In this document: piece by piece, positions 1-64,000 of the stretch | How positions within the stretch are numbered: position 1 is the stretch's first letter | How the letters are laid out: each line of letters opens with the position of its first letter | Assembly: GCF_046105845.1 (NCBI RefSeq) | Contig: NZ_CP151004.1 | Strand: one strand, 5' to 3' | Length of the DNA: 64,000 nucleotides | Source: Escherichia coli | GTDB taxonomy: Bacteria > Pseudomonadota > Gammaproteobacteria > Enterobacterales > Enterobacteriaceae | Made by a program: the position numbers and the translations under genes | The notes under the pieces: model-generated | What the model saw: only the letters and a program-made list of their open reading frames with translations | Database searches by the model: none | What the model was told of the DNA's origin: nothing

Positions 1-612
1 GGCGAATTTCCGGCAGCTTATGCGAGATAAAAACAATACCCACGCCAGTAGCAAGCAGCTCCCGCAAGCGACTAAACAAGCGTTCGGTTTCCGCAGGGGT
101 AAGCGAGGCGGTAGGTTCATCGAGGATCAGAATCTGCGAGTCGCGCATCAGCCCACGGAGGATTTCCACCATTTGGCGATCGGCGACATCCAGCGATCCT
201 GCCAGACTATGCAGATCAAACTGGCAGCCCAGCGCCACCAGCAAGTTATTCATTTTCTGTATGGAGAGTTGTTTTTTTGCCAGACCAAACAGGATGTTTT
301 CTTTTATCGACAGGCTTGGAAAAAGCAGCGGTTCCTGGGGAACGAGATAAATGCCCAGCTGATGAGCATGAACTGGCGTTAATCTGGTGTAGTTGTTGCC
401 CCCAATCTCAAGCGTACCGCTATCAGCAGGGGTAATACCGGCAATAATCTTCATTAACGTCGATTTACCGGCACCATTGCCGCCGAGCAGGGCGTGGACC
501 TCCCCCTGGTGCAACGTAAAATCGATGCCTTTCAGGACATTAACCCCTGAATACTGTTTATAAACCGAGCGGGCGCAAAGTAGCGGTAACGCGCGGGTAT
601 CACTCGTTTGCA
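1..612 (-). CDS. lsrA: AI-2 ABC transporter ATP-binding protein LsrA, N-terminal part (continues beyond window start)
   Basis: Minus-strand translation from ATG at 612..610 gives [32 protein letters not shown]...GGNGAGKST (Walker A); divergent from lsrR as in the known lsr locus. The + ORF 20..382 is its antisense shadow. Confidence 0.9.
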
Positions 613-634
613 TATTTCCCCCGTTCAGTTTTGC

Positions 635-667
635 AGGTGAGTTTTGAACAAATGTATTTTTGCTTTT
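635..667. promoter_or_regulatory. Perfect 9-bp inverted repeat TGAACAAAT-N15-ATTTGTTCA in the lsrA/lsrR divergent promoter region; candidate repressor (LsrR) operator
   Basis: Inverted repeat read directly; location between divergent lsrA and lsrR. Assignment to LsrR is inference. Confidence 0.35.
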
Positions 668-777
668 AATTTGTTCATAACCTTAGGCGGGCATTGCATA
701 TATTTCCGACGAATAGATCACAATTTATGCTATTTTGATTTTCACGGTTGCGTTTGTTCATGCTCGTAGAGTCAAAC

Positions 778-793
778 TGTGGTTGCTATCACA
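778..793. promoter_or_regulatory. CRP-like site TGTGG-N6-TCACA in lsr intergenic region
   Basis: Matches CRP consensus TGTGA-N6-TCACA in 4/5 + 5/5 positions; lsr operon is known to be cAMP-CRP dependent. Confidence 0.45.
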
Positions 794-861
794 GATATAA
801 ATGCGCAAGAACTGAACAATTGCATTAAAGATTTAAATATGTTCAAAGTGAAGAATGAATT

Positions 862-1815
862 ATGACAATCAACGATTCGGCAATTTCAGAACAGGGAATG
901 TGTGAAGAAGAACAGGTCGCGCGGATCGCGTGGTTTTACTACCACGACGGGCTGACCCAGAGCGAGATCAGCGATCGTCTCGGGCTGACCCGTTTGAAAG
1001 TGTCGCGATTACTGGAGAAAGGGCATCAGTCCGGCATTATTCGCGTGCAGATTAATTCTCGCTTTGAAGGCTGTCTGGAATATGAAACACAATTACGTCG
1101 TCAGTTTTCGCTACAACATTTCCGGGTGATCCCTGGGCTTGCGGATGCTGATGTCGGCGGGCGACTGGGGATAGGCGCGGCGCATATGTTGATGAGTTTA
1201 CTTCAACCACAACAGATGCTGGCGATTGGTTTTGGCGAGGCAACCATGAATACGCTGCAACGCTTAAGTGGTTTTATTTCGTCACAGCAAATTCGCTTGG
1301 TCACGCTCTCCGGTGGCGTCGGTTCTTATATGACGGGTATCGGGCAGCTTAACGCGGCGTGCAGTGTGAATATTATTCCGGCTCCGTTGCGGGCATCCTC
1401 CGCTGACATTGCCCGTACGCTAAAAAATGAAGATTGCGTCAAAGACGTTCTGCTAGCCGCGCAAGCAGCGGATGTGGCGATTGTCGGCATTGGGGCTGTG
1501 AGTCAACAAGACGACGCAACAATCATTCGCTCCGGCTATATCAGCCAGGGCGAACAGTTAATGATTGGTCGAAAAGGGGCGGTTGGCGACATTTTAGGCT
1601 ACTTTTTTGATGCAAAAGGTGACGTTGTCACGGATATTAAAATACATAACGAACTGATTGGCTTACCTTTAAGCGCGCTGAAGACCATTCCCGTCCGGGT
1701 TGGCGTAGCAGGGGGAGAAAATAAAGCCGAAGCCATTGCCGCTGCAATGAAAGGCGGCTATATCAACGCACTGGTTACCGATCAGGACACAGCAGCGGCG
1801 ATTTTACGTAGTTAA
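862..1815 (+). CDS. lsrR: lsr operon transcriptional repressor LsrR (SorC family)
   Basis: 317-aa [54 protein letters not shown]...; near-identical to remembered K-12 LsrR. Confidence 0.95.
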
Positions 1816-1893
1816 ATTTGCATGACCTTATTACCGGGAATGATGGAGAACGTATAGAGGAACAGACAGAACGCATAAGCCGAGGATAATCTA

Positions 1894-3486
1894 ATGGCTC
1901 GACTCTTTACCCCTTCAGAATCAAAGTACTACCTGATGGCGCTGGATGCAGGCACCGGAAGTATTCGGGCTGTGATATTCGACCTGGAAGGCAATCAAAT
2001 AGCAGTGGGACAGGCGGAGTGGCGGCACCTGGCAGTACCGGACGTTCCTGGTTCTATGGAGTTTGATCTCAACAAAAACTGGCAACTGGCGTGTGAGTGT
2101 ATGCGCCAGGCGCTTCACAACGCCGGCATAGCCCCGGAGTATATCGCTGCCGTTTCGGCATGTTCGATGCGCGAAGGCATTGTTTTATATAACAATGAAG
2201 GAACACCGATCTGGGCCTGCGCCAATGTGGATGCCAGAGCGGCGCGCGAAGTTAGCGAACTTAAAGAACTGCACAACAATACCTTTGAAAACGAAGTTTA
2301 TCGCGCCACCGGACAAACGCTGGCTTTAAGCGCTATTCCCAGATTACTTTGGCTGGCGCACCATCGTTCCGATATTTACCGTCAGGCATCAACCATCACC
2401 ATGATCAGCGACTGGCTGGCCTATATGCTCAGCGGCGAACTGGCGGTGGATCCCTCTAACGCTGGCACCACGGGACTTCTTGATCTAACCACCCGTGACT
2501 GGAAACCTGCATTGCTGGATATGGCCGGACTGCGGGCCGATATTCTTTCTCCTGTCAAAGAAACCGGCACATTGCTGGGCGTGGTAAGTTCACAAGCGGC
2601 GGAACTCTGCGGTCTGAAGGCGGGCACTCCGGTGGTCGTTGGAGGAGGCGACGTGCAACTTGGTTGCCTGGGGTTAGGCGTTGTGCGTCCGGCACAAACC
2701 GCTGTTCTTGGCGGCACATTCTGGCAGCAAGTTGTAAACTTAGCCGCGCCGGTGACAGACCCAGAAATGAACGTGCGCGTTAATCCTCATGTTATTCCTG
2801 GCATGGTACAAGCTGAATCTATAAGCTTTTTTACCGGACTCACCATGCGCTGGTTCCGCGATGCTTTCTGTGCCGAAGAAAAACTGATTGCCGAACGTTT
2901 AGGCATCGACACCTATACGCTGCTGGAAGAGATGGCAAGTCGGGTGCCGCCTGGGTCGTGGGGCGTAATGCCGATATTCTCCGACAGAATGCGCTTTAAA
3001 ACCTGGTATCACGCTGCGCCTTCCTTTATTAATTTGTCTATTGATCCGGATAAATGTAACAAAGCGACGTTGTTCCGTGCGCTGGAAGAAAATGCGGCGA
3101 TTGTATCAGCGTGTAACTTGCAGCAAATCGCTGATTTCTCGAATATTCATCCTTCATCGTTAGTCTTTGCAGGCGGAGGTTCAAAAGGGAAATTATGGAG
3201 TCAAATTCTCGCTGATGTCTCGGGATTACCCGTCAATATTCCAGTGGTCAAAGAAGCCACCGCATTAGGATGTGCCATTGCAGCTGGCGTCGGTGCCGGA
3301 ATTTTTTCATCAATGGCAGAAACCGGAGAACGCCTGGTTCGCTGGGAACGGACGCACACACCAGACCCGGAAAAGCATGAACTTTATCAGGATTCACGCG
3401 ATAAGTGGCAGGCAGTTTATCAGGATCAGCTGGGGCTGGTTGATCACGGGCTGACGACGTCGTTATGGAAAGCGCCTGGGTTATAG
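1894..3486 (+). CDS. lsrK: autoinducer-2 kinase LsrK (FGGY carbohydrate kinase family)
   Basis: 530-aa [33 protein letters not shown]...; matches K-12 LsrK; directly downstream of lsrR. Confidence 0.95.
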
Positions 3487-3493
3487 TTTCATT

Positions 3494-3531
3494 GACAGCC
3501 ACATCATGATGACCGTGGCTGTTAGTTTTTG
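3494..3531 (+). terminator. Rho-independent terminator after lsrK
   Basis: Hairpin ACAGCCAC-loop-GTGGCTGT followed by TTAGTTTTT. Confidence 0.6.
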
Positions 3532-4009
3532 AGTATTCTTATTTCCCTTCTTTTAGATCTGGTTTGTTAAATGCCAGCTTGCAGATTCATCGTTCCATCG
3601 CCAGTAATATATTCAAGGGGAAATTGCTATTTTTCTTAAAATATTAAGCATAACCCTTATTTTATAGCGAATATTCCTAAAGACATAAATGAATGAAAAA
3701 GAGTTTTAATAGAGTTCTTTTTTAGCAATTAATGCTATTCTTTGTTAAATATGATGATGGTAATTTTCTTATTGAAAGAAACATTTTTCTTATTAAGCAA
3801 CAATAACTCATGGTTCATTTTTAAATAAAATAAGAACTATGCAATTTTTAATCTATCAATTCGAAAGTATTAGCAAATGAGCCAAATTGACACCTTCCCA
3901 CCTCCAACCAACACTCAATACAGACCTCTGACAACTTAATAAGTTTCATTTTTAACGTCTGATGACTCATCTCTTTCGTGGCTGTATTGTTTGTATATGG
4001 AGCGTTTAT

Positions 4010-7000
4010 ATGAATAGAATCTATCGCGTGATATGGAATTGCACCCTACAGGTATTTCAGGCCTGCTCGGAATTAACTCGCAGGGTAGGTAAAACATCAA
4101 CGGTTAATTTGCGTAAATCCTCTGGACTGACAACGAAATTCAGTAGATTGACGCTGGGTGTTTTGCTGGCACTAAGCGGTTCAGCGTCTGGTGCGAGTCT
4201 GGAAGTTGATAATGATCAGATTATCAATATTGATACTGATGTTGCTTATGATGCCTACCTGGTTGGGTGGTATGGCACTGGAGTGCTTAATATTTTGGCT
4301 GGCGGTAATGCCTCCTTAACCACTATTACTACCAGCGTCATTGGTGGTAATGAGAACTCGAAGGGCACCGTTAATGTTTTGGGTGGCACCTGGCGATTGT
4401 ATGATAGCGGAAATAATGCAAGGCCTTTAAATGTGGGCCAATCCGGAACGGGGATGCTGAATATTAAACAGAAGGGGCACGTTGACGGAGGCTATTTAAG
4501 ATTAGGTACTCAAGCTGTAGGCGTCGGGATGGTTAATGTTGAGGGAGAGGACTCGGTTCTGACGACCGAATTATTCGAAATAGGGAGTTACGGTACAGGC
4601 TCATTAAATATTACGGATAAGGGTTACGTCACGAGTTCAATCGTCGCCATTGTAGGATATCAGGCGAACAGCACTGGTAAGGTTGTCGTTGAAAAGGGTG
4701 GCGAGTGGCTAATAAAAAATAATGATTCCTCAATTGAATTTCAAATTGGTAATCAAGGAACTGGGGAGGCGACTATTCGCGAGGGTGGACTGATTACGGC
4801 TGAAAATACGATTATCGGTGGCAATGCCACCGGTATCGGAACCCTGAATGTGCAGGATCAAGACTCTGTCATCACGGTACGCAGAGTCTATAATGGATAT
4901 TTCGGTAATGGCACAGTCAATATTTCCAATAATGGACTGATTAATAATAAAGAATATTCATTGGTGGGCGTTCAGGACGGGTCCCACGGTGTCGTCAACG
5001 TGACCAATAAAGGGCATTGGAATTTCCTCGGAACGGGCGAAGCTTTCCGCTATATCTATATCGGTGATGCTGGCGACGGTGAACTTAATGTCTCTAGTGA
5101 AGGCAAAGTAGATTCGGGAATTATCACTGCGGGGATGAAAGAAACAGGCACAGGCAACATTACTATTAAGGATAAGAACTCCATTATCACTAATCTCGGA
5201 ACTAATCTTGGTTATGACGGCCACGGCGAAATGAATATCAGTAATGAGGGGCTTGTTATCAGCAACGGAGGAAGCTCACTCGGTTATGGAGAAACCGGCG
5301 TCGGGAAGGTTAGCATCACCACGGGGGGGATGTGGGAGGTCAATAAGAATGTCTATACCACCATTGGTGTTGCGGGCGTCGGAAACCTCAATATCAGCGA
5401 TGGCGGTAAGTTCGTATCGCAAAATATTACTTTTTTGGGCGATAAAGCAAGCGGTATCGGCACACTGAACCTGATGGATGCGACATCATCGTTCGATACT
5501 GTAGGTATCAATGTCGGTAATTTTGGTAGCGGCATCGTAAATGTCAGTAATGGTGCCACCCTTAATTCAACGGGCTATGGATTTATCGGAGGAAATGCCT
5601 CCGGTAAGGGGATAGTTAATATTTCAACGGATAGTCTCTGGAATTTAAAAACGTCATCTACTAACGCCCAATTGTTACAGGTCGGTGTATTAGGCACGGG
5701 TGAACTGAATATTAGCACCGGAGGTATAGTTAAAGCGCGTGATACACAAATAGCTCTCAATGACAAAAGTAAGGGCGACGTGCGGGTGGATGGGCAGAAC
5801 TCTCTTCTTGAAACATTCAATATGAACGTAGGGACGACTGGCACAGGTACGTTAACCCTGACGAATAACGGTACGCTGAATGTCGAAGGTGGAGAAGTTT
5901 ACTTAGGTGTTTTTGCGCCTGCTGTAGGAACGCTAAACATTGGTGCTGCTCACGGTGAGGCGGCGGCAGATGCCGGATTTATCACCAATGCGACGAAAGT
6001 GGAGTTTGGTCTTGGCGAAGGCGTTTTTGTCTTTAATCATACCAATAACAGTGATGCCGGCTACCAGGTCGATATGCTGATTACGGGTGACGATAAAGAC
6101 GGAAAAGTGATGCATGATGCAGGCCATACGGTGTTCAATGCAGGGAATACTTATAGCGGTAAAACGTTGGTCAATGGCGGCCTCCTGACCATTGCGTCAC
6201 ATACGGCAGATGGGGTAACGGGCATGGGTTCGAGTGAAGTAACCATTGCAAACCCCGGTACGCTCGACATTCTCGCATCAACGAACAGTGCAGGAGATTA
6301 CACGCTGACCAATGCGCTCAAAGGCGATGGCTTGATGCGAGTGCAGCTGTCATCCTCCGACAAAATGTTTGGCTTTACCCATGCAACAGGAACTGAATTC
6401 GCCGGTGTTGCCCAACTGAAAGACAGTACCTTCACACTGGAACGCGACAACACCGCTGCGCTTACTCACGCGATGCTTCAGTCTGACAGTGAAAATACCA
6501 CATCGGTAAAAGTGGGAGAGCAATCCATTGGTGGACTAGCCATGAATGGCGGTACGCTCACTTTCGATACGGATATACCTGCTGCGACGCTCGCGGAGGG
6601 ATATATCAGCGTCGATACGCTGGTTGTCGGCGCGGGTGACTACACCTGGAAAGGCCGTAACTATCAGGTAAACGGGACGGGCGACGTGCTTATCGACGTG
6701 CCTAAACCGTGGAATGATCCCATGGCGAATAACCCTCTGACGACGCTCAATTTGCTGGAACACGATGATAGTCATGTCGGCGTTCAACTGGTGAAGGCGC
6801 AAACGGTTATTGGGTCGGGTGGCTCATTAACGTTACGTGATTTACAGGGCGACGAGGTGGAAGCGGACAAAACGTTACATATTGCACAAAACGGGACAGT
6901 GGTCGCCGAGGGTGATTATGGATTCCGCCTCACGACCGCTCCTGGTGATGGTTTGTATGTTAACTATGGGCTGAAAGCGCTGAACATCCATGGTGGGCAA

Positions 7001-9430
7001 AAGCTGACGTTAGCCGAACATGGCGGAGCCTATGGCGCAACGGCCGATATGTCGGCAAAAATCGGTGGTGAAGGGGATCTGGCAATCAATACGGTGCGAC
7101 AGGTTTCGCTTTCTAACGGTCAGAACGACTATCAGGGGGCAACCTACGTTCAGATGGGGACATTACGTACCGATGCGGATGGCGCTCTGGGCAATACTCG
7201 GGAACTGAACATCAGCAACGCGGCCATCGTCGATCTTAATGGATCGGAGCAGACGGTAGAGACATTCACCGGGCTGATGGGTTCGACTATTTTGTTCAAA
7301 GAAGGTTCGCTGACGGTGAATAAAGGTGGGATCAGTCAGGGCGAACTGACAGGTGGCGGAAACCTGAATGTTACAGGGGGAACACTGGCTATCGAGGGGC
7401 TTAATGCACGCTACAATGCGTTAACCAGCATTAGCCCAAATGCGGAAGTCAGCCTCGACAATACGCAGGGGTTAGGCAGAGGAAATATTGCCAATGACGG
7501 TCTGTTAACGCTAAAAAACGTGACCGGCAAACTGCGCAATAGCATAAGCGGTAAAGGTATCGTGAGCGCAACCGCCAGCACAGACGTAGAGCTGGATGGC
7601 GATAATAGCCGCTTTGTGGGGCAATTCAACATCGATGCAGGCAGCGCGCTCAGCGTCAACGAGCAGAAAAACCTGGGTGATGCTTCCGTTATCAATAATG
7701 GCCTGCTCACCATCGCCACTGAGCGTAGCTGGGCGATGACGCACAGTATCACCGGTAGCGGCGATGTGACAAAACTGGGGACCGGGATCCTGACTCTTAA
7801 CAACGATTCCGCGGCGTATCAGGGTACGACGGATATCGTGGGTGGTGAAATTGCTTTCGGTTCCGACTCTGCCATTAATATGGCAAGTCAGCACATTAAT
7901 ATCCATAACAGCGGTGTGATGTCGGGAAATGTCACCACTGCAGGTGATGTGAACGTTATGCCAGGGGGGACACTGCGTGTCGCTAAAACCACTGTCGGCG
8001 GTAACCTGGAGAATGGTGGCACGGTTCAAATGAACAGCGAAGGGGGGAAACCGGGGAATGTACTGACCGTTAACGGCAACTATACCGGAAACAATGGCCT
8101 GATGACGTTCAACGCGACGCTGGGTGGCGATAATTCGCCCACGGATAAAATGAACGTGAAAGGCGATACCCAAGGGAATACTCGCGTTCGGGTTGATAAC
8201 ATTGGCGGCGTCGGTGCACAAACGGTCAACGGTATTGAACTCATTGAGGTTGGCGGTAATTCTGCAGGTAAATTCGCGCTGACCACCGGAACTGTCGAAG
8301 CTGGGGCTTACGTCTACACGCTGGCTAAAGGGAAGGGGAATGACGAGAAAAACTGGTATCTGACCAGTAAATGGGACGGCGTAACGCCAGCGGATACACC
8401 CGATCCCATCAATAATCCCCCTGTTGTGGATCCGGAAGGCCCATCAGTTTATCGCCCGGAGGCCGGAAGCTATATCAGCAACATTGCCGCAGCCAACTCG
8501 CTGTTTAGCCATCGCTTACACGACCGTCTGGGTGAGCCGCAGTATACAGATTCACTGCATTCTCAGGGTTCGGCAAGCAGTATGTGGATGCGTCATGTCG
8601 GGGGGCACGAACGTTTCAGGACCGGTGACGGCCAGCTAAATATTCAGGCTAACCGCTATGTATTGCAGCTAGGAGGCGATTTGGCGCAGTGGAGTAGCAA
8701 CGCGCAGGATCGCTGGCATCTCGGCATCATGGCAGGCTATGCCAATCAGCACAGTAATACTCAGAGTAATCATGTGGGTTATAAATCGGATGGGCGCATC
8801 AGCGGTTACAGCGCAGGACTGTACGCGACCTGGTATCAGAACGATGCGAATAAGACCGGCGCTTATGTTGACAGCTGGGCGCTGTATAACTGGTTTGATA
8901 ACAGCGTCAGTTCCGATAACCGTTCTGCTGACGACTATGATTCTCGCGGTGTGACGGCCTCTGTTGAGGGGGGGTATACCTTTGAAGCGGGAACATTTAG
9001 CGGCAGCGAAGGGACGCTGAATACCTGGTACGTCCAGCCACAGGTACAAATCACCTGGATGGGTGTGAAAGATTCTGACCATACCCGGAAAGACGGAACA
9101 CGCATTGAAACGGAAGGCGACGGAAACGTGCAAACGCGACTTGGGGTGAAAACCTACCTGAACAGCCATCACCAGCGTGACGATGGTAAACAGCGTGAGT
9201 TCCAGCCTTACATTGAAGCGAACTGGATCAACAACAGCAAAGTCTACGCCGTGAAGATGAATGGTCAAACCGTAAGCCGTGATGGTGCGCGTAATCTCGG
9301 TGAAGTACGTACCGGGGTTGAGGCGAAAGTAAATAACAACCTTAGCCTGTGGGGGAATGTCGGTGTGCAACTAGGTGATAAAGGCTATAGCGATACTCAG
9401 GGCATGCTGGGAGTGAAATATATCTGGTAA
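4010..9430 (+). CDS. ydeK: Large type Va autotransporter adhesin (full length, 1806 aa) with extended signal peptide region, repetitive beta-helix passenger and C-terminal beta-barrel
   Basis: Start at MNRIYRVIWNCTLQVF (ESPR-like) with GGAG RBS 7 nt upstream; many GTGxLNI/GNASG passenger repeats; C-terminus ends ...LGVKYIW (aromatic terminal residue). Locus position between lsrK and hipB matches ydeK/yneO, which I recall as a pseudogene in K-12. Confidence 0.85.
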   Translation: MNRIYRVIWNCTLQVFQACSELTRRVGKTSTVNLRKSSGLTTKFSRLTLGVLLALSGSASGASLEVDNDQIINIDTDVAYDAYLVGWYGTGVLNILAGGNASLTTITTSVIGGNENSKGTVNVLGGTWRLYDSGNNARPLNVGQSGTGMLNIKQKGHVDGGYLRLGTQAVGVGMVNVEGEDSVLTTELFEIGSYGTGSLNITDKGYVTSSIVAIVGYQANSTGKVVVEKGGEWLIKNNDSSIEFQIGNQGTGEATIREGGLITAENTIIGGNATGIGTLNVQDQDSVITVRRVYNGYFGNGTVNISNNGLINNKEYSLVGVQDGSHGVVNVTNKGHWNFLGTGEAFRYIYIGDAGDGELNVSSEGKVDSGIITAGMKETGTGNITIKDKNSIITNLGTNLGYDGHGEMNISNEGLVISNGGSSLGYGETGVGKVSITTGGMWEVNKNVYTTIGVAGVGNLNISDGGKFVSQNITFLGDKASGIGTLNLMDATSSFDTVGINVGNFGSGIVNVSNGATLNSTGYGFIGGNASGKGIVNISTDSLWNLKTSSTNAQLLQVGVLGTGELNISTGGIVKARDTQIALNDKSKGDVRVDGQNSLLETFNMNVGTTGTGTLTLTNNGTLNVEGGEVYLGVFAPAVGTLNIGAAHGEAAADAGFITNATKVEFGLGEGVFVFNHTNNSDAGYQVDMLITGDDKDGKVMHDAGHTVFNAGNTYSGKTLVNGGLLTIASHTADGVTGMGSSEVTIANPGTLDILASTNSAGDYTLTNALKGDGLMRVQLSSSDKMFGFTHATGTEFAGVAQLKDSTFTLERDNTAALTHAMLQSDSENTTSVKVGEQSIGGLAMNGGTLTFDTDIPAATLAEGYISVDTLVVGAGDYTWKGRNYQVNGTGDVLIDVPKPWNDPMANNPLTTLNLLEHDDSHVGVQLVKAQTVIGSGGSLTLRDLQGDEVEADKTLHIAQNGTVVAEGDYGFRLTTAPGDGLYVNYGLKALNIHGGQKLTLAEHGGAYGATADMSAKIGGEGDLAINTVRQVSLSNGQNDYQGATYVQMGTLRTDADGALGNTRELNISNAAIVDLNGSEQTVETFTGLMGSTILFKEGSLTVNKGGISQGELTGGGNLNVTGGTLAIEGLNARYNALTSISPNAEVSLDNTQGLGRGNIANDGLLTLKNVTGKLRNSISGKGIVSATASTDVELDGDNSRFVGQFNIDAGSALSVNEQKNLGDASVINNGLLTIATERSWAMTHSITGSGDVTKLGTGILTLNNDSAAYQGTTDIVGGEIAFGSDSAINMASQHINIHNSGVMSGNVTTAGDVNVMPGGTLRVAKTTVGGNLENGGTVQMNSEGGKPGNVLTVNGNYTGNNGLMTFNATLGGDNSPTDKMNVKGDTQGNTRVRVDNIGGVGAQTVNGIELIEVGGNSAGKFALTTGTVEAGAYVYTLAKGKGNDEKNWYLTSKWDGVTPADTPDPINNPPVVDPEGPSVYRPEAGSYISNIAAANSLFSHRLHDRLGEPQYTDSLHSQGSASSMWMRHVGGHERFRTGDGQLNIQANRYVLQLGGDLAQWSSNAQDRWHLGIMAGYANQHSNTQSNHVGYKSDGRISGYSAGLYATWYQNDANKTGAYVDSWALYNWFDNSVSSDNRSADDYDSRGVTASVEGGYTFEAGTFSGSEGTLNTWYVQPQVQITWMGVKDSDHTRKDGTRIETEGDGNVQTRLGVKTYLNSHHQRDDGKQREFQPYIEANWINNSKVYAVKMNGQTVSRDGARNLGEVRTGVEAKVNNNLSLWGNVGVQLGDKGYSDTQGMLGVKYIW

Positions 9431-9437
9431 ACCTTAT

Positions 9438-9472
9438 AAGCCGCATGTCGAAGATGGCATGCGGCTTAATAT
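9438..9472 (+). terminator. Terminator-like hairpin after autotransporter gene
   Basis: AAGCCGCATG-loop-CATGCGGCTT inverted repeat directly after stop; weak U tract. Confidence 0.45.
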
Positions 9473-9506
9473 TGCCGACTTCAAACGACTTTTAAATCCT
9501 CCTTTT

Positions 9507-9620
9507 TATCCGCGATCGCGGATATCACAGCGTTTATCCCGTAGAGCGGATAAAATGTGTTTCCTGATTGACTTTATCCCCACTAAAGGATAAAACTGAT
9601 AATATCCCCTTGAGCGGATA
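9507..9620 (+). promoter_or_regulatory. hipBA promoter with four HipB operator sites TATCC-N8-GGATA
   Basis: Four exact TATCC-N8-GGATA palindromes at 9507-9524, 9535-9552, 9575-9592, 9603-9620, immediately upstream of hipB. Confidence 0.9.
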
Positions 9621-9641
9621 AATATGCTGTGGACGTATGAC

Positions 9642-9908
9642 ATGATGAGCTTTCAGAAGATCTATAGCCCAACGCAATTAGCGAATGCAATGAAACTGGT
9701 TCGTCAGCAAAATGGCTGGACGCAGAGCGAGCTGGCGAAAAAAATCGGTATTAAGCAGGCGACAATTTCCAATTTCGAAAACAACCCTGACAATACCACG
9801 CTCACGACATTTTTTAAGATTTTACAGTCGCTTGAACTCTCAATGACGCTATGCGACACGAAAAATGCCTCGCCAGAATCAACAGAACAGCAAGATCTGG
9901 AGTGGTAA
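9642..9908 (+). CDS. hipB: HipB antitoxin (Xre-family HTH)
   Basis: 88-aa product MMSFQKIYSPTQLANAMKLVRQQNGWTQSELAKKIGIKQATISNFENNPDNTTL...; matches K-12 HipB; stop overlaps hipA start (TAATG). Confidence 0.95.
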   Translation: MMSFQKIYSPTQLANAMKLVRQQNGWTQSELAKKIGIKQATISNFENNPDNTTLTTFFKILQSLELSMTLCDTKNASPESTEQQDLEW

Positions 9909-11230
9909 TGCCTAAACTTGTCACTTGGATGAACAACCAGCGGGTAGGCGAGTTAACGAAGTTAGCCAATGGCGCGCACACCTTTAAGTATGCACCGGAG
10001 TGGTTAGCTAACCGTTATGCCAGACCGTTGTCACTTTCGCTGCCATTGCAGAGGGGGAATATCACCTCTGATGCCGTATTTAACTTCTTCGATAACCTGT
10101 TACCCGATAGCCCGATTGTACGTGACCGGATCGTTAAACGTTATCATGCCAAATCCAGACAACCGTTTGATTTATTGTCAGAAATAGGGCGAGACAGCGT
10201 TGGTGCCGTGACGTTAATACCCGAAGACGAAACCGTAACGCATCCGATAATGGCATGGGAAAAGCTTACTGAAGCCAGACTTGAAGAAGTATTAACGGCT
10301 TATAAAGCAGATATCCCTCTGGGCATGATTAGAGAAGAAAATGACTTTCGCATCTCGGTTGCTGGCGCGCAGGAGAAGACAGCGCTGCTCAGAATAGGCA
10401 ATGACTGGTGCATTCCGAAAGGAATAACGCCGACGACGCACATCATTAAATTACCGATTGGCGAAATCAGGCAGCCCAATGCGACGCTCGATCTCAGCCA
10501 AAGCGTTGATAATGAGTATTACTGTCTGCTGCTGGCGAAAGAACTTGGGTTGAATGTTCCGGACGCAGAAATCATTAAAGCGGGAAGGGTGCGCGCGTTA
10601 GCGGTCGAACGTTTTGACAGGCGTTGGAATGCTGAGCGAACGGTTTTACTTCGCTTGCCACAGGAGGATATGTGTCAGACATTCGGTTTACCTTTATCGG
10701 TGAAATATGAATCAGATGGAGGCCCAGGCATCGCGCGGATCATGGCTTTTTTGATGGGGTCCAGCGAGGCGCTGAAAGATCGCTATGATTTTATGAAGTT
10801 TCAGGTGTTCCAGTGGTTGATTGGCGCAACGGATGGCCATGCAAAAAACTTCTCCGTATTTATTCAGGCTGGCGGCAGTTATCGACTCACGCCATTTTAC
10901 GACATCATTTCAGCATTTCCGGTATTGGGTGGCGCAGGAATACACATCAGCGATCTCAAACTGGCAATGGGGCTTAACGCATCCAAAGGCAAAAAAACGG
11001 CAATCGATAAAATTTATCCGCGACATTTTCTGGCGACAGCAAAGGTGCTGAAATTTCCGGAAGTGCAGATGCATGAAATCCTGAGTGACTTTGCCAGAAT
11101 GATTCCGGCAGCACTGGATAACGTGAAGACTTCATTACCGACAGATTTTCCGGAGAACGTGGTGACGGCAGTTGAAACAAATGTGTTGAGGTTGCACCGT
11201 CGGTTAAGCCGAGAATACGGTATTAAGTAA
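9908..11230 (+). CDS. hipA: HipA serine/threonine kinase toxin
   Basis: 440-aa product MPKLVTWMNNQRVGELTKLANGAHTFKYAPEWL...; matches K-12 HipA. Residue 22 is Gly (not the hipA7 G22S allele). Confidence 0.95.
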   Translation: MPKLVTWMNNQRVGELTKLANGAHTFKYAPEWLANRYARPLSLSLPLQRGNITSDAVFNFFDNLLPDSPIVRDRIVKRYHAKSRQPFDLLSEIGRDSVGAVTLIPEDETVTHPIMAWEKLTEARLEEVLTAYKADIPLGMIREENDFRISVAGAQEKTALLRIGNDWCIPKGITPTTHIIKLPIGEIRQPNATLDLSQSVDNEYYCLLLAKELGLNVPDAEIIKAGRVRALAVERFDRRWNAERTVLLRLPQEDMCQTFGLPLSVKYESDGGPGIARIMAFLMGSSEALKDRYDFMKFQVFQWLIGATDGHAKNFSVFIQAGGSYRLTPFYDIISAFPVLGGAGIHISDLKLAMGLNASKGKKTAIDKIYPRHFLATAKVLKFPEVQMHEILSDFARMIPAALDNVKTSLPTDFPENVVTAVETNVLRLHRRLSREYGIK

Positions 11231-11510
11231 GATATGGGGTTTGGCTGTTGTTAATGAGCAGGACAATCATGACCGCCAACGACTGGATTCTCCCTTGGTT
11301 TATGTTGGTGCGCATAATGTATATTATGTTAAATTGAATTTGAGTGATACGAAGCGATTTTCCGGTCGTCGTTATTACTTCAGGGTTCCAGAACATAAAG
11401 CCTCTCCTCTTTCATAATTGGCCTGTGCATACCGGATATAGGCTGGCTGGTATGCAGGTTTGCCGTTTGCCGCATCTTCCCTGCGTTGAAGAGTCAGGCT
11501 GGCAAACCGC

Positions 11511-11765
11511 GTGCAAATGAACACCCCCTCTTTCCATCAACACTTCAGACAGCTTGCGGGAATGAGTCCACTCCGGTATCAGAAATGGCTACGCCTCAAT
11601 GAAGCCAGGCGACTGATGCTGAATGAACATTACGATGTCACCACTGCAGCCTATGCTGTCGGTTACGAAAGCTTATCCCATTTCAGTCGGGAATATTCGC
11701 GGATGTTTGGAGAGTCACCTAAGAGAGATATTACCGGGTTAAGAAAGTCTGTCGGTCAGCTTTAA
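11511..11765 (+). pseudogene. yneL: AraC-family regulator C-terminal HTH fragment (remnant)
   Basis: 84-aa ORF containing only an AraC-type HTH tail (…LRYQKWLRLNEARRLMLNEHYDVTTAAYAVGYESLSHFSREYSRMFGESP…); no N-terminal domain; position matches K-12 yneL pseudogene. Confidence 0.7.
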
Positions 11766-12199
11766 TAAACCCTGCACTTATCTGTTTAGAGCAATTCCGT
11801 GTTAGTTACACCAGTCAAACATTAACCATAGCTAATGTTTTATAGCCATATAAACCATTGGCCGCTCTTGACCTTTCCTGACACTTCCCTTGTTCGCAAT
11901 AATATTCTGTTTAGTCGCTGTTTATAAATAACATGCATAATGAAATCGTAATGTTATTTAGCGACATAAAATGTCTTTGCAAATACTCTCTACAACAAGT
12001 GCTGCAATAAACTTGTTGTGATTAGGTGTCCTTGTAATTTAAAGATATTATCGTTCTTCGTGAAATGTAATAACCCTGGAAACTATATTCTCAGGGCAAT
12101 ATCCCATCAAGAATGATTCTTGTTTTATAAGCAATAACAGAATTACTTAATTGTTAACTTTCTTTATTCAGCTACTTAAATATAAATTTTGGAGAATTA

Positions 12200-12762
12200 T
12201 GAAACTCAAACATGTCGGTATGATTGTCGTTTCTGTGTTGGCGATGTCGTCTGCTGCGGTAAGCGCAGCCGAGGGTGATGAATCAGTAACGACCACTGTT
12301 AATGGCGGTGTTATTCATTTTAAAGGTGAAGTGGTAAATGCCGCTTGTGCGATTGATTCAGAATCAATGAACCAAACGGTTGAGCTGGGTCAGGTCCGTT
12401 CTTCTCGTCTGGCTAAAGCGGGTGACCTCAGCTCCGCCGTTGGCTTCAATATCAAGCTGAATGATTGTGATACCAATGTTTCCAGTAATGCAGCTGTTGC
12501 ATTCCTGGGTACTACTGTCACCAGTAATGACGATACCTTAGCGCTGCAGAGTTCAGCGGCAGGCTCTGCCCAAAATGTCGGTATTCAAATTTTGGACCGT
12601 ACGGGGGAGGTATTAATACTTGATGGTGCCACTTTTAGCGCTAAAACCGACTTGATTGATGGCACGAATATACTGCCATTCCAGGCTCGTTATATTGCTC
12701 TCGGGCAGTCAGTAGCTGGTACTGCAAACGCTGATGCGACCTTCAAAGTTCAATATCTATAA
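12200..12762 (+). CDS. Fimbrial major subunit (type 1/F9-like pilin)
   Basis: Start at [23 protein letters not shown] (signal peptide); Cys pair and C-terminal ...TFKVQYL beta-strand typical of chaperone-usher pilins; first gene of a six-gene cluster. Confidence 0.85.
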
Positions 12763-12803
12763 TTCAATCTTAAGGTGGCTATACGTCATCTGAAATTGAA
12801 ACA

Positions 12804-12832
12804 GGGTGTGTGTGGCATGGCTACGCACACCC
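12804..12832 (+). other. 12-bp stem-loop in the pilin-chaperone intergenic region (possible intra-operon attenuator / mRNA stabiliser)
   Basis: GGGTGTGTGTGG-CATGG-CTACGCACACCC read directly; no U tract follows. Confidence 0.35.
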
Positions 12833-13122
12833 GAGCAATTCACCAATGTGAATCTCATTATTAATGAGGAGTGGTTTGTATTTGGAGCACTATGAAAAAT
12901 CACATAATATCTAAACGTTCAATAAACAACAGTAGTTAAACTTACTGTTATTTAAAATATTTACTTTGTAGCAAGGTTTTCCTGTTAAAAGAGAACCAAC
13001 ATTTATTACAAACGCATTAAGTCTGGAAACCCAGCGAGTCGCCGATGTATTAGCAACATTTACCGATTGTCTGATGTAACGGTTTCCCCGCTTATCCTCT
13101 TAACACATGGAGAATGCATCAG

Positions 13123-13833
13123 ATGCAAACTACGCGTACCCCCTACTCTGTTTCCTTTATGGCGACAGTGTTACTTTTATTGGTCTTTGCTTGCCATAGC
13201 ACCATTGCCAACGCAGCTGTCGCACTGGGTGCGACGCGGGTAATTTATCCGGCAAACCAGAAACAGGTTTTATTGCCTGTCACGAATAATGATCCTGCCA
13301 GTGTCTATCTCATTCAGTCATGGATAGAAAATGCAGGTGACCAAAAAGACACCCAGTTTGTCATTACCCCACCGCTTTTTTCCATGCAAGGTAAAAAAGA
13401 GAATACGCTGCGGATAATCAACGCCACTAATCATCAGTTACCAGGCGACCGTGAAAGCCTGTTCTGGGTGAATGTTAAAGCTATTCCTGCTATGGAAAAA
13501 GACCAGAAGAATGAGAATACATTACAGCTGGCAATTATTAGCCGCATAAAAATGTTTTATCGCCCCACGAACCTGGCAATGGCACCTGAAGAAGCGCCTG
13601 CAATGCTTCGGTTTCGTCGCAGCGGTAGCAAACTCACTCTTATTAATCCAACGCCCTACTTCATTACCGTAACAAATATGAAAGCAGGAAATAGCAATCT
13701 CCCAAACACCATGGTGCCGCCAAAAGGTGAAGTATCGGTGGATATCCCGCATGCTGCAACCGGGGATATCAGTTTTCAGACGATCAATGATTACGGTGCA
13801 TTAACTCCGCGTATTAAGGCAACCATGCAGTAA
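13123..13833 (+). CDS. Periplasmic fimbrial chaperone (PapD/FimC family)
   Basis: Signal peptide then ...RVIYPANQKQVLLPVTNNDPASVYLIQSWIE...; typical chaperone N-terminal motif. Start could be 13114 or 13123. Confidence 0.85.
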   Translation: MQTTRTPYSVSFMATVLLLLVFACHSTIANAAVALGATRVIYPANQKQVLLPVTNNDPASVYLIQSWIENAGDQKDTQFVITPPLFSMQGKKENTLRIINATNHQLPGDRESLFWVNVKAIPAMEKDQKNENTLQLAIISRIKMFYRPTNLAMAPEEAPAMLRFRRSGSKLTLINPTPYFITVTNMKAGNSNLPNTMVPPKGEVSVDIPHAATGDISFQTINDYGALTPRIKATMQ

Positions 13834-13874
13834 GCCAGTGACCTAATTAATAATAAACTCAATCGGAATTAAAA

Positions 13875-16526
13875 ATGACAGCCTTTCGTGCCGCATTTAA
13901 GGCATATCGTATGCATCAGGTGTTACTACTGCCTCGCTTTGCACGGCTTACCATTGCCCTTGGCTTAGCAACTGCGGTATTTCCCGTTGACGCAGAGTAT
14001 TATTTTAATCCACGGTTTTTAAGCAATGATCTTGCTGAATCTGTCGATTTATCCGCCTTTACTAAGGGACGCGAGGCACCACCTGGTACATATCGGGTCG
14101 ACATTTATTTGAACGACGAATTTATGACTAGTCGGGATATTACTTTTATTGCAGATGATAATAACGCAGATCTCATCCCATGCCTGAGTACAGATCTTCT
14201 TGTCAGTCTTGGCATAAAAAAATCAGCGTTATTAGACAATAAAGAACATTCGGCAGAAAAACATGTGCCGGACAACAGCACATGCACACCACTTCAGGAT
14301 CGTTTGGCTGACGCATCATCTGAGTTTGATGTTGGTCAGCAACATCTGTCACTCTCCGTTCCGCAAATTTATGTTGGCAGAATGGCTCGCGGCTATGTTT
14401 CTCCGGATCTGTGGGAAGAAGGAATAAATGCTGGGCTACTAAACTATAGTTTTAATGGTAATTCTATTAATAATCATAGTAACCATAATGCAGGAAAATC
14501 CAACTATGCATATTTGAATTTACAGAGTGGCATCAACATTGGTAGTTGGCGACTGCGTGATAACTCAACGTGGAGTTATAACAGTGGGAGTAGCAATTCA
14601 TCTGACAGCAATAAATGGCAGCATATCAATACGTCGGCTGAACGTGACATTATTCCCTTACGCTCACGGTTAACGGTGGGTGATAGTTATACCGATGGCG
14701 ATATTTTTGATAGTGTGAACTTTCGTGGCCTCAAAATAAATTCAACAGAAGCGATGTTGCCCGATAGCCAACATGGTTTCGCTCCGGTGATTCATGGTAT
14801 TGCCCGTGGCACAGCACAAGTGAGTGTAAAACAGAATGGATACGATGTTTATCAGACTACTGTTCCACCCGGCCCTTTTACTATTGATGATATCAACTCT
14901 GCGGCCAATGGTGGTGATCTGCAAGTAACCATAAAAGAGGCAGACGGCAGTATTCAGACATTATATGTTCCTTATTCGTCTGTTCCGGTTCTCCAACGTG
15001 CTGGATATACGCGTTATGCGCTTGCCATGGGGGAATATCGTAGTGGAAATAACCTGCAAAGCTCCCCCAAGTTCATACAAGGTAGCTTGATGCATGGACT
15101 GGAAGGAAACTGGACACCTTATGGCGGAATGCAAATTGCAGAAGATTATCAGGCCTTCAACCTTGGTATTGGTAAAGATTTAGGACTTTTTGGTGCCTTT
15201 TCTTTCGATATCACGCAGGCCAATACGACACTTGCAGATGGCACCCGTCACAGCGGGCAATCGATTAAATCCGTCTACAGCAAATCCTTCTACCAGACGG
15301 GAACCAATATCCAGGTCGCAGGATATCGCTATTCTACGCAAGGTTTTTATAACTTATCCGACAGTGCCTACAGTCGAATGAGTGGTTACACCGTCAAGCC
15401 TCCTACCGGAGACAGCAATGAGCAGACACAATTTATTGATTATTTTAATCTGTTCTACAGTAAGCGTGGTCAGGAACAAATAAGCATCTCTCAGCAGCTT
15501 GGAAATTACGGTACGACATTTTTCAGTGCCAGTCGCCAAAGTTACTGGAACACGTCACGCAGCGACCAGCAAATATCATTTGGATTAAATGTGCCGTTTG
15601 GCGATATTACAACTTCGCTGAATTACAGCTATTCCAATAATATATGGCAAAACGATCGGGATCATTTACTTGCTTTTACGCTTAATGTTCCCTTCAGTCA
15701 TTGGATGCGTACAGACAGTCAGTCGGCATTTCGTAATTCAAACGCCAGTTACAGTATGTCAAACGATTTGAAAGGCGGCATGACCAATCTATCAGGGGTT
15801 TATGGCACTCTGCTGCCGGATAATAACCTGAATTATAGCGTTCAGGTAGGTAACACCCACGGAGGTAATACATCGTCTGCCACCAGTGGTTACAGTTCTC
15901 TTAATTATCGTGGAGCTTACGGTAATACTAATGTCGGTTACAGTCGGAGTGGGGACAGCAGCCAGATTTATTACGGAATGAGTGGTGGGATTATTGCTCA
16001 TGCTGATGGCATCACCTTTGGTCAGCCGCTGGGCGACACAATGGTTCTGGTTAAGGCTCCTGGCGCTGATAATGTCAAAATAGAGAACCAGACCGGAATT
16101 CATACCGACTGGCGTGGCTATGCCATATTACCATTTGCGACAGAATATAGAGAAAATCGTGTCGCTCTTAACGCGAATTCCCTTGCAGATAATGTTGAAC
16201 TGGATGAAACCGTGGTCACTGTCATCCCAACTCACGGTGCTATTGCCAGAGCAACATTTAATGCACAAATCGGCGGGAAAGTATTAATGACGTTGAAGTA
16301 CGGTAATAAGAGCGTTCCATTCGGTGCAATTGTCACTCACGGAGAGAATAAAAATGGCAGCATTGTCGCGGAAAACGGTCAGGTTTATCTGACTGGACTT
16401 CCACGGTCAGGGAAATTACAGGTTTCATGGGGCAATGATAAAAACTCAAACTGTATAGTCGATTACAAGCTTCCTGAAGTCACTCCTGGAACCTTACTGA
16501 ACCAGCAGACAGCAATCTGTCGCTAA
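13875..16526 (+). CDS. ydeT: Fimbrial outer-membrane usher (full length, 883 aa)
   Basis: Length and sequence features of PapC/FimD ushers (…YFNPRFL…, C-terminal Cys pair …NSNCIVDYKLPEV…TAICR). Position corresponds to ydeT, which I recall as truncated in K-12. Confidence 0.85.
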   Translation: MTAFRAAFKAYRMHQVLLLPRFARLTIALGLATAVFPVDAEYYFNPRFLSNDLAESVDLSAFTKGREAPPGTYRVDIYLNDEFMTSRDITFIADDNNADLIPCLSTDLLVSLGIKKSALLDNKEHSAEKHVPDNSTCTPLQDRLADASSEFDVGQQHLSLSVPQIYVGRMARGYVSPDLWEEGINAGLLNYSFNGNSINNHSNHNAGKSNYAYLNLQSGINIGSWRLRDNSTWSYNSGSSNSSDSNKWQHINTSAERDIIPLRSRLTVGDSYTDGDIFDSVNFRGLKINSTEAMLPDSQHGFAPVIHGIARGTAQVSVKQNGYDVYQTTVPPGPFTIDDINSAANGGDLQVTIKEADGSIQTLYVPYSSVPVLQRAGYTRYALAMGEYRSGNNLQSSPKFIQGSLMHGLEGNWTPYGGMQIAEDYQAFNLGIGKDLGLFGAFSFDITQANTTLADGTRHSGQSIKSVYSKSFYQTGTNIQVAGYRYSTQGFYNLSDSAYSRMSGYTVKPPTGDSNEQTQFIDYFNLFYSKRGQEQISISQQLGNYGTTFFSASRQSYWNTSRSDQQISFGLNVPFGDITTSLNYSYSNNIWQNDRDHLLAFTLNVPFSHWMRTDSQSAFRNSNASYSMSNDLKGGMTNLSGVYGTLLPDNNLNYSVQVGNTHGGNTSSATSGYSSLNYRGAYGNTNVGYSRSGDSSQIYYGMSGGIIAHADGITFGQPLGDTMVLVKAPGADNVKIENQTGIHTDWRGYAILPFATEYRENRVALNANSLADNVELDETVVTVIPTHGAIARATFNAQIGGKVLMTLKYGNKSVPFGAIVTHGENKNGSIVAENGQVYLTGLPRSGKLQVSWGNDKNSNCIVDYKLPEVTPGTLLNQQTAICR

Positions 16527-16539
16527 GGAACAATAGATT

Positions 16540-17070
16540 ATGAAATACAATAACGTTATTTTCCTCGGTTTATGTCTGGGGTTAACCACCTATTCTGCTT
16601 TATCCGCAGATAGCGTTATTAAAATTAGCGGGCGCGTCCTCGATTATGGCTGCACAGTCTCATCGGATTCGCTTAATTTTACCGTAGATCTCCAAAAAAA
16701 CAGTGCCAGACAATTTCCAACGACCGGTAGCACAAGTCCAGCCGTCCCTTTTCAGATTACGTTAAGTGAATGCAGCAAAGGGACAACGGGGGTTCGAGTT
16801 GCATTTAACGGGATTGAGGATGCAGAAAATAATACTCTGTTGAAACTGGATGAAGGAAGCAATACAGCCTCCGGTTTGGGTATAGAAATACTGGACGGAA
16901 ATATGCGTCCGGTGAAATTGAATGACCTTCATGCCGGGATGCAGTGGATCCCACTGGTACCAGAACAGAACAATATTTTGCCTTACTCCGCTCGTCTGAA
17001 GTCAACTCAGAAGTCCGTCAATCCGGGACTGGTGAGGGCTTCGGCAACCTTTACCCTTGAATTTCAATAA
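16540..17070 (+). CDS. ydeS: Fimbrial minor subunit
   Basis: 176-aa pilin-like protein with signal peptide and Cys pair; gene order matches K-12 ydeS. Confidence 0.8.
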   Translation: MKYNNVIFLGLCLGLTTYSALSADSVIKISGRVLDYGCTVSSDSLNFTVDLQKNSARQFPTTGSTSPAVPFQITLSECSKGTTGVRVAFNGIEDAENNTLLKLDEGSNTASGLGIEILDGNMRPVKLNDLHAGMQWIPLVPEQNNILPYSARLKSTQKSVNPGLVRASATFTLEFQ

Positions 17071-17082
17071 TCAGAGTCAGAT

Positions 17083-17586
17083 ATGAAAAGACTTCACAAG
17101 AGGTTCCTGTTAGCTACGTTTTGCGCGTTATTCACAGCAACTCTCCAGGCCGCCGATGTCACTATCACTGTTAATGGTCGGGTAGTCGCTAAACCCTGCA
17201 CTATTCAAACCAAAGAAGCTAACGTTAATCTCGGGGATCTTTATACACGCAATCTGCAACAACCTGGCTCTGCATCTGGCTGGCACAATATTACTTTGTC
17301 ATTAACCGATTGTCCGGTTGAAACAAGTGCAGTGACGGCAATCGTGACAGGTTCAACTGACAATACGGGTTATTACAAAAATGAAGGTAGTGCCGAAAAT
17401 ATTCAGATAGAGCTGAGGGACGACCAGGATGCTGCGTTAAAAAATGGCGATAGCAAAACGGTTATTGTTGATGAGATCACTCGTAATGCACAGTTTCCAC
17501 TTAAGGCAAGAGCTATCACGGTGAATGGAAACGCAAGCCAGGGAACGATCGAGGCTCTAATCAATGTGATCTACACCTGGCAATAA
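17083..17586 (+). CDS. ydeR: Fimbrial minor subunit
   Basis: 167-aa pilin-like protein with signal peptide; gene order matches K-12 ydeR. Confidence 0.8.
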   Translation: MKRLHKRFLLATFCALFTATLQAADVTITVNGRVVAKPCTIQTKEANVNLGDLYTRNLQQPGSASGWHNITLSLTDCPVETSAVTAIVTGSTDNTGYYKNEGSAENIQIELRDDQDAALKNGDSKTVIVDEITRNAQFPLKARAITVNGNASQGTIEALINVIYTWQ

Positions 17587-17645
17587 CGTCGATTCGATTT
17601 TCTTAGCCTCCTTTTTAAATCAATTTTTTAACCTTAGGATATATC

Positions 17646-18560
17646 ATGGGTAAAACAATAAGTATGAAGCTTCTGTTCGGTATTTATCTTCTATTAATGG
17701 CAGGCAAAGTTTTTGCCTTCAGTTGTAATGTCGATGGCGGGTCAAGTATTGGAGCAGGTACAACCTCTGTTTATGTTAATCTCGACCCTGTAATACAACC
17801 GGGCCAGAATCTGGTTGTAGACTTGTCTCAGCACATAAGTTGCTGGAATGATTACGGCGGCTGGTACGACACTGATCATATAAACCTGGTACAAGGCTCA
17901 GCTTTCGCAGGCTCTCTACAGTCATATAAAGGATCGCTGTACTGGAATAATGTGACCTACCCCTTCCCGTTGACGACAAATACTAATGTATTAGATATTG
18001 GTGATAAGACACCGATGCCATTACCGTTAAAACTCTATATTACCCCAGTCGGTGCGGCCGGTGGAGTTGTCATAAAAGCCGGGGAAGTTATTGCCCGTAT
18101 TCATATGTATAAAATTGCCACGTTAGGAAGCGGAAATCCGCGTAATTTTACGTGGAATATTATTTCAAATAACAGTGTTGTTATGCCAACAGGCGGCTGC
18201 ACCGTTGATAGTCGTAATGTCAACGTGAATCTCCCGGACTTTCCTGGAAGCGCAGAAATACCCCTTGGCGTATATTGCTCAAGTGAACAAAAGCTCTCAT
18301 TTTATCTTTCGGGTGCTACCACTGACAGTGCCAGACAAGTGTTTGCTAACACAGCACCAGATGCAACAAAAGCATCGGGAGTGGGTGTCTCTCTGATGCG
18401 TAATGGAAAAATACTGGCTACGGGAGAAAACGTCTCCCTGGGGACAGTAAATAAAAGCAAAGTACCTCTGGGTTTAAGCGCAACCTATGGACAAACAGGA
18501 AACAAGGTTGCAGCCGGAACCGTCCAGTCAGTCATTGGTGTCACTTTTATCTATGAATAA
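17646..18560 (+). CDS. ydeQ: Fimbrial tip adhesin (FimH-like two-domain adhesin)
   Basis: 304-aa, signal peptide, N-terminal lectin-like domain + C-terminal pilin domain; last gene of fimbrial operon. Confidence 0.8.
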
Positions 18561-18632
18561 TTGTGATTTTGACATTGGTCTATGCGCTCCATTCACGAAA
18601 ATTGCGCGGATATTTATTTTGTGAAGGCTATT

Positions 18633-18650
18633 ATCCTACATCTGTAAGAA
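18633..18650. promoter_or_regulatory. EvgA box (ATCCTACA-TC-TGTAAGAA) upstream of ydeP
   Basis: Matches the 18-bp EvgA inverted-repeat consensus TTCYTACA-N2-TGTARGAA; ydeP is a known direct EvgA target. Confidence 0.7.
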
Positions 18651-18892
18651 AATCCGCGCACAATTGAAGCCAGAGTCTTATTTTTTATATTGAAAAATAT
18701 GTTAATTTAAACACTATGAGAGATGATGCTTAATTTATCGTATTTAATCTTTTGTTTAACGATAATAGATTAAAATAGAAAGAGAGTAGTCCCCTACTCT
18801 TATATATCCATGTTGACGATAATCCCTTTGTATATACTGTGCATCATCGCTATTACAAATCCTAATAATTCATTTCCACACAGGATAAGCAG

Positions 18893-21172
18893 ATGAAGAA
18901 AAAAATTGAATCCTACCAGGGAGCTGCCGGTGGTTGGGGTGCTGTTAAATCCGTAGCGAATGCAGTACGTAAGCAGATGGATATACGCCAGGATGTTATT
19001 GCCATGTTTGACATGAATAAGCCAGAGGGCTTTGACTGTCCGGGTTGTGCATGGCCAGATCCTAAGCACAGTGCGTCATTCGACATTTGTGAAAACGGCG
19101 CAAAAGCAATCGCCTGGGAAGTCACGGATAAGCAGGTAAACGCCTCTTTCTTTGCTGAGAATACGGTTCAATCATTACTTACCTGGGGAGACCACGAGCT
19201 CGAGGCTGCGGGGCGTCTCACCCAGCCTTTGAAATATGATGCCGTCAGCGACTGTTACAAGCCATTAAGCTGGCAACAAGCTTTCGACGAAATTGGCGAA
19301 CGCCTTCAAAGCTATAGTGATCCCAATCAGGTTGAATTCTATACTTCGGGCCGCACTTCCAATGAAGCTGCCTTTCTTTATCAGCTTTTTGCCCGTGAAT
19401 ACGGGAGCAATAACTTCCCCGACTGCTCCAACATGTGCCATGAACCGACCAGTGTGGGTTTGGCAGCGAGTATCGGTGTAGGTAAAGGGACCGTGTTGCT
19501 GGAAGACTTTGAGAAATGCGATTTAGTCATTTGCATTGGGCATAACCCTGGTACAAACCACCCTCGCATGTTGACTTCGTTGCGCGCTTTAGTGAAACGG
19601 GGAGCGAAAATGATCGCCATCAATCCTCTACAGGAACGTGGCCTGGAGCGATTTACCGCACCGCAAAACCCGTTTGAAATGCTGACGAACTCTGAGACTC
19701 AGTTGGCCAGTGCCTACTATAACGTGCGCATTGGTGGTGATATGGCGTTGCTCAAGGGGATGATGCGCCTGTTAATTGAGCGCGATGATGCTGCAAGCGC
19801 CGCAGGTCGGCCCTCATTGCTGGATGACGAATTTATTCAAACGCATACCGTCGGCTTTGACGAGCTACGCCGTGACGTGCTCAATTCCGAGTGGAAAGAT
19901 ATCGAACGTATTTCTGGATTAAGTCAGACTCAAATCGCCGAACTGGCTGATGCATATGCCGCTGCCGAACGCACCATTATCTGTTACGGAATGGGGATCA
20001 CTCAGCACGAACATGGTACCCAGAATGTACAGCAACTGGTCAATCTGCTGTTGATGAAAGGTAACATTGGCAAGCCTGGTGCGGGTATCTGCCCACTACG
20101 AGGTCACTCTAATGTACAGGGCGACCGAACCGTCGGTATCACCGAGAAACCGTCTGCAGAGTTTCTGGCTCGCCTGGGTGAGCGCTATGGTTTCACCCCA
20201 CCTCATGCACCTGGACATGCTGCAATTGCCAGCATGCAAGCAATATGTACGGGGCAGGCTCGAGCATTGATCTGCATGGGGGGCAACTTTGCACTGGCAA
20301 TGCCAGATCGGGAAGCGAGCGCTGTACCGTTAACGCAATTAGATTTGGCGGTACACGTAGCCACTAAGCTTAACCGCTCTCATCTGCTGACCGCACGGCA
20401 TAGCTATATTCTGCCGGTTCTTGGGCGTAGCGAGATTGACATGCAAAAAAGCGGTGCGCAGGCGGTAACCGTTGAGGATTCAATGTCGATGATTCATGCC
20501 TCGCGTGGCGTGTTAAAACCCGCCGGTGTAATGCTGAAATCAGAGTGTGCAGTGGTCGCGGGAATCGCGCAGGCAGCACTACCCCAGAGCGTGGTAGCCT
20601 GGGAGTATCTGGTGGAAGATTATGATCGCATTCGCAATGACATTGAAGCTGTGCTGCCAGAGTTCGCCGACTATAACCAGCGCATCCGTCATCCCGGTGG
20701 TTTTCACCTGATAAATGCAGCTGCTGAAAGGCGCTGGATGACGCCGTCAGGTAAGGCTAATTTCATTACCAGTAAAGGGCTGTTAGAAGATCCCTCTTCA
20801 GCGTTTAACAGTAAGCTAGTCATGGCGACAGTACGCAGTCACGATCAGTACAACACGACGATTTATGGTATGGATGATCGCTATCGAGGGGTATTCGGTC
20901 AACGAGATGTGGTCTTTATGAGTGCTAAACAAGCTAAAATTTGCCGTGTAAAAAACGGCGAAAGAGTTAATCTTATTGCGCTTACGCCAGACGGTAAGCG
21001 AAGCTCACGCCGCATGGATAGATTAAAAGTGGTCATTTACCCTATGGCTGACCGCTCACTGGTGACCTATTTTCCAGAATCGAATCACATGCTAACACTT
21101 GATAACCACGATCCATTGAGTGGCATTCCTGGCTATAAAAGTATTCCGGTTGAATTAGAACCATCAAATTAA
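18893..21172 (+). CDS. ydeP: Acid-resistance molybdopterin oxidoreductase YdeP (formate-dehydrogenase-like)
   Basis: 759-aa [31 protein letters not shown]...; matches K-12 YdeP. Confidence 0.95.
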
Positions 21173-21185
21173 TTCGCCTCCTCAT

Positions 21186-21216
21186 TTCTTCTGCTGTCAT
21201 CCGCACAGCAGAAGAA
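21186..21216 (+). terminator. Terminator-like hairpin after ydeP
   Basis: 12-bp stem TTCTTCTGCTGT / ACAGCAGAAGAA with 7-nt loop; weak U tract. Confidence 0.5.
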
Positions 21217-21290
21217 TTCCTCATTGACCATTGTCGCGCAATTTACTCACATGTGCTAAATTAAACTGCTCGTTATAAGATATATACCTC

Positions 21291-21308
21291 CGCCTACAGC
21301 TGTAAGAA
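21291..21308. promoter_or_regulatory. EvgA box (CGCCTACA-GC-TGTAAGAA) upstream of safA-ydeO
   Basis: Second copy of the EvgA inverted-repeat motif; safA-ydeO is a known EvgA-activated operon. Confidence 0.7.
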
Positions 21309-21419
21309 ACTCCGCTCAGTACTGAAGCGCCAGTCCTATTTCCTCTATTCTCCAGCCTGTTATATTAAGCATACTGATTAACGATGCTTAACGTCATTCG
21401 TTTAATAAACATATTTGAA

Positions 21420-21617
21420 ATGCATGCGACCATAGTGAAAAATAAAATCACGCAAAGAGACAACTATAAAGGGATCATGTCTGTAATTGTGGTTGTATTA
21501 TTACTGACCCTTACATTGATAGCCATTTTTTCGGCAATTGATCAGCTGGGTATTTCAGAAATGGGTCGCATTGCAAGGGATCTTACACATTTCATTATCA
21601 ATAGTTTGCAAGACTGA
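21420..21617 (+). CDS. safA: Small membrane connector protein SafA (links EvgS/EvgA to PhoQ/PhoP)
   Basis: 65-aa product MHATIVKNKITQRDNYKGIMSVIVVVLLLTLTLIAIFSAIDQLG...; single TM helix; position before ydeO. Confidence 0.85.
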   Translation: MHATIVKNKITQRDNYKGIMSVIVVVLLLTLTLIAIFSAIDQLGISEMGRIARDLTHFIINSLQD

Positions 21618-21691
21618 AAATAAACAGCAAATTATAAATATGAAATGTTAAAAAAGTATCGATAAAAACTTTATTGTTTTAAGGAGATAAA

Positions 21692-22453
21692 ATGTCGCTC
21701 GTTTGTTCTGTTATATTTATTCATCATGCCTTCAACGCTAACATTTTAGATAAAGATTACGCCTTCTCTGACGGCGAGATCCTGATGGTAGATAACGCTG
21801 TTCGTACGCATTTTGAACCTTATGAGCGGCATTTCAAAGAAATCGGATTTAATGAAAATACCATTAAAAAATATCTACAATGCACTAACATCCAGACAGT
21901 GACGGTGCCTGTTCCTGCGAAGTTTTTACGTGCTTCAAATGTACCGACTGGATTGCTTAATGAAATGATTGCTTATCTCAACTCGGAAGAACGCAATCAT
22001 CATAATTTTTCAGAACTTTTGCTTTTTTCTTGCCTGTCTATTTTTGCCGCATGCAAAGGTTTCATTACACTATTAACTAACGGTGTGCTATCCGTTTCCG
22101 GGAAAGTGAGAAATATTGTCAACATGAAGCTGGCGCACCCATGGAAGCTGAAAGATATTTGTGACTGCCTGTACATCAGTGAAAGCCTGCTCAAGAAAAA
22201 ACTAAAGCAAGAGCAAACGACATTCTCACAGATTCTTTTAGATGCCAGAATGCAGCACGCAAAAAATTTGATACGCGTAGAAGGTTCTGTTAATAAAATT
22301 GCCGAACAATGTGGTTATGCCAGTACATCTTATTTTATTTATGCGTTCCGCAAACATTTCGGCAACAGTCCGAAGAGAGTTTCTAAGGAGTACCGTTGTC
22401 AAAGGCACACGGGAATAAATACGGGCAACACGATGAATGCTTTAGCTATTTGA
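21692..22453 (+). CDS. ydeO: AraC-family acid-resistance regulator YdeO
   Basis: 253-aa ORF with C-terminal AraC HTH (…YASTSYFIYAFRKHFGNSPKR…); matches K-12 YdeO. Confidence 0.9.
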   Translation: MSLVCSVIFIHHAFNANILDKDYAFSDGEILMVDNAVRTHFEPYERHFKEIGFNENTIKKYLQCTNIQTVTVPVPAKFLRASNVPTGLLNEMIAYLNSEERNHHNFSELLLFSCLSIFAACKGFITLLTNGVLSVSGKVRNIVNMKLAHPWKLKDICDCLYISESLLKKKLKQEQTTFSQILLDARMQHAKNLIRVEGSVNKIAEQCGYASTSYFIYAFRKHFGNSPKRVSKEYRCQRHTGINTGNTMNALAI

Positions 22454-22499
22454 TTATTTGCTAACGAGTAGTCAACCACACACGCTACGTAAGAATTAA

Positions 22500-22531
22500 A
22501 TGGGGCAGCCATTTCCTGCCCCGCGTTGTTT
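22500..22531 (+). terminator. Rho-independent terminator after ydeO
   Basis: GGGGCAG-CCATTTC-CTGCCCC followed by GCGTTGTTTTT. Confidence 0.7.
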
Positions 22532-22854
22532 TTAGGCGATATATTTATTGAAATAAATAAGTGACATTCATCACATATTTATGCATTTGCATAACCCGTT
22601 GCATGATTATTTATGATCTCAATTCGGCATTTTGTCAGTAAAATACAATAATTTATTAAATATCAATAGATTAGTTGTTTATCATCGAGAAATTACTTAG
22701 TAGAACAGAAAGTAATGTCAACGCTTTATGGACTGTTATTTCCCTTTTTTTAGCTAAATCTGCTATCTCTTTATGTGACTAACTTCACTTACATTCACTT
22801 ATTTCTCTTCGTAAAATTACTTTGGAATTAAGTACAATAAGAAGAGGAACATTT

Positions 22855-24537
22855 ATGAAGTCTGCATTAAAGAAAAGTGTCGTAAGTACCTCGATATCTT
22901 TGATACTGGCATCTGGTATGGCTGCATTTGCTGCTCATGCGGCAGATGATGTAAAGCTAAAAGCAACCAAAACAAACGTTGCTTTCTCAGACTTTACGCC
23001 GACTGAATACAGTACCAAGGGAAAGCCAAATATTATCGTACTGACTATGGATGATCTTGGTTATGGACAACTTCCTTTTGATAAGGGATCTTTTGACCCA
23101 AAAACAATGGAAAATCGTGAAGTTGTCGATACCTACAAAATAGGGATAGATAAAGCCATTGAAGCTGCGCAAAAATCAACGCCGACGCTCCTTTCATTAA
23201 TGGATGAAGGCGTACGTTTTACTAACGGCTATGTGGCGCACGGTGTTTCCGGCCCCTCCCGCGCCGCAATAATGACCGGTCGAGCGCCCGCCCGCTTTGG
23301 TGTCTATTCCAATACCGATGCTCAGGATGGTATTCCGCTAACAGAAACTTTCTTGCCTGAATTATTCCAGAATCATGGTTATTACACTGCAGCAGTAGGT
23401 AAATGGCACTTGTCAAAAATCAGTAATGTGCCAGTACCAGAAGATAAACAAACGCGTGACTATCATGACAACTTCACCACATTTTCTGCGGAAGAATGGC
23501 AACCTCAAAACCGTGGCTTTGATTACTTTATGGGATTCCACGCTGCAGGAACGGCATATTACAACTCCCCTTCACTGTTCAAAAACCGTGAACGCGTCCC
23601 CGCAAAAGGTTATATCAGCGATCAGTTAACCGATGAGGCAATTGGCGTTGTTGATCGTGCCAAAACACTTGACCAGCCTTTTATGCTTTACCTGGCTTAT
23701 AATGCTCCGCACCTGCCAAATGATAATCCTGCACCGGAGCAATATCAGAAGCAATTTAATACTGGTAGTCAAACAGCAGATAACTACTACGCTTCCGTTT
23801 ATTCTGTTGATCAGGGTGTAAAACGCATTCTCGAACAACTGAAGAAAAACGGACAGTATGACAATACTATTATTCTCTTTACCTCCGATAATGGTGCGGT
23901 TATCGATGGTCCTCTGCCGCTGAACGGGGCGCAAAAAGGCTATAAGAGTCAGACCTATCCTGGCGGTACTCACACCCCAATGTTTATGTGGTGGAAAGGA
24001 AAACTTCAACCCGGTAATTATGACAAGCTGATTTCCGCAATGGATTTCTACCCGACAGCTCTTGATGCAGCCGATATCAGCATTCCAAAAGACCTTAAGC
24101 TGGATGGCGTTTCCTTGCTGCCGTGGTTGCAAGATAAGAAACAAGGCGAGCCACATAAAAATCTGACCTGGATAACCTCTTATTCTCACTGGTTTGACGA
24201 GGAAAATATTCCATTCTGGGATAATTACCACAAATTTGTCCGCCATCAGTCAGACGATTACCCGCATAACCCCAATACCGAGGACTTAAGCCAATTCTCT
24301 TATACGGTGAGAAATAACGATTATTCGCTTGTCTATACAGTAGAAAACAATCAGTTAGGTCTATACAAACTGACGGATCTACAGCAAAAAGATAACATTG
24401 CCGCCGCCAATCCGCAGGTCGTTAAAGAGATGCAAGGCGTGGTAAGAGAGTTTATCGACAGCAGCCAGCCACCGCTTAGCGAGGTAAATCAGGAGAAGTT
24501 TAACAATATCAAGAAAGCACTAAGCGAAGCGAAATAA
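22855..24537 (+). CDS. ydeN: Ser-type sulfatase (periplasmic, signal peptide)
   Basis: Start MKSALKKSVVSTSISLILASGMAAFAAHA with RBS AAGAGGAA; sulfatase signature S-G-P-S-R-AAIMTGR (Ser in the C/S-x-P-x-R motif) read at approx. 23250-23285. Confidence 0.9.
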   Translation: MKSALKKSVVSTSISLILASGMAAFAAHAADDVKLKATKTNVAFSDFTPTEYSTKGKPNIIVLTMDDLGYGQLPFDKGSFDPKTMENREVVDTYKIGIDKAIEAAQKSTPTLLSLMDEGVRFTNGYVAHGVSGPSRAAIMTGRAPARFGVYSNTDAQDGIPLTETFLPELFQNHGYYTAAVGKWHLSKISNVPVPEDKQTRDYHDNFTTFSAEEWQPQNRGFDYFMGFHAAGTAYYNSPSLFKNRERVPAKGYISDQLTDEAIGVVDRAKTLDQPFMLYLAYNAPHLPNDNPAPEQYQKQFNTGSQTADNYYASVYSVDQGVKRILEQLKKNGQYDNTIILFTSDNGAVIDGPLPLNGAQKGYKSQTYPGGTHTPMFMWWKGKLQPGNYDKLISAMDFYPTALDAADISIPKDLKLDGVSLLPWLQDKKQGEPHKNLTWITSYSHWFDEENIPFWDNYHKFVRHQSDDYPHNPNTEDLSQFSYTVRNNDYSLVYTVENNQLGLYKLTDLQQKDNIAAANPQVVKEMQGVVREFIDSSQPPLSEVNQEKFNNIKKALSEAK

Positions 24538-24549
24538 CTAAACCTTCAT

Positions 24550-24575
24550 GCGGCGGATTTTTCCGCCGCCTTATT
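24550..24575 (+). terminator. Hairpin between ydeN and ydeM (attenuator/terminator-like)
   Basis: GCGGCGG-ATTTTT-CCGCCGC then TTATTG. Confidence 0.4.
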
Positions 24576-24588
24576 GAGCGAGATAGCG

Positions 24589-25746
24589 ATGCACGTTACA
24601 GCCAAGCCCTCCAGTTTTCAATGTAATCTCAAATGTGATTACTGTTTTTACCTTGAAAAAGAGTCGCAGTTTACTCATGAAAAATGGATGGATGACAGCA
24701 CTCTGAAAGAGTTCATCAAACAATATATCGCAGCGTCTGGCAATCAGGTCTATTTTACGTGGCAAGGCGGTGAACCCACTCTGGCTGGTCTGGATTTTTT
24801 CCGTAAAGTTATTCACTATCAACAACGCTATGCAGGCCAAAAACGTATTTTTAATGCATTACAAACGAATGGCATTTTATTGAATAATGAATGGTGTGCC
24901 TTTCTCAAAGAACATGAGTTTCTGGTTGGTATCTCGATCGATGGACCCCAGGAGCTACATGACCGTTACAGACGCAGTAATTCAGGTAACGGTACTTTTG
25001 CAAAAGTGATAGCAGCCATCGAGCGTCTGAAATCATTTCAAGTAGAGTTTAATACGTTAACCGTCATTAATAACGTTAATGTCCATTACCCTCTTGAGGT
25101 TTATCATTTTTTAAAATCTATCGGCAGTAAACATATGCAATTTATCGAATTGCTCGAAACCGGGACGCCGAATATTGATTTCAGTGGTCATAGTGAGAAC
25201 ACATTCCGTATCATTGATTTTTCTGTGCCTCCTACGGCTTATGGCAAGTTTATGTCGACCATTTTTATGCAATGGGTTAAAAACGATGTGGGTGAAATTT
25301 TCATCCGTCAGTTTGAAAGCTTTGTCAGCCGTTTTTTGGGGAATGGGCATACCAGTTGTATTTTCCAGGAGTCCTGCAAGGATAATCTGGTTGTTGAAAG
25401 TAATGGAGACATTTACGAATGCGACCATTTTGTCTATCCACAGTACAAAATTGGAAACATTAATAAATCTGAACTCAAAACGATGAACAGTGTTCAACTG
25501 ACAGCGCAAAAAAAACGGATTTCAGCGAAATGTCAGCAATGTGCATATAAACTTATCTGCAATGGCGGTTGCCCTAAGCATCGTATTACTAAAGTAAACA
25601 ATGAGACTGTTTCCTATTTTTGCGAAGGTTATAAAATCCTTTTTTCAACCATGGTACCTTATATGAACGCCATGGTGGAGTTAGCCAAGAACAGAGTACC
25701 GCTTTACCACATTATGGATGTTGCAAAACAAATGGAGAATAATTAA
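24589..25746 (+). CDS. ydeM: Anaerobic sulfatase-maturating enzyme homolog (radical SAM, SPASM domain)
   Basis: 385-aa product [21 protein letters not shown]… (CxxxCxxC radical-SAM cluster motif) plus C-terminal Cys-rich region; adjacent to Ser-type sulfatase. Confidence 0.9.
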
Positions 25747-25992
25747 TAACGCTCCTTCTTTGCTCCAGTCTTAGCCTCCGTCTTATGACCTTAACAAAGC
25801 ACCCGACATAAATTCCTGTTGGGTGTTTCGTCATCATCATCTTCCCTTGCGAAAATCCTGGCTTACGTGGTATGCGTCAGGGCATTAGCAATATCCTTGA
25901 TTATCAATAGCATAACCATAACCACTGAAAATGAAATATTCCTTTATATTTCATATTGTTAAATGATACTTAAATAAATTTCATCAGTAAAT

Positions 25993-26016
25993 CATTGCCA
26001 TAGATAATCATTGGAT
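25993..26016. promoter_or_regulatory. Fur-box-like sequence (…TTGCCATAGATAATCATTGG…) upstream of yddA
   Basis: Contains GATAATCATT, a close match to the core of the Fur consensus GATAATGATAATCATTATC; 20-45 bp upstream of yddA start. Confidence 0.45.
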
Positions 26017-26036
26017 GGCACAATCAATTTTCGCTA

Positions 26037-27722
26037 ATGATAACCATTCCCATTACGTTTCGTATGTTGATAGCAAAGTATCTCTGTCTGCTGAAGCCCT
26101 TTTGGCTGCGTAAGAATAATAAAACTTCAGTGCTGTTAATCATTATTATCCTCGCCATGATCCTTGGCGTGGTTAAAATTCAGGTCTGGTTAAACGACTG
26201 GAATAATGATTTTTTCAATGCGCTAAGCCAGAAAGAAACCGATAAGCTTTGGCAGCTTGTTCTTTGGTTCCCTGCCCTGCTGGGGATCTTTGTATTAATA
26301 TCCGTAAACAAAACATGGTTAATTAAACTACTGACTATTCGCTGGCGCGAATGGTTAACAGATTACTACCTTAATCGCTGGTTTGCAGATAAAAACTACT
26401 ACTTCACGCAAATCTACGGCGAGCATAAAAATACAGATAACCCTGACCAACGTATCGCTGAAGACATTCTCTTACTGATCAGTAAAACGCTCAGCCTTTC
26501 ATTTGGCTTCATCCAGTCGCTTAGCATGCTGATCACCTTTACCGTTATTCTTTGGCAAAGCGCGGGTACGCTCTCATTCACTGTTGGTGGAACAGAATGG
26601 AATATCCAGGGGTATATGGTCTATACCGTCGTGCTCATTGTGATCGGTGGAACTTTATTTACTCATAAGGTGGGTAAACGTATTCGTCCGCTTAATGTGG
26701 AAAAACAACGTAGCGAAGCGACATTTCGAACTAATCTTGTGCAGCATAATAAGCAGGCTGAACTGATTGCGCTAAGCAATGCTGAGTCTCTACAACGCCA
26801 GGAGTTGAGCGACAATTTTCATACCATTAAAGAGAACTGGCATCGTTTAATGAATCGTCAGCGGTGGCTTGATTACTGGCAGAATATTTATTCGCGCTCG
26901 CTTAGCGTTCTTCCCTACTTTCTGTTATTGCCACAGTTTATTAGCGGACAGATCAATCTGGGCGGACTGATGAAATCGCGCCAGGCATTTATGCTGGTAT
27001 CGAACAATTTAAGCTGGTTTATTTATAAATATGATGAACTTGCTGAACTGGCTGCGGTTATCGATCGCTTGTATGAGTTCCATCAACTCACCGAACAGCG
27101 CCCTACGAATAAGCCTAAAAATTGCCAACATGCGGTACAAGTGGCTGACGCGAGTATTCGTACTCCTGATAATAAGATCATATTAGAGAACCTAAACTTT
27201 CATGTTTCGCCAGGCAAATGGCTATTACTGAAAGGTTACTCTGGTGCGGGAAAAACCACACTGCTTAAAACATTATCCCACTGCTGGCCGTGGTTTAAAG
27301 GTGATATTTCTTCTCCTGCTGACAGTTGGTATGTGTCACAAACACCGTTAATCAAAAGCGGCTTACTGAAAGAGATTATTTGTAAAGCACTTCCCCTGCC
27401 CGTAGACGATAAATCGTTGAGCGAAGTACTGCATCAGGTTGGTTTGGGGAAATTGGCTGCGCGTATTCATGACCACGATCGCTGGGGAGATATTCTTTCC
27501 AGCGGCGAAAAACAACGCATCGCGCTGGCACGATTAATTTTACGACGTCCGAAATGGATATTTCTTGACGAAACTACCTCTCATCTTGAGGAACAAGAGG
27601 CTATCCGCTTACTGTGTTTAGTGCGTGAAAAACTACCCACAAGCGGCGTCATTATGGTTACACATCAACCCGGTGTCTGGAACCTGGCCGATGATATTTG
27701 TGACATTAGCGCGGTTTTATAA
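26037..27722 (+). CDS. yddA: Fused ABC transporter permease/ATP-binding protein (exporter-type)
   Basis: 561-aa ORF; N-terminal TM domain, C-terminal NBD with Walker A GYSGAGKTT and ABC signature LSSGEKQR; matches K-12 YddA. Confidence 0.9.
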   Translation: MITIPITFRMLIAKYLCLLKPFWLRKNNKTSVLLIIIILAMILGVVKIQVWLNDWNNDFFNALSQKETDKLWQLVLWFPALLGIFVLISVNKTWLIKLLTIRWREWLTDYYLNRWFADKNYYFTQIYGEHKNTDNPDQRIAEDILLLISKTLSLSFGFIQSLSMLITFTVILWQSAGTLSFTVGGTEWNIQGYMVYTVVLIVIGGTLFTHKVGKRIRPLNVEKQRSEATFRTNLVQHNKQAELIALSNAESLQRQELSDNFHTIKENWHRLMNRQRWLDYWQNIYSRSLSVLPYFLLLPQFISGQINLGGLMKSRQAFMLVSNNLSWFIYKYDELAELAAVIDRLYEFHQLTEQRPTNKPKNCQHAVQVADASIRTPDNKIILENLNFHVSPGKWLLLKGYSGAGKTTLLKTLSHCWPWFKGDISSPADSWYVSQTPLIKSGLLKEIICKALPLPVDDKSLSEVLHQVGLGKLAARIHDHDRWGDILSSGEKQRIALARLILRRPKWIFLDETTSHLEEQEAIRLLCLVREKLPTSGVIMVTHQPGVWNLADDICDISAVL

Positions 27723-27759
27723 AAACAATAAAAGCCCTGCTGTACGGAGATAAAAATAA

Positions 27760-30132
27760 ATGAAGCGAGTTCTTATTCCTGGCGTCATTTTATGTGGCGC
27801 TGATGTGGCGCAGGCCGTCGATGACAAAAACATGTACATGCATGTTTTTGAAGAGATGACGGTCTATGCTCCTGTCCCTGTACCCGTAAACGGCAACACG
27901 CATTACACCAGTGAAAGCATCGAGCGTTTACCGACCGGGAATGGCAATATCAGCGATCTGCTGAGAACAAACCCTGCGGTACGCATGGATTCAACGCAAA
28001 GTACCTCGTTGAACCAGGGAGATATTCGCCCGGAGAAAATCTCTATTCACGGTGCGTCGCCCTATCAGAATGCCTATTTGATTGACGGTATTAGTGCAAC
28101 TAACAACCTGAATCCAGCGAATGAGTCCGATGCCAGTAGTGCAACCAATATTAGCGGGATGTCACAGGGGTATTATCTTGATGTCAGCTTACTGGACAAT
28201 GTGACGCTTTATGACAGTTTTGTGCCGGTTGAATTCGGTCGCTTCAATGGCGGGGTAATTGATGCAAAGATCAAACGCTTCAACGCTGATGATAGCAGCG
28301 TGAAACTGGGTTATCGCACTACGCGTTCGGACTGGTTAACATCGCATATCGATGAGAATAACAAGAGCGCATTTAATCAAGGTTCTTCAGGAAGTACTTA
28401 TTTCTCTCCAGATTTTAAAAAGAACTTTTATACCTTGTCGTTTAATCAGGAACTGGCTGATAACTTTGGCGTTACTGCCGGTTTATCGCGCCGCCAGTCT
28501 GATATCACCCGCGCGGATTATGTTTCGAATGACGGCATTGTCGCCGGTCGGGCACAGTATAAAAATGTTATCGATACCGCATTGAGCAAATTTACCTGGT
28601 TTGCCAGCGACCGCTTTACCCACGATTTAACCTTAAAATATACCGGCTCCAGTCGTGATTATAATACCAGCACCTTCCCGCAGTCTGATCGCGAAATGGG
28701 TAATAAATCCTACGGTCTGGCATGGGATATGGATACGCATCTCGCATGGGCCAAACTACGTACCACCGTTGGTTGGGATCATATTAGTGATTATACCCGT
28801 CACGATCATGACATCTGGTACACCGAACTTTCATGTACATATGGTGATATTACAGGGCGTTGCACCCGTGGCGGATTAGGACACATTTCCCAGGCTGTAG
28901 ATAATTACACCTTCAAAACACGCCTGGACTGGCAAAAATTCACCGTGGGTAATGTTTCGCATCAACCCTACTTCGGCGCGGAATACATCTATTCCGATGC
29001 ATGGACTGAACGCCATAACCAGTCTGAATCCTATGTGATTAATGCTGCCGGAAAGAAAACTAACCATACCATTTACCATAAAGGTAAAGGCAGCCTGGGA
29101 ATTGACAACTACACGCTGTATATGGCGGATCGCATTAGCTGGCGTAATGTGTCATTAATGCCCGGCGTGCGGTATGACTATGACAACTATCTGTCAAACC
29201 ACAATATCTCCCCGCGCTTTATGACGGAATGGGATATTTTTGCTGATCAAACCTCAATGATTACCGCAGGTTATAACCGTTACTATGGCGGGAATATTCT
29301 TGATATGGGATTACGTGATATCCGCAATAGCTGGACGGAATCGGTATCAGGCAATAAAACCCTGACGCGTTATCAGGATTTGAAAACGCCTTATAACGAT
29401 GAACTGGCAATGGGATTGCAGCAAAAAATCGGTAAGAACGTTATTGCGCGCGCAAACTATGTTTACCGTGAAGCGCATGATCAAATCAGCAAAAGCAGTC
29501 GTACCGACAGCGCGACTAAAACCACCATTACTGAATATAACAACGACGGCAAAACCAAAACGCATTCGTTCAACCTCAGTTTTGAACTGGCCGAACCCCT
29601 GCATATCAGCCAGGTAGATATTAACCCGCAAATTGTCTTTAGCTATATCAAGAGCAAGGGCAACTTGTCGTTAAACAATGGTTATGAGGAAAGCAATACC
29701 GGTGATAACCAGGTGGTTTATAACGGTAATCTGGTCTCTTACGATAGCGTTCCAGTGGCAGATTTTAATAACCCATTAAAGATCTCCTTAAACATGGATT
29801 TCACGCATCAACCGAGCGGGTTGGTGTGGGCGAATACGCTGGCCTGGCAAGAAGCGCGTAAAGCTCGCATTATCCTTGGTAAGACAAATGCGCAATACAT
29901 CAGTGAATATTCAGATTACAAGCAGTATGTTGACGAAAAACTGGATAGCAGCCTGACCTGGGACACCCGCTTGTCCTGGACGCCACAATTTCTGAAACAA
30001 CAAAACCTGACGATCAGTGCCGATATTCTCAATGTACTGGATAGCAAAACCGCGGTTGATACAACGAATACCGGTGTGGCGACCTACGCCAGTGGCCGTA
30101 CTTTCTGGCTTGATGTCAGCATGAAATTTTAA
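27760..30132 (+). CDS. yddB: TonB-dependent outer-membrane receptor-like protein
   Basis: 790-aa ORF with signal peptide, plug-like N-terminal region and C-terminal …WLDVSMKF (terminal aromatic); gene order matches K-12 yddB. Confidence 0.9.
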   Translation: MKRVLIPGVILCGADVAQAVDDKNMYMHVFEEMTVYAPVPVPVNGNTHYTSESIERLPTGNGNISDLLRTNPAVRMDSTQSTSLNQGDIRPEKISIHGASPYQNAYLIDGISATNNLNPANESDASSATNISGMSQGYYLDVSLLDNVTLYDSFVPVEFGRFNGGVIDAKIKRFNADDSSVKLGYRTTRSDWLTSHIDENNKSAFNQGSSGSTYFSPDFKKNFYTLSFNQELADNFGVTAGLSRRQSDITRADYVSNDGIVAGRAQYKNVIDTALSKFTWFASDRFTHDLTLKYTGSSRDYNTSTFPQSDREMGNKSYGLAWDMDTHLAWAKLRTTVGWDHISDYTRHDHDIWYTELSCTYGDITGRCTRGGLGHISQAVDNYTFKTRLDWQKFTVGNVSHQPYFGAEYIYSDAWTERHNQSESYVINAAGKKTNHTIYHKGKGSLGIDNYTLYMADRISWRNVSLMPGVRYDYDNYLSNHNISPRFMTEWDIFADQTSMITAGYNRYYGGNILDMGLRDIRNSWTESVSGNKTLTRYQDLKTPYNDELAMGLQQKIGKNVIARANYVYREAHDQISKSSRTDSATKTTITEYNNDGKTKTHSFNLSFELAEPLHISQVDINPQIVFSYIKSKGNLSLNNGYEESNTGDNQVVYNGNLVSYDSVPVADFNNPLKISLNMDFTHQPSGLVWANTLAWQEARKARIILGKTNAQYISEYSDYKQYVDEKLDSSLTWDTRLSWTPQFLKQQNLTISADILNVLDSKTAVDTTNTGVATYASGRTFWLDVSMKF

Positions 30133-30188
30133 TAGTTCGGATTTTACTTAACCGGGTAAATTTGCCCGGTTTTCGCATGGAGATAATT

Positions 30189-32972
30189 ATGAGAAACCTC
30201 TGTTTCTTACTGACGTTAGTGGCAACTCTGTTGCTCCCCGGGCGACTGATTGCCGCCGCCTTACCGCAGGATGAAAAGTTAATTACCGGGCAACTGGACA
30301 ATGGCTTGCGATATATGATTTATCCGCATGCTCAACCAAAGGATCAGGTAAATTTATGGCTGCAAATTCATACCGGTTCATTGCAGGAAGAGGACAATGA
30401 GCGCGGCGTGGCTCATTTTGTAGAACATATGATGTTTAACGGCACAAAAACATGGCCGGGTAATAAAGTCATCGAAACATTTGAGTCAATGGGCCTGCGT
30501 TTTGGTCGCGATGTTAATGCCTATACCAGCTATGACGAAACGGTGTATCAGGTGAGTTTGCCGACTACGCAGAAACAAAATCTGCAACAAGTGATGGCAA
30601 TCTTTAGTGAATGGAGTAATGCCGCAAGCTTTGAAAAACTCGAAGTAGACGCTGAACGCGGCGTAATTACTGAGGAATGGCGTGCCCATCAGGATGCGAA
30701 ATGGCGCACCTCTCAGGCGCGCCGCCCTTTCCTGCTGGCTAATACCCGTAATTTAGACCGTGAACCTATCGGCCTGATGGATACTGTCGCCACGGTCACA
30801 CCGGCACAATTGCGCCAATTTTATCAACGCTGGTATCAACCAAATAATATGACCTTTATCGTGGTCGGCGATATTGACAGTAAAGAAGCGCTGGCGCTGA
30901 TTAAGGATAATTTAAGTAAGCTTCCGGCTAACAAAGTAGCTGAAAATCGCGTCTGGCCGACAAAAGCCGAAAACCACCTGCGCTTTAATATCATTAATGA
31001 TAAAGAAAACCGGGTGAACGGCATCGCACTCTATTATCGCCTGCCAATGGTGCAAGTGAGCGATGAGCAAAGCTTTATCGAACAAGCTGAATGGAGCATG
31101 TTGGTTCAGCTGTTCAATCAGCGTCTGCAGGAACGCATACAGTCGGGCGAGTTGAAGACTATTTCTGGCGGCACTGCGCGCAGCGTTAAAATTGCACCCG
31201 ATTATCAGTCGCTGTTTTTCCGTGTAAATGCACGAGACGATAATATGCAGGATGCTGCGAATGCATTAATGGCAGAGTTGGCAACTATTGATCAGCATGG
31301 TTTTTCTGCTGAAGAACTCGATGATGTCAAATCTACCCGCCTCACCTGGCTGAAAAATGCGGTTGATCAGCAAGCTGAACGTGATTTACGTATGCTGACC
31401 AGTCGCCTGGCATCCAGCTCATTAAATAATACGCCGTTCTTGTCGCCGGAAGAGACATATCAACTTTCGAAACGTCTGTGGCAGCAAATTACCGTGCAAA
31501 GTCTGGCGGAAAAATGGCAGCAGTTAAGAAAGAACCAGGACGCATTTTGGGAGCAAATGGTAAACAATGAGGTTGCCGCAAAAAAAGCATTGTCTCCTGC
31601 GGCTATCCTGGCGCTGAAAAAAGAGTACGCCAACAAAAAGCTGGCGGCTTACATCTTCCCAGGCAGAAATTTATCGTTAACAGTAGACGCTGACCCACAG
31701 GCGGAAATTAGCAGCAAAGAAACGCTGGCTGAGAATCTGACATCATTAACACTTTCCAATGGTGCCAGGGTTATTCTGGCAAAATCCGCGGGTGAAGAGC
31801 AAAAGCTACAAATTACTGCCGTATCTAATAAAGGCGATTTAAGTTTCCCTGCGCAGCAAAAATCACTTATCGCGCTGGCAAATAAAGCAGTAAGCGGAAG
31901 CGGCGTTGGTGAACTCTCCTCTTCCAGCCTGAAACGCTGGAGTGCGGAAAACTCGGTAACCATGAGCAGTAAAGTCAGTGGCATGAATACGTTGCTCTCC
32001 GTTAGCGCGCGGGCTAATAACCCTGAACCTGGTTTCCAGTTGATTAACCAGCGAATCACCCACAGCACGATTAACGACAATATTTGGGCATCGCTACAAA
32101 ATGCTCAAATTCAGGCGTTGAAAACGCTCGACCAGCGTCCAGCGGAGAAATTCGCCCAGCAGATGTATGAGACGCGCTATGCTGATGACCGCACGAAATT
32201 ACTGCAAGAAAATCAGATTGCACAGTTTACTGCCGCAGATGCGCTGGCTGCCGATCGCCAGTTGTTTTCATCTCCAGCGGATATCACGTTTGTCATTGTC
32301 GGTAATGTCGCAGAAGACAAACTCGTGGCGTTAATTACGCGTTACTTAGGGTCAATCAAACACTCTGATTCGCCATTAGCCGCAGGTAAACCATTAACTC
32401 GCGCGACGGACAACGCATCGGTTACTGTAAAAGAACAAAATGAACCTGTGGTACAGGTTTCACAGTGGAAGCGTTATGATTCCCGGACACCTGTTAATCT
32501 GGCGACGCGTATGGCGCTCGATGCTTTTAACGTCGCACTGGCAAAAGATCTACGCGTTAATATTCGTGAACAGGCCTCTGGGGCATACAGCGTTTCTTCT
32601 CGCCTCTCGGTTGATCCTCAGGCCAAAGATATCAGTCATTTGCTGGCTTTTACTTGTCAACCGGAACGACATGATGAACTGTTAACGTTAGCGAATGAAG
32701 TGATGGTTAAGCGTCTGGCTAAAGGGATCAGTGAGCAAGAACTGAACGAATACCAGCAAAACGTTCAGCGCAGCCTCGATATCCAACAGCGTAGCGTTCA
32801 ACAATTAGCGAACACCATTGTAAATAGTCTTATTCAATATGACGATCCTGCAGCATGGACTGAGCAGGAGCAATTATTGAAACAAATGACGGTAGAGAAT
32901 GTTAACACTGCCGTTAAACAATATCTTTCTCATCCGGTGAATACCTATACCGGAGTATTATTGCCAAAATAA
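30189..32972 (+). CDS. pqqL: Periplasmic M16-family zinc metallopeptidase (pitrilysin-like)
   Basis: 931-aa product MRNLCFLLTLVATLLLPGRLIAA…; inverted zinc-binding motif HFVEH at approx. residue 85; matches K-12 PqqL. Confidence 0.9.
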   Translation: MRNLCFLLTLVATLLLPGRLIAAALPQDEKLITGQLDNGLRYMIYPHAQPKDQVNLWLQIHTGSLQEEDNERGVAHFVEHMMFNGTKTWPGNKVIETFESMGLRFGRDVNAYTSYDETVYQVSLPTTQKQNLQQVMAIFSEWSNAASFEKLEVDAERGVITEEWRAHQDAKWRTSQARRPFLLANTRNLDREPIGLMDTVATVTPAQLRQFYQRWYQPNNMTFIVVGDIDSKEALALIKDNLSKLPANKVAENRVWPTKAENHLRFNIINDKENRVNGIALYYRLPMVQVSDEQSFIEQAEWSMLVQLFNQRLQERIQSGELKTISGGTARSVKIAPDYQSLFFRVNARDDNMQDAANALMAELATIDQHGFSAEELDDVKSTRLTWLKNAVDQQAERDLRMLTSRLASSSLNNTPFLSPEETYQLSKRLWQQITVQSLAEKWQQLRKNQDAFWEQMVNNEVAAKKALSPAAILALKKEYANKKLAAYIFPGRNLSLTVDADPQAEISSKETLAENLTSLTLSNGARVILAKSAGEEQKLQITAVSNKGDLSFPAQQKSLIALANKAVSGSGVGELSSSSLKRWSAENSVTMSSKVSGMNTLLSVSARANNPEPGFQLINQRITHSTINDNIWASLQNAQIQALKTLDQRPAEKFAQQMYETRYADDRTKLLQENQIAQFTAADALAADRQLFSSPADITFVIVGNVAEDKLVALITRYLGSIKHSDSPLAAGKPLTRATDNASVTVKEQNEPVVQVSQWKRYDSRTPVNLATRMALDAFNVALAKDLRVNIREQASGAYSVSSRLSVDPQAKDISHLLAFTCQPERHDELLTLANEVMVKRLAKGISEQELNEYQQNVQRSLDIQQRSVQQLANTIVNSLIQYDDPAAWTEQEQLLKQMTVENVNTAVKQYLSHPVNTYTGVLLPK

Positions 32973-33234
32973 TAACAGCCCCGTCAACACCTCGTTGGCG
33001 GGGATTTTAGCAATATTCGCTATTTTTATGTAATAATTTTATAAATGCGTTCAAAATAATAACCAAGTACTAATAGTGATATTTTAAGGTCTGATTTTTA
33101 CGTGATAATTCAGGAGGCGTAGAAAGTGCATAAAAATAACAGCATAAAACACCTTGCCATCACCCAAGAATTCAATAATGTATTGATTTTCAATGATAAA
33201 ATATTATTCGCATAATATCTCACGATAAATAACA

Positions 33235-33254
33235 TTAGGATTTTGTTATTTAAA
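33235..33254 (+). promoter_or_regulatory. GAD box (GadE binding site) TTAGGATTTTGTTATTTAAA in gadB promoter
   Basis: Exact 20-bp GAD box sequence as remembered for gadA/gadBC promoters, about 80 bp upstream of the gadB ATG. Confidence 0.8.
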
Positions 33255-33333
33255 CACGAGTCCTTTGCACTTGCTTACTTTATCGATAAATCCTACTTTT
33301 TTAATGCGATCCAATCATTTTAAGGAGTTTAAA

Positions 33334-34734
33334 ATGGATAAGAAGCTAGTAACGGATTTAAGGTCGGAACTACTCGATTCACGTTTTGGTGCGAAGTCTA
33401 TTTCCACTATCGCAGAATCAAAACGTTTTCCGCTGCACGAAATGCGCGACGATGTCGCATTTCAGATTATCAATGACGAATTATATCTTGATGGCAACGC
33501 TCGTCAGAACCTGGCCACTTTCTGCCAGACCTGGGACGACGAAAATGTCCACAAGTTGATGGATTTATCCATTAACAAAAACTGGATCGACAAAGAAGAA
33601 TATCCGCAATCTGCAGCCATCGACCTGCGTTGCGTAAACATGGTTGCCGATCTGTGGCATGCGCCTGCGCCGAAAAATGGTCAGGCCGTTGGCACCAACA
33701 CCATTGGTTCTTCCGAGGCCTGTATGCTCGGCGGGATGGCGATGAAATGGCGTTGGCGCAAGCGTATGGAAGCCGCAGGTAAGCCGACCAACAAACCAAA
33801 CCTGGTGTGCGGTCCGGTACAAATCTGCTGGCATAAATTCGCCCGCTACTGGGATGTGGAGCTGCGTGAGATCCCTATGCGCCCCGGTCAGTTGTTTATG
33901 GACCCGAAACGCATGATTGAAGCCTGCGACGAAAACACCATCGGCGTGGTGCCGACTTTTGGCGTGACCTACACCGGTAACTATGAGTTCCCGCAGCCGC
34001 TGCACGATGCGCTGGATAAATTCCAGGCCGACACCGGTATCGACATCGACATGCACATCGACGCCGCCAGCGGTGGCTTCCTGGCACCGTTCGTCGCCCC
34101 GGATATCGTCTGGGACTTCCGCCTGCCGCGTGTGAAATCGATCAGTGCTTCAGGCCATAAATTCGGTCTGGCTCCGCTGGGCTGCGGCTGGGTTATCTGG
34201 CGTGATGAAGAAGCGCTGCCGCAGGAACTGGTGTTCAACGTTGACTATCTCGGTGGTCAGATTGGGACTTTCGCCATCAACTTCTCCCGCCCGGCGGGTC
34301 AGGTGATTGCACAGTACTATGAATTCCTGCGCCTTGGTCGTGAAGGCTATACCAAAGTACAGAACGCTTCCTACCAGGTCGCTGCCTATCTGGCGGATGA
34401 AATCGCCAAACTGGGGCCGTATGAGTTCATCTGTACTGGTCGCCCGGACGAAGGCATTCCGGCGGTTTGCTTCAAACTGAAAGATGGTGAAGATCCGGGA
34501 TACACCCTCTACGACCTCTCTGAACGTCTGCGTCTGCGCGGCTGGCAGGTTCCGGCCTTCACTCTCGGCGGTGAAGCCACCGACATCGTGGTGATGCGCA
34601 TTATGTGTCGTCGCGGCTTCGAAATGGACTTTGCTGAACTGTTGCTGGAAGACTACAAAGCCTCCCTGAAATATCTCAGCGATCACCCGAAACTGCAGGG
34701 TATTGCCCAGCAGAACAGCTTTAAACATACCTGA
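33334..34734 (+). CDS. gadB: Glutamate decarboxylase B (PLP-dependent)
   Basis: 466-aa product [40 protein letters not shown]…; followed by gadC, so it is the gadB paralogue. Confidence 0.95.
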
Positions 34735-34754
34735 TAACGTTTAACGGTAACGGT

Positions 34755-34780
34755 GTCCCGAAACCCACCCGTTTCGGGAC
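34755..34780 (+). other. 10-bp stem-loop in gadB-gadC intergenic region
   Basis: GTCCCGAAAC-CCACCC-GTTTCGGGAC read directly; followed by AATTTCC (weak U tract). Confidence 0.45.
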
Positions 34781-34889
34781 AATTTCCAAAGTCTGTTCAC
34801 TGGCATTAGCAACGGAAAATATTGTTCTGAATACGCTACAGAACAAAACAGGTGCGGTTCCGACAGGAATACCGTTTTAGGGGGATAAT

Positions 34890-36425
34890 ATGGCTACATC
34901 AGTACAGACAGGTAAAGCTAAGCAGCTCACATTACTCGGATTTTTTGCCATAACGGCATCGATGGTAATGGCTGTTTATGAATACCCTACCTTCGCAACA
35001 TCGGGCTTTTCATTAGTCTTCTTCCTGCTATTAGGCGGGATTTTATGGTTTATTCCCGTGGGACTTTGTGCTGCGGAAATGGCCACCGTCGACGGCTGGG
35101 AAGAAGGTGGTGTCTTCGCCTGGGTATCAAATACTCTGGGGCCGAGATGGGGATTTGCAGCGATCTCATTTGGCTATCTGCAAATCGCCATTGGTTTTAT
35201 TCCGATGCTCTATTTCGTGTTAGGGGCACTCTCCTACATCCTGAAATGGCCAGCGCTGAATGAAGACCCTATTACCAAAACTATTGCAGCACTCATCATT
35301 CTTTGGGCGCTGGCATTAACGCAGTTTGGTGGCACAAAATACACGGCGCGAATTGCTAAAGTTGGCTTCTTCGCCGGTATCCTGTTACCTGCATTTATTT
35401 TGATCGCATTAGCGGCTATTTATCTGCACTCCGGTGCCCCCGTTGCTATCGAAATGGATTCGAAGACCTTCTTCCCTGACTTCTCTAAAGTGGGCACCCT
35501 GGTTGTATTTGTTGCCTTCATTTTGAGTTATATGGGCGTTGAAGCTTCCGCAACCCACGTCAATGAAATGAGCAATCCAGGGCGTGACTATCCACTGGCT
35601 ATGTTACTGCTGATGGTGGCGGCAATCTGCTTAAGCTCTGTTGGCGGTTTGTCTATTGCGATGGTCATTCCGGGTAATGAAATCAACCTCTCCGCAGGGG
35701 TAATGCAAACCTTTACCGTTCTGATGTCCCATGTGGCACCGGAAATTGAGTGGACGGTTCGCGTGATCTCCGCACTGCTGTTACTGGGTGTTCTGGCGGA
35801 AATCGCCTCCTGGATTGTTGGTCCTTCTCGCGGGATGTATGTCACAGCGCAGAAAAACCTGCTGCCAGCGGCATTCGCTAAAATGAACAAAAATGGCGTA
35901 CCGGTAACGCTGGTCATTTCGCAGCTGGTGATTACTTCTATCGCGTTGATCATCCTCACCAATACCGGTGGCGGTAACAACATGTCCTTCCTGATCGCAC
36001 TGGCGCTGACGGTGGTGATTTATCTGTGTGCTTATTTCATGCTGTTTATTGGCTACATTGTGTTGGTTCTTAAACATCCTGACTTAAAACGCACATTTAA
36101 TATCCCTGGTGGTAAAGGGGTGAAACTGGTCGTGGCTGTTGTCGGTCTGCTGACTTCAATTATGGCGTTTATTGTTTCCTTCCTGCCGCCGGATAACATC
36201 CAGGGTGACTCTACCGATATGTATGTTGAATTACTGGTCGTTAGTTTCCTGGTGGTACTTGCCCTGCCCTTTATTCTCTATGCTGTTCATGATCGTAAAG
36301 GCAAAGGGAATACCGGCGTCACTCTGGAGCCAATCAACAGTCAGAACGCACCAAAAGGTCACTTCTTCCTGCACCCGCGTGCACGTTCACCACACTATAT
36401 TGTGATGAATGACAAGAAACACTAA
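34890..36425 (+). CDS. gadC: Glutamate:GABA antiporter
   Basis: 511-aa APC-family transporter [33 protein letters not shown]…; matches K-12 GadC. Confidence 0.95.
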
Positions 36426-36448
36426 CCATGTCTGAATGGTTATAAGAT

Positions 36449-36480
36449 AAGGGAGCGATAATTCATCGCTCCCTTTTTCG
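36449..36480 (+). terminator. Rho-independent terminator of gadBC
   Basis: GGGAGCGAT-AATTC-ATCGCTCCC followed by TTTTT. Confidence 0.85.
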
Positions 36481-36555
36481 TGCTTGCTGTCGTATTGACT
36501 TAACCGGGATAAGTACGAGAATGAGCGCACATCTGTTTACCGGAAACCAGCACAT

Positions 36556-37875
36556 ATGGATATCTGCTCCCGAAACGAGAAATTAGCGATTAGAAGACCA
36601 GCGGTACTGGTTGCACTGGCACTTTTACTGTGTAGTTGCAAAAGCACGCCTCCAGAGTCAATGGTGACACCACCAACAGGTTCGAAGCCACCAGCTACGA
36701 CGCAACAATCGTCACAACCGATGCGTGGCATCTGGCTGGCCACAGTGTCTCGCCTCGACTGGCCACCGGTTTCCTCGGTTAACATTAGTAACCCCACCAG
36801 CCGGGCCCGTGTACAACAACAGGCGATGATCGACAAACTGGATCATCTGCAACGTCTCGGCATAAACACGGTCTTTTTCCAGGTCAAGCCAGACGGTACC
36901 GCCCTGTGGCCATCGAAAATTTTGCCGTGGTCCGATCTTATGACCGGTAAGATTGGTGAAAATCCGGGTTACGATCCGCTGCAATTTATGCTCGACGAAG
37001 CCCACAAGCGTGGGATGAAAGTACACGCCTGGTTTAACCCCTATCGCGTATCGGTTAATACGAAGCCCGGTACTATCAGGGAACTGAATAGCACTCTGTC
37101 TCAACAACCAGCGAGCGTCTATGTGCAACACCGCGACTGGATCAGAACGTCCGGCGATCGCTTTGTCCTCGACCCGGGCATCCCTGAGGTTCAGGACTGG
37201 ATCACATCAATAGTCGCAGAAGTGGTTTCCCGCTATCCGGTAGATGGCGTGCAGTTTGACGACTATTTCTATACTGAGTCACCAGCTTCACGGCTAAATG
37301 ATAACGAAACGTACCGCAAATACGGAGGCGCATTTGCGTCAAAAGCAGACTGGCGGCGCAACAATACTCAGCAGTTAATTGCGAAGGTATCGCACACCAT
37401 TAAAAGCATTAAGCCGGAAGTCGAATTTGGCGTTAGCCCGGCAGGCGTGTGGCGTAACCGATCACACGATCCGCTCGGTTCCGATACCCGAGGCGCGGCA
37501 GCCTATGACGAATCATACGCTGACACCCGTCGATGGGTGGAACAAGGATTGCTGGATTACATTGCTCCCCAAATTTACTGGCCGTTCTCACGGAGTGCCG
37601 CACGTTATGACGTTTTGGCAAAATGGTGGGCGGATGTCGTTAAACCGACCAGGACCCGCCTGTATATCGGTATCGCCTTCTATAAAGTGGGTGAACCTTC
37701 AAAGATAGAGCCAGACTGGATGATTAACGGCGGCGTACCGGAACTGAAAAAGCAGCTCGATCTTAACGATGCCGTGCCAGAAATTAGCGGCACAATCTTG
37801 TTCCGTGAGGACTATCTGAATAAACCGCAGACTCAACAAGCGGTTAGCTATCTGCAAAGTCGTTGGGGCAGTTAA
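36556..37875 (+). CDS. yddW: Outer-membrane lipoprotein YddW (glycoside-hydrolase-like domain)
   Basis: 439-aa ORF, lipobox LLLCSC, matches K-12 YddW. Confidence 0.9.
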   Translation: MDICSRNEKLAIRRPAVLVALALLLCSCKSTPPESMVTPPTGSKPPATTQQSSQPMRGIWLATVSRLDWPPVSSVNISNPTSRARVQQQAMIDKLDHLQRLGINTVFFQVKPDGTALWPSKILPWSDLMTGKIGENPGYDPLQFMLDEAHKRGMKVHAWFNPYRVSVNTKPGTIRELNSTLSQQPASVYVQHRDWIRTSGDRFVLDPGIPEVQDWITSIVAEVVSRYPVDGVQFDDYFYTESPASRLNDNETYRKYGGAFASKADWRRNNTQQLIAKVSHTIKSIKPEVEFGVSPAGVWRNRSHDPLGSDTRGAAAYDESYADTRRWVEQGLLDYIAPQIYWPFSRSAARYDVLAKWWADVVKPTRTRLYIGIAFYKVGEPSKIEPDWMINGGVPELKKQLDLNDAVPEISGTILFREDYLNKPQTQQAVSYLQSRWGS

Positions 37876-38251
37876 ACTCCCATTCTTACTTTGTAACAAG
37901 CCGGTGCTTTCCCCCCCGGCTTGTTACCCTCTTGAAATATCCCACTAGTAATCATGCTTACTTAAGTCAAATTAACTACGCAATTAACCACACTTAGTTA
38001 AACAGTCATAAACCCCCTAATAAAAATGTATGAATATGAAAAAACATACGATATTCGCTGTCACCGAAAAATAATTACGATGGGCTATACTCTTCTGAAG
38101 AACAGTAGCGTAGATTGAAACTGTCCTAAGTCGCTTATTTGTTTTCAGTATATCTTCATATTTCAGGAGAATATGGTGCAGTTAGTCGATCTCGCACGTT
38201 GCGTTTCGTTTTGATTCCGTCTGCTTTCCCAGCCTTATAAGGGTGTGAATT

Positions 38252-39634
38252 ATGGAGATGTATTTTAAAAGAATGAAAGATGAGTGGACCGGGCTTGTCG
38301 AACAAGCAGATCCGCTCATTCGTGCTAAAGCCGCGGAAATTGCCGTTGCGCATGCCCATTATCTGAGTATTGAGTTTTACCGAATTGTCCGTATCGACCC
38401 GCATGCCGAAGAATTCTTGAGTAATGAACAAGTTGAGCGGCAGTTGAAAAGTGCGATGGAACGCTGGATTATTAACGTGCTTTCTGCCCAGGTTGACGAT
38501 GTCGAAAGGCTAATACAAATCCAGCATACCGTCGCGGAAGTGCATGCCCGCATAGGAATTCCGGTAGAAATTGTCGAGATGGGGTTTCGGGTGCTGAAAA
38601 AAATCCTCTATCCGGTAATCTTCTCTTCGGATTATTCCGCCGCAGAAAAACTTCAGGTCTACCATTTCTCTATTAACAGTATTGATATCGCTATGGAAGT
38701 GATGACCCGCGCGTTTACCTTTAGTGACAGTAGTGCCTCAAAGGAAGATGAAAACTATCGTATCTTCTCGTTACTGGAAAATGCCGAAGAAGAAAAAGAA
38801 CGGCAAATAGCCTCATTACTTTCATGGGAAATAGATATTATCTATAAAGTCCTACTGGATTCTGATTTAGGCAGTAGTTTGCCTTTAAGCCAGGCTGATT
38901 TTGGCCTGTGGTTTAACCATAAAGGTCGACATTATTTTAGCGGCATAGCCGAAGTGGGCCATATCTCCCGTCTGATTCAGGATTTCGACGGTATTTTCAA
39001 TCAAACCATGCGTAACACCAGGAATTTGAATAACAGAAGTTTGCGGGTGAAATTTTTATTACAGATAAGAAATACCGTATCGCAAATTATTACCTTGCTG
39101 CGTGAATTGTTTGAAGAAGTATCGCGCCACGAAGTCGGTATGGATGTACTGACGAAATTACTTAACCGCCGTTTCCTGCCGACGATCTTCAAACGCGAAA
39201 TTGCCCATGCCAACCGGACCGGTACACCGCTGTCAGTGCTGATTATTGACGTTGATAAATTCAAAGAGATTAACGATACGTGGGGCCATAACACTGGCGA
39301 TGAAATTCTGCGTAAAGTCTCTCAGGCCTTTTATGACAACGTCCGCAGTAGTGATTATGTTTTCCGCTACGGGGGCGATGAATTTATCATTGTTTTGACT
39401 GAAGCTTCGGAAAACGAAACGTTACGTACCGCAGAACGTATTCGCAGTCGGGTGGAGAAAACCAAACTGAAAGCCGCGAACGGCGAAGATATTGCCCTCT
39501 CACTTTCCATCGGTGCCGCCATGTTTAATGGTCATCCTGACTATGAGCGCCTCATTCAAATAGCCGATGAAGCTCTGTATATCGCCAAAAGACGAGGTAG
39601 AAACCGTGTTGAACTCTGGAAAGCCAGTCTTTAG
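38252..39634 (+). CDS. dosC: Globin-coupled diguanylate cyclase DosC
   Basis: 460-aa ORF MEMYFKRMKDEWTGLVEQ…; C-terminal GGDEF (…RYGGDEFIIVL…); matches K-12 DosC. Confidence 0.95.
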   Translation: MEMYFKRMKDEWTGLVEQADPLIRAKAAEIAVAHAHYLSIEFYRIVRIDPHAEEFLSNEQVERQLKSAMERWIINVLSAQVDDVERLIQIQHTVAEVHARIGIPVEIVEMGFRVLKKILYPVIFSSDYSAAEKLQVYHFSINSIDIAMEVMTRAFTFSDSSASKEDENYRIFSLLENAEEEKERQIASLLSWEIDIIYKVLLDSDLGSSLPLSQADFGLWFNHKGRHYFSGIAEVGHISRLIQDFDGIFNQTMRNTRNLNNRSLRVKFLLQIRNTVSQIITLLRELFEEVSRHEVGMDVLTKLLNRRFLPTIFKREIAHANRTGTPLSVLIIDVDKFKEINDTWGHNTGDEILRKVSQAFYDNVRSSDYVFRYGGDEFIIVLTEASENETLRTAERIRSRVEKTKLKAANGEDIALSLSIGAAMFNGHPDYERLIQIADEALYIAKRRGRNRVELWKASL

Positions 39635-39658
39635 ATGCGCCAGGATGCAGAGGTAATC

Positions 39659-42058
39659 ATGAAGCTAACCGATGCGGATAATGCCGCCGATGGCATTTTT
39701 TTCCCCGCCCTTGAGCAAAATATGATGGGCGCGGTGTTAATTAACGAAAATGATGAAGTGATGTTTTTCAACCCCGCCGCAGAGAAGCTCTGGGGGTACA
39801 AACGTGAAGAAGTTATTGGCAATAACATTGATATGCTGATTCCGCGGGATTTGCGTCCCGCGCATCCTGAATACATCCGTCACAACCGTGAAGGCGGTAA
39901 AGCGCGCGTCGAGGGGATGAGTCGGGAGCTGCAGCTGGAGAAAAAAGACGGCAGTAAAATCTGGACCCGTTTTGCGCTATCGAAAGTGAGCGCCGAGGGT
40001 AAAATTTATTACCTGGCGCTGGTACGAGATGCCAGCGTAGAAATGGCGCAAAAAGAACAGACCCGACAATTGATTATTGCCGTTGACCATCTCGACCGAC
40101 CGGTGATTGTCCTCGATCCGGAACGCCATATTGTGCAGTGCAATCGCGCATTTACCGAAATGTTTGGTTACTGCATTAGCGAAGCCAGCGGTATGCAGCC
40201 CGATACACTCCTGAACATTCCAGAATTCCCTGCTGATAACCGCATTCGTTTACAACAGTTGCTATGGAAAACCGCCCGCGATCAGGACGAATTTCTGCTG
40301 TTGACGCGCACCGGTGAAAAAATCTGGATTAAAGCCTCTATCAGCCCGGTCTATGATGTGCTCGCGCATCTGCAGAACCTGGTAATGACTTTCTCGGATA
40401 TCACCGAAGAACGGCAAATCCGCCAGCTTGAAGGCAATATTCTCGCCGCCATGTGCAGCAGCCCGCCATTTCATGAAATGGGGGAAATCATTTGTCGTAA
40501 CATCGAATCTGTTCTCAACGAATCGCATGTTTCGCTGTTCGCGCTGCGCAACGGGATGCCGATACACTGGGCGTCATCTTCGCACGGTACAGAAGTTCAA
40601 AATGCGCAAAGCTGGTCAGCGACCATTCGTCAGCGTGATGGCGCGCCGGCGGGGATCCTGCAAATTAAAACCTCGTCAGGAGCAGAAACCAGCGCCTTTA
40701 TCGAACGCGTGGCAGATATCAGCCAGCATATGGCCGCGCTGGCGCTGGAACAGGAAAAAAGCCGTCAGCATATTGAACAACTCATCCAATTTGATCCGAT
40801 GACCGGTCTGCCAAATCGCAATAACCTGCACAATTACCTCGATGACCTGGTCGACAAAGCCGTCTCTCCGGTGGTGTATCTCATCGGTGTTGACCATATT
40901 CAGGATGTGATTGATAGCCTTGGCTATGCGTGGGCCGATCAGGCATTGCTGGAAGTGGTCAATCGCTTTCGTGAAAAACTCAAACCGGATCAGTATCTCT
41001 GTCGTATCGAAGGTACGCAGTTTGTCCTCGTGAGCCTGGAAAACGACGTCAGTAACATTACCCAGATCGCCGATGAGCTACGGAATGTGGTCAGCAAGCC
41101 GATAATGATTGACGATAAACCATTCCCGCTTACCTTGAGTATTGGCATCAGCTACGACGTGGGTAAAAACCGCGATTACCTGCTCTCCACTGCTCACAAT
41201 GCAATGGATTATATTCGCAAGAATGGCGGTAACGGCTGGCAGTTCTTCAGCCCGGCGATGAACGAAATGGTAAAAGAGCGTTTGGTTTTAGGCGCAGCGC
41301 TGAAAGAAGCGATTAGCAATAACCAACTGAAACTGGTTTACCAGCCACAAATCTTCGCAGAAACGGGTGAACTCTACGGCATCGAAGCCCTTGCTCGCTG
41401 GCACGATCCCCTGCATGGTCATGTGCCCCCTTCACGGTTTATTCCTCTCGCAGAAGAGATTGGTGAAATCGAAAATATTGGGCGCTGGGTCATCGCGGAA
41501 GCTTGCCGTCAGTTAGCAGAATGGCGTAGCCAGAATATTCATATCCCGGCGTTATCCGTTAACTTGTCGGCGCTGCACTTTCGCAGTAATCAACTGCCTA
41601 ATCAGGTGTCTGATGCAATGCACGCCTGGGGTATTGACGGCCACCAGCTGACGGTGGAAATCACGGAAAGCATGATGATGGAACACGATACCGAAATCTT
41701 TAAGCGCATTCAGATCCTGCGCGATATGGGCGTGGGTTTATCGGTAGATGATTTTGGCACGGGCTTTTCCGGATTATCCCGCTTAGTCAGTCTTCCGGTA
41801 ACGGAAATCAAAATTGACAAAAGTTTTGTCGATCGTTGTCTGACCGAAAAACGCATCCTTGCCTTACTTGAAGCCATTACCAGCATTGGGCAAAGCCTTA
41901 ATTTAACCGTCGTGGCGGAAGGCGTCGAAACCAAAGAGCAATTTGAGATGCTACGCAAGATCCACTGTCGCGTTATTCAGGGATATTTCTTTTCCCGCCC
42001 CCTGCCCGCCGAAGAAATTCCAGGCTGGATGAGCAGCGTGTTACCGCTGAAAATCTGA
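39659..42058 (+). CDS. dosP: Heme/oxygen-sensing c-di-GMP phosphodiesterase DosP (PAS-PAS-GGDEF-EAL)
   Basis: 799-aa product MKLTDADNAADGIFFPALEQNMMGAVLINEND…; EAL motif region (…YGIEALARW…); matches K-12 DosP. Confidence 0.95.
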   Translation: MKLTDADNAADGIFFPALEQNMMGAVLINENDEVMFFNPAAEKLWGYKREEVIGNNIDMLIPRDLRPAHPEYIRHNREGGKARVEGMSRELQLEKKDGSKIWTRFALSKVSAEGKIYYLALVRDASVEMAQKEQTRQLIIAVDHLDRPVIVLDPERHIVQCNRAFTEMFGYCISEASGMQPDTLLNIPEFPADNRIRLQQLLWKTARDQDEFLLLTRTGEKIWIKASISPVYDVLAHLQNLVMTFSDITEERQIRQLEGNILAAMCSSPPFHEMGEIICRNIESVLNESHVSLFALRNGMPIHWASSSHGTEVQNAQSWSATIRQRDGAPAGILQIKTSSGAETSAFIERVADISQHMAALALEQEKSRQHIEQLIQFDPMTGLPNRNNLHNYLDDLVDKAVSPVVYLIGVDHIQDVIDSLGYAWADQALLEVVNRFREKLKPDQYLCRIEGTQFVLVSLENDVSNITQIADELRNVVSKPIMIDDKPFPLTLSIGISYDVGKNRDYLLSTAHNAMDYIRKNGGNGWQFFSPAMNEMVKERLVLGAALKEAISNNQLKLVYQPQIFAETGELYGIEALARWHDPLHGHVPPSRFIPLAEEIGEIENIGRWVIAEACRQLAEWRSQNIHIPALSVNLSALHFRSNQLPNQVSDAMHAWGIDGHQLTVEITESMMMEHDTEIFKRIQILRDMGVGLSVDDFGTGFSGLSRLVSLPVTEIKIDKSFVDRCLTEKRILALLEAITSIGQSLNLTVVAEGVETKEQFEMLRKIHCRVIQGYFFSRPLPAEEIPGWMSSVLPLKI

Positions 42059-42255
42059 CAAATTCCTCTCGCCCGCACTCGCGGGTTTTCCTTTAAAGTG
42101 ACACTGTCACTTAAATACTGTGATTTCAGCTACGATTCCGGGAGATTCCTTCCTTAACTTCCCCTCTTGCACCAAAACTGCACTACGCTGCACAAATGTT
42201 GATCAAAAGTTAAAAAATATAACTTTAAGCCAGCATTCTGGCGCTTATCCCGGCA

Positions 42256-42271
42256 TGGCATGAGATCTGCA
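42256..42271 (+). promoter_or_regulatory. Sigma54-type -24/-12 promoter element TGGCAT-N5-CTGCA upstream of ddpX
   Basis: GG and GC dinucleotides with correct spacing (consensus TGGCAC-N5-TTGCA), 45 bp upstream of ddpX ATG; ddp operon is known to be nitrogen (NtrC) regulated. Confidence 0.6.
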
Positions 42272-42315
42272 TAAGCGGAAAGCGCAGCAATTTTTGTCTT
42301 ATACAGGAACCGTTT

Positions 42316-42897
42316 ATGTCGGATACCACCGAACTGGTTGATTTAGCCGTGATCTTCCCTGATCTGGAGATCGAATTGAAATACGCCTGCGCTGATAACA
42401 TCACAGGTAAAGCTATTTATCAGCAAGCGCGTTGTCTGTTACACAAGGATGCGATTACCGCGCTGGCGAAAAGTATCAGTATCGCCCAGCTGTCAGGCTT
42501 ACAACTGGTGATTTACGATGCGTATCGCCCACAACAAGCACAGGCGATGTTGTGGCAAACCTGCCCAGACCCGCAATATGTTGTTGATGTGGCGGTCGGT
42601 TCTAATCACAGCCGTGGCACGGCGATCGACCTGACGCTTCGTGATGAGCACGGGAACATCCTGGATATGGGTGCAGAGTTCGATGAAATGCACGAACGTT
42701 CCCATGCTTATCACCCTTCCGTCCCGCCCGCTGCTCAGCGCAATCGGCTGTTGCTGAATGCGATTATGACTGGCGGTGGCTTTGTCGGTATCCCGAGCGA
42801 ATGGTGGCACTTCGAATTACCCCTGGCAGCGAGTTACCCACTACTCGCTGATCAATTCACCTGTTTTATATCCCCTGGCACACAGCACGCCAGTTAA
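42316..42897 (+). CDS. ddpX: D-Ala-D-Ala dipeptidase (VanX-like)
   Basis: 193-aa ORF MSDTTELVDLAVIFPDLEIELKYACADNITG…; matches K-12 DdpX. Confidence 0.95.
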   Translation: MSDTTELVDLAVIFPDLEIELKYACADNITGKAIYQQARCLLHKDAITALAKSISIAQLSGLQLVIYDAYRPQQAQAMLWQTCPDPQYVVDVAVGSNHSRGTAIDLTLRDEHGNILDMGAEFDEMHERSHAYHPSVPPAAQRNRLLLNAIMTGGGFVGIPSEWWHFELPLAASYPLLADQFTCFISPGTQHAS

Positions 42898-42910
42898 TCA
42901 GGAAACTGTC

Positions 42911-44461
42911 ATGAAGAGATCGATATCGTTTCGTCCTACATTGCTCGCGATCGTCCTTGCCACAACAATGCCGGTTGCGCACGCCGCCGTACCGAAAGAT
43001 ATGCTGGTGATCGGTAAAGCTGCCGACCCACAAACCCTCGACCCAGCGGTGACAATTGATAATAACGACTGGACAGTGACCTACCCGTCTTATCAGCGAC
43101 TGGTTCAGTACAAAACGGACGGTGATAAAGGCTCAACCGACGTTGAAGGCGATCTGGCGAGTAGCTGGAAAGCGTCTGACGATCAAAAAGAGTGGACGTT
43201 CACCCTGAAGGACAATGCTAAATTTGCCGATGGCACACCTGTCACTGCCGAAGCAGTAAAACTCTCTTTTGAGCGGTTACTAAAAATCGGCCAGGGGCCA
43301 GCAGAAGCATTTCCCAAAGATTTAAAGATTGATGCTCCCGACGAACATACGGTGAAGTTTACCCTTAGCCAACCATTCGCACCGTTCCTCTACACGCTGG
43401 CGAATGACGGTGCATCCATTATCAATCCGGCGGTCTTAAAGGAACATGCAGCGGATGATGCCCGTGGTTTCCTCGCGCAAAATACCGCTGGCTCCGGACC
43501 GTTTATGCTGAAAAGCTGGCAAAAAGGTCAGCAATTAGTTCTGGTGCCAAATCCGCATTACCCCGGTAATAAACCGAATTTCAAACGGGTATCGGTAAAA
43601 ATTATCGGTGAAAGTGCTTCCCGTCGCCTGCAGCTCTCCCGTGGCGACATTGACATTGCCGATGCGCTGCCGGTGGATCAACTCAACGCACTGAAGCAGG
43701 AAAACAAAGTCAATGTGGCAGAGTATCCGTCACTGCGCGTCACCTATCTGTATCTGAATAACAGCAAAGCGCCACTTAATCAGGCGGATCTGCGTCGGGC
43801 CATTTCCTGGTCTACCGATTATCAGGGTATGGTTAACGGCATTCTGAGTGGTAACGGAAAACAAATGCGCGGCCCGATTCCGGAAGGCATGTGGGGATAC
43901 GATGCGACGGCAATGCAATACAACCATGACGAAACGAAAGCCAAAGCCGAATGGGATAAAGTGACGAGCAAACCCACCAGCCTGACGTTTCTCTATTCTG
44001 ATAATGATCCGAACTGGGAGCCTATTGCTCTGGCGACACAATCCAGTCTCAACAAGCTGGGCATCAATGTGAAGCTGGAAAAGCTGGCGAACGCCACCAT
44101 GCGCGACAGAGTGGGTAAAGGTGATTACGACATTGCGATTGGCAACTGGAGCCCGGATTTTGCCGACCCGTATATGTTTATGAATTACTGGTTTGAGTCA
44201 GACAAAAAAGGTCTGCCGGGTAACCGCTCGTTCTATGAAAACAGTGAGGTCGATAAGCTACTGCGCAATGCGCTAGCGACCACCGACCAGACGCAGCGTA
44301 CCCGGGACTACCAGCAGGCACAGAAAATCGTCATTGATGACGCTGCTTATGTGTACCTGTTCCAGAAAAACTACCAACTGGCGATGAACAAAGAGGTGAA
44401 AGGTTTTGTGTTCAATCCCATGCTGGAACAGGTCTTCAATATCAATACCATGAGTAAATAA
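42911..44461 (+). CDS. ddpA: Dipeptide ABC transporter periplasmic binding protein
   Basis: 516-aa product with signal peptide MKRSISFRPTLLAIVLATTMPVAHA; SBP family 5. Confidence 0.9.
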   Translation: MKRSISFRPTLLAIVLATTMPVAHAAVPKDMLVIGKAADPQTLDPAVTIDNNDWTVTYPSYQRLVQYKTDGDKGSTDVEGDLASSWKASDDQKEWTFTLKDNAKFADGTPVTAEAVKLSFERLLKIGQGPAEAFPKDLKIDAPDEHTVKFTLSQPFAPFLYTLANDGASIINPAVLKEHAADDARGFLAQNTAGSGPFMLKSWQKGQQLVLVPNPHYPGNKPNFKRVSVKIIGESASRRLQLSRGDIDIADALPVDQLNALKQENKVNVAEYPSLRVTYLYLNNSKAPLNQADLRRAISWSTDYQGMVNGILSGNGKQMRGPIPEGMWGYDATAMQYNHDETKAKAEWDKVTSKPTSLTFLYSDNDPNWEPIALATQSSLNKLGINVKLEKLANATMRDRVGKGDYDIAIGNWSPDFADPYMFMNYWFESDKKGLPGNRSFYENSEVDKLLRNALATTDQTQRTRDYQQAQKIVIDDAAYVYLFQKNYQLAMNKEVKGFVFNPMLEQVFNINTMSK

Positions 44462-44462
44462 C

Positions 44463-45485
44463 GTGACCTTCTGGAGTATTTTACGCCAACGCTGCTGGGG
44501 GCTGGTGCTCGTGGTGGCGGGCGTCTGTGTGATTACGTTTATTATCTCGCATCTTATCCCCGGCGATCCGGCGCGGTTACTGGCGGGTGACCGCGCCAGC
44601 GATGCTATCGTGGATAATATTCGCCAGCAACTGGGACTGGACCAGCCACTGTACGTACAGTTTTACCGCTACGTCAGCGACCTGTTTCAGGGTGACCTGG
44701 GAACATCCATTCGTACCGGGCGTCCGGTGCTGGAAGAGTTGCGCATATTTTTCCCGGCGACGCTGGAACTGGCTTTTTGTGCCCTGCTGCTGGCACTCCT
44801 GATTGGCATCCCGCTGGGCATACTCTCTGCAGTCTGGCGAAATCGCTGGCTGGATCATCTGGTGCGAATAATGGCCATTACCGGAATCTCCACACCTGCG
44901 TTCTGGCTTGGGCTGGGCGTCATTGTGCTGTTTTATGGTCATCTGCAAATTCTTCCCGGCGGCGGAAGGCTTGATGACTGGCTGGATCCACCAACGCACG
45001 TTACCGGCTTTTATCTGCTCGATGCGCTGCTTGAAGGCAACGGTGAAGTCTTCTTCAATGCGCTGCAACATCTCATCTTACCGGCATTAACGCTGGCGTT
45101 CGTTCACCTGGGAATTGTCGCTCGCCAGATCCGCTCAGCGATGCTGGAACAATTGAGTGAAGACTACATTCGTACCGCCCGGGCCAGCGGCTTGCCCGGC
45201 TGGTATATCGTTTTATGTTATGCGCTACCCAATGCGTTGATCCCCTCGATTACCGTATTGGGGCTGGCGCTGGGCGATTTGTTGTATGGCGCAGTGCTCA
45301 CCGAAACCGTTTTTGCCTGGCCCGGAATGGGGGCATGGGTAGTGACATCAATACAGGCGCTCGACTTCCCTGCGGTGATGGGATTTGCCGTCGTGGTTTC
45401 GTTTGCTTATGTGCTGGTGAACCTGGTGGTGGATTTGCTCTATTTGTGGATTGATCCGCGTATCGGACGTGGAGGTGGTGAATGA
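44463..45485 (+). CDS. ddpB: Dipeptide ABC transporter permease
   Basis: 340-aa, GTG start, DppB-like permease. Confidence 0.9.
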   Translation: MTFWSILRQRCWGLVLVVAGVCVITFIISHLIPGDPARLLAGDRASDAIVDNIRQQLGLDQPLYVQFYRYVSDLFQGDLGTSIRTGRPVLEELRIFFPATLELAFCALLLALLIGIPLGILSAVWRNRWLDHLVRIMAITGISTPAFWLGLGVIVLFYGHLQILPGGGRLDDWLDPPTHVTGFYLLDALLEGNGEVFFNALQHLILPALTLAFVHLGIVARQIRSAMLEQLSEDYIRTARASGLPGWYIVLCYALPNALIPSITVLGLALGDLLYGAVLTETVFAWPGMGAWVVTSIQALDFPAVMGFAVVVSFAYVLVNLVVDLLYLWIDPRIGRGGGE

Positions 45486-46378
45486 TGCTAAGCGAGGAAA
45501 CGTCAGCCGTGCGCCCACCAAAACAAACGCGATTTAACGGTGCAAAACTGGTATGGATGCTGAAAGGCAGCCCGCTTACCGTGACCGGCGCAGTCATCAT
45601 TGTATTAATGCTACTGATGATGATTTTTTCACCGTGGCTGGCGACGCATGATCCCAACGCCATTGATTTAACCGCCCGCCTTTTGCCGCCTTCTGCGGCG
45701 CACTGGTTTGGCACCGATGAAGTGGGACGCGATCTGTTTAGCCGCGTACTGGTCGGCAGTCAGCAATCAATTCTCGCCGGATTAGTGGTAGTCGCCATTG
45801 CAGGTATGATGGGGTCGCTACTCGGGTGTCTATCCGGTGTGCTTGGCGGACGCGCAGACGCGATTATCATGCGCATCATGGACATTATGCTGTCGATTCC
45901 TTCGCTGGTGCTGACAATGGCACTGGCAGCCGCTCTCGGTCCGAGTTTGTTTAACGCCATGCTGGCGATTGCTATTGTGCGAATTCCCTTTTATGTGCGC
46001 CTGGCGCGGGGGCAAACATTAGTTGTTCGCCAGTACACTTACGTTCAGGCGGCGAAAACCTTTGGTGCGTCACGCTGGCATCTGATCAACTGGCATATTT
46101 TACGTAACTCCCTGCCGCCGCTGATTGTGCAGGCATCGCTGGATATCGGTAGCGCGATTTTAATGGCCGCCACGTTGGGATTTATTGGCCTGGGTGCTCA
46201 ACAACCGAGTGCTGAATGGGGGGCGATGGTGGCGAATGGTCGCAACTATGTGCTCGATCAATGGTGGTATTGCGCATTTCCGGGGGCAGCGATTTTGCTT
46301 ACCGCCGTCGGGTTTAATCTCTTTGGCGATGGTATTCGCGATCTGCTTGACCCGAAAGCAGGAGGAAAGCAGTCATGA
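45482..46378 (+). CDS. ddpC: Dipeptide ABC transporter permease
   Basis: 298-aa DppC-like permease; ATGA overlap with ddpB stop. Confidence 0.9.
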   Translation: MMLSEETSAVRPPKQTRFNGAKLVWMLKGSPLTVTGAVIIVLMLLMMIFSPWLATHDPNAIDLTARLLPPSAAHWFGTDEVGRDLFSRVLVGSQQSILAGLVVVAIAGMMGSLLGCLSGVLGGRADAIIMRIMDIMLSIPSLVLTMALAAALGPSLFNAMLAIAIVRIPFYVRLARGQTLVVRQYTYVQAAKTFGASRWHLINWHILRNSLPPLIVQASLDIGSAILMAATLGFIGLGAQQPSAEWGAMVANGRNYVLDQWWYCAFPGAAILLTAVGFNLFGDGIRDLLDPKAGGKQS

Positions 46379-47361
46379 CCCAACCCGTTCTGGACATTCA
46401 ACAGCTGCATTTGAGTTTCCCCGGTTTTAACGGCGACGTTCACGCGCTCAACAATGTGTCATTGAAAATCAACCGCGGTGAAATTGTCGGTCTGGTGGGA
46501 GAATCCGGCTCGGGTAAATCAGTCACTGCAATGTTGATTATGCGTCTGCTACCGACGGGCAGTTATTGCGTACATCGGGGGCAGATTTCACTGCTGGGAG
46601 AAGATGCTCTTAACGCTCGGGAAAAGCAGCTTCGTCAGTGGCGCGGCGCACGAGTGGCGATGATCTTTCAGGAACCGATGACCGCCCTTAATCCGACACG
46701 TCGAATAGGTCTTCAGATGATGGACGTGATCCGCCATCATCAGCCAATAAGTCGTCGGGAAGCCAGAGCTAAAGCGATTGCCCTGCTGGAAGAGATGCAA
46801 ATCCCGGATGCCGTGGAAGTTATGTCGCGCTATCCGTTTGAGCTTTCAGGTGGTATGCGCCAGCGGGTAATGATTGCGCTGGCATTCTCCTGCGAGCCGC
46901 AATTGATTATTGCCGACGAACCGACTACGGCGCTGGACGTCACGGTACAGTTGCAGGTACTGCGTCTGCTTAAACATAAAGCCCGCGCCAGTGGAACTGC
47001 GGTACTGTTCATCAGCCATGATATGGCCGTGGTGTCGCAACTGTGCGATAGCGTTTACGTGATGTATGCCGGAAGCGTGATTGAGAGCGGCGTGACGGCA
47101 GACGTTATCCATCATCCCCGGCATCCGTATACCATTGGTTTGCTGCAATGCGCACCGGAACATGGAATACCGCGCCAGCCATTACCCGCCATTCCAGGGA
47201 CGGTACCAAACCTCACCCATTTGCCTGACGGCTGCGCTTTTCGCGATCGTTGCTATGCGGCAGGTGCACAGTGTGAAAACGTCCCGGCGCTGACAGCGTG
47301 TGGTGACAACAACCACCGCTGCGCCTGTTGGTATCCTCAGCAGGAGGTCATTAGTGTCTGA
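46375..47361 (+). CDS. ddpD: Dipeptide ABC transporter ATP-binding protein
   Basis: 328-aa, Walker A GESGSGKS, signature LSGGMRQR. Confidence 0.9.
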   Translation: MTQPVLDIQQLHLSFPGFNGDVHALNNVSLKINRGEIVGLVGESGSGKSVTAMLIMRLLPTGSYCVHRGQISLLGEDALNAREKQLRQWRGARVAMIFQEPMTALNPTRRIGLQMMDVIRHHQPISRREARAKAIALLEEMQIPDAVEVMSRYPFELSGGMRQRVMIALAFSCEPQLIIADEPTTALDVTVQLQVLRLLKHKARASGTAVLFISHDMAVVSQLCDSVYVMYAGSVIESGVTADVIHHPRHPYTIGLLQCAPEHGIPRQPLPAIPGTVPNLTHLPDGCAFRDRCYAAGAQCENVPALTACGDNNHRCACWYPQQEVISV

Positions 47362-48280
47362 CACGTTATTAACGTTACGCGACGTCCATATCAATTTCCC
47401 TGCCCGAAAAAACTGGCTTGGTAAAACTACGGAACATGTTCATGCCATCAATGGTATTGATTTACAGATCCGTCGTGGTGAAACCTTAGGGATCGTCGGT
47501 GAGTCAGGCTGCGGCAAAAGCACCCTCGCACAGCTTTTAATGGGTATGCTGCAACCGAGCCACGGGCAGTACATCCGTTCAGGATCACAACGCATTATGC
47601 AGATGGTGTTTCAGGACCCGCTCTCTTCGCTTAATCCGCGCTTACCGGTGTGGCGCATCATCACGGAACCGCTCTGGATTGCTAAGCGTAGTAGTGAACA
47701 ACAGCGGCGAGCGTTGGCAGAGGAGCTGGCTGTGCAGGTGGGTATTCGTCCGGAGTATCTCGACCGCTTGCCTCATGCGTTCTCAGGCGGGCAGCGGCAA
47801 CGTATCGCCATTGCCAGAGCACTCTCTTCGCAGCCTGACGTGATTGTGCTTGATGAACCAACCTCGGCGCTGGATATCTCCGTGCAGGCGCAGATCCTCA
47901 ATTTACTGGTAACGCTACAGGAAAATCGCGAGCTGACTTATGTGCTGATTTCACACAATGTCTCGGTGATACGTCATATGAGCGATCGGGTGGCGGTGAT
48001 GTATCTCGGACAGATTGTGGAACTAGGAGACGCGCAACAGGTGCTGACAGCTCCGGCACATCCATACACCCGATTATTGCTGGATTCCCTCCCCGCCATT
48101 GATAAACCGCTGGAGGAAGAATGGGCATTACGTAAAACGGATCTGCCGGGAAACCGCACGTTGCCACAAGGCTGTTTTTTCCGCGAACGCTGCCCTCTGG
48201 CAACCCACGGATGTGAAGTCCGGCAATCATTAACAATAAGGGAGGACGGACGTGAGATCCGGTGCTGGCGGGCGCTGTAG
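47354..48280 (+). CDS. ddpF: Dipeptide ABC transporter ATP-binding protein
   Basis: 308-aa from GTG 47354 (VSDTLLTLRDVHINF…), Walker A GESGCGKST, signature FSGGQRQR; 8-bp overlap with ddpD. Confidence 0.85.
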   Translation: MSDTLLTLRDVHINFPARKNWLGKTTEHVHAINGIDLQIRRGETLGIVGESGCGKSTLAQLLMGMLQPSHGQYIRSGSQRIMQMVFQDPLSSLNPRLPVWRIITEPLWIAKRSSEQQRRALAEELAVQVGIRPEYLDRLPHAFSGGQRQRIAIARALSSQPDVIVLDEPTSALDISVQAQILNLLVTLQENRELTYVLISHNVSVIRHMSDRVAVMYLGQIVELGDAQQVLTAPAHPYTRLLLDSLPAIDKPLEEEWALRKTDLPGNRTLPQGCFFRERCPLATHGCEVRQSLTIREDGREIRCWRAL

Positions 48281-48282
48281 AG

Positions 48283-48335
48283 ACGCTAACAACGCATCAG
48301 GCAATCACGCGCCTGACGCGTCATCCGGCAACGCT
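48283..48335. repeat. REP-like palindromic element between convergent ddpF and osmC
   Basis: …CGCATCAGGCAATCACGCGCCTGACGCGTCATCCGGCA… imperfect GC-rich palindromes resembling REP units. Confidence 0.4.
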
Positions 48336-48767
48336 TTATGATTTCAACTGGTAATCAAGCGTAATTTCAGCTTTCAGTACCTGAGAAACCGGGCATCCTG
48401 CTTTTGCTTTCTGGATAATGCCGTCAAAGGTGGCTGCATCAATACCCGGCACCGCAACTTCGCTCTTCAGTGCGATTTTAGTAATCGCAAAACCGGCATC
48501 CACTTTATCCAGCGACACATCGGCGGTGGTATCAATCGATGTTGGCGTGAATCCCGCTTCCCCCAGCATTAATGAAAGCGCCATTGAGAAACATGCGGCA
48601 TGCGCTGCGCCAATCAGTTCTTCAGGGTTGGTTCCTTTTTCGCCTTCAAAACGCGTGTTAAATCCATACGGCTGTTGGTTCAGCACGCCGCTCTCGGTGG
48701 ATACTGTTCCCTTCCCGCGTTTGATATCGCCTTCCCAGTGTGCCTGACCTTTCTTATGGATTGTCAT
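48336..48767 (-). CDS. osmC: Osmotically inducible peroxiredoxin OsmC
   Basis: 143-aa minus-strand ORF MTIHKKGQAHWEGDIKRGKGTVSTESG…; matches K-12 OsmC. Confidence 0.95.
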   Translation of the reverse strand: MTIHKKGQAHWEGDIKRGKGTVSTESGVLNQQPYGFNTRFEGEKGTNPEELIGAAHAACFSMALSLMLGEAGFTPTSIDTTADVSLDKVDAGFAITKIALKSEVAVPGIDAATFDGIIQKAKAGCPVSQVLKAEITLDYQLKS

Positions 48768-49111
48768 TGTTGCTCTCCTGTGGGTTTAAAAAGGAAATTA
48801 TAGACTACGTGAGAAACAGCACGAGGATAAGCAGGATATTCCGAATGAAATCCGGCGAAAACATTATTTCTGTACTTAAATTAAATTCCCACAATAGATA
48901 ACGGGGAATATATAATCCAAAAGATATTGTATCAATATTAATCGGATCACCCCAATTACAATCCCTATGAATATCATGGTGTTAAAATATAAAAATTATC
49001 AACCAGGACTAATCTTAACAACGAAGCGGCAAATATTTGCCATGCTGAATGTGCTTTATAAATCTGCGATCCGTAGCAGACACCATAAATACACAGACAC
49101 GGAGAATCACT

Positions 49112-49327
49112 ATGTTTACTTATTATCAGGCAGAAAATTCAACAGCAGAACCCGCTCTGGTTAATGCCATTGAGCAAGGCCTTCGGGCAGAGCACGGTGT
49201 TGTCACTGAAGATGACATTCTCATGGAGCTGACCAAATGGGTGGAAGCTTCTGATAACGACATCCTCAGTGATATCTACCAGCAAACGATCAATTATGTG
49301 GTCAGTGGCCAGCACCCTACGCTTTAA
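49112..49327 (+). CDS. bdm: Biofilm-dependent modulation protein Bdm
   Basis: 71-aa product MFTYYQAENSTAEPALVNAIEQGLRAEHGVV…; GGAGA RBS upstream. Confidence 0.9.
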   Translation: MFTYYQAENSTAEPALVNAIEQGLRAEHGVVTEDDILMELTKWVEASDNDILSDIYQQTINYVVSGQHPTL

Positions 49328-49428
49328 GGTGCTATGCTTGATCGGCAACCTAATTTAGGGGTTTAGCACGTGTTTCTTCGCTACGGCGATGTTGTCCTTA
49401 AAACTAGCAACAGGATTGAGGAGTTAAA

Positions 49429-49566
49429 ATGAAATCGAACCGTCAGGCACGTCATATTCTTGGACTGGACCATAAAATTTCTAACCAGCGCAAAATAGTT
49501 ACCGAAGGTGACAAATCCAGCGTGGTAAATAACCCAACCGGCAGAAAACGCCCCGCTGAAAAGTAA
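49429..49566 (+). CDS. sra: Stationary-phase ribosome-associated protein Sra (S22)
   Basis: 45-aa product [52 protein letters not shown] upstream; below the ORF-track length cut-off. Confidence 0.85.
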
Positions 49567-49597
49567 TTCATAACCATCAGTCCTCAATGACGATTAA

Positions 49598-49630
49598 ACA
49601 CCATTGCCTGCGCAATGGTGTTTTTGTTTT
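49598..49630 (+). terminator. Rho-independent terminator after sra
   Basis: ACACCATTGC-CTGC-GCAATGGTGT followed by TTTTTGTTTTT. Confidence 0.85.
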
Positions 49631-49722
49631 TATCTGCTTTATACTTGGGGCCGACGCCCTGGCGGTAAAGCAAAGACGATAAAAGCGTGCCAGGGATGGA
49701 TATTCAAAAAAGAGTGAGTGAC

Positions 49723-51420
49723 ATGGAACCAAAAACAAAAAAACAGCGTTCGCTTTATATCCCTTACGCTGGCCCTGTACTGCTGGAATTTCCGTTGTTG
49801 AATAAAGGCAGCGCCTTCAGCATGGAAGAACGCCGTAACTTCAACCTGCTGGGGTTACTGCCGGAAGTGGTCGAAACCATCGAAGAGCAAGCGGAACGAG
49901 CATGGATCCAGTATCAGGGATTCAAAACCGAAATCGACAAACACATCTACCTGCGTAACATCCAGGACACTAACGAAACCCTCTTCTACCGTCTGGTAAA
50001 CAATCATCTTGATGAGATGATGCCTGTTATTTATACCCCAACCGTCGGCGCAGCCTGTGAGCGTTTTTCTGAGATCTACCGCCGTTCACGCGGCGTGTTT
50101 ATCTCTTACCAGAACCGCCACAATATGGACGATATTCTGCAAAACGTGCCGAACCATAATATTAAAGTGATTGTGGTGACTGACGGTGAACGTATTCTGG
50201 GGCTTGGTGACCAGGGCATCGGCGGGATGGGCATTCCGATCGGTAAACTGTCACTCTATACCGCCTGTGGCGGCATCAGCCCGGCGTATACCCTTCCGGT
50301 GGTGCTGGATGTCGGGACGAACAACCAACAGCTGCTTAACGATCCGCTGTATATGGGCTGGCGTAATCCGCGTATCACTGACGACGAATACTATGAATTC
50401 GTTGATGAATTTATCCAGGCTGTGAAACAACGCTGGCCGGACGTGCTGTTGCAGTTTGAAGACTTCGCACAAAAAAATGCGATGCCGTTACTTAACCGCT
50501 ATCGCAATGAAATTTGTTCCTTTAACGATGACATTCAGGGCACTGCGGCGGTAACAGTCGGCACCCTGATCGCAGCCAGCCGCGCGGCAGGTGGTCAGTT
50601 AAGCGAGAAAAAAATCGTCTTCCTTGGCGCAGGTTCAGCGGGATGCGGCATTGCCGAAATGATCATCGCCCAGACCCAGCGCGAAGGATTAAGCGAGGAA
50701 GCGGCGCGGCAGAAAGTCTTTATGGTCGATCGCTTTGGCCTGCTGACCGACAAGATGCCGAACCTGCTGCCTTTCCAGACCAAACTGGTGCAGAAGCGCG
50801 AAAACCTCAGTGACTGGGATACCAACAGCGATGTGCTGTCACTGCTGGATGTGGTGCGCAATGTAAAACCAGATATTCTGATTGGCGTCTCAGGACAGAC
50901 CGGGCTGTTTACGGAAGAGATCATCCGTGAGATGCATAAACACTGTCCGCGTCCGATCGTGATGCCGCTGTCTAACCCGACTTCACGCGTGGAAGCCACA
51001 CCGCAGGACATTATCGCCTGGACTGAAGGTAACGCGCTGGTCGCCACTGGCAGTCCGTTTAACCCAGTGGTATGGAAAGATAAAATCTACCCTATCGCCC
51101 AGTGTAACAACGCCTTTATTTTCCCGGGCATCGGGCTGGGCGTTATTGCTTCCGGTGCGTCACGTATCACCGATGAGATGCTGATGTCGGCAAGTGAAAC
51201 GCTTGCTCAGTATTCGCCGCTGGTGCTGAACGGCGAAGGTCTGGTACTACCGGAACTGAAAGATATTCAGAAAGTCTCCCGCGCAATTGCGTTTGCGGTT
51301 GGCAAAATGGCGCAGCAGCAAGGCGTGGCGGTGAAAACCTCCGCCGAAGCTCTGCAACAGGCCATTGATGATAATTTCTGGCAAGCCGAATACCGCGACT
51401 ACCGCCGTACCTCCATCTAA
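49723..51420 (+). CDS. maeA: NAD-dependent malic enzyme
   Basis: 565-aa from [29 protein letters not shown]…; an upstream in-frame ATG at 49687 is possible but gives a non-conserved extension. Confidence 0.95.
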
Positions 51421-51553
51421 GCCTGCGCCCGGTAGTGAAGGCTACCGGGCAATTTCCCTCTCCCTTTTTCAGATCTCATCCATACTGGGTAGTGGCGAAT
51501 AAATCTCATTTGCCTCACCTGCTATGCAGAACATCATCCGAAAAGGAGGAACT

Positions 51554-52564
51554 ATGAAGGCTGCAGTTGTTACGAAGGATCATCATGTTGACGTTACGGA
51601 TAAAACACTGCGCTCACTGAAACATGGCGAAGCCCTGCTGAAAATGGAGTGTTGTGGTGTATGTCATACCGATCTTCATGTTAAGAATGGCGATTTTGGT
51701 GACAAAACCGGCGTAATTCTGGGCCATGAAGGCATCGGTGTGGTGGCAGAAGTTGGCCCAGGTGTCACCTCATTAAAACCAGGCGATCGTGCCAGCGTGG
51801 CGTGGTTTTACGAAGGATGCGGTCATTGCGAATACTGTAACAGTGGTAACGAAACGCTCTGCCGTTCAGTTAAAAATGCCGGATACAGCGTTGATGGCGG
51901 GATGGCGGAAGAGTGCATCGTGGTCGCTGATTACGCGGTAAAAGTGCCAGATGGTCTGGACTCGGCGGCGGCCAGCAGCATTACCTGTGCGGGGGTCACC
52001 ACCTACAAAGCCGTTAAGCTGTCAAAAATTCGTCCAGGGCAGTGGATTGCTATCTACGGTCTTGGCGGTCTGGGTAACCTCGCCCTGCAATACGCGAAGA
52101 ATGTCTTTAACGCCAAAGTGATCGCCATTGATGTCAATGATGAGCAGTTAAAACTGGCAACCGAAATGGGCGCTGATTTAGCGATTAACTCACGCACTGA
52201 AGACGCCGCCAAAATTGTGCAGGAAAAAACCGGTGGCGCTCACGCCGCGGTGGTGACAGCAGTAGCTAAAGCTGCGTTTAACTCGGCGGTTGATGCTGTA
52301 CGAGCAGGCGGTCGTGTTGTGGCTGTCGGTCTGCCGCCGGAGTCAATGAGCCTGGACATCCCACGCCTTGTGCTGGATGGTATTGAAGTGGTCGGTTCGC
52401 TGGTCGGCACGCGCCAGGATCTAACCGAAGCCTTCCAGTTTGCCGCCGAAGGCAAAGTGGTGCCGAAAGTCGCCCTGCGTCCGTTAGCGGACATCAACAC
52501 CATCTTTACTGAGATGGAAGAAGGCAAAATCCGTGGCCGTATGGTGATTGATTTCCGCCGCTAA
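51554..52564 (+). CDS. adhP: Zn-dependent alcohol dehydrogenase (propanol-preferring)
   Basis: 336-aa product [15 protein letters not shown]…; Zn ligand motifs ([15 protein letters not shown]); RBS AAGGAGG. Confidence 0.95.
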
Positions 52565-52680
52565 GAGGCCTTTGCTGCGACTGCCATGTTCGGGTCGCAG
52601 CATCGCACACTCTCCAACATGAAATGGCTAAATGGATTATTGTTGCGTAGGAAGGAACGCTACTGAGAGTAAAGACACTA

Positions 52681-52965
52681 ATGAAAATGGCCAATCATCC
52701 CCGCCCGGGGGACATTATTCAGGAATCACTGGACGAACTTAATGTCAGCCTGCGCGAGTTTGCCAGAGCAATGGAAATTGCGCCCTCAACGGCAAGCCGA
52801 TTGCTGACCGGAAAAGCAGCTTTGACACCAGAAATGGCGATTAAACTTTCCGTGGTGATCGGCAGTTCGCCGCAAATGTGGCTGAATCTGCAAAACGCCT
52901 GGAGTCTGGCAGAGGCAGAAAAAACGGTGGATGTGTCGCGATTACGCCGTCTGGTTACGCAATAA
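52681..52965 (+). CDS. yddM: HigA-like (Xre-family HTH) antitoxin-type DNA-binding protein, solitary
   Basis: 94-aa ORF with HTH (…[40 protein letters not shown]…); position between adhP and fdnI matches K-12 yddM. Confidence 0.8.
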
Positions 52966-52997
52966 AAAAAATGGCGCTTCTTAAAGCGCCATTTTCA
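52965..52997. terminator. Bidirectional Rho-independent terminator between yddM (+) and fdnI (-)
   Basis: AAAAAAATGGCGCTT-CTTA-AAGCGCCATTTT: hairpin flanked by A tract upstream and T tract downstream. Confidence 0.8.
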
Positions 52998-53016
52998 GCT
53001 TAAAGTTCAAAAGAGA

Positions 53017-53670
53017 TTATATCCCTTCTTCACTCTCTTTTTTCGCTTCTGCCTTCTCGATTTCACGATACCAGCGCGGATGGTGTTTCTTCGCCCAGCG
53101 ACGGCTCACCTTTCCTTCGATCATCCCTTTAATCGATCCTTTCACCCAGAATGCCATATACATATGGATCAGGATGGCGTGGATCAGGATGATACCCGCA
53201 GCCGCGTGGATCAGCAGGCTATAACGGACAACCTGTATCGGGAAGTACTGCGCAAAGTACGGACGCCAGATAATCACCCCGGTCACCAGCAGCACGAAAA
53301 TCATGCTCATGATCGACCAGAACATCATCTTTTGCCCGGCGTTGTACTTACCGACATCCGCCACTTTGTGCTCATTGCCTTTTAATACTTCGACAATGTT
53401 CAACAGCCACGGAATATCTTTCTTATCCGGGATGTTGTGATGCACAAAACGCACAAACATAAACATCAGCGCGACGAAAATCGCAATGCCGAAGAACGGG
53501 TGCAAAATGCGCCCCATCTGCGGCGTACCGAAGGTTTGCGTCAGCCATTGCAGCGTCGGGAAGAAGAACGAAATCCCGGACAGCGCCACCAGGAAGAAGC
53601 AAATCACCACGGTCCAGTGACAGGCGCGATCAATAAATTTGGTGCGCACAATCATTTTCGACTTACTCAT
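53017..53670 (-). CDS. fdnI: Formate dehydrogenase-N gamma subunit (cytochrome b556)
   Basis: 217-aa from [28 protein letters not shown]…; the ORF-track entry (to 53712) carries a non-native N-terminal extension overlapping fdnH. Confidence 0.9.
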
Positions 53671-54547
53671 GATGATCCTCCTCGTCATCGTCCACTTCCT
53701 TATTCGGGCCAATACCGATGTAGTGGAAAATCAACCCGGCAAAAGTGGCAATAAAGCCAGCCGCTGCCAGCGGTTTCAACGCGCCTTTCCACAGGCTTAC
53801 CGAGGTGTCGATCTTCGGATCTTTCGGCAGACCATGATACAGCTCCGGCTGATCGGCGTGATGCAGCACGTACATGACATGCGTACCACCGACCCCTTCC
53901 GGGTTGTAGACGCCAGCATGTTCGTAACCACGCGCTTTCAGTTTCGCCACGCGCTGTTCCGCCAGCTCCAGCATCTCCTTCTTGGTGCCGAAGTGGATAG
54001 CCCCGGTCGGACAGGTTTTCACACAAGCCGGTTCCTGGCCGACGCTGACGCGATCGACGCAGAGCGTGCATTTATATACCCGGTTATCCTCTTTGTTGAG
54101 GCGCGGAATATTAAACGGACACCCGGCAATGCAGTAACCACAGCCGATGCAGTTTTCCGACTGGAAATCGACAATCCCGTTAGCGTACTGAATGATTGCA
54201 CCAGCAGACGGGCACGCCTTCAGGCAGCCCGGATCTTCACAGTGCATACAGCCGTCTTTACGGATCAGCCACTCCAGCTTGCCGTTCTGTTCGGTTTCGC
54301 TAAAGCGCATCACCGTCCAGGACTTGGCGCTCAGATCGGCGGGGTTATCGTAAACCCCGACGCAGTGCCCCACTTCATCACGGATGTCGTTCCACTCCGA
54401 ACATGCCACCTGACAGGCTTTACAGCCGATACAGGTGGAAACGTCGATAAGTTTCGCGACTTCTGCTTTGTAATCACGCACCTGAGAAGGCGGCGTGATG
54501 GAGTTAGTTGCGGACCTTTTGATAATGTCCTGCGTTTCCATAGCCAT
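53663..54547 (-). CDS. fdnH: Formate dehydrogenase-N beta subunit (4x[4Fe-4S])
   Basis: 294-aa [49 protein letters not shown]…; multiple CxxCxxCxxxCP ferredoxin motifs. Confidence 0.95.
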
Positions 54548-54559
54548 CTGTTCGCCCCC

Positions 54560-57500
54560 TTACGCCTTCTCGATGTTTACTAAGAACGCTTTATATTCCG
54601 GCGTTTGCGAGTTTGCATCACCGACATTAGGCGTCAGAGTGTTAGCGATGTAACCTTTACGCGCGACACCCTCAAAGCCCCAGTGGATTGGAATACCCAC
54701 CGTTTCAACCTGCTGACCGTTTACATTCAGCGGCTTCAGACGGCGCGTTACCACAGCCACCGCGCGGATAAAACCACGCTTGCTGGAGACAGTGACACGA
54801 TCGCCATTATTAATGCCTTTCGCCGCCGCCAGCGTTTCGCTGATTTCCACAAACTGTTCCGGCTGAGCAATTGCGTTGAGCAACGCGTGCTTGGTCCAGG
54901 TGTGGAAGTGCTCGGTCAGACGATAGGTCGTACCCACATACGGGAACTGCTCTTTTTTACCCATCCGCAGCGCGTCTTGTTCATACAGACGAACCACCGG
55001 GTTAGACACCACGTTCGGATGCAGCGGGTTAGTGCCCAGCGGCGTTTCAATCGGCTCGTAGTGTTCCGGGAACGGACCTTCCGCCATTTTGTTGATGGCA
55101 AACAGGCGTCCCATCCCTTCCGGCTGCATGATAAACGGTCCGGTTAGTGTACCTGGCGCGGCATTGCCGAAGTCCGGAATATCGTTACCCGTCCACTTGC
55201 TGCCGTTCCACTGGATCAGCATCCGTTTCGGATCCCACGGTTTACCGTTGATATCCGCCGAAGCACGGTTGTACAGCACGCGACGGTTGAGCGGCCACGC
55301 CCAGGCCCATCCCAGCGTATTCCCCAGACCGGACGGGTCGGAGTTATCGCGGTTAGCCATCTGGTTGCCCTGCTCTGTCCAGCTACCAGTGTAGATCCAG
55401 CAAGAAGATGCGGTTGTACCGTCATCACGCAGATGCGCAAAGCTACTCAGCAACTGACCTTTCTTCGCAATCAGCACGCCATTAGCATCATAGAGATCTT
55501 CCAGCGCATAGCCGTTGTTCTCTTTAGCTACTTCGTCAGATTGCGGTTCGTGCGGCTGCTTGTAGTTCCAGCTCATCTTCATCAGCGGTTCTACGCCTTT
55601 GCCACCTTCGGCCTGGTACAACTCGCGCAGATGATGGTAGATACCCGCCAGAATTTCGCCGTCGTTACGCGCTTCGCCCGGCGCGTCCTGACCTTTCCAG
55701 TGCCACTGCAACCAGCGACCGGAGTTAGCGATAGAACCATCTTCTTCAGCAAAGCAGGTCGAAGGCAGACGGAATACTTCAGTCTGAATAGACGCCGGAT
55801 CGACATCGTTCGACTCGCCGTGGTTCTGCCAGAAGGTTGAGGTTTCAGTCACCAGCGGATCGATAACCACCATGTACTTCAGTTTGCTCAGGCAGCTCAC
55901 CACTTTGTTTTTGTCCGGGAAGGACGCAACCGGGTTAAAGCCCTGGCAGAAATAACCGGTGACTTTGCCTTCGTCCATCATGTTGAAATACTTGATGACG
56001 TCGTAGGTCTGGTCCCACTTCGGCAGCCAGTCGTAGCCCCAGTTGTTTTCTTTCTGCGCGGCATCGCCATAGAAAGATTTCATCAGGCTAACGAAGAACT
56101 TCGGATAGTTGCTCCAGTAGTTCACCTGATCAGCCAGCGTCGCTTTCGGCGTATTCGCTTCCAGATACGACTGCAAATCAACCTGTTTTTCTGACGGCAG
56201 CGTCAGATAACCCGGCAGGCTGGTTGAGAGCAGACCTAAGTCGGTCAGCCCCTGAATGTTGGAGTGACCACGCAATGCGTTCACGCCGCCACCGGCCATA
56301 CCCATGTTACCGAGCAGTAACTGGATCATCGCCATAGTACGGATGTTCTGCGCACCCACGGTGTGCTGCGTCCAGCCCAGCGCGTAAAGGAAGGTGGTTG
56401 TGCGATCCGGTGCGCTGGTGGAGGCCAGCACTTCACACACTTTCAGGAAGTCGGCTTTTGGCGTACCACAGATGTTTTCTACTACGTCCGGCGTGTAGCG
56501 GGAAACGTGCTCTTTCAGCAAGTTCCACACACAGCGCGGATGAGTCAGTGTTTCATCGCGTTTCGCATAGCCGTTTTCATCGAACTGATAGTTCCAGGAC
56601 GATTTATCGTATTGACGTTTTTCAGCGTCGTAGCCGCTGAACAGACCGTCTTCGAAAGCAAAATCATCACGCACCAGCAGACTGGCGTTGGTGTAATGCT
56701 TAACGTATTCGGCGTTGATTTTGTTGTTTTCGATCAGGTAGCGCAAAACGCCAGACAGGAACGTAATGTCCGTACCGGAACGAATAGGTGCGTAAATATC
56801 CGCTACAGAAGCGGTACGCGTAAAACGGGGATCGACAACGATCAAGGTTGCATCGTTGTTGTTTTTCGCTTCCATCGCCCAGCGGAAACCGACGGGATGC
56901 GCTTCAGCAGCGTTACCACCCATCACCATTACGACGTTAGCGTTTTTGATATCCACCCAGTGGTTGGTCATCGCACCGCGACCAAATGTTGGAGCAAGAC
57001 TTGCTACCGTTGGTCCGTGTCAGACGCGCGCCTGGTTGTCTACCGCCAGCATCCCGAGGGAGCGGGCAAATTTTTGAGTCAGCATCCCGGTTTCGTTGCT
57101 GGCACCGGAGGCACACAGCATACCGGTAGAAAGCCAACGGTTTACCGTTACGCCCTGCTCGTTCTTTTCAATAAAGTTAGCGTCACGGTCAGCTTTCATC
57201 AGCTTGGCAATACGGGAGAATGCTTCATCCCAGCTAATGCGCTGCCATTTATCAGAACCTGGCGCACGATATTCCGGGTAGCGCAGACGGTTTTCGCTGT
57301 TGACGTAATCCAGCAAACCGGCCCCTTTCGGGCACAGCGCACCACGGCTTACCGGATGATCCGGGTCACCTTCAATGTGATAAATCGCTTCTCTGGCGTT
57401 TTTCGCGCCATCACCCAGGCTATACATCAATAGCCCGCAACCTACGGAACAGTATGTGCAGGTGTTACGGATCTCTTTCGCGCGTAATAATTTATAGTTT

Positions 57501-57607
57501 CGCGCCTGAGCCAGTGCTTGCTTCGGGGCAAAGCCCAATGCCGCTACCGTTGTTCCAGCCATACCGCCCGCGCAGATTTTAAAAAATTGTCTGCGACTGA
57601 CGTCCAT
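54560..57607 (-). CDS. fdnG: Formate dehydrogenase-N alpha subunit, selenoprotein (Tat signal; in-frame UGA = Sec)
   Basis: Two ORF-track pieces (57020..57607 and 54560..56971) are one 1015-codon frame interrupted only by TGA at 57020..57022 (minus strand); N-terminus MDVSRRQFFK (twin-arginine); sequence continues …VDNQARV-U-HGPTVASLAPTFGRGAMTNHW…. Confidence 0.9.
56975..57019 (-). other. Predicted SECIS region immediately 3' of the fdnG UGA codon
   Basis: mRNA 3' of UGA reads CACGGACCAACGGUAGCAAGUCUUGCUCCAACAUUUGGUCGCGG with a short AGCAAG/CUUGCU hairpin; bacterial SECIS elements lie directly downstream of the Sec codon. Exact fold not computed. Confidence 0.5.
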
Positions 57608-57671
57608 TGCTTTCCTCTTTTTTCAGGGGTATTACTGCGCGAGGAAACTAACAGCAAAATTCTGAATCTTT

Positions 57672-57685
57672 TTGCGCGAAATCAA
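57672..57685. promoter_or_regulatory. FNR-like site TTGCG-N4-ATCAA in fdnG promoter
   Basis: Close match to FNR consensus TTGAT-N4-ATCAA, about 65-80 bp upstream of fdnG start; fdnGHI is anaerobically induced. Confidence 0.5.
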
Positions 57686-57732
57686 AAAGAACACGTGTTT
57701 GCCACAAAATAATCCGCCTGCGCAAATTGACC

Positions 57733-57749
57733 TACCTCAATAGCGGTAG
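57733..57749. promoter_or_regulatory. Candidate NarL heptamer pair (TACCTCA-AT-AGCGGTAG, 7-2-7-like) upstream of fdnG
   Basis: Inverted TACYYMT-like heptamers separated by 2-3 bp; fdnG is nitrate/NarL activated. Motif match is approximate. Confidence 0.35.
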
Positions 57750-57838
57750 AAAAACGCACCGCTGCCTGACAGGCCAGTTAAAAAAATGCTATAAAATTCA
57801 GCTTAATTTTTAACGGCAAGAGAGACAAAACAGCGAGC

Positions 57839-58720
57839 ATGACACGACAAAAAGCAACGCTCATAGGGCTAATAGCGATCGTCCTGTGGAGCACGATGGT
57901 AGGATTGATTCGCGGTGTCAGTGAGGGGCTCGGCCCGGTCGGCGGCGCAGCTGCTATCTATTCATTAAGCGGGCTGCTGTTAATCTTCACGGTTGGATTT
58001 CCGCGTATTCGGCAGATCCCGAAAGGCTATTTACTCGCCGGGTGTCTGTTATTCGTCAGCTATGAAATCTGTCTGGCGCTTTCCTTAGGATATGCGGCGA
58101 CCCGTCATCAGGCGATTGAAGTGGGTATGGTGAACTATCTGTGGCCCAGCCTGACAATTCTCTTTGCCATTCTGTTTAATGGTCAGAAAACCAACTGGCT
58201 GATTGTACCAGGATTATTATTAGCCCTGGTTGGCGTCTGCTGGGTGTTAGGTGGTGACAATGGATTACATTATGATGAAATCATCAATAATATCACCACC
58301 AGCCCATTGAGTTATTTCCTGTCGTTTATTGGTGCGTTTATCTGGGCAGCCTACTGCACAGTAACGAATAAATACGCACGCGGATTTAACGGAATTACCG
58401 TTTTTGTCCTGCTAACTGGAGCAAGTCTGTGGGTTTACTATTTTCTCACGCCACAACCAGAAATGGTATTTAGCACGCCAGTCATGATTAAACTCATCTC
58501 TGCGGCATTTACCTTAGGATTTGCTTATGCTGCATGGAACGTCGGTATATTACATGGCAACGTCACCATTATGGCGGTAGGTTCGTATTTTACGCCCGTC
58601 CTTTCCTCAGCGCTTGCAGCCGTGCTGCTCAGCGCCCCGCTGTCGTTCTCGTTCTGGCAAGGCGCGCTAATGGTCTGCGGCGGTTCCCTGCTCTGCTGGC
58701 TGGCGACACGTCGTGGCTAA
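57839..58720 (+). CDS. yddG: Aromatic amino acid exporter (DMT superfamily)
   Basis: 293-aa 10-TM protein MTRQKATLIGLIAIVLWSTMVGLIRG…; matches K-12 YddG. Confidence 0.95.
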   Translation: MTRQKATLIGLIAIVLWSTMVGLIRGVSEGLGPVGGAAAIYSLSGLLLIFTVGFPRIRQIPKGYLLAGCLLFVSYEICLALSLGYAATRHQAIEVGMVNYLWPSLTILFAILFNGQKTNWLIVPGLLLALVGVCWVLGGDNGLHYDEIINNITTSPLSYFLSFIGAFIWAAYCTVTNKYARGFNGITVFVLLTGASLWVYYFLTPQPEMVFSTPVMIKLISAAFTLGFAYAAWNVGILHGNVTIMAVGSYFTPVLSSALAAVLLSAPLSFSFWQGALMVCGGSLLCWLATRRG

Positions 58721-58978
58721 AATAATTGTCGGGTCTACGGCCCGGCAGTTAATCAGATAAATTCCGACAATATAAAAAAATAAATTTCAAATACCAGTAG
58801 TTCACCTTATATTTCATTTCGACTTCGATCACATATCGATAAATAATATTATTTCATCTATTTTTCTCATTGTTTTTAATCACCATTCTATTTTAAAAAC
58901 AGTATGTCATTTATAAATGACGCCGTTTAAAATTCGTTTAGAAAATACGTTTAACGATAATTAAAAGGATTCTGTTAA

Positions 58979-60079
58979 ATGAAATTAAAAATAGTTGCGG
59001 TGGTTGTAACTGGTTTGTTAGCTGCGAACGTAGCACACGCTGCCGAAGTCTATAACAAGGATGGTAATAAACTCGACCTTTATGGCAAGGTTACCGCTCT
59101 ACGTTATTTTACTGATGATAAGCGTGACGATGGTGATAAAACTTATGCCCGTCTCGGCTTTAAAGGAGAAACGCAAATCAATGATCAAATGATTGGTTTT
59201 GGTCACTGGGAATATGATTTTAAAGGCTATAACGATGAAGCCAACGGCTCGCGCGGTAACAAGACCCGTCTGGCCTATGCAGGTTTAAAAATTAGTGAAT
59301 TTGGCTCTCTGGACTATGGTCGTAACTACGGTGTCGGCTATGACATTGGTTCATGGACCGATATGTTGCCAGAATTTGGTGGCGATACCTGGAGTCAGAA
59401 AGATGTCTTCATGACATACCGTACTACCGGTGTGGCAACCTATCGCAACTACGATTTCTTCGGCTTAATTGAAGGTCTGAACTTTGCCGCGCAATATCAA
59501 GGCAAAAATGAACGCACTGACAATGGTCATCTTTATGGTGCTGACTACACGCGTGCCAATGGTGACGGTTTCGGTATCTCCTCAACTTATGTTTATGATG
59601 GCTTTGGTATCGGTGCGGTGTATACCAAATCCGATCGGACAAATGCGCAGGAAAGAGCCGCTGCTAATCCTCTCAATGCCTCCGGTAAGAATGCAGAACT
59701 GTGGGCTACAGGTATAAAATATGATGCCAACAACATCTACTTTGCAGCTAATTACGCTGAAACATTAAACATGACCACCTATGGCGATGGTTATATCTCT
59801 AACAAAGCACAAAGTTTTGAAGTAGTGGCACAATATCAATTCGACTTCGGCTTGCGCCCATCACTCGCTTACCTGAAATCGAAAGGCAGAGATCTGGGCC
59901 GCTACGGCGACCAGGACATGATTGAGTATATCGACGTTGGTGCGACGTATTTCTTCAACAAAAATATGTCGACCTATGTTGATTATAAAATCAACCTGAT
60001 TGATGAAAGCGACTTTACCCGTGCCGTAGATATTCGCACCGATAACATCGTCGCAACGGGCATTACCTATCAGTTCTAA
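58979..60079 (+). CDS. yddL: General bacterial porin, OmpC/OmpF/PhoE family (full length, 366 aa)
   Basis: Signal peptide [21 protein letters not shown] then [17 protein letters not shown]…, ends …GITYQF (C-terminal Phe); position matches yddL, which I recall as a fragment in K-12. Confidence 0.8.
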
Positions 60080-60091
60080 CATCCTCTCCTG

Positions 60092-60118
60092 ACCAGCCCT
60101 TCTCTGGGCTGGTTTTTG
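60092..60118 (+). terminator. Rho-independent terminator after porin gene
   Basis: ACCAGCCC-TTCTCT-GGGCTGGT followed by TTTTTGATTT. Confidence 0.85.
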
Positions 60119-60248
60119 ATTTAAGTGCTGCTGTATGACTCCTTAAGTAAAAATGAGCAATTTTTGATATTTCTGGTCATTCACCTCAATTAATATTATT
60201 CCATACCCTCCGGGGACATCTTACTATAATATTTATTGATGAGTGATT

Positions 60249-64000: not shown

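Follow-up and report, generated by a model that had tools for sequence, protein, structure and literature searches.

LsrR boxes and CRP sites in the control region between lsrA and lsrR of Escherichia coli: a comparative refinement of known regulation

INTRODUCTION

Repression of the AI-2 uptake operon by LsrR and its activation by CRP have been known since 2005–2009, and the lsr promoter is already in use as a synthetic-biology part. CRP sites I and II of the lsr region were reportedly described by Wang et al. in 2005 and by Xavier and Bassler in 2005, and Xue et al. in 2009 (Cell Res 19:1258) are said to have footprinted LsrR on an lsrA-box and an lsrR-box.

Hauk et al. 2016 (PMC5137460) describe LsrR as a repressor of the operon and of its own expression that acts via two boxes in the lsr promoter region, and they cite the Xue 2009 footprints for this. 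The p-lsrR-box was placed between −237 and −197 relative to the lsrA ATG, and two sequences within it, AACAAT and AAGATTTAA, were found to be needed for LsrR binding (PMC5137460). The emphasis of this LsrR literature is on these internal 6-bp and 9-bp sequences, not on an outer TGAACA/TGTTCA palindrome (PMC5137460). Binding of LsrR to both lsrA and lsrR promoter DNA was reported in J Bacteriol 2026 (PMC13393413), the lsrR promoter serving as the positive control in the LsrR EMSA, and recent LsrR papers, that one included, present quite dissimilar 'motifs' at other promoters. Deletion of crp abolishes lsr expression (10.64898/2026.06.09.730415).

Two other described systems are relevant to the layout of this region. 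The first is DeoR of Bacillus subtilis, whose operator, ATTGAACAAAATTTCAATTACCAATTTACATATGTTCAA (ATTGAACA...TGTTCAA), is bound by one tetramer. The tetramer is a dimer of dimers, and the sites touched by its two DNA-binding domains are separated by about one turn; the half-operators alone are not bound and binding to the operator is non-cooperative (PMC11229326). The second is the family of class II CRP promoters such as galP1, in which CRP is centred at −41.5, along with other divergent regions under CRP control.

Here we describe the control region between lsrA and lsrR in a 64,000-nucleotide stretch of E. coli DNA, referred to below as the window; all coordinates are those of the window. 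A preliminary description of this DNA had proposed that a perfect inverted repeat and a CRP-like motif in the lsrA–lsrR divergent promoter are the repressor operator and the activator site of the divergent AI-2 uptake operon. The control region has already been characterised, and the palindrome and CRP motif found in the window are a rediscovery of it. The comparative data add modest refinements, namely a near-invariant 21-bp spacer within the LsrR box, a three-box layout of which the middle box has decayed in E. coli, and a constant distance of 34.5 bp between CRP and −10-like hexamer.

RESULTS

The lsr locus

The window opens within the 5′ part of lsrA (1–613, minus strand, ATG at 613), which encodes the ATPase of the AI-2 ABC transporter and carries a Pfam ABC ATPase match. 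On the plus strand lsrR (862–1815) encodes a SorC-family repressor, in which a helix-turn-helix at the N terminus is combined with a sugar-binding domain (PF04198, covering residues 67–316). Next comes lsrK (1894–3486, plus strand; Pfam FGGY kinase domains), whose product, the AI-2 kinase, generates the inducer phospho-AI-2. Many complete E. coli chromosomes match the first 4 kb of the window at 99% identity and have the genes under the same names, and the segment was found in 4,281 of 5,426 genomes. In an annotated neighbour genome the left side of the locus continues as lsrACDBFG-tam, and an autotransporter gene and hipBA lie to the right.

The stretch that separates lsrA from lsrR comprises 248 bp, 614–861. 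When 590–880 was aligned to K-12 MG1655 the identity was 98%, with six SNPs, at 660, 688, 691, 699, 787 and 804, none of which falls in an LsrR half-site or a CRP core. The region 614–861 is very probably the shared control region of the divergent lsrACDBFG and lsrRK operons, with LsrR operators and CRP sites.

The inverted repeat forms the outer part of a 33-bp box

The arms described in the preliminary description, TGAACAAAT (645–653) and ATTTGTTCA (669–677), are indeed complementary and form a perfect 9-bp inverted repeat around a 15-nt A/T-rich spacer. The repeat grows to 13 nt if one mismatch is allowed (641–653 with 669–681), and its exact pattern occurs once in the 64-kb window and in none of 100 shuffles. 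The CRP-like TGTGG-N6-TCACA site is likewise present, at 778–793, one mismatch from TGTGA-N6-TCACA. The separation given for the two, about 110 bp, was a fair figure as the CRP site starts 101 bp past the end of the palindrome and lies 124.5 bp from it centre to centre.

Taken singly, neither motif is significant. Perfect 9-mer inverted pairs with spacers of up to 20 nt are common in the window, 41 being present at about 20 places compared to about 6 pairs per shuffle, and CRP cores with no more than one mismatch are found at the chance rate (3 in 64 kb, with 2.0 expected). These counts are what would be seen if the palindrome and the CRP-like motif were both chance matches in an A/T-rich intergenic region. 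The palindrome nevertheless rises above chance because the 33-bp geometry to which it belongs is repeated in the same intergenic region, and because the positions are fixed across genera as described below.

The 33-bp unit is TGAACAAATGTATTTTTGCTTTTAATTTGTTCA (645–677; −32 to −64 relative to the lsrA ATG), which reads TGAACA-N21-TGTTCA and will be called box A, the lsrA-proximal operator. A search for TGAACA-N10-30-TGTTCA gave three matches in 64 kb against 0.13 expected, and two of the three fall between lsrA and lsrR, both with a spacer of N21. The second of these, box R, is the lsrR-proximal operator TGAACAATTGCATTAAAGATTTAAATATGTTCA (813–845), and has the same geometry as box A. Between them lies a decayed middle box, TGCTATTTTGATTTTCACGGTTGCGTTTGTTCA (728–760), its start lying 83 bp beyond that of box A and 85 bp ahead of that of box R. 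Its right half-site, TGTTCA at 755–760, is perfect and its left half has four mismatches, the left hexamer being TGCTAT. Retention of the right half-site explains why TTTGTTCAT is found twice, at 670–678 and again at 753–761.

The functional operator thus appears to be the 33-bp box TGAACA-N21-TGTTCA, with the palindrome as its outer part. The proposal that the palindrome is an LsrR operator agrees with the published map and with conservation, but the true unit would be this 33-bp box; the conserved part of each arm extends over 6–7 bp only and the 9-bp perfection is specific to Escherichia.

Agreement with published LsrR sites

The published coordinates of the p-lsrR-box correspond to 810–850 of the window, and both AACAAT and AAGATTTAA are inside 813–845. 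In the legend to Figure 2 of Hauk et al. the elements are listed, from lsrR to lsrA, as p-lsrR-box, CRPII, CRPI and p-lsrA-box (PMC5137460). This order agrees with the window, where box R (813–845), CRPII (778–793), CRPI (707–722) and box A (645–677) follow one another. The order in the legend, together with the comparative data, suggests that 645–677 is the footprinted lsrA-box. Comparison with published LsrR sites, as advised in the preliminary description, places LsrR at both promoters according to the literature, with no footprint moving it elsewhere in the intergenic region. The copy of the box for which there are published coordinates and mutational data is that at 813–845, outside the segment 635–793 with which the preliminary description dealt.

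A further sequence mapped by these authors can be located in the window. The octamer TGTGCAAT was proposed as a CytR half-site 'very close to CRPI', and up-mutations changed TGTGCAAT to TGTACAAT or TGTGTAA (PMC5137460). The K-12 octamer is the reverse complement of 693–700, 6 bp from the CRP-like core at 707–722; owing to the SNP at 699 this putative half-site reads TATGCAAT here (minus strand).

Conservation of the boxes in Enterobacterales

An alignment of 16 LsrR proteins was used to fetch 80 loci, one genome per species, and the Salmonella locus was added. The survey yielded 69 distinct divergent lsrA–lsrR regions from Enterobacterales, in more than 20 genera. Box A was present beside lsrA in all 69, with no or one mismatch and nearly always with N21. 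Among all boxes with one mismatch at most the spacer was 21 bp, except in the second box of Yersinia and Prodigiosinella where it was 20. The lsr operator is therefore conserved with lsrR and lsrA, at a fixed position, in other genomes.

Further boxes were found at +83 to +86 and/or at +166 to +168 from box A. In a scan of every offset from box A the mean number of mismatches had a background of about 8.7, and it dropped only at +83 (4.9) and at +168 (5.8). The intact three-box layout, with boxes at 0, +83 and +166/167, was seen in Salmonella, Kluyvera, Superficieibacter, Serratia sp. H1w and Entomohabitans, and also in an uncultured Enterobacteriaceae genome. Escherichia, Citrobacter and Izhakiella have boxes at 0 and +168, with the middle box reduced to its right half-site, and Mangrovibacter has the same arrangement with the outer box at +167. 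Only two boxes, at 0 and at +83 to +86, were found in Photorhabdus, Xenorhabdus, Yersinia, Morganella and Prodigiosinella, and only those at 0 and +168 in Pantoea, Rahnella, Ewingella and Hafnia. The lsr literature consulted names neither a third box in the middle nor a fixed spacer of 21 bp.

In an alignment of 11 genera, with a mean identity of 72%, the invariant columns were the LsrR half-sites, the GATCAC of CRPI, the TG..G..TCAC of CRPII, and A680, T684 and A685. Across the 69 loci the spacer sequences diverge while the half-sites, the spacer length and the positions stay conserved. Chance matches would not be kept in this way in more than 20 genera, and a second box of identical geometry in the same region, as well as the published binding and mutational data, also speak against coincidence. 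Conservation across the 69 loci excludes the chance reading, to which we give practically no probability.

The regular placing of the boxes raises another reading, in which LsrR oligomers bridge boxes about 83–84 bp (about 8 helical turns) apart and loop or wrap the DNA with both CRP sites, such that repression of lsrA would need box R and vice versa. The box starts are 83–86 and 166–168 bp apart, close to 8 and 16 helical turns, in all genera despite the divergence of the spacers, and Escherichia and Citrobacter have kept the right half of the middle box. In addition, 12 of 14 clones with promoter up-mutations in the lsrA direction had changes in or near the distant p-lsrR-box (PMC5137460). 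However, the chained geometry of CRP site and −10 hexamer, described below, could by itself fix the spacing of the boxes, and some genera have just two boxes, in differing combinations. The homologue DeoR binds its operator non-cooperatively (PMC11229326), and a limited literature search found no report of LsrR-mediated DNA looping. Bridging of the boxes is thus regarded as possible but doubtful.

Two CRP sites

The lsrR-proximal site, CRPII, is TGTGGTTGCTATCACA (778–793, centre 785.5), the CRP-like motif of the preliminary description. A second and weaker site, the lsrA-proximal CRPI, is CGACGAATAGATCACA (707–722, centre 714.5) and is the CRPI of Hauk et al. One half of CRPI is a perfect TCACA and its four mismatches are all in the other half, placing it below a two-mismatch threshold in E. 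coli. Published FIMO values reflect the same difference: CRPII has p of about 1.5e-6, the strongest E. coli lsr match, and is 178 bp from lsrA, and CRPI has p of about 3.4–3.8e-5 in E. coli and is centred 107 bp from the lsrA start (10.64898/2026.06.09.730415).

Nearly every locus with a box R has a CRP-like core at the CRPII position, with one or two mismatches (three in a few loci), and the distance from CRPII to box R is constant in 37 of 37 loci. At the CRPI position GATCAC (716–721) is invariant in the 11-genus alignment, and Yersinia has a CRP core with two mismatches at the same offset. Yersinia, Xenorhabdus and Photorhabdus, which have neither box R nor CRPII, have kept the CRPI site beside lsrA.

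The preliminary description named its operator and activator sites correctly but overlooked box R, the middle box and CRPI.

Predicted geometry of the two promoters

No consensus sigma-70 promoter or terminator was found in a scan of 560–900, and neither promoter has a recognisable −35 element. The lack of a consensus promoter there is as expected for activator-dependent promoters. On the minus strand a candidate lsrA −10 hexamer, TAAGGT, is located at 680–685, where A680, T684 and A685 are invariant in the 11 genera. The hexamer conforms to TAnnnT, whose three fixed letters occupy the positions of a −10 hexamer that carry most information; E. coli has TAAGGT, Salmonella and Kluyvera have TACCGT, Mangrovibacter has TATGTT and Yersinia has TATCTT. 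The A at +35, part of this hexamer, is present in 69 of 69 loci. On the plus strand the candidate lsrR −10 hexamer is AACAAT at 815–820, within box R. Both hexamers are weak, with 3/6 and 4/6 matches to TATAAT.

The distance from the centre of CRPI to the last T of the lsrA hexamer is 34.5 bp in all 64 loci in which both were detectable, and the two shift in concert in Yersinia (1 bp) and in Prodigiosinella (2 bp). For CRPII, the centre and the T of AACAAT are likewise 34.5 bp apart, in 37 of 37 loci. If each hexamer is taken to end at −7, then the 34.5-bp distance would put both CRP dimers at −41.5, the class II position, with transcription predicted to start near 673 (minus strand) and near 827 (plus strand). 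In terms of the genes these predicted starts are some 60 nt ahead of the lsrA ATG (about 1601430 in K-12) and some 35 nt ahead of the lsrR ATG (about 1601276). We infer that the region consists of two class II promoters, dependent on CRP and placed back to back, with an LsrR box over each. Box A would extend over about −4 to +29 of the lsrA promoter, the predicted start lying inside the right arm of the box, and box R over about −14 to +19 of the lsrR promoter, its −10 hexamer included.

The likeness to class II CRP promoters such as galP1 lies in the 34.5 bp between CRP centre and end of the −10-like hexamer and in the absence of a −35 element. The lsr promoters differ in that their starts are predicted ones, CRPI has just one good half in E. 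coli, and a repressor operator overlaps each core promoter.

This arrangement assigns CRPII, by its placing, to lsrR, and CRPI at 707–722 to lsrA. The operator and activator paired in the preliminary description are both real, but box A and CRPII probably serve opposite promoters. An alternative is that CRPII activates lsrA directly and that the sequence at 707–722 does not function as a CRP site. The far better FIMO match of CRPII (1.5e-6 against 3.4e-5) and the single good half-site of CRPI in E. coli favour this, yet GATCAC of CRPI is invariant and lies exactly 34.5 bp from the lsrA hexamer in 64 of 64 loci, the genera lacking box R and CRPII have retained CRPI, and CRPII would be placed at about −112.5 relative to the predicted lsrA start. 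We consider the alternative unlikely. CRPII may also have a less exclusive role: the contribution of CRPI in E. coli may be small, and lsrA, too, might be activated chiefly from CRPII, about 112 bp upstream of its predicted start.

The promoter geometry also bears on whether the palindrome acts as RNA, that is, as a hairpin in the lsrA leader serving as attenuator, stabiliser or sRNA target, instead of as a DNA operator. In minus-strand RNA of 611–690 the 9 bp can pair as a stem around a 15-nt loop, at a minimum free energy of −12.3 kcal/mol. However, this is not exceptional compared with shuffled sequences (z = −1.26; 25 of 200 shuffles fold as well), and no Rfam family was matched beyond a chance hit (E = 0.92). 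The arms are fixed as TGAACA/TGTTCA across genera with zero compensatory changes, the same box recurs both upstream of the predicted lsrA start and on the lsrR side, and with a start near 673 most of the left strand of the stem would not be transcribed. With a fold no better than that of shuffles, no covariation and no Rfam match, the hairpin was rejected as very improbable.

LsrR and its likeness to DeoR

The LsrR sequence matches solved LsrR structures (4L5I and 4GO1) and also the B. subtilis DeoR structure 8R7Y (E = 1.1e-27). Besides the N-terminal helix-turn-helix and the SorC sugar-binding domain it has a DeoR-like recognition helix, the segment TRLKVSRLL of LsrR aligning with SRPTVSRLL of DeoR such that VSRLL is common to the two. 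The arginines of TRLKVSRLL are invariant in the LsrR alignment.

The operators can be compared on the same basis. Both have outer TGAACA...TGTTCA half-sites, both overlap a promoter, and in both cases the repressor is a tetramer that a phosphosugar effector releases. The outer half-sites are separated by 24 bp in the 39-bp DeoR operator and by 21 bp in the 33-bp LsrR box. In the case of DeoR there is also a clear inner palindrome partner (TTCAA), as well as a direct repeat; in the LsrR box conservation of the inner positions is only weak to moderate and A/T-biased, with a symmetrised consensus of TGAACAATTnTnATTnnnAATnAnAATTGTTCA. DeoR also has a single operator, compared to the two or three of lsr. 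By analogy with DeoR, one LsrR tetramer, as a dimer of dimers, plausibly occupies each 33-bp box, perhaps on four half-sites.

DISCUSSION

The layout deduced from the alignments would operate as follows. CRP, bound at about −41.5 of both promoters, would supply the drive to transcribe lsrA and lsrR. LsrR on boxes A and R would bar RNA polymerase from both; once AI-2 is taken up and phosphorylated, the phospho-AI-2 made by LsrK would release LsrR, a step taken from the literature.

Combining the comparative results with the bridging model, we tentatively suggest that the ancestral enterobacterial lsr region had three LsrR boxes 83–84 bp apart with two interleaved CRP sites, that cooperating tetramers loop or wrap the region such that both promoters switch together, and that the true LsrR element is TGAACA-N21-TGTTCA. 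This combined proposal is possible but doubtful. The comparative additions themselves are modest, being refinements of known regulation and not surprises.

The 33-bp palindrome offers a stricter yardstick for claims of LsrR binding at unrelated promoters with dissimilar 'motifs'. It is absent from the quoted site or motif of the claimed 'global' LsrR targets cysN and cysPUWAM, where the only resemblance is a half-site-like pentamer, TGTTC, in the cysN site. The sharper definition of the operator could also guide the engineering of lsr promoters. Since the operator and the activator site picked out from raw sequence are both genuine, the locus also serves as a positive control for that kind of reading. 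For the biology of the AI-2 response, if the proposal of three cooperating boxes is true, E. coli, having lost the left half of its middle box, may have an AI-2 switch that differs in sharpness or threshold from that of Salmonella.

A decayed third LsrR box between lsrA and lsrR

The lsrA-lsrR intergenic region contains a decayed third LsrR box at 728-760, 83 bp from the lsrA-proximal box A (645-677) and 85 bp from the lsrR-proximal box R (813-845). Its right half-site, TGTTCA at 755-760, is intact and its left half has four mismatches. An intact box is found at the equivalent position in Salmonella, Kluyvera, Superficieibacter, Serratia sp. H1w, Entomohabitans, Yersinia, Photorhabdus and Xenorhabdus. 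The middle box is absent from the divergent lsrA-lsrR regions of Pantoea, Ewingella, Rahnella and Hafnia (loci L038, L041, L066, L069 and L072-L079). A conserved TTTGTTCAA was observed in loci of these four genera at +81 from box A, immediately following the GATCACA of CRPI, the lsrA-proximal CRP site; a half-site of reversed orientation thus occupies the position at which the middle box has its left half elsewhere.

Differences from K-12 in the intergenic region

Six SNPs separate this strain from E. coli K-12 MG1655 in the intergenic region. The SNP at 699 (within 693-700) gives ATTGCATA in this strain versus ATTGCACA in K-12, or TATGCAAT versus TGTGCAAT on the opposite strand. It lies inside the octamer proposed as a CytR half-site by Hauk et al. 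(PMC5137460), 2-3 bp from positions where mutation increased lsr promoter strength in the same study. The other five, at 660, 688, 691, 787 and 804, fall outside every half-site and CRP core.

Motifs at other locations

At cysN and cysPUWAM, recent papers describe footprints of LsrR and give the 'motifs' TCCG/GGAAAA and NNNTTTTNN--NNNTTTTNN. These are unlike the conserved TGAACA-N21-TGTTCA box; a half-site-like TTGTTC is present in the cysN site. Elsewhere in the window, TGAACAAAGAGGTGAAAGGTTTTGTGTTCA at 44385-44414 has the outer half-sites of an LsrR box but an 18-bp spacer, and since real LsrR boxes keep a strict N21 this resemblance probably arose by chance. Another two one-mismatch CRP cores, at 22560-22575 and 22774-22789 (214 bp apart), lie inside a fimbrial usher gene, as judged by correspondence with an annotated neighbour genome, and are consistent with the rate expected by chance. 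The 9-nt arm TAAATAACA pairs with TGTTATTTA as perfect inverted repeats at 11925-11960 (18-nt spacer) and 33226-33252 (9-nt spacer). Both places are A/T-rich, intergenic and unrelated, and the repeats could be sites for a common regulator or could have arisen by chance.

The lsr segment and its neighbourhood

Between lsrK and hipBA lies an intact ORF of 1,822 aa (3962-9430), which is annotated as an 'ECSE_1600 family autotransporter' in a near-identical genome. Its K-12 counterpart (yneO/ydeK) is a pseudogene. The lsrA-lsrR-lsrK segment itself was found in only 4,281 of the 5,426 complete E. coli genomes, and therefore about one fifth of E. coli strains either lack this segment or carry a highly diverged version of it.

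Follow-up and report, generated by a model that had tools for sequence, protein, structure and literature searches.

An AT-rich intergenic leader as a probable H-NS platform upstream of an accessory autotransporter-adhesin gene in Escherichia coli

Why is the DNA between lsrK and a large autotransporter gene of Escherichia coli so rich in A and T, and does that composition mark foreign DNA, a regulatory region, or both? We addressed this question in a 64,000-nucleotide stretch of chromosome (hereafter, the window) that runs from lsrA to narU and is equivalent to approximately 1.60 to 1.54 Mb of K-12, in reversed orientation. For gene order we relied on the way RefSeq annotates the genomes that match best (98.4-98.9% identity; among 5426 complete E. 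coli genomes). The left end carries lsrA, lsrR and lsrK, an ECSE_1600-family autotransporter gene and hipBA, followed by an AraC-type pseudogene, the six-gene F9/ydeQRST fimbrial operon, ydeP, safA, ydeO and ydeNM. The middle is made up of yddAB, pqqL, gadBC, digH, dosCP and ddpXABCDF, and the right part of osmC, bdm, sra, maeA, adhP, yddM, fdnGHI, yddG, an OmpC-like porin gene, two LRR genes and narU. The original prediction, made by eye, listed six AT-rich segments in this region and held that their adhesin, fimbrial or effector-like gene content is consistent with horizontally acquired DNA silenced by H-NS.

We expressed the rarity of each segment as the fraction of same-length windows with a GC content as low or lower, derived domain boundaries from maximum-likelihood segmentation, and assessed codon-level composition by GC3. 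The mosaic is real: all six segments lie below the GC content of the whole window, 0.470, and a GC content like that of the tract at 3540-3960 (28.7%), or lower, is reached by only 0.08% of windows of its length (Table 1). The list itself was only partly borne out, because one of its members, 12760-13110, is unexceptional and comparable tracts, such as the pqqL/gadB spacer, had been omitted. Other AT-rich tracts missing from it are the ydeQ/ydeP (GC 0.319), lsrA/lsrR (0.343) and osmC/bdm (0.355) spacers and the ydeM gene (0.389).

Pooled over the window, GC content is 0.371 in intergenic and 0.483 in coding DNA. Since four of the six segments are intergenic spacers and intergenic GC is already low, the usual contrast between coding and non-coding sequence accounts for part of the mosaic. 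The gap between the four flagged spacers and the other 13 long spacers is modest (mean GC 0.318 vs 0.379; one-sided Mann-Whitney P = 0.04). Low GC within genes was confined to a few loci: against a median GC3 of 0.513 over the genes of the window, we found 0.394 in safA, 0.402 in ydeO, 0.396 in ydeM, and 0.332 and 0.319 in the two LRR ORFs, with moderately low values (0.39-0.46) in the F9 genes. The six segments are therefore of three kinds, namely four promoter spacers, the species-wide safA-ydeO block, and the segment known as O-island 62. The idea that the islands contain adhesin, fimbrial or effector genes does not apply to the four spacers, which have no gene content; low GC inside genes is found in safA-ydeO and the LRR segment. 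Atypical composition of the cargo, likewise, is evident for the LRR ORFs (GC3 0.32-0.33), moderate for F9, safA and ydeO (0.39-0.46), and lacking in the autotransporter gene (0.519 vs the median of 0.513).

Table 1. Coordinates and properties of the features discussed (positions in the window; fraction, proportion of same-length windows with GC as low or lower)
Feature	Position	Strand	GC	Fraction	Remarks
Probable intrinsic terminator of lsrRK	3491-3530	+			hairpin 3491-3526, then T-run; predicted fold -17.4 kcal/mol, z = -3.98 vs shuffles
lsrK to autotransporter spacer	3487-4009		0.308		523 bp
AT-rich tract	3540-3960	.	0.287	0.0008	most of the lsrK-autotransporter spacer; orthologue of K-12 promoter island 1596197_345
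AT-rich core	3606-3877	.	0.224		272 bp; GC 0.463 outside; likelihood ratio 58 (segmentation)
Distal leader	3701-3879				identity to L086/L087 0.67-0.69
Promoter-proximal region	3880-4009				identity to L086/L087 0.81-0.85
Candidate -35, TTGACA	3887-3892	+			perfect; invariant in window, K-12, L086 and L087; prediction
Weak candidate -10, AACACT	3910-3915	+			17 nt 3' of TTGACA; prediction
CTGACA-17-TTTAAC	3928-3956	+			-35 at 3928-3933; counterpart of the predicted sigma-70 promoter at the K-12 SELEX peak, CTGACA-17-TTTAAT
Near-invariant block upstream of ATG	3967-4009	+			includes Shine-Dalgarno GGAG; one variable column across four aligned sequences
ECSE_1600/YneO(YdeK)-family autotransporter gene	4010-9430	+			1806 aa; intact; RefSeq name, Pfam; third codon positions, identity to L086/L087 0.65-0.675
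Presence/absence unit	3580-9502	+			AT-rich leader and autotransporter gene; empty site in L007 at 3579/9503
F9 (ydeQRST/fml) fimbrial promoter and 251-nt leader	11766-12198	+	0.321		pseudogene to F9 major subunit spacer; exact match to mapped CFT073 promoter
Flagged segment, F9 promoter	11770-12200		0.323	0.020	
F9 -35, TAGTCG	11912-11917				18-nt spacer to -10
F9 -10, CATAAT	11936-11941				
F9 start site, G	11948				251 nt before ATG
F9 major subunit to chaperone spacer	12763-13113	+	0.373		ordinary intergenic; ~9% of same-length windows as low
Flagged segment, F9 spacer	12760-13110		0.370	0.091	
Low-GC safA-ydeO block and spacers	21173-22854	+			GC: safA 0.369, ydeO 0.395, ydeO/ydeN spacer 0.312
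Flagged segment, safA-ydeO	21180-22850		0.364	0.040	
pqqL/gadB spacer	32973-33333	+	0.305		unlisted earlier; AT-rich segment 33004-33361, GC 0.277, likelihood ratio 65
yddG to porin spacer, upstream of OmpC-like porin	58721-58978	+	0.271		porin intact here, fragment yddL in K-12
Flagged segment, porin upstream	58720-58980		0.268	0.003	
EHEC O-island 62 equivalent	60080-63139	+	0.33-0.35		two intact tandem LRR ORFs, 60243-61508 and 61550-62827
Flagged segment, LRR genes	60120-63140		0.341	0.0002	

Upstream, the tract is bounded by the lsrK stop codon at 3486 and the putative lsrRK terminator. This terminator is also the edge of the region conserved within the genus, as homology with three Escherichia genomes of ~90% identity stops at 3521, 3534 and 3579. 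Runs of four or more A/T occur at 3.4 per 100 bp across 3540-3890, and the AT-rich tract is followed by a C-rich patch at about 3893-3925 and the promoter-proximal region. The finer signals that we looked for within the tract were not in excess. The H-NS 10-mer TCGATAAATT, allowing up to two mismatches, gave two overlapping matches, each with two mismatches, and no enrichment; the same search across the window gave 118 matches vs 88 expected. With so few matches in the tract, the motif is uninformative. Helical phasing of AA/TT at 9.5-11.5 bp was not above shuffled sequences in seven AT-rich regions (six spacers and the flagged core). Sigma-70-like hexamer pairs were three to six times denser in the tract than in the lsrK gene, but did not exceed the expectation from composition (strict definition, 0 vs 2.5 in shuffles; loose definition, 7 vs 12.9±4.1). 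A strong depletion of such sites, apparent with single-nucleotide shuffles, became marginal with dinucleotide-preserving shuffles (P = 0.03-0.08) and was discarded, as it fails multiple testing.

Near the autotransporter gene, we compared the window with K-12 and with two diverged orthologous loci, L086 and L087, which are described below. Two candidate promoters lie in this interval. In the alignment of these four sequences, the final T of the -10 element of the SELEX-associated promoter is found only in K-12, and its -35 CTGACA is not kept in L086 or L087; the block 3911-3929, in turn, is invariant in all four. The stretch immediately upstream of the start codon (3967-4009) is nearly invariant and under purifying selection. 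Conserved blocks are also seen in the leader, at about 3626-3682 and 3722-3740.

The spacer 3487-4009 is 94.1% identical to that of K-12 and has the same flanking genes; this is close to the identity at third positions of lsrK (94.2%) and of the autotransporter gene (93.6%). The ydeK(yneO)/lsrK spacer of K-12 is one of 78 promoter islands found genome-wide, island 1596197_345 (Panyukov & Ozoline 2013, PMC3661553), which are defined with PlatProm as having at least 8 predicted start points per 100-bp sliding window over at least 300 bp. This island was scored 'A', denoting H-NS binding in all of the ChIP studies compared, which numbered three (PMC3661553). The same source records K-12 ydeK as foreign in one of three foreign-gene prediction studies, without an IslandViewer or GIST flag (PMC3661553). 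Shimada et al. found that the RpoD holoenzyme binds the K-12 spacer, with CTGACA-17-TTTAAT as the best-match promoter, and marked an H-NS genomic-SELEX site there (PMC3946193); the RpoS holoenzyme likewise binds the ydeK/lsrK spacer of K-12 (PMC5493296).

Thus, 3540-3960 is orthologous to a listed promoter island. The two share a syntenic spacer with 94% identity, a length of ~345 bp, AT-richness, a position 5' of the same autotransporter gene and, in K-12, bound H-NS. They differ in that the gene is intact in the window but a pseudogene (yneO) in K-12, in the -10 element (TTTAAC vs TTTAAT), and in that the promoter-like sites of the window are, by simple hexamer criteria, no denser than composition predicts. 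For 3540-3960, the promoter-island label would accordingly be owed to orthology and to the published PlatProm analysis, as our simple hexamer scans did not reproduce the property. K-12 binding together with 94% identity suggests that H-NS occupies 3540-3960 in the strain of the window as well. The binding evidence for the leader all comes from K-12, in which the autotransporter gene is a pseudogene. With its K-12 counterpart published as a promoter island bound by H-NS, the AT-rich leader is an ordinary observation.

H-NS is known for the xenogeneic silencing of AT-rich acquired DNA (Navarre 2006, Lucchini 2006, Oshima 2006, reviewed in PMC3064808), and Kahramanoglou et al. have provided a general framework that separates short, promoter-type H-NS regions from long, silencing ones (PMC3064808). 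The autotransporter locus is like a xenogeneically silenced one in its AT-rich DNA, H-NS occupancy (K-12 data), accessory gene, and surface- or virulence-type cargo. It is unlike one in that AT-richness is confined to the leader of ~0.4 kb, whereas the 5.4-kb autotransporter gene has native composition. Of the two classes of H-NS region, the leader is more like the short one, which lies upstream of operons and is transcription-factor-like, than the long silencing one; the 3-kb LRR segment of O-island 62 is a better fit for the latter.

The autotransporter protein has matches to the Pfam families ESPR, Pertactin, AC_1 and Autotransporter, corresponding to an extended signal peptide, a pertactin-like passenger, an autochaperone and a beta-barrel. 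Because ESPR begins at residue 1, the ATG at 4010 is confirmed as the start codon. The protein is 97% identical to 1806-aa clusters, and the gene, with a GC content of 0.500 and a GC3 of 0.519, is indistinguishable from lsrK and above the median of the window. Its K-12 orthologue is a pseudogene. The lsrK-autotransporter spacer was found in 4224 of the 5426 E. coli genomes, mostly at 90-95% identity, and the unit is missing from 22%. According to the SE11 genome paper, three phylogroup B2 strains lack the autotransporter gene, and the copies of MG1655, E24377A and Sakai are truncated (PMC2608844). In one E. coli genome, an IS1 insertion removed the spacer and the 5' end of the gene.

We scanned for LsrK in one genome per species, which yielded 80 loci; none of these, from other species-level genomes, has the autotransporter gene 3' of lsrK. 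Three of the 80 belong to the Escherichia genomes of ~90% identity, and in these homology ends where GC drops, at 3534 (L005), 3521 (L006) and 3579 (L007). In L007, lsrK is followed by 83 unrelated bp and then by sequence that resumes at window position 9503, upstream of hipB. L007 lacks exactly 3580-9502; thus, the leader and the gene are a single presence/absence unit. These 83 bp look as if they encoded a C-terminal beta-strand (…ANYYVF). Comparison of this 83-bp sequence with the 3' end of the autotransporter gene gave no significant match, leaving deletion and an ancestral empty site undistinguished. The same site holds a transposase-like HTH gene in L005 and a tyrosine recombinase with ABC-3C defence genes in L006, and the position after the lsrK terminator appears to be a hotspot of variable content in the genus. 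The mobility signatures that recent acquisition would lead one to expect did not materialize at the autotransporter unit. The only candidate for terminal repeats around 3580-9502 was a 22-nt inverted match of 77% (3613-3634 and 9592-9613), which is probably due to chance; three apparent plasmid copies proved to be chromosomes of 4.8-4.9 Mb, with no true plasmid copy among the matches; and no integrase, transposase or tRNA is annotated beside the unit in the best-matching genome.

A protein search recovered full-length, 1806-aa orthologues with 85-86% identity, two of which are on the contigs L086 ('Enterobacteriaceae bacterium G50') and L087. In both, the left neighbor is a divergent pao/xanthine-dehydrogenase-like operon rather than lsrK, and hipBA lies to the right, as it does in the window. 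Their leaders of ~417 bp have a GC content of 33-34.5% and can be aligned with the window up to the ATG, starting at about 3575-3627. At the DNA level, leader and gene are ~83% identical to the window. Identity in the distal leader is about that of third codon positions of the autotransporter gene, and identity in the promoter-proximal region is higher (Table 1). By this comparison, the sequence of the distal leader seems to turn over at a near-neutral rate while its AT-richness persists. Because orthologues with an AT-rich leader occur in lineages ~16-18% diverged, and because the gene has native composition, the unit is an old accessory module rather than a recent low-GC import. Leader and autotransporter gene are gained or lost as one, and are found together in a second genomic context.

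A parallel within the window is the F9 promoter, which is derepressed in an hns mutant of CFT073 and is bound by H-NS in gel shift (Wurpel et al. 2014, PMC3966885), and whose operon has been judged ancestral to E. coli (PMC3966885). Both are AT-rich leaders before cryptic adhesin genes; however, H-NS control has been shown experimentally for F9, whereas for the autotransporter leader the data are genome-wide binding in K-12. The safA-ydeO block is present in 5344 of the 5426 E. coli genomes, and at 84.5% identity in the ~90%-identical Escherichia L007. Its spacer in K-12, ydeO/safA, is an H-NS-bound promoter island that four of five island and foreign-gene predictors flag (PMC3661553). By its distribution, safA-ydeO is old, species-wide low-GC DNA and not an island that varies within the species. 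A further K-12 promoter island occupied by H-NS is the gadB/pqqL spacer, which carries none of the five island and foreign-gene flags (PMC3661553).

The LRR segment is a true genomic island of low GC content. Coverage of 80% or more was seen in only 1009 of the 5426 genomes, and one ORF of the O157 counterpart is annotated as espR1. O-island 62 (Z2239-Z2242, espR1) has a GC content of 33-36% against 48-50% in its flanks (PMC3079680; see also PMC4060028 for O-island 62 and the LRR genes). The segment occupies this very locus, flanked by the porin gene and narU, and its GC content of 33-35% matches the published range; it differs in that both LRR ORFs and the porin gene are intact in the window, while K-12 keeps the fragments yddL and yddJ, plus yddK. 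At the porin upstream region, the LRR genes and the F9 intra-operon spacer, H-NS binding would be expected from composition; our literature search found no binding data for the F9 spacer, and no usable data for the porin upstream region or the LRR genes (yddK, yddL, yddJ).

Published data thus back the proposal of H-NS silencing for half of the six segments, through their orthologues (the autotransporter leader and ydeO/safA in K-12, and F9 in CFT073); to the other three it extends by composition. Horizontal acquisition holds for O-island 62 and is plausible, though of old date, for the accessory autotransporter module; safA-ydeO is species-wide, and for the four segments that are promoter spacers the description is wrong. 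Variable presence with an empty site, similarly, was seen for the autotransporter unit (spacer in 4224/5426 genomes; empty in L007) but not for safA-ydeO (5344/5426). The best explanation for the wider mosaic is a combination of promoter leaders that are prone to H-NS binding and head gene modules, core ones included, with the old safA-ydeO block and one true low-GC island.

For the autotransporter locus, we consider it probable that 3540-3960 serves an accessory autotransporter-adhesin gene as its regulatory leader and is a platform on which H-NS nucleates and spreads. In this model, lsrRK transcription would halt at the predicted hairpin terminator. The next ~350 bp, including the core of 22% GC, has no detectable gene and would be occupied by H-NS, as the K-12 orthologue is in vivo. 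The autotransporter promoter would lie at the 3' edge of the AT-rich tract or just beyond it, with the TTGACA at 3887 and the SELEX-associated site as candidates. H-NS filaments extending from the tract could then cover this promoter or trap RNA polymerase at it, and the adhesin would stay silent under laboratory conditions until some signal or anti-silencer relieves the repression. Leader and gene are inherited as one module. That the intact gene is silenced, and which promoter serves it, are in this scheme suppositions that we infer from the K-12 data and from predicted elements. Several observations count against the H-NS-leader reading: AT-biased mutation of unconstrained DNA could bring GC content down to ~33% with no selection; the motif, phasing and hexamer tests were null; and the SELEX-associated site has the -10 TTTAAC and an unconserved -35.

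In a rival account, the tract is ordinary intergenic AT-richness, produced by AT-biased drift together with generic promoter and terminator signals, and H-NS occupancy is a passive by-product. Pooled intergenic GC is low throughout the window (0.371), spacers beside core genes are as AT-rich (pqqL/gadB, 0.305; lsrA/lsrR, 0.343; osmC/bdm, 0.355), the distal leader evolves at the rate of third codon positions, and the tract has no specific motif, phasing or promoter excess. Drift is nevertheless hard to reconcile with a core of 22.4% GC over 272 bp in a tract among the lowest 0.08% of same-length windows, with the retention of 33-34.5% GC in orthologues ~16-18% diverged despite sequence turnover, or with a K-12 spacer that is among only 78 promoter islands and is bound by H-NS in all ChIP studies compared. 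We regard this account as unlikely, if the most serious of the alternatives.

A recent import of low-GC foreign DNA, wholly silenced by long H-NS filaments, would explain why the unit is missing from 22% of E. coli genomes, with the gene absent from three B2 strains (PMC2608844), why none of the 80 lsrK loci of other species-level genomes has the autotransporter after lsrK, and why one of three prediction studies calls K-12 ydeK foreign. It is very improbable given that the gene has the same composition as lsrK (GC 0.500, GC3 0.519, above the median), that IslandViewer and GIST raise no flag in K-12, that integrase, tRNA, flanking repeats and true plasmid copies were not found, and that full-length orthologues of 85-86% identity keep the same leader and the linkage to hipBA in distant lineages, as expected of an old module. 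Least probable of all is that the tract conceals an unannotated small RNA or small-protein gene to which it owes its composition. The spacer is long enough (523 bp) and includes the conserved blocks noted above, but an Rfam search of the tract gave nothing that reached the gathering score or E < 0.1 (the best, STnc420, had E = 0.27 and 21 bits, where the gathering score is 70). No ORF in the tract reaches 60 aa, and the only one inside it is a 40-aa minus-strand ORF; an ATG at 3962 is absent from the L086 and L087 rows of the alignment; and the distal leader diverges at a neutral rate.

All major elements of the H-NS-leader reading are already in the literature. The modest new point is that the autotransporter leader is co-inherited with its gene across genomic contexts, with its composition kept while its sequence decays. 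A bolder extension, which we put forward as a tentative and rather doubtful idea, is that selection on composition may have made the leader a portable self-silencing module, whose AT content is actively maintained while the sequence turns over neutrally. If so, the adhesin would be under H-NS control from its arrival at any new location and would remain so, and AT-richness would be an adaptation of the cargo, not the relic of a low-GC donor. More generally, an AT-rich patch in this part of the E. coli chromosome is a sign of the regulatory 5' end of a gene module and not, by itself, of a foreign island. A true island (O-island 62) can be told from promoter leaders (the lsrK/autotransporter, F9, pqqL/gadB and porin spacers) only by the GC3 of the gene body and presence/absence taken together. 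The autotransporter leader thus offers a clean natural test case for selection on the composition of H-NS-binding leaders.

The leader of the autotransporter gene, which holds the AT-rich tract 3540-3960, was compared with orthologues that are ~83% identical in DNA over the leader and gene and lie on two distant Enterobacteriaceae contigs (L086 and L087 5880-6000). Three elements, among them a perfect TTGACA, are invariant or nearly so (see table). CTGACA (3928-3933), the -35 element proposed by Shimada et al. (PMC3946193), is not kept in the orthologues, and the TTTAAT form of the -10 element occurs in K-12 alone, all others compared having TTTAAC. The published best match may not be the true autotransporter promoter. 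At the other end of the autotransporter presence/absence unit, the right breakpoint (9502/9503) is separated by 2-3 bp from the start of palindromes of the hipB operator type (TATCC-N8-GGATA).

Feature coordinates in the window and in related loci
Feature	Location	Strand	Observation
Perfect TTGACA	window 3887-3892		invariant or nearly so
19-nt block	window 3911-3929		invariant or nearly so
~43 nt directly 5' of autotransporter ATG	window 3967-4009		invariant or nearly so
hipB operator-type palindromes	window 9505-9554 and 9573-9622
fdnG selenocysteine insertion element	window 56967-57025	-	Rfam, 84.3 bits
3' of lsrK terminator, L005	11641-13808		transposase-like HTH gene
3' of lsrK terminator, L006	11630-21590		tyrosine recombinase and ABC-3C defence genes
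3' of lsrK terminator, L007	11668-11750		terminator side joined directly to hipBA

The DNA directly 3' of the lsrK terminator differs among three ~90%-identical Escherichia loci (L005, L006 and L007), and on this comparison the position is a hotspot of variable content. When L007 was compared with window 11335-18521 and 22579-25721, ydeNM was found to be absent, as was the F9 (ydeQRST/fml) fimbrial operon save for a 134-bp remnant (equivalent to window 16490-16623), which suggests a deletion in the L007 lineage. AT-rich spacers in the window coincide with the boundaries of these missing modules. In the window itself, ATG 22855 is the most likely start codon of ydeN, since translation from there yields the K-12 signal peptide (MKSALKK…); in the best-matching genome, RefSeq places the start at an ATT codon 177 bp further downstream (23032).

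Window 58979-62827 carries an intact OmpC-like porin gene (366 aa) followed by two tandem LRR ORFs, also both intact. The ORFs are listed at 421 and 425 aa, and their likely start codons are the ATGs at 60249 and 61571. In most genomes, K-12 included, a deletion has left the fragments yddL and yddJ, and window 60080-63139 is at least 80% complete in just 1009 of 5426 genomes. Across these 5426 complete E. coli genomes, the best whole-window identity is merely 98.4-98.9%, the top matches being mostly environmental or wild-animal isolates. Several loci that have often decayed in other E. coli genomes, namely the autotransporter gene, the F9 operon, the porin gene and the LRR genes, are without exception intact here, and the source lineage is thus poorly represented. 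The fdnG selenocysteine insertion element, the sole Rfam family at or above gathering score in the window, accounts for the single in-frame TGA.

With a GC of 0.305 overall and 0.277 in its core, the pqqL/gadB spacer (32973-33333) equals the tract at 3540-3960 in AT-richness; hexamers resembling a -10 element are relatively frequent in it. Its K-12 equivalent is an H-NS-bound promoter island without a foreign-gene flag. This spacer is a counter-example against taking AT-rich DNA as acquired.

What the first reader, a model, noticed from the sequence alone, without database searches (positions are those of the whole stretch)
4010..9430. Full-length 1806-aa autotransporter at a locus I recall as a pseudogene in K-12
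A single uninterrupted ORF with ESPR-like extended signal peptide, long repetitive passenger and C-terminal beta-barrel occupies the ydeK/yneO position. It is preceded by about 480 bp of very AT-rich DNA (3540-3960) typical of H-NS-silenced promoters. The strain therefore may express a large surface adhesin that the laboratory strain lacks.
Basis: partly seen in the sequence, partly recalled or inferred. Interest (0 to 1): 0.45.

Follow-up and report, generated by a model that had tools for sequence, protein, structure and literature searches.

The report
Intact YneO/ECSE_1600 autotransporter gene
This is an undamaged copy of a large E. coli surface-protein gene that laboratory strain K-12 carries only as a frameshifted pseudogene; about a third of sequenced E. 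coli also have it intact, the contrast with K-12 was published in 2008, and the finding is therefore real but ordinary.

Summary
Window 4010-9430 (+) is one uninterrupted 1806-aa ORF. It has an ESPR signal peptide, a beta-helical passenger, an autochaperone domain and a complete C-terminal beta-barrel. It lies between lsrK and hipB, which is the K-12 yneO (ydeK/ydeU) position. K-12 differs by 174 substitutions and one extra G in a poly-G run (G6-A here, G7 in K-12's nearest relatives, G8 in K-12), which stops translation at codon 1326.

None of this is new. The protein matches NCBIfam NF011422 "ECSE_1600 family autotransporter" end to end (1-1806/1806). The exact sequence is already in GenBank. 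The SE11 genome paper (2008) tabulated this gene as intact in SE11 and HS, truncated in MG1655, E24377A and O157 Sakai, and absent from B2 strains. In a systematic sample of 40 complete genomes, 13 copies were intact, 19 were broken by unrelated lesions and 8 were absent.

The AT-rich spacer (GC 28.7%) is orthologous to a published K-12 "promoter island" that binds H-NS, and to a MarA ChIP-seq site in ETEC H10407. This lineage carries a T>C change in the last base of the predicted -10 hexamer, so expression is doubtful. Adhesin function has never been tested for this family. Interest is low.

The parts
3492..3530 (+). Terminator-like hairpin directly after the lsrK stop codon: a 12-bp stem followed by UAGUUUUU. 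It suggests the autotransporter gene is its own transcription unit.
   Evidence: RNA fold -18.1 kcal/mol, z = -4.55, 0 of 200 shuffles fold as well. Coordinates.
3487..4009 (+). 523-bp AT-rich intergenic spacer (GC 30.8%; 28.7% for 3540-3960). It is orthologous to the K-12 ydeK/lsrK 'promoter island', which binds RNA polymerase and H-NS.
   Evidence: Composition. Three-way alignment with K-12 and PCN033: mean column identity 97%. H-NS and RpoD/RpoS binding of the K-12 orthologue from PMC3661553, PMC3946193 and PMC5493296.
3721..3735 (-). Marbox GCATTAATTGCTAAA, a MarA/SoxS/Rob-type site 275 bp upstream of the start codon.
   Evidence: Single match in the window, 0.01 expected by chance. The orthologous site gcactaattgctaaa gave a MarA ChIP-seq peak in ETEC H10407 and bound purified MarA at 0.3 uM. 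The exact variant found here equals the verified grxA<>ybjC marbox (PMC5684230 Table 1).
3928..3956 (+). Predicted sigma-70 promoter: CTGACA (3928-3933), 17-nt spacer, TTTAAC (3951-3956). The other 13 alleles examined have TTTAAT. Three lineage-specific transitions lie at 3935, 3956 and 3963.
   Evidence: Promoter CTGACA-17-TTTAAT was predicted inside an RpoD holoenzyme SELEX peak for K-12 yneO (PMC3946193). Allele comparison. Coordinates.
3999..4002 (+). Shine-Dalgarno GGAG, 7 nt before the ATG at 4010.
   Evidence: Sequence read directly. Invariant in the three-way alignment.
4010..9430 (+). Complete CDS of the ECSE_1600-family (YneO/YdeK-YdeU) type Va autotransporter, 1806 aa plus TAA.
   Evidence: NCBIfam NF011422 matches 1-1806/1806 at 4106 bits against a cutoff of 2335. 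The exact protein is in GenBank as EHK3780532.1 and others.
4010..4195 (+). Extended signal peptide. ESPR covers aa 1-47, followed by a hydrophobic core LTLGVLLAL. Signal-peptidase cleavage near aa 60-62 is inferred. The only two cysteines (C11, C19) lie here and there is no lipobox.
   Evidence: Pfam PF13018 E 3.6e-14. Sequence read.
4274..5944 (+). N-terminal passenger module, aa 89-645: about 23 degenerate ~25-aa repeats (G-x-G-x-[LV]-N-[IV]) predicted as a right-handed beta-helix. GC is lower (46%) than in the rest of the gene.
   Evidence: TIGR04393 T5SS/PEP-CTERM repeat, 8 stretches. Motif count. AlphaFold2 pLDDT mostly above 90 over this part. Foldseek best hits Ag43 4KH3 (E 5.5e-7), 7KO9, and TibA 4Q1Q. 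GC.
5945..8002 (+). C-terminal part of the passenger, aa 646-1331. It is mostly beta, but the model is low confidence for aa ~655-1055. It contains one PATR repeat at aa 1253-1281.
   Evidence: No PDB sequence hit for aa 55-1330 at E<=1.
7964..7969 (+). G6 run followed by A. This is the site that is G7 in phylogroup-A-type alleles and G8 (the frameshift) in K-12.
8003..8323 (+). Autochaperone domain (AC_1 / pertactin-like), aa 1332-1438.
   Evidence: PF18883 E 4.5e-26 and PF03212. IcsA autochaperone structures 3ML3 and 5KE1.
8324..8581 (+). Pro-rich junction and presumed pore-spanning alpha-helical linker, aa 1439-1524.
   Evidence: Covered by the alignment to the AIDA-I translocation unit 4MEE (query 1345-1805, E 2.2e-86). 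Sequence read. The helix itself is inferred.
8582..9427 (+). Beta-barrel translocator, aa 1525-1806, ending ...GVKYIW.
   Evidence: PF03797 1-254/255, E 1.4e-41. TIGR01414. 4MEE.
9437..9468 (+). 13-bp GC-rich hairpin 7 nt after the stop codon, with no clear U-run. Presumed 3' end or stabiliser of the transcript.
   Evidence: RNA fold -24.5 kcal/mol, z = -3.18. Coordinates.

Best explanation
Window 4010-9430 encodes an intact orthologue of the E. coli chromosomal autotransporter known as ECSE_1600 in strain SE11. In K-12 it is the split pseudogene yneO (ydeK + ydeU).

Shown here:
- The ORF is complete and matches the 1806-position family model end to end.
- It sits in the ancestral lsrK-[AT]-hipBA position.
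- It has every module of a classical (type Va) autotransporter.
- Intact alleles evolve under purifying selection (dN/dS about 0.15).
- The gene has been inactivated many times independently in E. coli. K-12's lesion is a one-base expansion of a G7 run.

Inferred from established knowledge of type Va secretion:
- The ESPR signal peptide directs Sec export.
- The C-terminal 12-stranded barrel is inserted by BAM.
- The passenger is threaded out C-terminus first and folds on the autochaperone into a long right-handed beta-helix displayed on the cell surface.
- By structural analogy with Ag43 and TibA, it most likely mediates adhesion or cell-cell aggregation.

Inferred from published K-12 and ETEC data on the orthologous spacer:
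- Transcription starts in a 523-bp AT-rich spacer that is loaded with RNA polymerase but silenced by H-NS.
- The spacer carries a high-affinity MarA site, so the gene is probably cryptic under laboratory conditions.
- In this particular lineage the predicted -10 hexamer has lost its final T, which may weaken expression further.
For: ORF and modules.

Family membership: NF011422, 4106 bits against a cutoff of 2335, 1-1806/1806. The exact sequence is deposited as 'ECSE_1600 family autotransporter'.

Synteny and K-12 lesion.

Published precedent: PMC2608844 Table 4.

Prevalence and independent lesions: 13 intact, 19 broken and 8 absent in a systematic sample of 40.

Selection: dN/dS 0.14-0.18, against 0.02-0.04 for lsrK.

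Beta-helix: AF2 pLDDT above 90 for aa ~65-645. Foldseek hits to Ag43 and TibA with E from 5.5e-7 to 9e-4.

Regulation: H-NS, RpoD, RpoS and MarA binding of the orthologous spacer. The marbox is conserved here. The -10 variant is seen.

Separate transcription unit: hairpins.
Against: - No experiment on expression, surface display or adhesion exists for this protein or any family member that I could find.
- The promoter is only a best-match prediction inside a SELEX peak. The simple promoter scan found nothing in the spacer.
- The middle of the passenger (aa ~655-1055) is modelled with low confidence. The passenger has no sequence-detectable relative of known structure.
- Frequent independent loss of the gene shows that it is dispensable in many niches.
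- The prevalence estimate rests on 40 genomes. Six of them were judged from the hit table alone, and some frameshifts may be long-read homopolymer errors.
Confidence: 0.85

Rival explanations
1. The ORF is intact but the gene is effectively dead in this lineage. The T>C change at the last base of the -10 hexamer, on top of H-NS silencing, abolishes transcription. On this view the locus is at an early, regulatory stage of the same decay seen elsewhere.
For: Three transitions unique to this lineage (3935, 3956, 3963) fall within 29 bp of a core-promoter segment that is nearly invariant in 13 other alleles from diverse lineages. One converts TTTAAT to TTTAAC. They recur in independent public contigs, so they are real. 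The K-12 orthologous spacer is described as near-silent (PMC3661553).
Against: The promoter assignment is a prediction only, and other start points are possible in a 'promoter island'. The coding sequence shows no relaxation: dN/dS against the nearest allele PCN033 is 0.17, much like other pairs. The marbox and Shine-Dalgarno are intact.
Confidence: 0.25
2. The passenger is not an adhesin. It might instead serve only as a self-aggregation or biofilm factor, a binding target for phage or colicin, or a carrier of an unrecognised activity in the poorly modelled middle region.
For: No adhesion data exist. The passenger has no sequence relative of known function. aa ~655-1055 are modelled with low confidence. 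The best structural matches, Ag43 and TibA, are primarily self-associating proteins.
Against: There are no hits to protease, lipase or other enzyme families in Pfam or NCBIfam and none to defence-system models. The composition (Gly/Thr/Asn-rich, no Cys in the mature protein) and repeat pattern are typical of beta-helical adhesin passengers.
Confidence: 0.15
3. The gene is phase-variable through slippage of the poly-G run, so the 'intact versus pseudogene' states are reversible ON/OFF states rather than decay.
For: The K-12 lesion is exactly a G7 to G8 expansion, and its nearest relatives have G7 and are intact.
Against: In this window and in most lineages the run is only G6 interrupted by A. 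Of the 13 fetched broken copies, only two (MG1655 and the K-12 laboratory derivative KMS2005) are broken at this run. All others carry unrelated lesions: IS1, IS903B, deletions of 5 to 247 bp, an 8-bp insertion, and nonsense codons.
Confidence: 0.04
4. The uninterrupted ORF is an assembly or sequencing artefact.
For: None specific. Homopolymer errors are common in long-read assemblies.
Against: Public contigs from independent samples (L018-L020) match window 3310-10130 with 0-1 differences, and about 20 contigs carry the exact protein.
Confidence: 0.01

Closest known systems
ECSE_1600 of E. coli SE11 (NCBIfam NF011422), equivalent to the K-12 pseudogene yneO (formerly ydeK b1510 + ydeU b1509)
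   Same: Same length (1806 aa) and an end-to-end model match. Same locus between lsrK and hipB. About 97% amino-acid identity to the two large public clusters.
   Different: Only allelic differences: 54 amino-acid changes against a repaired K-12 sequence and 32 against PCN033. It is intact, whereas K-12 has G8 and a stop at codon 1326. There are lineage-specific promoter changes.
AIDA-I (E. coli diffuse-adherence adhesin; structure 4MEE)
   Same: The autochaperone, linker and barrel are homologous (query 1345-1805, E 2.2e-86; NF033176 356 bits over aa 1298-1804). Both are type Va with a beta-helical passenger.
   Different: It scores far below the AIDA-I family cutoff (356 against 1200 bits). 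The passenger is unrelated in sequence. There are no 19-aa AIDA repeats (Pfam PF16168 not hit). No adjacent heptosyltransferase gene is present; the neighbours are lsrK and hipB.
Antigen 43 and TibA (self-associating autotransporters; 4KH3, 7KO9, 7KOH, 7KOB, 4Q1Q)
   Same: They are the best structural matches to the predicted N-terminal passenger beta-helix (Foldseek E 5.5e-7 to 9e-4, probability 0.98-1.00 over those six hits).
   Different: Identity is only 12-16% and TM-scores are low. The repeat period is ~25 aa rather than 19. The passenger is more than twice as long. No Dam/OxyR phase-switch elements were looked for or seen. Self-association is untested.
Salmonella MisL and ShdA (fibronectin-binding autotransporters)
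   Same: Strongest NCBIfam cross-hits in the translocator region: MisL 463 bits with best stretch aa 1480-1805, ShdA 209 bits.
   Different: Both are well below the equivalog cutoffs (1297 and 2249 bits), and the similarity is confined to the C-terminal third.
Other cryptic, H-NS-silenced E. coli surface factors (for example K-12 chaperone-usher fimbriae and the autotransporter UpaC, from my own knowledge)
   Same: An AT-rich upstream region that binds H-NS in K-12. The gene is silent in the laboratory and variably decayed among strains.
   Different: De-repression in an hns mutant has not been reported for this gene in anything I could search.

Membership tests
Classical (type Va) autotransporter | N-terminal Sec signal peptide (here the extended ESPR type) | tested here: met
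   PF13018 at aa 1-47, E 3.6e-14. A hydrophobic core and small-residue cleavage region follow.
Classical (type Va) autotransporter | C-terminal 12-stranded beta-barrel translocator, complete to the terminal aromatic residue | tested here: met
   PF03797 1-254/255, E 1.4e-41. TIGR01414 2-432/432. 4MEE E 2.2e-86. The protein ends ...KYIW.
Classical (type Va) autotransporter | Beta-helical passenger with an autochaperone at its C-terminal end | tested here: met
   PF18883 E 4.5e-26. The AF2 model is confident for aa ~65-645. Foldseek hits to the Ag43 and TibA beta-helices. The middle of the passenger is low confidence.
Classical (type Va) autotransporter | Actual secretion and surface display of the passenger | not testable with these tools
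   Needs fractionation, protease shaving or immunofluorescence.
ECSE_1600 family (NCBIfam NF011422) | Whole-protein score above the curated cutoff, with full-length coverage | tested here: met
   4106.1 bits against a cutoff of 2335, 1-1806/1806.
ECSE_1600 family (NCBIfam NF011422) | Chromosomal position between lsrK and hipBA in E. coli | tested here: met
   In more divergent Escherichia-like genomes the hipBA side is kept but the other side is a molybdo-dehydrogenase cluster.
AIDA-I / self-associating autotransporters (AIDA-I, Ag43, TibA) | Passenger built of ~19-aa imperfect AIDA-type repeats | tested here: not met
   Pfam AIDA repeat PF16168 was not reported at E<=0.001. The repeat spacing observed is ~25 aa.
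AIDA-I / self-associating autotransporters (AIDA-I, Ag43, TibA) | Score above the AIDA-I family cutoff | tested here: not met
   NF033176 gives 356.5 bits against a cutoff of 1200, over the C-terminal part only.
AIDA-I / self-associating autotransporters (AIDA-I, Ag43, TibA) | Adjacent heptosyltransferase gene (aah or tibC), as for AIDA-I and TibA | tested here: not met
   The neighbours are lsrK and hipB. No ORF lies in the spacers.
AIDA-I / self-associating autotransporters (AIDA-I, Ag43, TibA) | Self-association leading to aggregation or biofilm | not testable with these tools
   Only structural resemblance is available.
H-NS-silenced promoter / 'promoter island' | Markedly AT-rich upstream DNA | tested here: met
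   GC 28.7% for 3540-3960, the lowest in the window.
H-NS-silenced promoter / 'promoter island' | H-NS occupancy and de-repression in an hns mutant | not testable with these tools
   Occupancy is published for the K-12 orthologous spacer (ChIP-chip 'all studies' in PMC3661553; SELEX in PMC3946193). De-repression is not reported. Nothing is known for this strain.
mar/sox/rob regulon member | Marbox that binds MarA | tested here: met
   The sequence GCATTAATTGCTAAA is present at 3721-3735 on the minus strand. Binding was shown by others, for the orthologous ETEC site and for this exact 15-mer at grxA<>ybjC (PMC5684230).
mar/sox/rob regulon member | MarA-dependent change in transcription of the gene | not tested
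   Not reported in the paper read. The ETEC H10407 copy is itself a pseudogene with a 220-bp deletion.

The most novel reading that the evidence does not exclude
The conserved high-affinity MarA site in an otherwise H-NS-silenced spacer could mean that this large beta-helical surface protein is a stress-inducible aggregation or adhesion factor. On this reading it is switched on by the mar/sox/rob response to antibiotics, salicylate or oxidants, next to the hipBA persistence module. That would link drug stress to a protective aggregated lifestyle in the roughly one third of E. coli that keep the gene intact.
Probability: 0.08. Interest if true: 0.5.

Novelty: already known. Interest (0 to 1): 0.1.

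Why it matters
It matters little beyond correct annotation. It is a reminder that K-12 under-represents the surface-protein repertoire of natural E. coli. The same window also holds an intact fimbrial operon and a porin at sites where K-12 has remnants.

This autotransporter is widespread, under purifying selection where intact, repeatedly lost, and still functionally uncharacterised. The only new points here are descriptive:
- the K-12 lesion is a G7 to G8 slip, with intact G7 alleles in K-12's closest relatives;
- roughly 33% of copies are intact, 48% broken and 20% absent in a sample of 40 genomes;
- this lineage carries a -10 hexamer variant.

The published but unexplored MarA site is the one lead that could make the locus interesting.

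Tried and rejected
- **PDB sequence search, passenger alone (aa 55-1330) at E<=1:** no hit. The fold had to come from a prediction.
- **Tandem Repeats Finder on 3400-9700:** nothing. The 'repetitive' passenger has no DNA-level repeats, so repeat slippage is unlikely.
- **PADLOC defence models:** no hit.
- **Simple sigma-70 and terminator scan:** no promoter called in the spacer and fewer sites than in shuffles. It is uninformative in such AT-rich DNA, and its loop limit missed the lsrK hairpin later found by folding.
- **Rfam:** nothing in or near the gene.
- **Literature searches for a functional study** under ydeK, ydeU, yneO, ECSE_1600 or '1806 aa': only genome-scale tables turned up.
- **Lipoprotein annotation** ('putative lipoprotein YdeK'): rejected. 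The only cysteines are C11 and C19 inside the ESPR motif and there is no lipobox.
- **Upstream ATG at 3962 as start:** rejected. It is created by a lineage-specific C>T change.
- **Poly-G phase variation:** rejected for this allele (G6-A), and most lesions lie elsewhere.
- **Not run:** I did not use the large representative-protein search or a second structure job. Neither could change the verdict.
Full report

Yes. The ORF listing and translate show a single open frame on the + strand. From the ATG at 4010 to the TAA at 9428-9430 it encodes 1806 aa with no internal stop.

The longest ORF formally begins at an ATG at 3962 (1822 aa). That codon is ACG in 10 of the 13 other alleles I compared, K-12 included, and GCG in two. 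The conserved Shine-Dalgarno GGAG (3999-4002) and the ESPR motif MNRIYRVIWN both point to 4010.

Pfam finds ESPR (aa 1-47, E 3.6e-14), autochaperone AC_1 (1332-1438), Pertactin, one PATR repeat, and a complete Autotransporter beta-domain (1525-1784, profile positions 1-254 of 255).

The 421 bp at 3540-3960 have GC 28.7%, against a window median of 47.5%. They include the lowest-GC stretch of the whole 64 kb.

The flanking genes are lsrR, lsrK, hipB and hipA, which is the K-12 yneO neighbourhood.

**2. K-12 comparison**

In K-12 MG1655 the orthologous CDS is annotated 'ECSE_1600 family autotransporter, frameshifted' and is 5422 nt long. A global alignment gives 174 substitutions and a single extra base.

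The indel lies in a poly-G run. The window reads CCAGGGGGGACACTG (G6 then A, 7964-7969) and K-12 reads CCTGGGGGGGGCACTG (G8). The K-12 frame stops at codon 1326, which reproduces the historical ydeK/ydeU split.

K-12's closest alleles (strains MARGA_4, cM8a, T16R) have G7 and are intact. The K-12 lesion is therefore a recent one-base expansion. Consistent with that, the 'repaired' K-12 sequence shows the same dN/dS as intact alleles.

K-12 is not intact, and there is no missed frameshift here.

**3. What it is**

NCBIfam NF011422 'ECSE_1600 family autotransporter' is a 1806-position model. The protein matches it 1-1806 at 4106 bits against a cutoff of 2335.

The exact amino-acid sequence is already in public databases under that name (EHK3780532.1, HAX4634578.1 and others; about 20 contigs). 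Three independent contigs match window 3310-10130 with 0-1 differences. The allele is therefore real and belongs to a sampled lineage, although no complete RefSeq genome exceeds 98.3% identity across this locus.

The C-terminal third is homologous to the solved AIDA-I translocation unit (4MEE, E 2.2e-86) and to IcsA autochaperone structures.

The passenger (aa 55-1330) has no sequence-detectable relative in the PDB. It does carry about 23 degenerate ~25-aa repeats with the motif G-x-G-x-[LV]-N-[IV] between aa 89 and 645. These are recognised as T5SS/PEP-CTERM-associated repeats.

An AlphaFold2 model of aa 55-1254 is confident (pLDDT mostly above 90) for aa ~65-645. It shows short beta-strands in a regular three-per-turn pattern. 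aa ~655-1055 are low confidence.

Foldseek against the PDB puts Ag43 (4KH3, E 5.5e-7; 7KO9; 7KOH; 7KOB) and TibA (4Q1Q) first. These are the beta-helices of self-associating autotransporters.

The mature protein contains no cysteine and is rich in Gly, Thr and Asn. The older name 'lipoprotein YdeK' is unfounded, because there is no lipobox.

**4. How it most likely works**

The module set is shown here. The following steps are inferred from the established type Va pathway:
- Sec export is directed by the ESPR signal peptide.
- BAM inserts the barrel into the outer membrane.
- The passenger is secreted C-terminus first and folds on the autochaperone into a surface-exposed beta-helix.

By analogy, the passenger probably serves adhesion or cell-cell aggregation. 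This last step is untested for any family member I could find. AIDA-I/SAAT membership fails on repeat type, family score and the missing glycosyltransferase neighbour.

**5. Regulation**

A strong hairpin with a U-run follows lsrK (3492-3530, z = -4.55). Another hairpin follows the autotransporter stop (9437-9468). The gene is probably monocistronic.

All published regulatory data concern the orthologous spacer of K-12 or ETEC:
- It is one of 78 'promoter islands' that bind RNA polymerase yet are almost silent, with H-NS occupancy 'according to all studies' (PMC3661553).
- Genomic SELEX found RpoD and RpoS holoenzyme binding and an H-NS site, and predicted the promoter CTGACA-17-TTTAAT (PMC3946193 and PMC5493296).
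- MarA ChIP-seq in ETEC H10407 found a peak at this gene with marbox gcactaattgctaaa, which bound purified MarA at 0.3 uM (PMC5684230).

The window keeps a marbox at 3721-3735 on the minus strand. Its sequence, GCATTAATTGCTAAA, is identical to the verified grxA<>ybjC site.

The window's core promoter, however, carries three transitions found in none of 13 other alleles. One of them changes TTTAAT to TTTAAC (3951-3956). If that promoter is the real one, this lineage expresses the gene less than others, not more.

**6. Population picture**

5340 of 5426 complete E. coli genomes have some match to the locus, and 3952 have at least 80% of it.

I checked all 40 rows of the evenly spaced hit list. 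I fetched and translated 34 of them and judged six from the hit table alone:

| State | Count | Share |
|---|---|---|
| Intact | 13 | 32.5% |
| Present but broken | 19 | 47.5% |
| Absent | 8 | 20% |

The absent group is B2-type. In Nissle 1917, for example, tam abuts hipB.

The lesions are unrelated to one another:
- G8 in K-12 derivatives
- +1 G at gene nt 1314
- a 2-nt and a 5-nt deletion near nt 3820-3834
- an 8-bp insertion at nt 3984 in O157-type strains
- a 247-bp deletion in an O145 strain and a 220-bp deletion in H10407
- nonsense codons at aa 198 and aa 322
- IS1 and IS903B insertions
- 3' deletions that reach hipB

Intact alleles show dN/dS of 0.14-0.18, against 0.02-0.04 for lsrK. 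The gene is maintained by selection where it is kept and is repeatedly lost elsewhere.

Orthologues of 1806 aa and 83-86% identity (86% by BLASTP, 83% in the alignment) sit next to hipBA in more divergent Escherichia-like genomes. They also have an AT-rich upstream spacer (GC 33-34%).

**7. Novelty**

The SE11 genome paper (Oshima et al. 2008, PMC2608844, Table 4) already lists ECSE_1600 as 1806 aa. It records the gene as intact in SE11 and HS, truncated in MG1655, E24377A and O157 Sakai, and absent in CFT073, UTI89 and 536. The family has a curated NCBI model and the exact protein is deposited.

The finding is therefore correct but already known. The small additions here are the G7 to G8 origin of the K-12 lesion, a rough census, and the lineage-specific -10 variant. 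The unexplored MarA site is the only lead of wider interest, and it is speculative.

**8. Verdict**

- Observation: confirmed.
- Interpretation: partly supported. Coding capacity and the H-NS context hold, but expression and adhesin function remain unproven, and the gene is not distinctive for this strain.
- Novelty: already known.
- Interest: about 0.1.

Noticed in passing
window 12151-18560 (+): A complete chaperone-usher fimbrial operon: FimA-like major subunit (12151-12762), chaperone (13114-13833), intact 883-aa usher (13875-16526) and three further subunit genes. At this position K-12 has only a truncated usher (ydeT) plus ydeS/R/Q. This is a second surface-structure locus that is intact here and decayed in K-12.
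   Followed up: partly
window 58979-60079 (+): An intact 366-aa OmpC/OmpN-like general porin (NF007841, 495 bits, just above the cutoff of 484), preceded by AT-rich DNA. From memory, K-12 has porin-like remnants (yddL) in this area. I did not check that.
   Followed up: no
window 60243-61508 and 61550-62827 (+): Two adjacent ~420-aa proteins with weak leucine-rich-repeat hits (SlrP and internalin LRR regions) in DNA of only ~31-34% GC. This may be horizontally acquired, H-NS-type DNA.
   Followed up: no
window 56967-57025 (-): A SECIS_3 element (84 bits) at the junction of two minus-strand ORFs (57020-57607 and 54560-56971). This fits a selenocysteine UGA in a formate dehydrogenase (fdnG-like) gene rather than a pseudogene.
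   Followed up: partly
window 9507-9620 (+): Four TATCC-N8-GGATA palindromes between the autotransporter hairpin and hipB. These are the classical HipB operator sites. hipBA itself is intact here (hipB 9642-9908) but is deleted or truncated in several genomes where the autotransporter is also damaged, including the O157 type, strain 042 and PCN033.
   Followed up: partly
window 3935, 3956, 3963: Three transitions cluster within 29 bp of a core-promoter segment that is otherwise nearly invariant across 13 alleles from diverse lineages. The same three changes occur in independent public contigs of this lineage.
   Followed up: partly
window 4010-6109 versus 6110-9430: There is a GC step inside the gene: 46.0% for the first 2.1 kb (signal peptide and repeat module) against 52.6% for the rest. 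This hints at a mosaic origin of the passenger.
   Followed up: no
window 9400-34000, and the locus as a whole: No complete RefSeq E. coli genome exceeds 98.8% identity over 24.6 kb of neighbouring core DNA, or 98.3% over the autotransporter locus. The strain therefore belongs to a lineage poorly represented among complete genomes.
   Followed up: no
window 11511-11765 (+): An 84-aa ORF matches only the C-terminal helix-turn-helix part of AraC-family regulators, like the truncated yneL-type fragment annotated in K-12 and PCN033.
   Followed up: no

Follow-up and report, generated by a model that had tools for sequence, protein, structure and literature searches.

The region from position 11912 to 18560 of the Escherichia coli DNA analysed here (the window, a stretch of 64,000 nucleotides) is almost certainly an intact F9 (Fml/Yde) operon, which is predicted from its genes to encode a type-1-like chaperone-usher pilus and which occupies its usual chromosomal site; no other explanation accounts as well for the data. 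Affiliation with F9/Fml had been raised in an initial annotation of the sequence, and the region indeed corresponds to the published operon, including the promoter and start site known from CFT073. The locus is thus already known: publications have dealt with the operon and its distribution, with the variable 5' flank and the "hypothetical regulators" there, with the structures and ligands of the adhesin, and also with its inhibitors and the regulation of the operon. As a textbook F9/Fml pilus operon, it is of low discovery value.

Gene content, site and prevalence of the operon

The operon is located between hipBA on its 5' side (hipB/hipA, 9642-11230) and ydeP on its 3' side (start at 18893), which is the known location of F9; the MG1655 gene names were confirmed. 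Six intact co-directional genes occupy positions 12199-18560 of the plus strand in the order pilin, chaperone, usher, FimF-like subunit, FimG-like subunit and adhesin, and each of these roles is matched by fitting Pfam domains. The six ORFs contain neither internal stops nor frameshifts, their lengths are those of the intact copies annotated by PGAP in VCSW7, PEC1021 and LF82, and their products share 97-100% amino acid identity with these. The claim that all six genes of a chaperone-usher operon are present, among them one for an adhesin resembling FimH, is therefore upheld, with ORFs intact, domains complete and lengths as in annotated copies, and alignment with the F9 operons of other strains revealed no frameshift or premature stop in any of the six genes. 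ORFs and domains both agree with the F9 operon as defined in Wurpel 2014, the definition used here for membership.

The first gene (12199..12762) encodes the FimA-like major pilin FmlA, the F9 major subunit, of 187 aa (Pfam Fimbrial, 5.9e-31; NCBIfam FimA, 174 bits, above the cutoff), which is 100% identical to the annotated copies of VCSW7 and PEC1021. A 203-aa ORF beginning with a TTG at 12151 was rejected as the pilin gene, the start codon being the ATG at 12199. The second gene (13123..13833) encodes a FimC-like periplasmic chaperone of 236 aa (PapD_N, 7.9e-40; PapD_C, 3.5e-12) with 98.7-99.2% identity to annotated copies; the start at 13114 given in the initial annotation and in the ORF list is three codons too long. 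It is followed by a full-length ydeT (13875..16526) encoding an outer-membrane usher of 883 aa in which PapC_N, Usher and PapC_C were all found, and which has the same length as annotated intact ushers, with 97.6-98.9% identity. Together, the PapD-like two-domain chaperone and the three-domain usher identify a chaperone-usher system (Pfam E-values from 7.9e-40 to 8.4e-200). The next two genes encode the FimF-like adaptor subunit YdeS (16540..17070; 176 aa; NCBIfam FimF, 239 bits, above the cutoff; 96.6-100% identity to annotated copies) and the FimG-like minor subunit YdeR (17083..17586; 167 aa; NCBIfam FimG, 255 bits, above the cutoff; 97-99.4% identity).

The last gene (17646..18560) encodes the two-domain tip adhesin FmlH/YdeQ of 304 aa, composed of a signal peptide (residues 1-24), a lectin domain (25-184) and a pilin domain extending to residue 304. 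The lectin fold expected from the initial annotation is present, with residues 25-184 being 100% identical to crystallised FmlH (PDB 6AOW/5LNE) and the protein matching FimH structures over its full length (E of about 1e-79 to 1e-81; Pfam FimH_man-bind, 6.3e-78). Since the lectin domain is identical to that of the FmlH structures, all published contact residues of FmlH, namely F1, Y46, D53, K132, N140 and R142 (PMC5866590), are retained, and by its sequence the protein is an FmlH adhesin with a Gal/GalNAc-binding lectin domain.

The undeleted form of F9 was found in 3,569-3,570 of 5,426 complete E. coli genomes (ca. 66%), a published prevalence for intact F9 being 60%, and the operon has been lost from about one third of E. 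coli genomes. Over the whole locus, the highest nucleotide identity to any complete genome searched was only 98.8%, so that this exact set of alleles is absent from those genomes. The initial annotation had stated that K-12 retains only a truncated usher plus ydeSRQ; MG1655 and TG1 agree with this, both holding only a truncated ydeT, ydeS, ydeR and ydeQ together with the yneL pseudogene. K-12 lacks the equivalent of positions 12021-15299, and the part of its usher gene that is left corresponds to 15300 onwards.

The hairpin following the pilin gene

Pilin and chaperone genes are separated by an intergenic region of 360 nt with 37.5% G+C (12763..13122, plus strand), of which the 3' two-thirds are conserved among aligned strains while the 5' third varies around a GC-rich hairpin. 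No fimI relic was detected in this region when it was searched by tblastn with the K-12 Fim proteins (best E = 0.7). The hairpin (12804..12832, plus strand) belongs to the 3' UTR of the pilin gene, at a distance of 42 nt from the stop codon, and comprises 13 pairs, two of which are G-U, closed by a 3-nt loop. With an energy of -23.8 kcal/mol (z = -4.9 relative to shuffled sequences), it ranks first in stability among the 2,554 windows of 40 nt that cover the locus (mean -5.5, sd 3.2); on the plus strand of the entire 64 kb, only one site is more stable. It is unchanged in nine of ten diverse strains while its flanks vary; in the tenth, a 2-nt slip in a GT run still allows a 9-bp stem to form. 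Its variation among the aligned strains is never of a kind that could reveal covariation.

Position, stability and conservation suggest that this hairpin is most likely a candidate mRNA 3'-end stabiliser or processing element. It would act at the RNA level, either by blocking 3' exonucleases or by determining processing, and might in this way let the pilin mRNA outlast the distal message.

The initial annotation had described a 12-bp stem-loop at the position where attenuators that set stoichiometry sit in other fimbrial operons. The stem-loop itself is real, albeit with 13 pairs, and occupies the site of FimR2 in fim; the attenuator, if understood as an intrinsic terminator, did not stand, as no U-tract follows. 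That the hairpin is a Rho-independent attenuator terminating part of the transcripts, and so setting the ratio of pilin to assembly proteins, appears doubtful. Such a role would fit a very stable GC-rich stem 42 nt past a stop codon, which is the classical position, as well as the conservation of the hairpin amid drifting flanks. However, the bases next to the stem are GAGCAAUUCACC, and because a U-tract is absent the hairpin is not a canonical Rho-independent terminator despite its GC-rich stem; nor was 12804-12832 called in a terminator scan. Moreover, the corresponding site of the paralogous fim operon gives rise to a 3' UTR small RNA processed by RNase E and is not a simple terminator.

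This last point leads to another reading, in which the hairpin and its AU-rich 5' flank are released as a stable, trans-acting 3' UTR small RNA, the F9 counterpart of FimR2. We regard this as unlikely. F9 and fim are paralogous operons and the position is the same, FimR2 being annotated 10 nt after fimA in MG1655. According to published work, FimR2 consists of an unpaired stretch together with a stem-loop and is cut by RNase E from the fimA 3' UTR, and the F9 element has this type of position and architecture, with a single-stranded part and a stem-loop in the 3' UTR of a major pilin gene, where the hairpin forms a conserved island in a variable spacer. In addition, both 3' UTRs have an ACGUCAU motif and, downstream of it, a hairpin with CACCC at the end of its 3' arm. 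Against this, similarity outside the coding region is weak: ACGUCAU and the terminal CACCC are all that the F9 hairpin region shares with the FimR2 sequence, and by our own estimate the chance expectation for a 7-mer shared between windows of this size is ca. 7%. The structures also diverge, the FimR2 stem having 5 bp and -9.2 kcal/mol where that of F9 has 13 bp, -23.8 kcal/mol and a different sequence. The loop sequence in F9 is AUG, without the GGA motif that is present in the FimR2 loop (GGGA); in FimR2, mutation of the loop was reported to abolish the capability to sequester CsrA. Scanning of the F9 hairpin region and of the FimR2 region against Rfam matched no family in either case. A further proposal, in which the hairpin and its AU-rich flank yield a stable FimR2-like RNA that, at low temperature, ties F9 expression to other programmes of the cell, is quite unlikely; if true, it would mean that 3' UTR small RNAs are common to type-1-like pilus operons and not peculiar to fim. 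At the site from which fim produces FimR2, F9 has a 3' UTR hairpin of striking stability and conservation, a lead that is cheap to test.

The AraC-type fragment upstream of the operon

The presence of an AraC HTH remnant upstream of the operon, noted initially as 84 aa, was confirmed. This remnant is the yneL pseudogene (11499..11765, plus strand; Pfam HTH_18, E = 3.9e-22), which extends over 88 codons, its homology beginning at 11499, four codons ahead of the GTG at 11511 first taken as its start. These codons correspond to the C-terminal 88 residues of an AraC_N/YqhC-like regulator of the AraC family with about 304 residues, about 29% of which is kept; missing are the entire N-terminal AraC_N domain and, from the DNA-binding domain, the first helices, the first HTH being truncated. 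A functional regulator of the AraC/XylS family combines an N-terminal sensing or dimerisation domain with a DNA-binding domain of about 100 aa in which both HTHs are complete, and yneL retains neither. Its equivalent is tagged "incomplete, missing N-terminus" by PGAP and is a pseudogene in both PGAP and EcoGene-style annotations. At the nucleotide level, homology to intact genes starts abruptly at 11498/11499 and ends at 11766-11777. The fragment was found in 4,245 of 5,426 genomes.

Full-length relatives of yneL have 304-310 aa and combine AraC_N with HTH_18. The mobile-island YqhC paralogue WP_000622442.1 aligns through its C-terminal 88 residues, 80 of which match the fragment, and shares 31% identity with YqhC (E = 6e-39); its divergent neighbour encodes a YqhD-like iron alcohol dehydrogenase with 35% identity to YqhD (E = 1e-63). 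YqhC is an AraC_N-type activator of yqhD/dkgA, and YqhC-type proteins have roughly 304-318 aa, yneL aligning with their last 88 residues only. From these sequence comparisons, yneL is more likely a non-functional scar of a YqhC-like (aldehyde-stress-type) regulator, left at a hot spot of island insertion and lying outside the pilus system.

The initial annotation had instead taken yneL as probably the decayed cognate regulator of the operon, which would have been encoded in cis; this appears very unlikely. AraC-family regulators are known for other fimbriae, and yneL is on the same strand as the pilin gene, 433 bp upstream, and accompanies the locus in most E. coli. In seven genomes, such as that of PD23, a full-length homologue even lies upstream of the pilin gene, at a distance of 1.2 kb. 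In PD23, however, this copy is island cargo located between IS elements, and since it coexists with the fragment, to which it is only 88.6% identical, it is not its parent. Apart from PD23, no intact relative adjoins fimbrial genes: intact relatives are divergently paired with the YqhD-like iron alcohol dehydrogenase on an argW/intS island, while others pair with an ADH_N gene or sit in non-fimbrial Klebsiella loci, in the company of genes for sugar metabolism. Their linkage is thus to genes for alcohol dehydrogenases or oxidoreductases, or to mobile islands. Furthermore, homology to the intact genes stops before 11786, where the match of LF82 to the window starts; F9 is intact in LF82 and other B2 strains, which lack yneL and whose upstream DNA is entirely different, and in PEC1021 the DNA directly upstream of the fragment is an oxidoreductase island. 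The EHEC literature loosely suggests a cognate-regulator role for ECs2114/Z2199, but published data show minimal expression of a reporter for ECs2114, the Sakai equivalent, which was nearly silent, and Wurpel 2014 found no evidence tying upstream regulators to f9 and identified H-NS. For a cognate regulator encoded in cis, one would expect intact orthologues to accompany the fimbrial operon consistently, or control over the operon to have been shown; neither applies to yneL. Read as a scar of a YqhC-like regulator that mobile islands carry, the yneL/ECs2114 "putative regulator" gains a clearer origin, which speaks against investing work in it as a regulator of F9.

Promoter, expression and relation to known pili

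The F9 promoter mapped in CFT073 can be read directly from the window (11912..11948, plus strand), with a -35 box TAGTCG at 11912-11917, an 18-bp spacer and a -10 box CATAAT at 11936-11941. The transcription start would be the G at 11948, 251 nt ahead of the ATG at 12199, exactly as determined for f9 by 5'-RACE in CFT073. The 251-nt leader that follows (11948..12198, plus strand) is AT-rich, G+C being 32% over 11766-12198, and the DNA bound by H-NS in CFT073 is the 251-bp f9 promoter region. H-NS was identified as the f9 regulator in Wurpel 2014, and both repression by H-NS and expression with pilus assembly at low temperature have been published for F9 in CFT073 and EHEC. By analogy, H-NS would keep the present operon silent at 37 C, with expression occurring at about 20 C.

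After export by Sec, the subunits would be bound by the FimC-like chaperone, by way of donor-strand complementation, and polymerised at the usher by donor-strand exchange, beginning with FmlH at the tip and continuing with the FimG-like subunit, the FimF-like subunit and the FmlA rod. The adhesin may then bind glycans with terminal Gal/GalNAc, i.e. the TF antigen, Gal-beta1-3-GlcNAc and plant xyloglucan, as described for F9. Intact ORFs do not prove that the source strain produces this pilus, which is known here from its genes. That the operon is nevertheless cryptic or non-functional and heading to the K-12 state, as the loss of F9 from about one third of E. coli genomes and its silencing by H-NS under standard laboratory conditions might suggest, is extremely improbable given six frameshift-free proteins 97-100% identical to widely conserved alleles, a lectin domain identical to that of a functionally characterised protein, an intact promoter and the published expression at 20 C and glycan binding of F9 pili from such loci.

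Compared with the F9/Fml loci of CFT073 (c1931-c1936), UTI89 (fml) and EHEC Sakai (ECs2113 cluster) and with the K-12 remnant (ydeQRST), the operon in the window occupies the same site, its six genes and their order are the same and so are the sequences of its promoter and start site, and with proteins 97-100% identical to annotated alleles the differences are only allelic. Its 5' flank is of the hipA-yneL type and not of the B2/LF82 type.

Type 1 fimbriae (fimAICDFGH) are paralogous to F9, their genes having the same order and their subunits the same roles, and the F9 proteins share 64% identity with FimA, 60% with FimC, 56% with FimD, 45% with FimF, 57% with FimG and 47% with FimH of K-12. 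Both operons have a hairpin-containing element directly after the major pilin gene. F9 differs from fim in having no fimI and, within the window, no fimB/fimE upstream; judging from published work on the identical lectin domain, its adhesin would also differ in binding Gal/GalNAc in place of mannose.

Identity, distribution and expression of the F9 operon

Between hipBA (hipB, 9642-9908; hipA, 9908-11230) and ydeP (start at 18893), the window carries six co-directional ORFs with no internal stop. All on the + strand, they encode a FimA-like pilin (12199-12762; 187 aa counted from the ATG), a PapD-type chaperone (13123-13833; 236 aa), an 883-aa usher with PapC_N, Usher and PapC_C domains (13875-16526), a FimF-like subunit (16540-17070), a FimG-like subunit (17083-17586) and a two-domain adhesin of 304 aa (17646-18560). 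The first five were assigned to the expected family by both Pfam and NCBIfam, while the adhesin call comes from Pfam, NCBIfam giving no meaningful match. Because the six gene lengths are those of the copies annotated as intact by PGAP in VCSW7, PEC1021 and LF82, with 97-100% amino-acid identity, the coordinates and gene count of the initial annotation are correct, two start codons excepted (for the pilin, the ATG at 12199 instead of the TTG at 12151; for the chaperone, 13123 instead of 13114). This locus is the F9 (Fml/Yde) fimbrial operon of E. coli. It displays all testable defining features of F9/Fml and is a member of this group, not a variant; its best whole-locus identity to any complete E. 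coli genome is 98.8%, so that it merely represents one more allele set. Previous publications already cover the operon along with its prevalence, variable 5' flank and control by H-NS. The closest match for the F9 region is VCSW7, a soil isolate. In two stretches of the window compared with 5,426 complete E. coli genomes, the best identity was only 98.3-98.9%, so that the source lineage is not closely represented among them.

Residues 25-184 of the adhesin are 100% identical to the crystallised lectin domain of FmlH (PDB 6AOW, 5LNE and others; E = 1.7e-107), and all published contact residues (F1, Y46, D53, K132, N140 and R142 in mature numbering) are thus retained; the full-length protein also aligns with FimH structures. 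Ligands described for FmlH comprise Gal, GalNAc and the Thomsen-Friedenreich antigen, Gal-beta1-3-GlcNAc glycans and plant xyloglucan. Since an identical lectin domain is in the PDB and its ligands are published, the question of lectin fold and specificity has already been answered experimentally, and inhibitors have been reported along with the crystal structures and ligands. The gene set and its domains are complete in the window and, by the established chaperone-usher mechanism, Sec would export the subunits, which the chaperone would capture by donor-strand complementation and the usher assemble by donor-strand exchange, presumably giving an FmlA rod tipped with FmlH, the FimG-like and the FimF-like subunit.

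The promoter mapped by 5'-RACE in CFT073 (-35 TAGTCG, 18-bp spacer, -10 CATAAT, transcription from a G 251 nt ahead of the pilin ATG) is found in the window, with the -35 at 11912-11917, the -10 at 11936-11941 and the start at 11948. The F9 promoter region has been described as bound by H-NS and repressed at 37 C, F9 pili being produced at 20 C; temperature-dependent translational control was reported in EHEC and a positive effect of Fur on fmlA in CFT073. With 32% G+C versus 44-47% in the genes, the promoter and leader region is, in our reading, typical of an H-NS target.

A megablast search with 10500-19500 gave a match in 5,425 of the 5,426 complete E. coli genomes, with at least 80% query coverage in 3,569. 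The pilin-chaperone spacer, which is removed by the K-12-type deletion, is present in 3,570 genomes (66%). K-12 lacks 12021-15299 of the window (3,279 bp) as well as 11431-11555, and MG1655 and TG1 keep only a truncated ydeT, ydeS, ydeR, ydeQ and the yneL pseudogene, in agreement with the initial annotation. Adhesin relatives were also sought with one genome per species, in order to obtain divergent F9 loci for hairpin covariation and regulator linkage, and only one short contig devoid of the upstream region was found. This contig (JARKOR010000108.1), from a metagenome bin labelled Candidatus Nanosynbacter, carries a ydeQ/FmlH gene with 97% identity and probably belongs to E. coli, having been mis-binned. 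Elsewhere in the window, an intact 1,822-aa ORF (3962-9430, + strand) encodes an autotransporter of the ECSE_1600 family that corresponds in K-12 to the frameshifted pseudogene yneO; as for F9, this is a surface-protein gene kept here and lost in K-12.

The yneL fragment and the hipA-yneL spacer

The helix-turn-helix match of yneL (11499-11765, + strand), located upstream of the pilin gene, is real, as noticed at the outset (HTH_18, E = 3.9e-22). When the 88-aa fragment was used as query in a word-indexed protein search, nothing but short fragments came up, and full-length relatives were recovered by exhaustive representative and DNA searches. These relatives have ca. 300-320 aa and contain an AraC_N domain; in the exhaustive representative search, the fragment aligned to approximately residues 219-301: yneL keeps only ca. 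29% of the protein and its first helix-turn-helix is cut. Nucleotide homology to intact genes sets in sharply at 11498/9 and stops at 11766-11777, identity being 85.7% with a copy from Klebsiella and 89.6% with one from E. coli.

Of the 94 genomes that contain the N-terminal part, 87 carry the intact E. coli copy, WP_000622442.1 (304 aa), with an identity of at least 99%. In the one genome whose context was inspected, it lies in an island beside intS and tRNA-Arg and is divergent from a gene encoding an iron-containing alcohol dehydrogenase. The regulator has 31% identity with YqhC (E = 6e-39) and the dehydrogenase 35% with YqhD (E = 1e-63), the arrangement being the same as that of yqhC-yqhD. 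Divergent orientation to an ADH_N gene is also seen for a full-length relative from a metagenome, and the Klebsiella copy is surrounded by sugar-metabolism genes, without fimbrial genes close by. The proposal that yneL is the decayed cognate regulator of F9 does not agree with these non-fimbrial contexts, nor with LF82, in which the F9 operon is intact and the upstream DNA entirely different (an SDR oxidoreductase and a LysR pseudogene), its match to the window starting only at 11786. Fragment size, boundaries, context of the intact copies and independence from F9 together make it highly unlikely.

In PEC1021, an oxidoreductase island joins the common backbone at 11328. In PD23 (NZ_CP074052.1; positions 8983-10645 of the PD23 locus), an island rich in integrase and IS sequences joins at approximately 11325 of the window and carries at its right end a full-length AraC_N-type regulator, in tandem with the yneL fragment and 480 bp upstream of it. 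With only 88.6% identity to it, this copy is not the parent of the fragment; alleles of the PD23 type (90-95%) were detected in seven E. coli genomes, the surroundings being inspected in PD23 only. Given that both islands join at 11325-11328, the hipA-yneL spacer looks like a hot spot of island insertion or recombination, and the best reading of yneL is that of a scar left by island cargo.

A conserved stem-loop after the pilin gene

The stem-loop GGGUGUGUGUGGC-AUG-GCUACGCACACCC (12804-12832) is located 42 nt past the pilin stop codon and has 13 pairs, two of them G-U (-23.8 kcal/mol, z = -4.9). Ranked by sliding-window fold, it comes first in stability among 2,554 40-nt windows over 11200-18900 (mean -5.5, sd 3.2) and second among the + strand sites of the 64 kb; an exact-seed inverted-repeat scan missed it due to its G-U pairs and to a distance limit. 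The other most stable + strand 40-nt folds are at 44560-44610 (-24.4 kcal/mol) and 9430-9470 (-22.5 kcal/mol), the latter directly following the autotransporter stop codon and likely being its terminator. Among ten diverse strains, nine have the stem-loop unchanged and the tenth a 2-nt slip in a GT run that still allows a 9-bp stem, while variation within the spacer is greatest in the 40 nt that follow, with a 27-nt deletion in one strain. A conserved hairpin amid a variable flank suggests selection, on a helix that is invariant and hence brings no covariation support.

Our preferred reading is that the hairpin acts as an RNA 3'-end stabiliser or processing determinant favouring the pilin mRNA. 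It might instead belong to a small RNA similar to FimR2, the 35-nt RNA annotated directly after fimA in MG1655 (2175-2209 of that locus) and described as an RNase E-processed 3' UTR product with a single-stranded part and a stem-loop. The relative position is the same (12763-12840 in the window), yet the F9 hairpin is much stronger, the likeness between the two 3' UTRs is faint, with only ACGUCAU and a terminal CACCC shared, and the F9 loop lacks the GGA carried by that of FimR2, in which a loop mutation abolished the ability to sequester CsrA; this alternative is of low probability. No relevant family emerged when the F9 locus and the fimA-fimI region were scanned against Rfam, the FimR2 site itself being unmatched, and an OxyS match (22 bits for a 75-bit threshold) was due to chance. 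As to the attenuator initially suggested, no U-tract lies behind the stem-loop, which therefore fails the definition of an intrinsic terminator, and a terminator scan made no call there.

Two other elements were observed in the spacer. A 15-codon ORF (MKNHIISKRSINNSS; 12893-12940, + strand), preceded by GGAG 6 nt upstream, lies in its conserved part; it was rejected as a leader peptide, the frame being broken by a 1-nt insertion in strain Lstone01, and is probably not coding. A second, AT-rich inverted repeat (12923-12954, + strand; 12-nt arms, 8-nt loop) is followed by a T-rich stretch; in two strains it has one-sided changes by which pairing is maintained (A-U to G-U). Its role may be that of a weak terminator or of a protein-binding site.

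Comparison with type 1 fimbriae

When compared to fim, F9 has no fimI, and no fimB/fimE occurs upstream of it in the window. A relic of fimI was sought in the 360-nt pilin-chaperone spacer by tblastn with the K-12 Fim proteins and blastn with the fim operon; no match was better than E ~0.7 and a decayed fimI was thus rejected. Overall, the F9 locus is a gene-for-gene paralog of type 1 fimbriae, with identities of 64% to FimA, 60% to FimC, 56% to FimD, 45% to FimF, 57% to FimG and 47% to FimH.

Follow-up and report, generated by a model that had tools for sequence, protein, structure and literature searches.

Two EvgA-activated promoters of Escherichia coli, upstream of ydeP and of safA-ydeO, appear to be diverged copies of a single promoter cassette

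Two neighbouring transcription units at the ydeQ-ydeP-safA-ydeO locus of Escherichia coli are preceded by a box for the same regulator, which raises the question of how far their promoters resemble each other beyond that box and where the resemblance comes from. EvgA is a NarL/FixJ-type regulator of the acid response, and its box is reportedly an 18-bp inverted repeat with the consensus TTCYTACA-N2-TGTRAGAA. We analysed the locus within a 64-kb stretch of E. coli DNA (hereafter the window), in which ydeP, safA and ydeO were identified by RefSeq annotation and by Pfam matches (SafA and AraC-HTH). All features described below lie on the plus strand. The first unit carries ydeP (18893–21172), encoding a 759-aa protein annotated as a putative oxidoreductase. 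The second comprises safA (21420–21617), annotated as encoding a 65-aa membrane connector protein (Pfam PF17073, E = 2e-46), and, as its second gene, ydeO (21692–22453), which encodes an AraC-family regulator. The first products downstream of the two promoters, YdeP and SafA, are thus non-homologous. A GATGCTTAA / GATTTTTAA polymorphism was also seen in safA.

A sequence-only reading of the window had reported two 18-bp EvgA palindromes, about 240 bp upstream of ydeP and about 110 bp upstream of safA, and both were recovered where it had placed them. The ydeP box occupies 18633–18650 (ATCCTACATCTGTAAGAA, read as ATCCTACA-TC-TGTAAGAA) and ends 242 nt before the ydeP ATG at 18893; the safA-ydeO box occupies 21291–21308 (CGCCTACAGCTGTAAGAA, read as CGCCTACA-GC-TGTAAGAA) and ends 111 nt before the safA ATG at 21420. 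A motif scan gave 1 and 2 mismatches, respectively, to the consensus TTCYTACANNTGTRAGAA, and at up to three mismatches it returned one further match in the window, an unrelated site at 56432. The 64 kb contain exactly two copies of the 16-nt core CCTACANNTGTAAGAA, with no other occurrence even when two mismatches are allowed. The only departures of the boxes from the K-12 alleles are at box position 1 or 2 and within the 2-nt central spacer, and the core CCTAC(A/G)-NN-TGTAAGAA is kept at both loci in 12 of 12 diverse E. coli strains. In K-12, the same inverted repeat is found upstream of emrK/evgA, frc, yfdX and yegR. Both boxes lie upstream of, and point toward, genes reported as EvgA-activated: ydeP transcription is activated by EvgA (PMC11210196), the safA-ydeO promoter is bound directly by EvgA (PMC9496106) and EvgA control of these genes is also stated in a 2026 preprint, while EvgA inverted repeats are cited in PMC3720670. 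The two motifs are already-known sites through which EvgA switches on ydeP and safA-ydeO. What the present analysis adds is the similarity that extends beyond them, on the strength of which the two promoters look like descendants of a single cassette.

The earlier reading had described this similarity as reaching roughly 45 bp beyond the core box; the similarity is real, and its length had been underestimated. Positions 18633–18748 and 21291–21406 align without gaps at a fixed offset of 2658 nt and are identical at 76 of 116 positions (the box contributes 15/18, the 27 nt after it 19/27 and the remaining 71 nt 42/71). The first copy holds the box, the spacer, an extended −10 element, the transcription start and the first ~33 nt of the ydeP leader; the second holds the box, the spacer, an extended −10 element, the predicted start and most of the safA 5′ untranslated region, so that the similarity begins at the box and continues to about +33 of the transcript. 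Upstream of the boxes the copies show no similarity (3–5 matches per 20 nt). Over the 98 nt that follow the box, 61 positions match, compared with 25.2 ± 4.6 at all other positions of the window (best other, 45), and the best ungapped diagonal scores 39, compared with 10.2 ± 1.4 (maximum 15) in 300 dinucleotide shuffles. When the box is left out, the K-12 alleles give a local score of 22, compared with 8.9 ± 1.4 (z ~9).

Within the shared segment, each promoter carries an extended −10 element: TG-t-TAATTT at 18700–18708 for ydeP, with TGn and TAATTT kept in 12 of 12 strains, and TG-t-TATATT at 21358–21366 for safA, in register with the first and likewise conserved in 12 strains. The two elements lie at equal distance from their boxes, which bears out the suggestion from sequence alone of a conserved composite promoter architecture. 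No recognisable −35 hexamer was found at either promoter. On the basis of a published RNA probe for the ydeP leader, designed to cover −178 to +10 counted from the start codon (PMC11210196), we infer that ydeP transcription starts at 18716, 8 nt downstream of the extended −10 element; this gives a leader of ~177–178 nt (18716–18892) and centres the ydeP box at about −74.5. The safA start is predicted, by homology only, at about 21373–21374. An alternative sigma-70 core returned by a consensus scan of the ydeP promoter, TTGAAG-16-TATATT (18664–18691), is less likely: strain IAI39 carries a changed −35, and the corresponding stretch at safA is poor. The ydeP leader has a predicted fold with z = −3.0 and is reported not to be bound by CsrA (PMC11210196). 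No shared RNA element was detected at the 5′ ends: over its first 50 nt, neither transcript folds better than shuffled sequences (z = −0.8 and +0.9).

The sequence-only reading had made its claim hinge on persistence of the extended similarity in other strains, and in all 12 diverse E. coli the two copies remain identical at 66–76 of 116 positions. By blastn, the ydeP and safA promoters were found in 5,327 and 5,374, respectively, of 5,426 complete E. coli genomes. The closest non-E. coli relatives of YdeP that we found, in Edwardsiella (84–85% amino acid identity), have a short, unrelated, GC-rich upstream region without the box; the cassette is therefore specific to the E. coli lineage. A peptide-pattern scan recovered no representative of other Escherichia species. 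EvgAS and SafA are themselves reported to be specific to the E. coli lineage (PMC9496106).

We consider it probable that the two known EvgA-dependent promoters go back to a single ~116-bp cassette, of which they are now diverged copies, with EvgA acting from about −74. The best reading is that they are duplicated, paralogous extended −10 EvgA promoters that selection has kept similar. Common descent is what we infer from comparing the sequences, and two copies only do not formally separate it from strong shared constraint. The ancestral cassette would have consisted of the box, a 49-bp spacer, the extended −10 element, the start site and the first ~33 transcribed nucleotides, and its duplication would have wired both adjacent units to one regulator with identical geometry. 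Phosphorylated EvgA would bind each 18-bp inverted repeat, ~74 bp upstream of the start, and once bound would activate a weak core promoter with an extended −10 (TGn followed by TAATTT or TATATT). Activation from −74 would proceed by recruitment of RNA polymerase in a class-I-like manner, possibly with extra EvgA contacts further downstream. Very low basal activity has been reported for the ydeP promoter (PMC4283999).

Such downstream contacts could themselves account for the similarity. As with its Bordetella relative BvgA, whose geometry is described in PMC7250471, EvgA might form further low-affinity dimers, nucleated by the strong upstream inverted repeat and spaced ~21–22 bp apart as far as the −35 region, and these secondary sites would then make up the extended similarity; we regard this as unlikely. 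A CA dinucleotide at box positions 27–28 (9–10 bp after the box; 18659–18660 at ydeP and 21317–21318 at safA) and a TCYKATT block at positions 44–50 stand in identical register in six EvgA-activated promoters (ydeP, safA, yegR, emrK, frc and yfdX). The block reads TCTTATT at ydeP (18676–18682, or −40 to −34) and TCCTATT at safA (21334–21340), and both forms are invariant in 12 strains. The ydeP element, which follows the left half-site at a distance of 42 bp, is similar to TCYTA, the core of the EvgA half-site. Identical columns are more numerous than under a random-register null (P = 0.0001–0.11), and the TCYKATT block gives P = 0.001–0.0002 with four promoters; it is, however, not significant with three, when yegR is omitted. 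The promoters are moreover not all independent, as ydeP and safA, probably frc and yfdX, and perhaps yegR are related, and this was a post hoc analysis. When secondary EvgA half-sites were sought with a weight matrix derived from 12 half-sites of K-12, nothing downstream of either box scored above 3 bits; the only matches were weak ones upstream, mutually out of register. The weaker shared signal of CA and TCYKATT nonetheless hints at a fixed geometry or at secondary EvgA contacts, as with BvgA. A combined version, in which one ancestral EvgA cassette exists in two copies and CA and TCYTATT are secondary EvgA contacts within a BvgA-like array on one helix face reaching the −35 region, we hold to be rather doubtful.

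Convergence without common ancestry appears improbable. On this account the two promoters would have come to resemble each other by binding the same proteins, namely EvgA, RNA polymerase and negative regulators common to both, for instance those of YdeO-dependent feedback or PhoP. Positions that match between the copies are indeed over-represented among those that do not vary in E. coli (odds ratio 4.1, p = 0.002), a few register-fixed positions are also found in unrelated EvgA promoters, and both promoters are reported to be under YdeO-dependent negative feedback, with safA also repressed by PhoP (PMC11210196; 2026 preprint). However, the similarity runs ungapped over 116 nt, and many of the positions it covers are freely variable within the species. 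Furthermore, the other EvgA-box promoters (emrK, evgA, frc, yfdX and yegR) share only 21–38 of 98 positions with either copy; therefore, function alone does not demand the similarity between ydeP and safA. A YdeO operator was rejected as an explanation of the shared segment, in which the ATTTCA repeats of the YdeO box were not seen, and neither ydeP nor safA is mentioned among the YdeO targets of PMC4222967. Inspection by eye for the PhoP box, (T/G)GTTTA-N5-(T/G)GTTTA, found no convincing repeat in either promoter. On the combined version described above, the shared segment could also hold an operator for the common YdeO-dependent negative feedback.

That the safA box persists as a relic within one ydeP-safA-ydeO operon, without independent promoter function, seems very improbable. 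One paper does use the wording 'ydeP-safA-ydeO operon' (PMC11052181). Between the two units, 3′ of the ydeP stop codon, lies a hairpin (21186–21216) with a perfect 12-bp stem (TTCTTCTGCTGT / ACAGCAGAAGAA), also found in the divergent strain L004, that lacks a following U-tract, making read-through plausible. Against this, the safA box, TCCTATT and the extended −10 do not vary among 12 strains, amid highly polymorphic intergenic DNA, most genomes being only 80–95% identical over the safA promoter region; in addition to the direct EvgA binding reported there, PsafA-gfp reporters respond to EvgS activation (2026 preprint). Chance likeness between AT-rich intergenic regions, or a remnant of a dispersed repeat or mobile element, is scarcely credible: the two regions do share AT-richness (GC content of 17% and 34% over the distal 71 nt), but neither composition-matched nor dinucleotide shuffles ever came near the observed score, blastn placed each promoter at a median of one site per genome in ~5,300–5,400 complete E. 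coli genomes (a search that would miss copies as diverged as those of ydeP and safA), and the promoter regions showed no terminal repeats, no local repeat family and no Rfam match at E ≤ 1.

Duplication of a whole promoter, if correct, would make this locus a clear natural case of regulon growth by promoter copying, within a two-component system that occurs only in E. coli and Shigella. The boxes add nothing to the known EvgA acid-resistance cascade, and the duplication itself is of modest value. The ydeP/safA pair is nevertheless ready-made for working out which positions outside the box are important in an EvgA promoter, and the register-fixed elements in six promoters offer a testable hint as to how EvgA contacts RNA polymerase from −74.

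The closest known system is the EvgA regulon of K-12 itself (emrKY, yfdX, frc/yfdWUVE, yegR, ydeP and safA-ydeO), with the same motif, regulator and genes. The boxes are no different from those of the rest of the regulon, whereas the further in-register similarity, over ~98 nt, is limited to the ydeP/safA pair. In their core, the two promoters resemble extended −10 (TGn) sigma-70 promoters, having TG one base upstream of the −10 hexamer (TAATTT or TATATT) and no usable −35, but they are activator-dependent rather than constitutive. Their layout, in which a weak core promoter is preceded at a long distance by a high-affinity inverted repeat, is that of the BvgA promoters of Bordetella (Pfha and Pptx; PMC7250471), and EvgS/EvgA were named for their likeness to BvgS/BvgA (PMC9496106). 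The half-site words are also similar, the BvgA primary site TAAGAAATTTCCTA containing TAAGAA and TTCCTA; in the EvgA box, however, the half-sites stand in the opposite relative order (TTCCTAca-nn-tgTAAGAA). Finally, the pair recalls the 'putative mobile promoters' of Matus-Garcia et al. 2012 (PMC3488235), in which homologous promoter DNA before non-homologous genes rewires a second unit. That survey called for at least 80% identity over at least 50 nt within −150 to −50 of the start codon; the best 50-nt stretch of the ydeP/safA pair reaches 39/50 in the window strain and 40/50 in a K-12-like strain, at or just under this cut-off, and the ydeP copy lies at −260 to −145. Compared with the promoters of that survey, the ydeP and safA copies would be older and are more diverged, and they are adjacent, 2.66 kb apart, rather than dispersed.

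The two EvgA-type boxes lie among plus-strand genes that begin with the 3′-terminal part of a fimbrial gene (up to 18560), followed by an AT-rich intergenic region of 332 nt, a 759-codon open reading frame (ORF), ydeP (18893–21172), a second intergenic region of 247 nt, and ORFs of 65 codons, safA (21420–21617; Pfam PF17073, E = 2e-46), and 253 codons, ydeO (21692–22453; Pfam AraC-type HTH). Annotation at loci matched by megablast (5,389 of 5,426 complete E. coli genomes), and likewise at the K-12-like locus, names the genes ydeQ, ydeP, safA and ydeO. The window strain differs from K-12; in the ydeP promoter it matches E. coli CFSAN061763 at 100% identity and most strains at ~97%. In strain PSS-15, an IS2-family (IS3-like) transposase lies inside the matched locus.

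Scanning the 64-kb window with the core CCTACANNTGTAAGAA, allowing up to two mismatches, returned exactly two matches, the plus-strand boxes ATCCTACATCTGTAAGAA (18633–18650; one mismatch to TTCYTACANNTGTRAGAA) before ydeP and CGCCTACAGCTGTAAGAA (21291–21308; two mismatches to TTCYTACANNTGTRAGAA) before safA. They end 242 nt and 111 nt from the respective ATG, in agreement with the sequence-only reading, which had placed them about 240 bp and about 110 bp upstream; neither the boxes nor their function is new. In K-12, searching with this motif located boxes in the interval separating emrK from evgA, ahead of frc, ahead of yfdX (two) and ahead of yegR (one). An 8-bp inverted repeat, GCGCGGAT/ATCCGCGC (18604–18611 and 18652–18659; 40 bp between arms), brackets the ydeP box and has no counterpart at the safA box; 11 strains retain the two arms, and the deeply divergent strain L004 carries ATTCGCGC at a different spacing.

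The sequence-only reading had also extended the similarity of the two promoters roughly 45 bp beyond the core box. The similarity is real, and that length proved too short: from the boxes to 18748 and 21406 the promoters align without a gap at a fixed offset of 2,658 nt, with 76 of 116 positions identical, and the distal 71 nt past those ~45 bp still match at 42 positions (the top window position; z = 5.7 versus composition-matched shuffles). The 98 nt past the box gave 61 in-register matches versus 25.2 ± 4.6 at all other window positions (best other, 45), and, when the two intergenic regions were compared, the best gap-free diagonal scored 39 versus 10.2 ± 1.4 (maximum 15) in 300 dinucleotide shuffles. 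When the box was left out, gapped local alignment in the K-12-like strain scored 22 versus 8.9 ± 1.4. Upstream of the boxes the in-register alignment showed no similarity (3–5 matches per 20 nt). The other K-12 boxes (emrK side, evgA side, frc, both yfdX and yegR) share just 21–38 of 98 positions in register with either copy, indicating that EvgA activation alone does not require similarity at the ydeP/safA level, and local alignments of these promoters to the two copies reached z ≤ 3.3. Among K-12 EvgA-box promoters, the extended similarity is thus specific to the ydeP/safA pair.

Fainter resemblances were seen elsewhere. The K-12 yegR promoter (locus L062, 8305–8431) has ATTTAAACACTA(T)GAGAG in common with the ydeP −10/start region (18705–18722), 5 bp farther from its box, as well as ATCCTATT and GTATTTAAT; its local score (z = 2.4) was reached by 13 of 300 shuffles, and this promoter may represent a third relative of the cassette that has diverged further. 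The frc and proximal yfdX boxes (locus L001, 15457–15524 and 16451–16518) are both followed by CTCTCTGATT at box positions 41–50, and these promoters, matching at 38 of 98 positions in register, may form a second related pair.

The reported ydeP leader RNA spans −178 to +10 with the start codon as reference (PMC11210196); because the K-12-like leader contains one additional A downstream relative to the window, its 5′ end maps to the A at 18716. Eight nucleotides upstream lies a plus-strand extended −10 element, TGtTAATTT (18700–18708), and exactly in register with it safA has TGtTATATT (21358–21366, plus strand); both are conserved in 12 of 12 strains (TGT or TGC). No acceptable −35 hexamer was found 16–18 bp before either −10, in keeping with a ydeP promoter whose basal activity is very low and which depends strongly on EvgA (PMC4283999). 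An alternative core from a consensus scan, TTGAAG-16-TATATT (18664–18691), is less likely, its −35 being changed in IAI39 and its safA equivalent poor. With the extended −10 as the core, we infer that the ydeP box is centred at about −74.5; by homology, the safA box is predicted to be centred likewise, with +1 at 21373–21374 and a 5′ UTR of ~47 nt. Since box, extended −10 and start all fall inside the similarity, the shared segment, −83 to about +33, amounts to a complete promoter cassette. Beyond the ydeP stop codon, a perfect 12-bp hairpin (21186–21197/21205–21216) is consistent with two transcription units and, having no U-tract, leaves room for read-through. In L004 (about 6297–6327) the 12-bp stem is kept and the 7-nt loop reads ACGGATG in place of CATCCGC, nearly its reverse complement, as an inversion of the loop would leave it.

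The ydeP leader (~178 nt; folded as 18716–18905) is predicted to be structured (minimum free energy −37.1 kcal/mol, z = −3.0), with long-range pairing between its 5′ end, GAGAUGAUGC (18720–18729), and GCAUCAUCGC (18841–18850), ~120 nt downstream, a hairpin at 18783–18800 and a start-codon hairpin (about 18868–18898) that would sequester the AUG together with the GGA before it. Both long-range segments are invariant in seven distinct alleles, while the DNA in between varies. As only 1 of 45 predicted pairs is compensatory and the long-range stem is invariant, essentially no covariation supports the fold, which is unproven.

Both promoters were taken from 12 E. coli strains, including the window, K-12-like, O157, O111, IAI39 and UPEC132 strains and L004. 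In every one the two copies match at 66–76 of 116 positions, so that the similarity is retained in other strains, as the sequence-only reading required. Invariant blocks comprise the box, GTCCTATTTC, CTG(T/C)TATATTAA and ACTGATTAACGAT for safA, and the box core, CAGAGTCTTATTTT, ATG(T/C)TAATTTAAAC and TATGAGAGATGATGCTTA for ydeP. Positions identical between copies are enriched among species-invariant ones (40/57 versus 15/41; odds ratio 4.1, p = 0.002). The ydeP–safA intergenic region (21173–21420) is far more variable than neighbouring DNA, with 80–90% identity to the window in 2,682 genomes and 90–95% in 2,169, compared with 95–99% for the whole 3.3-kb locus in most genomes. In UPEC132 (L057, 1617–2864) the annotation gives ydeP as a truncated pseudogene, and the safA cassette is intact. 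In the window strain an in-frame ATG within GATGCTTAA (21384–21419), inside the leader portion common to ydeP, lengthens the safA ORF by 12 codons to 77 amino acids; seven other sampled strains, K-12-like included, have GATTTTTAA instead, without this ATG.

The two copies differ at ~35% of positions, exceeding the deepest within-species divergence (12–18% over the first 100 nt), so the duplication is older than the sampled diversification. The nearest non-E. coli YdeP relatives found, in Edwardsiella (three loci; 84–85% amino acid identity to 18893–21169), lie 3′ of a Bax1-I-family gene across a short GC-rich spacer, in which no EvgA box was found. Reports of EvgAS and SafA are confined to E. 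coli and Shigella (PMC9496106); together, these observations indicate a lineage-specific acquisition of the cassette. A peptide-pattern scan recovered no ydeP from a representative of other Escherichia species, Salmonella or Citrobacter, a patchy distribution that suggests horizontal transfer of ydeP. Copies of ydeP 100% identical to the window on L003 (JARKOR010000108.1, 'Candidatus Nanosynbacter' MAG), which has both EvgA boxes, and L042 (USHE01000194.1, 'uncultured bacterium') almost certainly stem from E. coli sequence contaminating the bins.

At mildly acidic pH EvgS phosphorylates EvgA, which activates ydeP, ydeO and gadE (PMC11210196); the safA–ydeO promoter is a direct target (PMC9496106), and EvgA binds inverted repeats of yfdX and yfdW (PMC3720670). 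PhoP represses PsafA (2026 preprint), and the promoter of YdeO itself is under negative feedback by YdeO, as is ydeP by an indirect route (PMC11210196; 2026 preprint). An EvgA dimer at −74.5 would recruit RNA polymerase to the extended −10 core, either through the alpha C-terminal domain in a class-I-like manner or with the help of further EvgA molecules. The latter, a BvgA-like arrangement with additional EvgA downstream of the strong box toward −35, is a lead rather than an established result, drawn from stacking six EvgA-activated promoters by their boxes. CA recurs at box positions 27–28 and TC at 44–45 (6/6 each), ATT at 48–50 (5/6), and −10-like hexamers, read from the stack, at columns ~70–77 (5/6). 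The register-fixed block (TCTTATT, TCCTATT twice, TCCTCTG and TCTGATT twice; −40 to −34 in ydeP) contains TCYTA, the EvgA half-site core, 42 bp or four helical turns past the left half-site. As the best 7-column block in four promoters it reached P = 0.001–0.0002 versus random registers, and was not significant in three with yegR dropped; all-identical columns exceeded the null in five of six promoter subsets (P = 0.0001–0.03; 0.11 in the other). However, a half-site weight matrix found no secondary EvgA site, the stacked promoters are not independent of one another, and the register analysis was post hoc.

Overall, the feature is an ordinary piece of regulation that is already explained; it adds an evolutionary footnote of modest interest and a single mechanistic lead open to testing. 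No earlier mention of the cassette duplication was found in the literature covered, which did not include the two primary box papers. The duplication is an instance of promoter propagation, a phenomenon already described (PMC3488235), in whose survey the pair would fall at or below the detection threshold (39–40/50) and outside the search window. EvgS/EvgA were named after Bordetella BvgS/BvgA (PMC9496106), and BvgA dimers sit head-to-head at 22-bp steps, starting at a strong upstream site and reaching the −35 region (PMC7250471); the EvgA register pattern resembles this dimer array.
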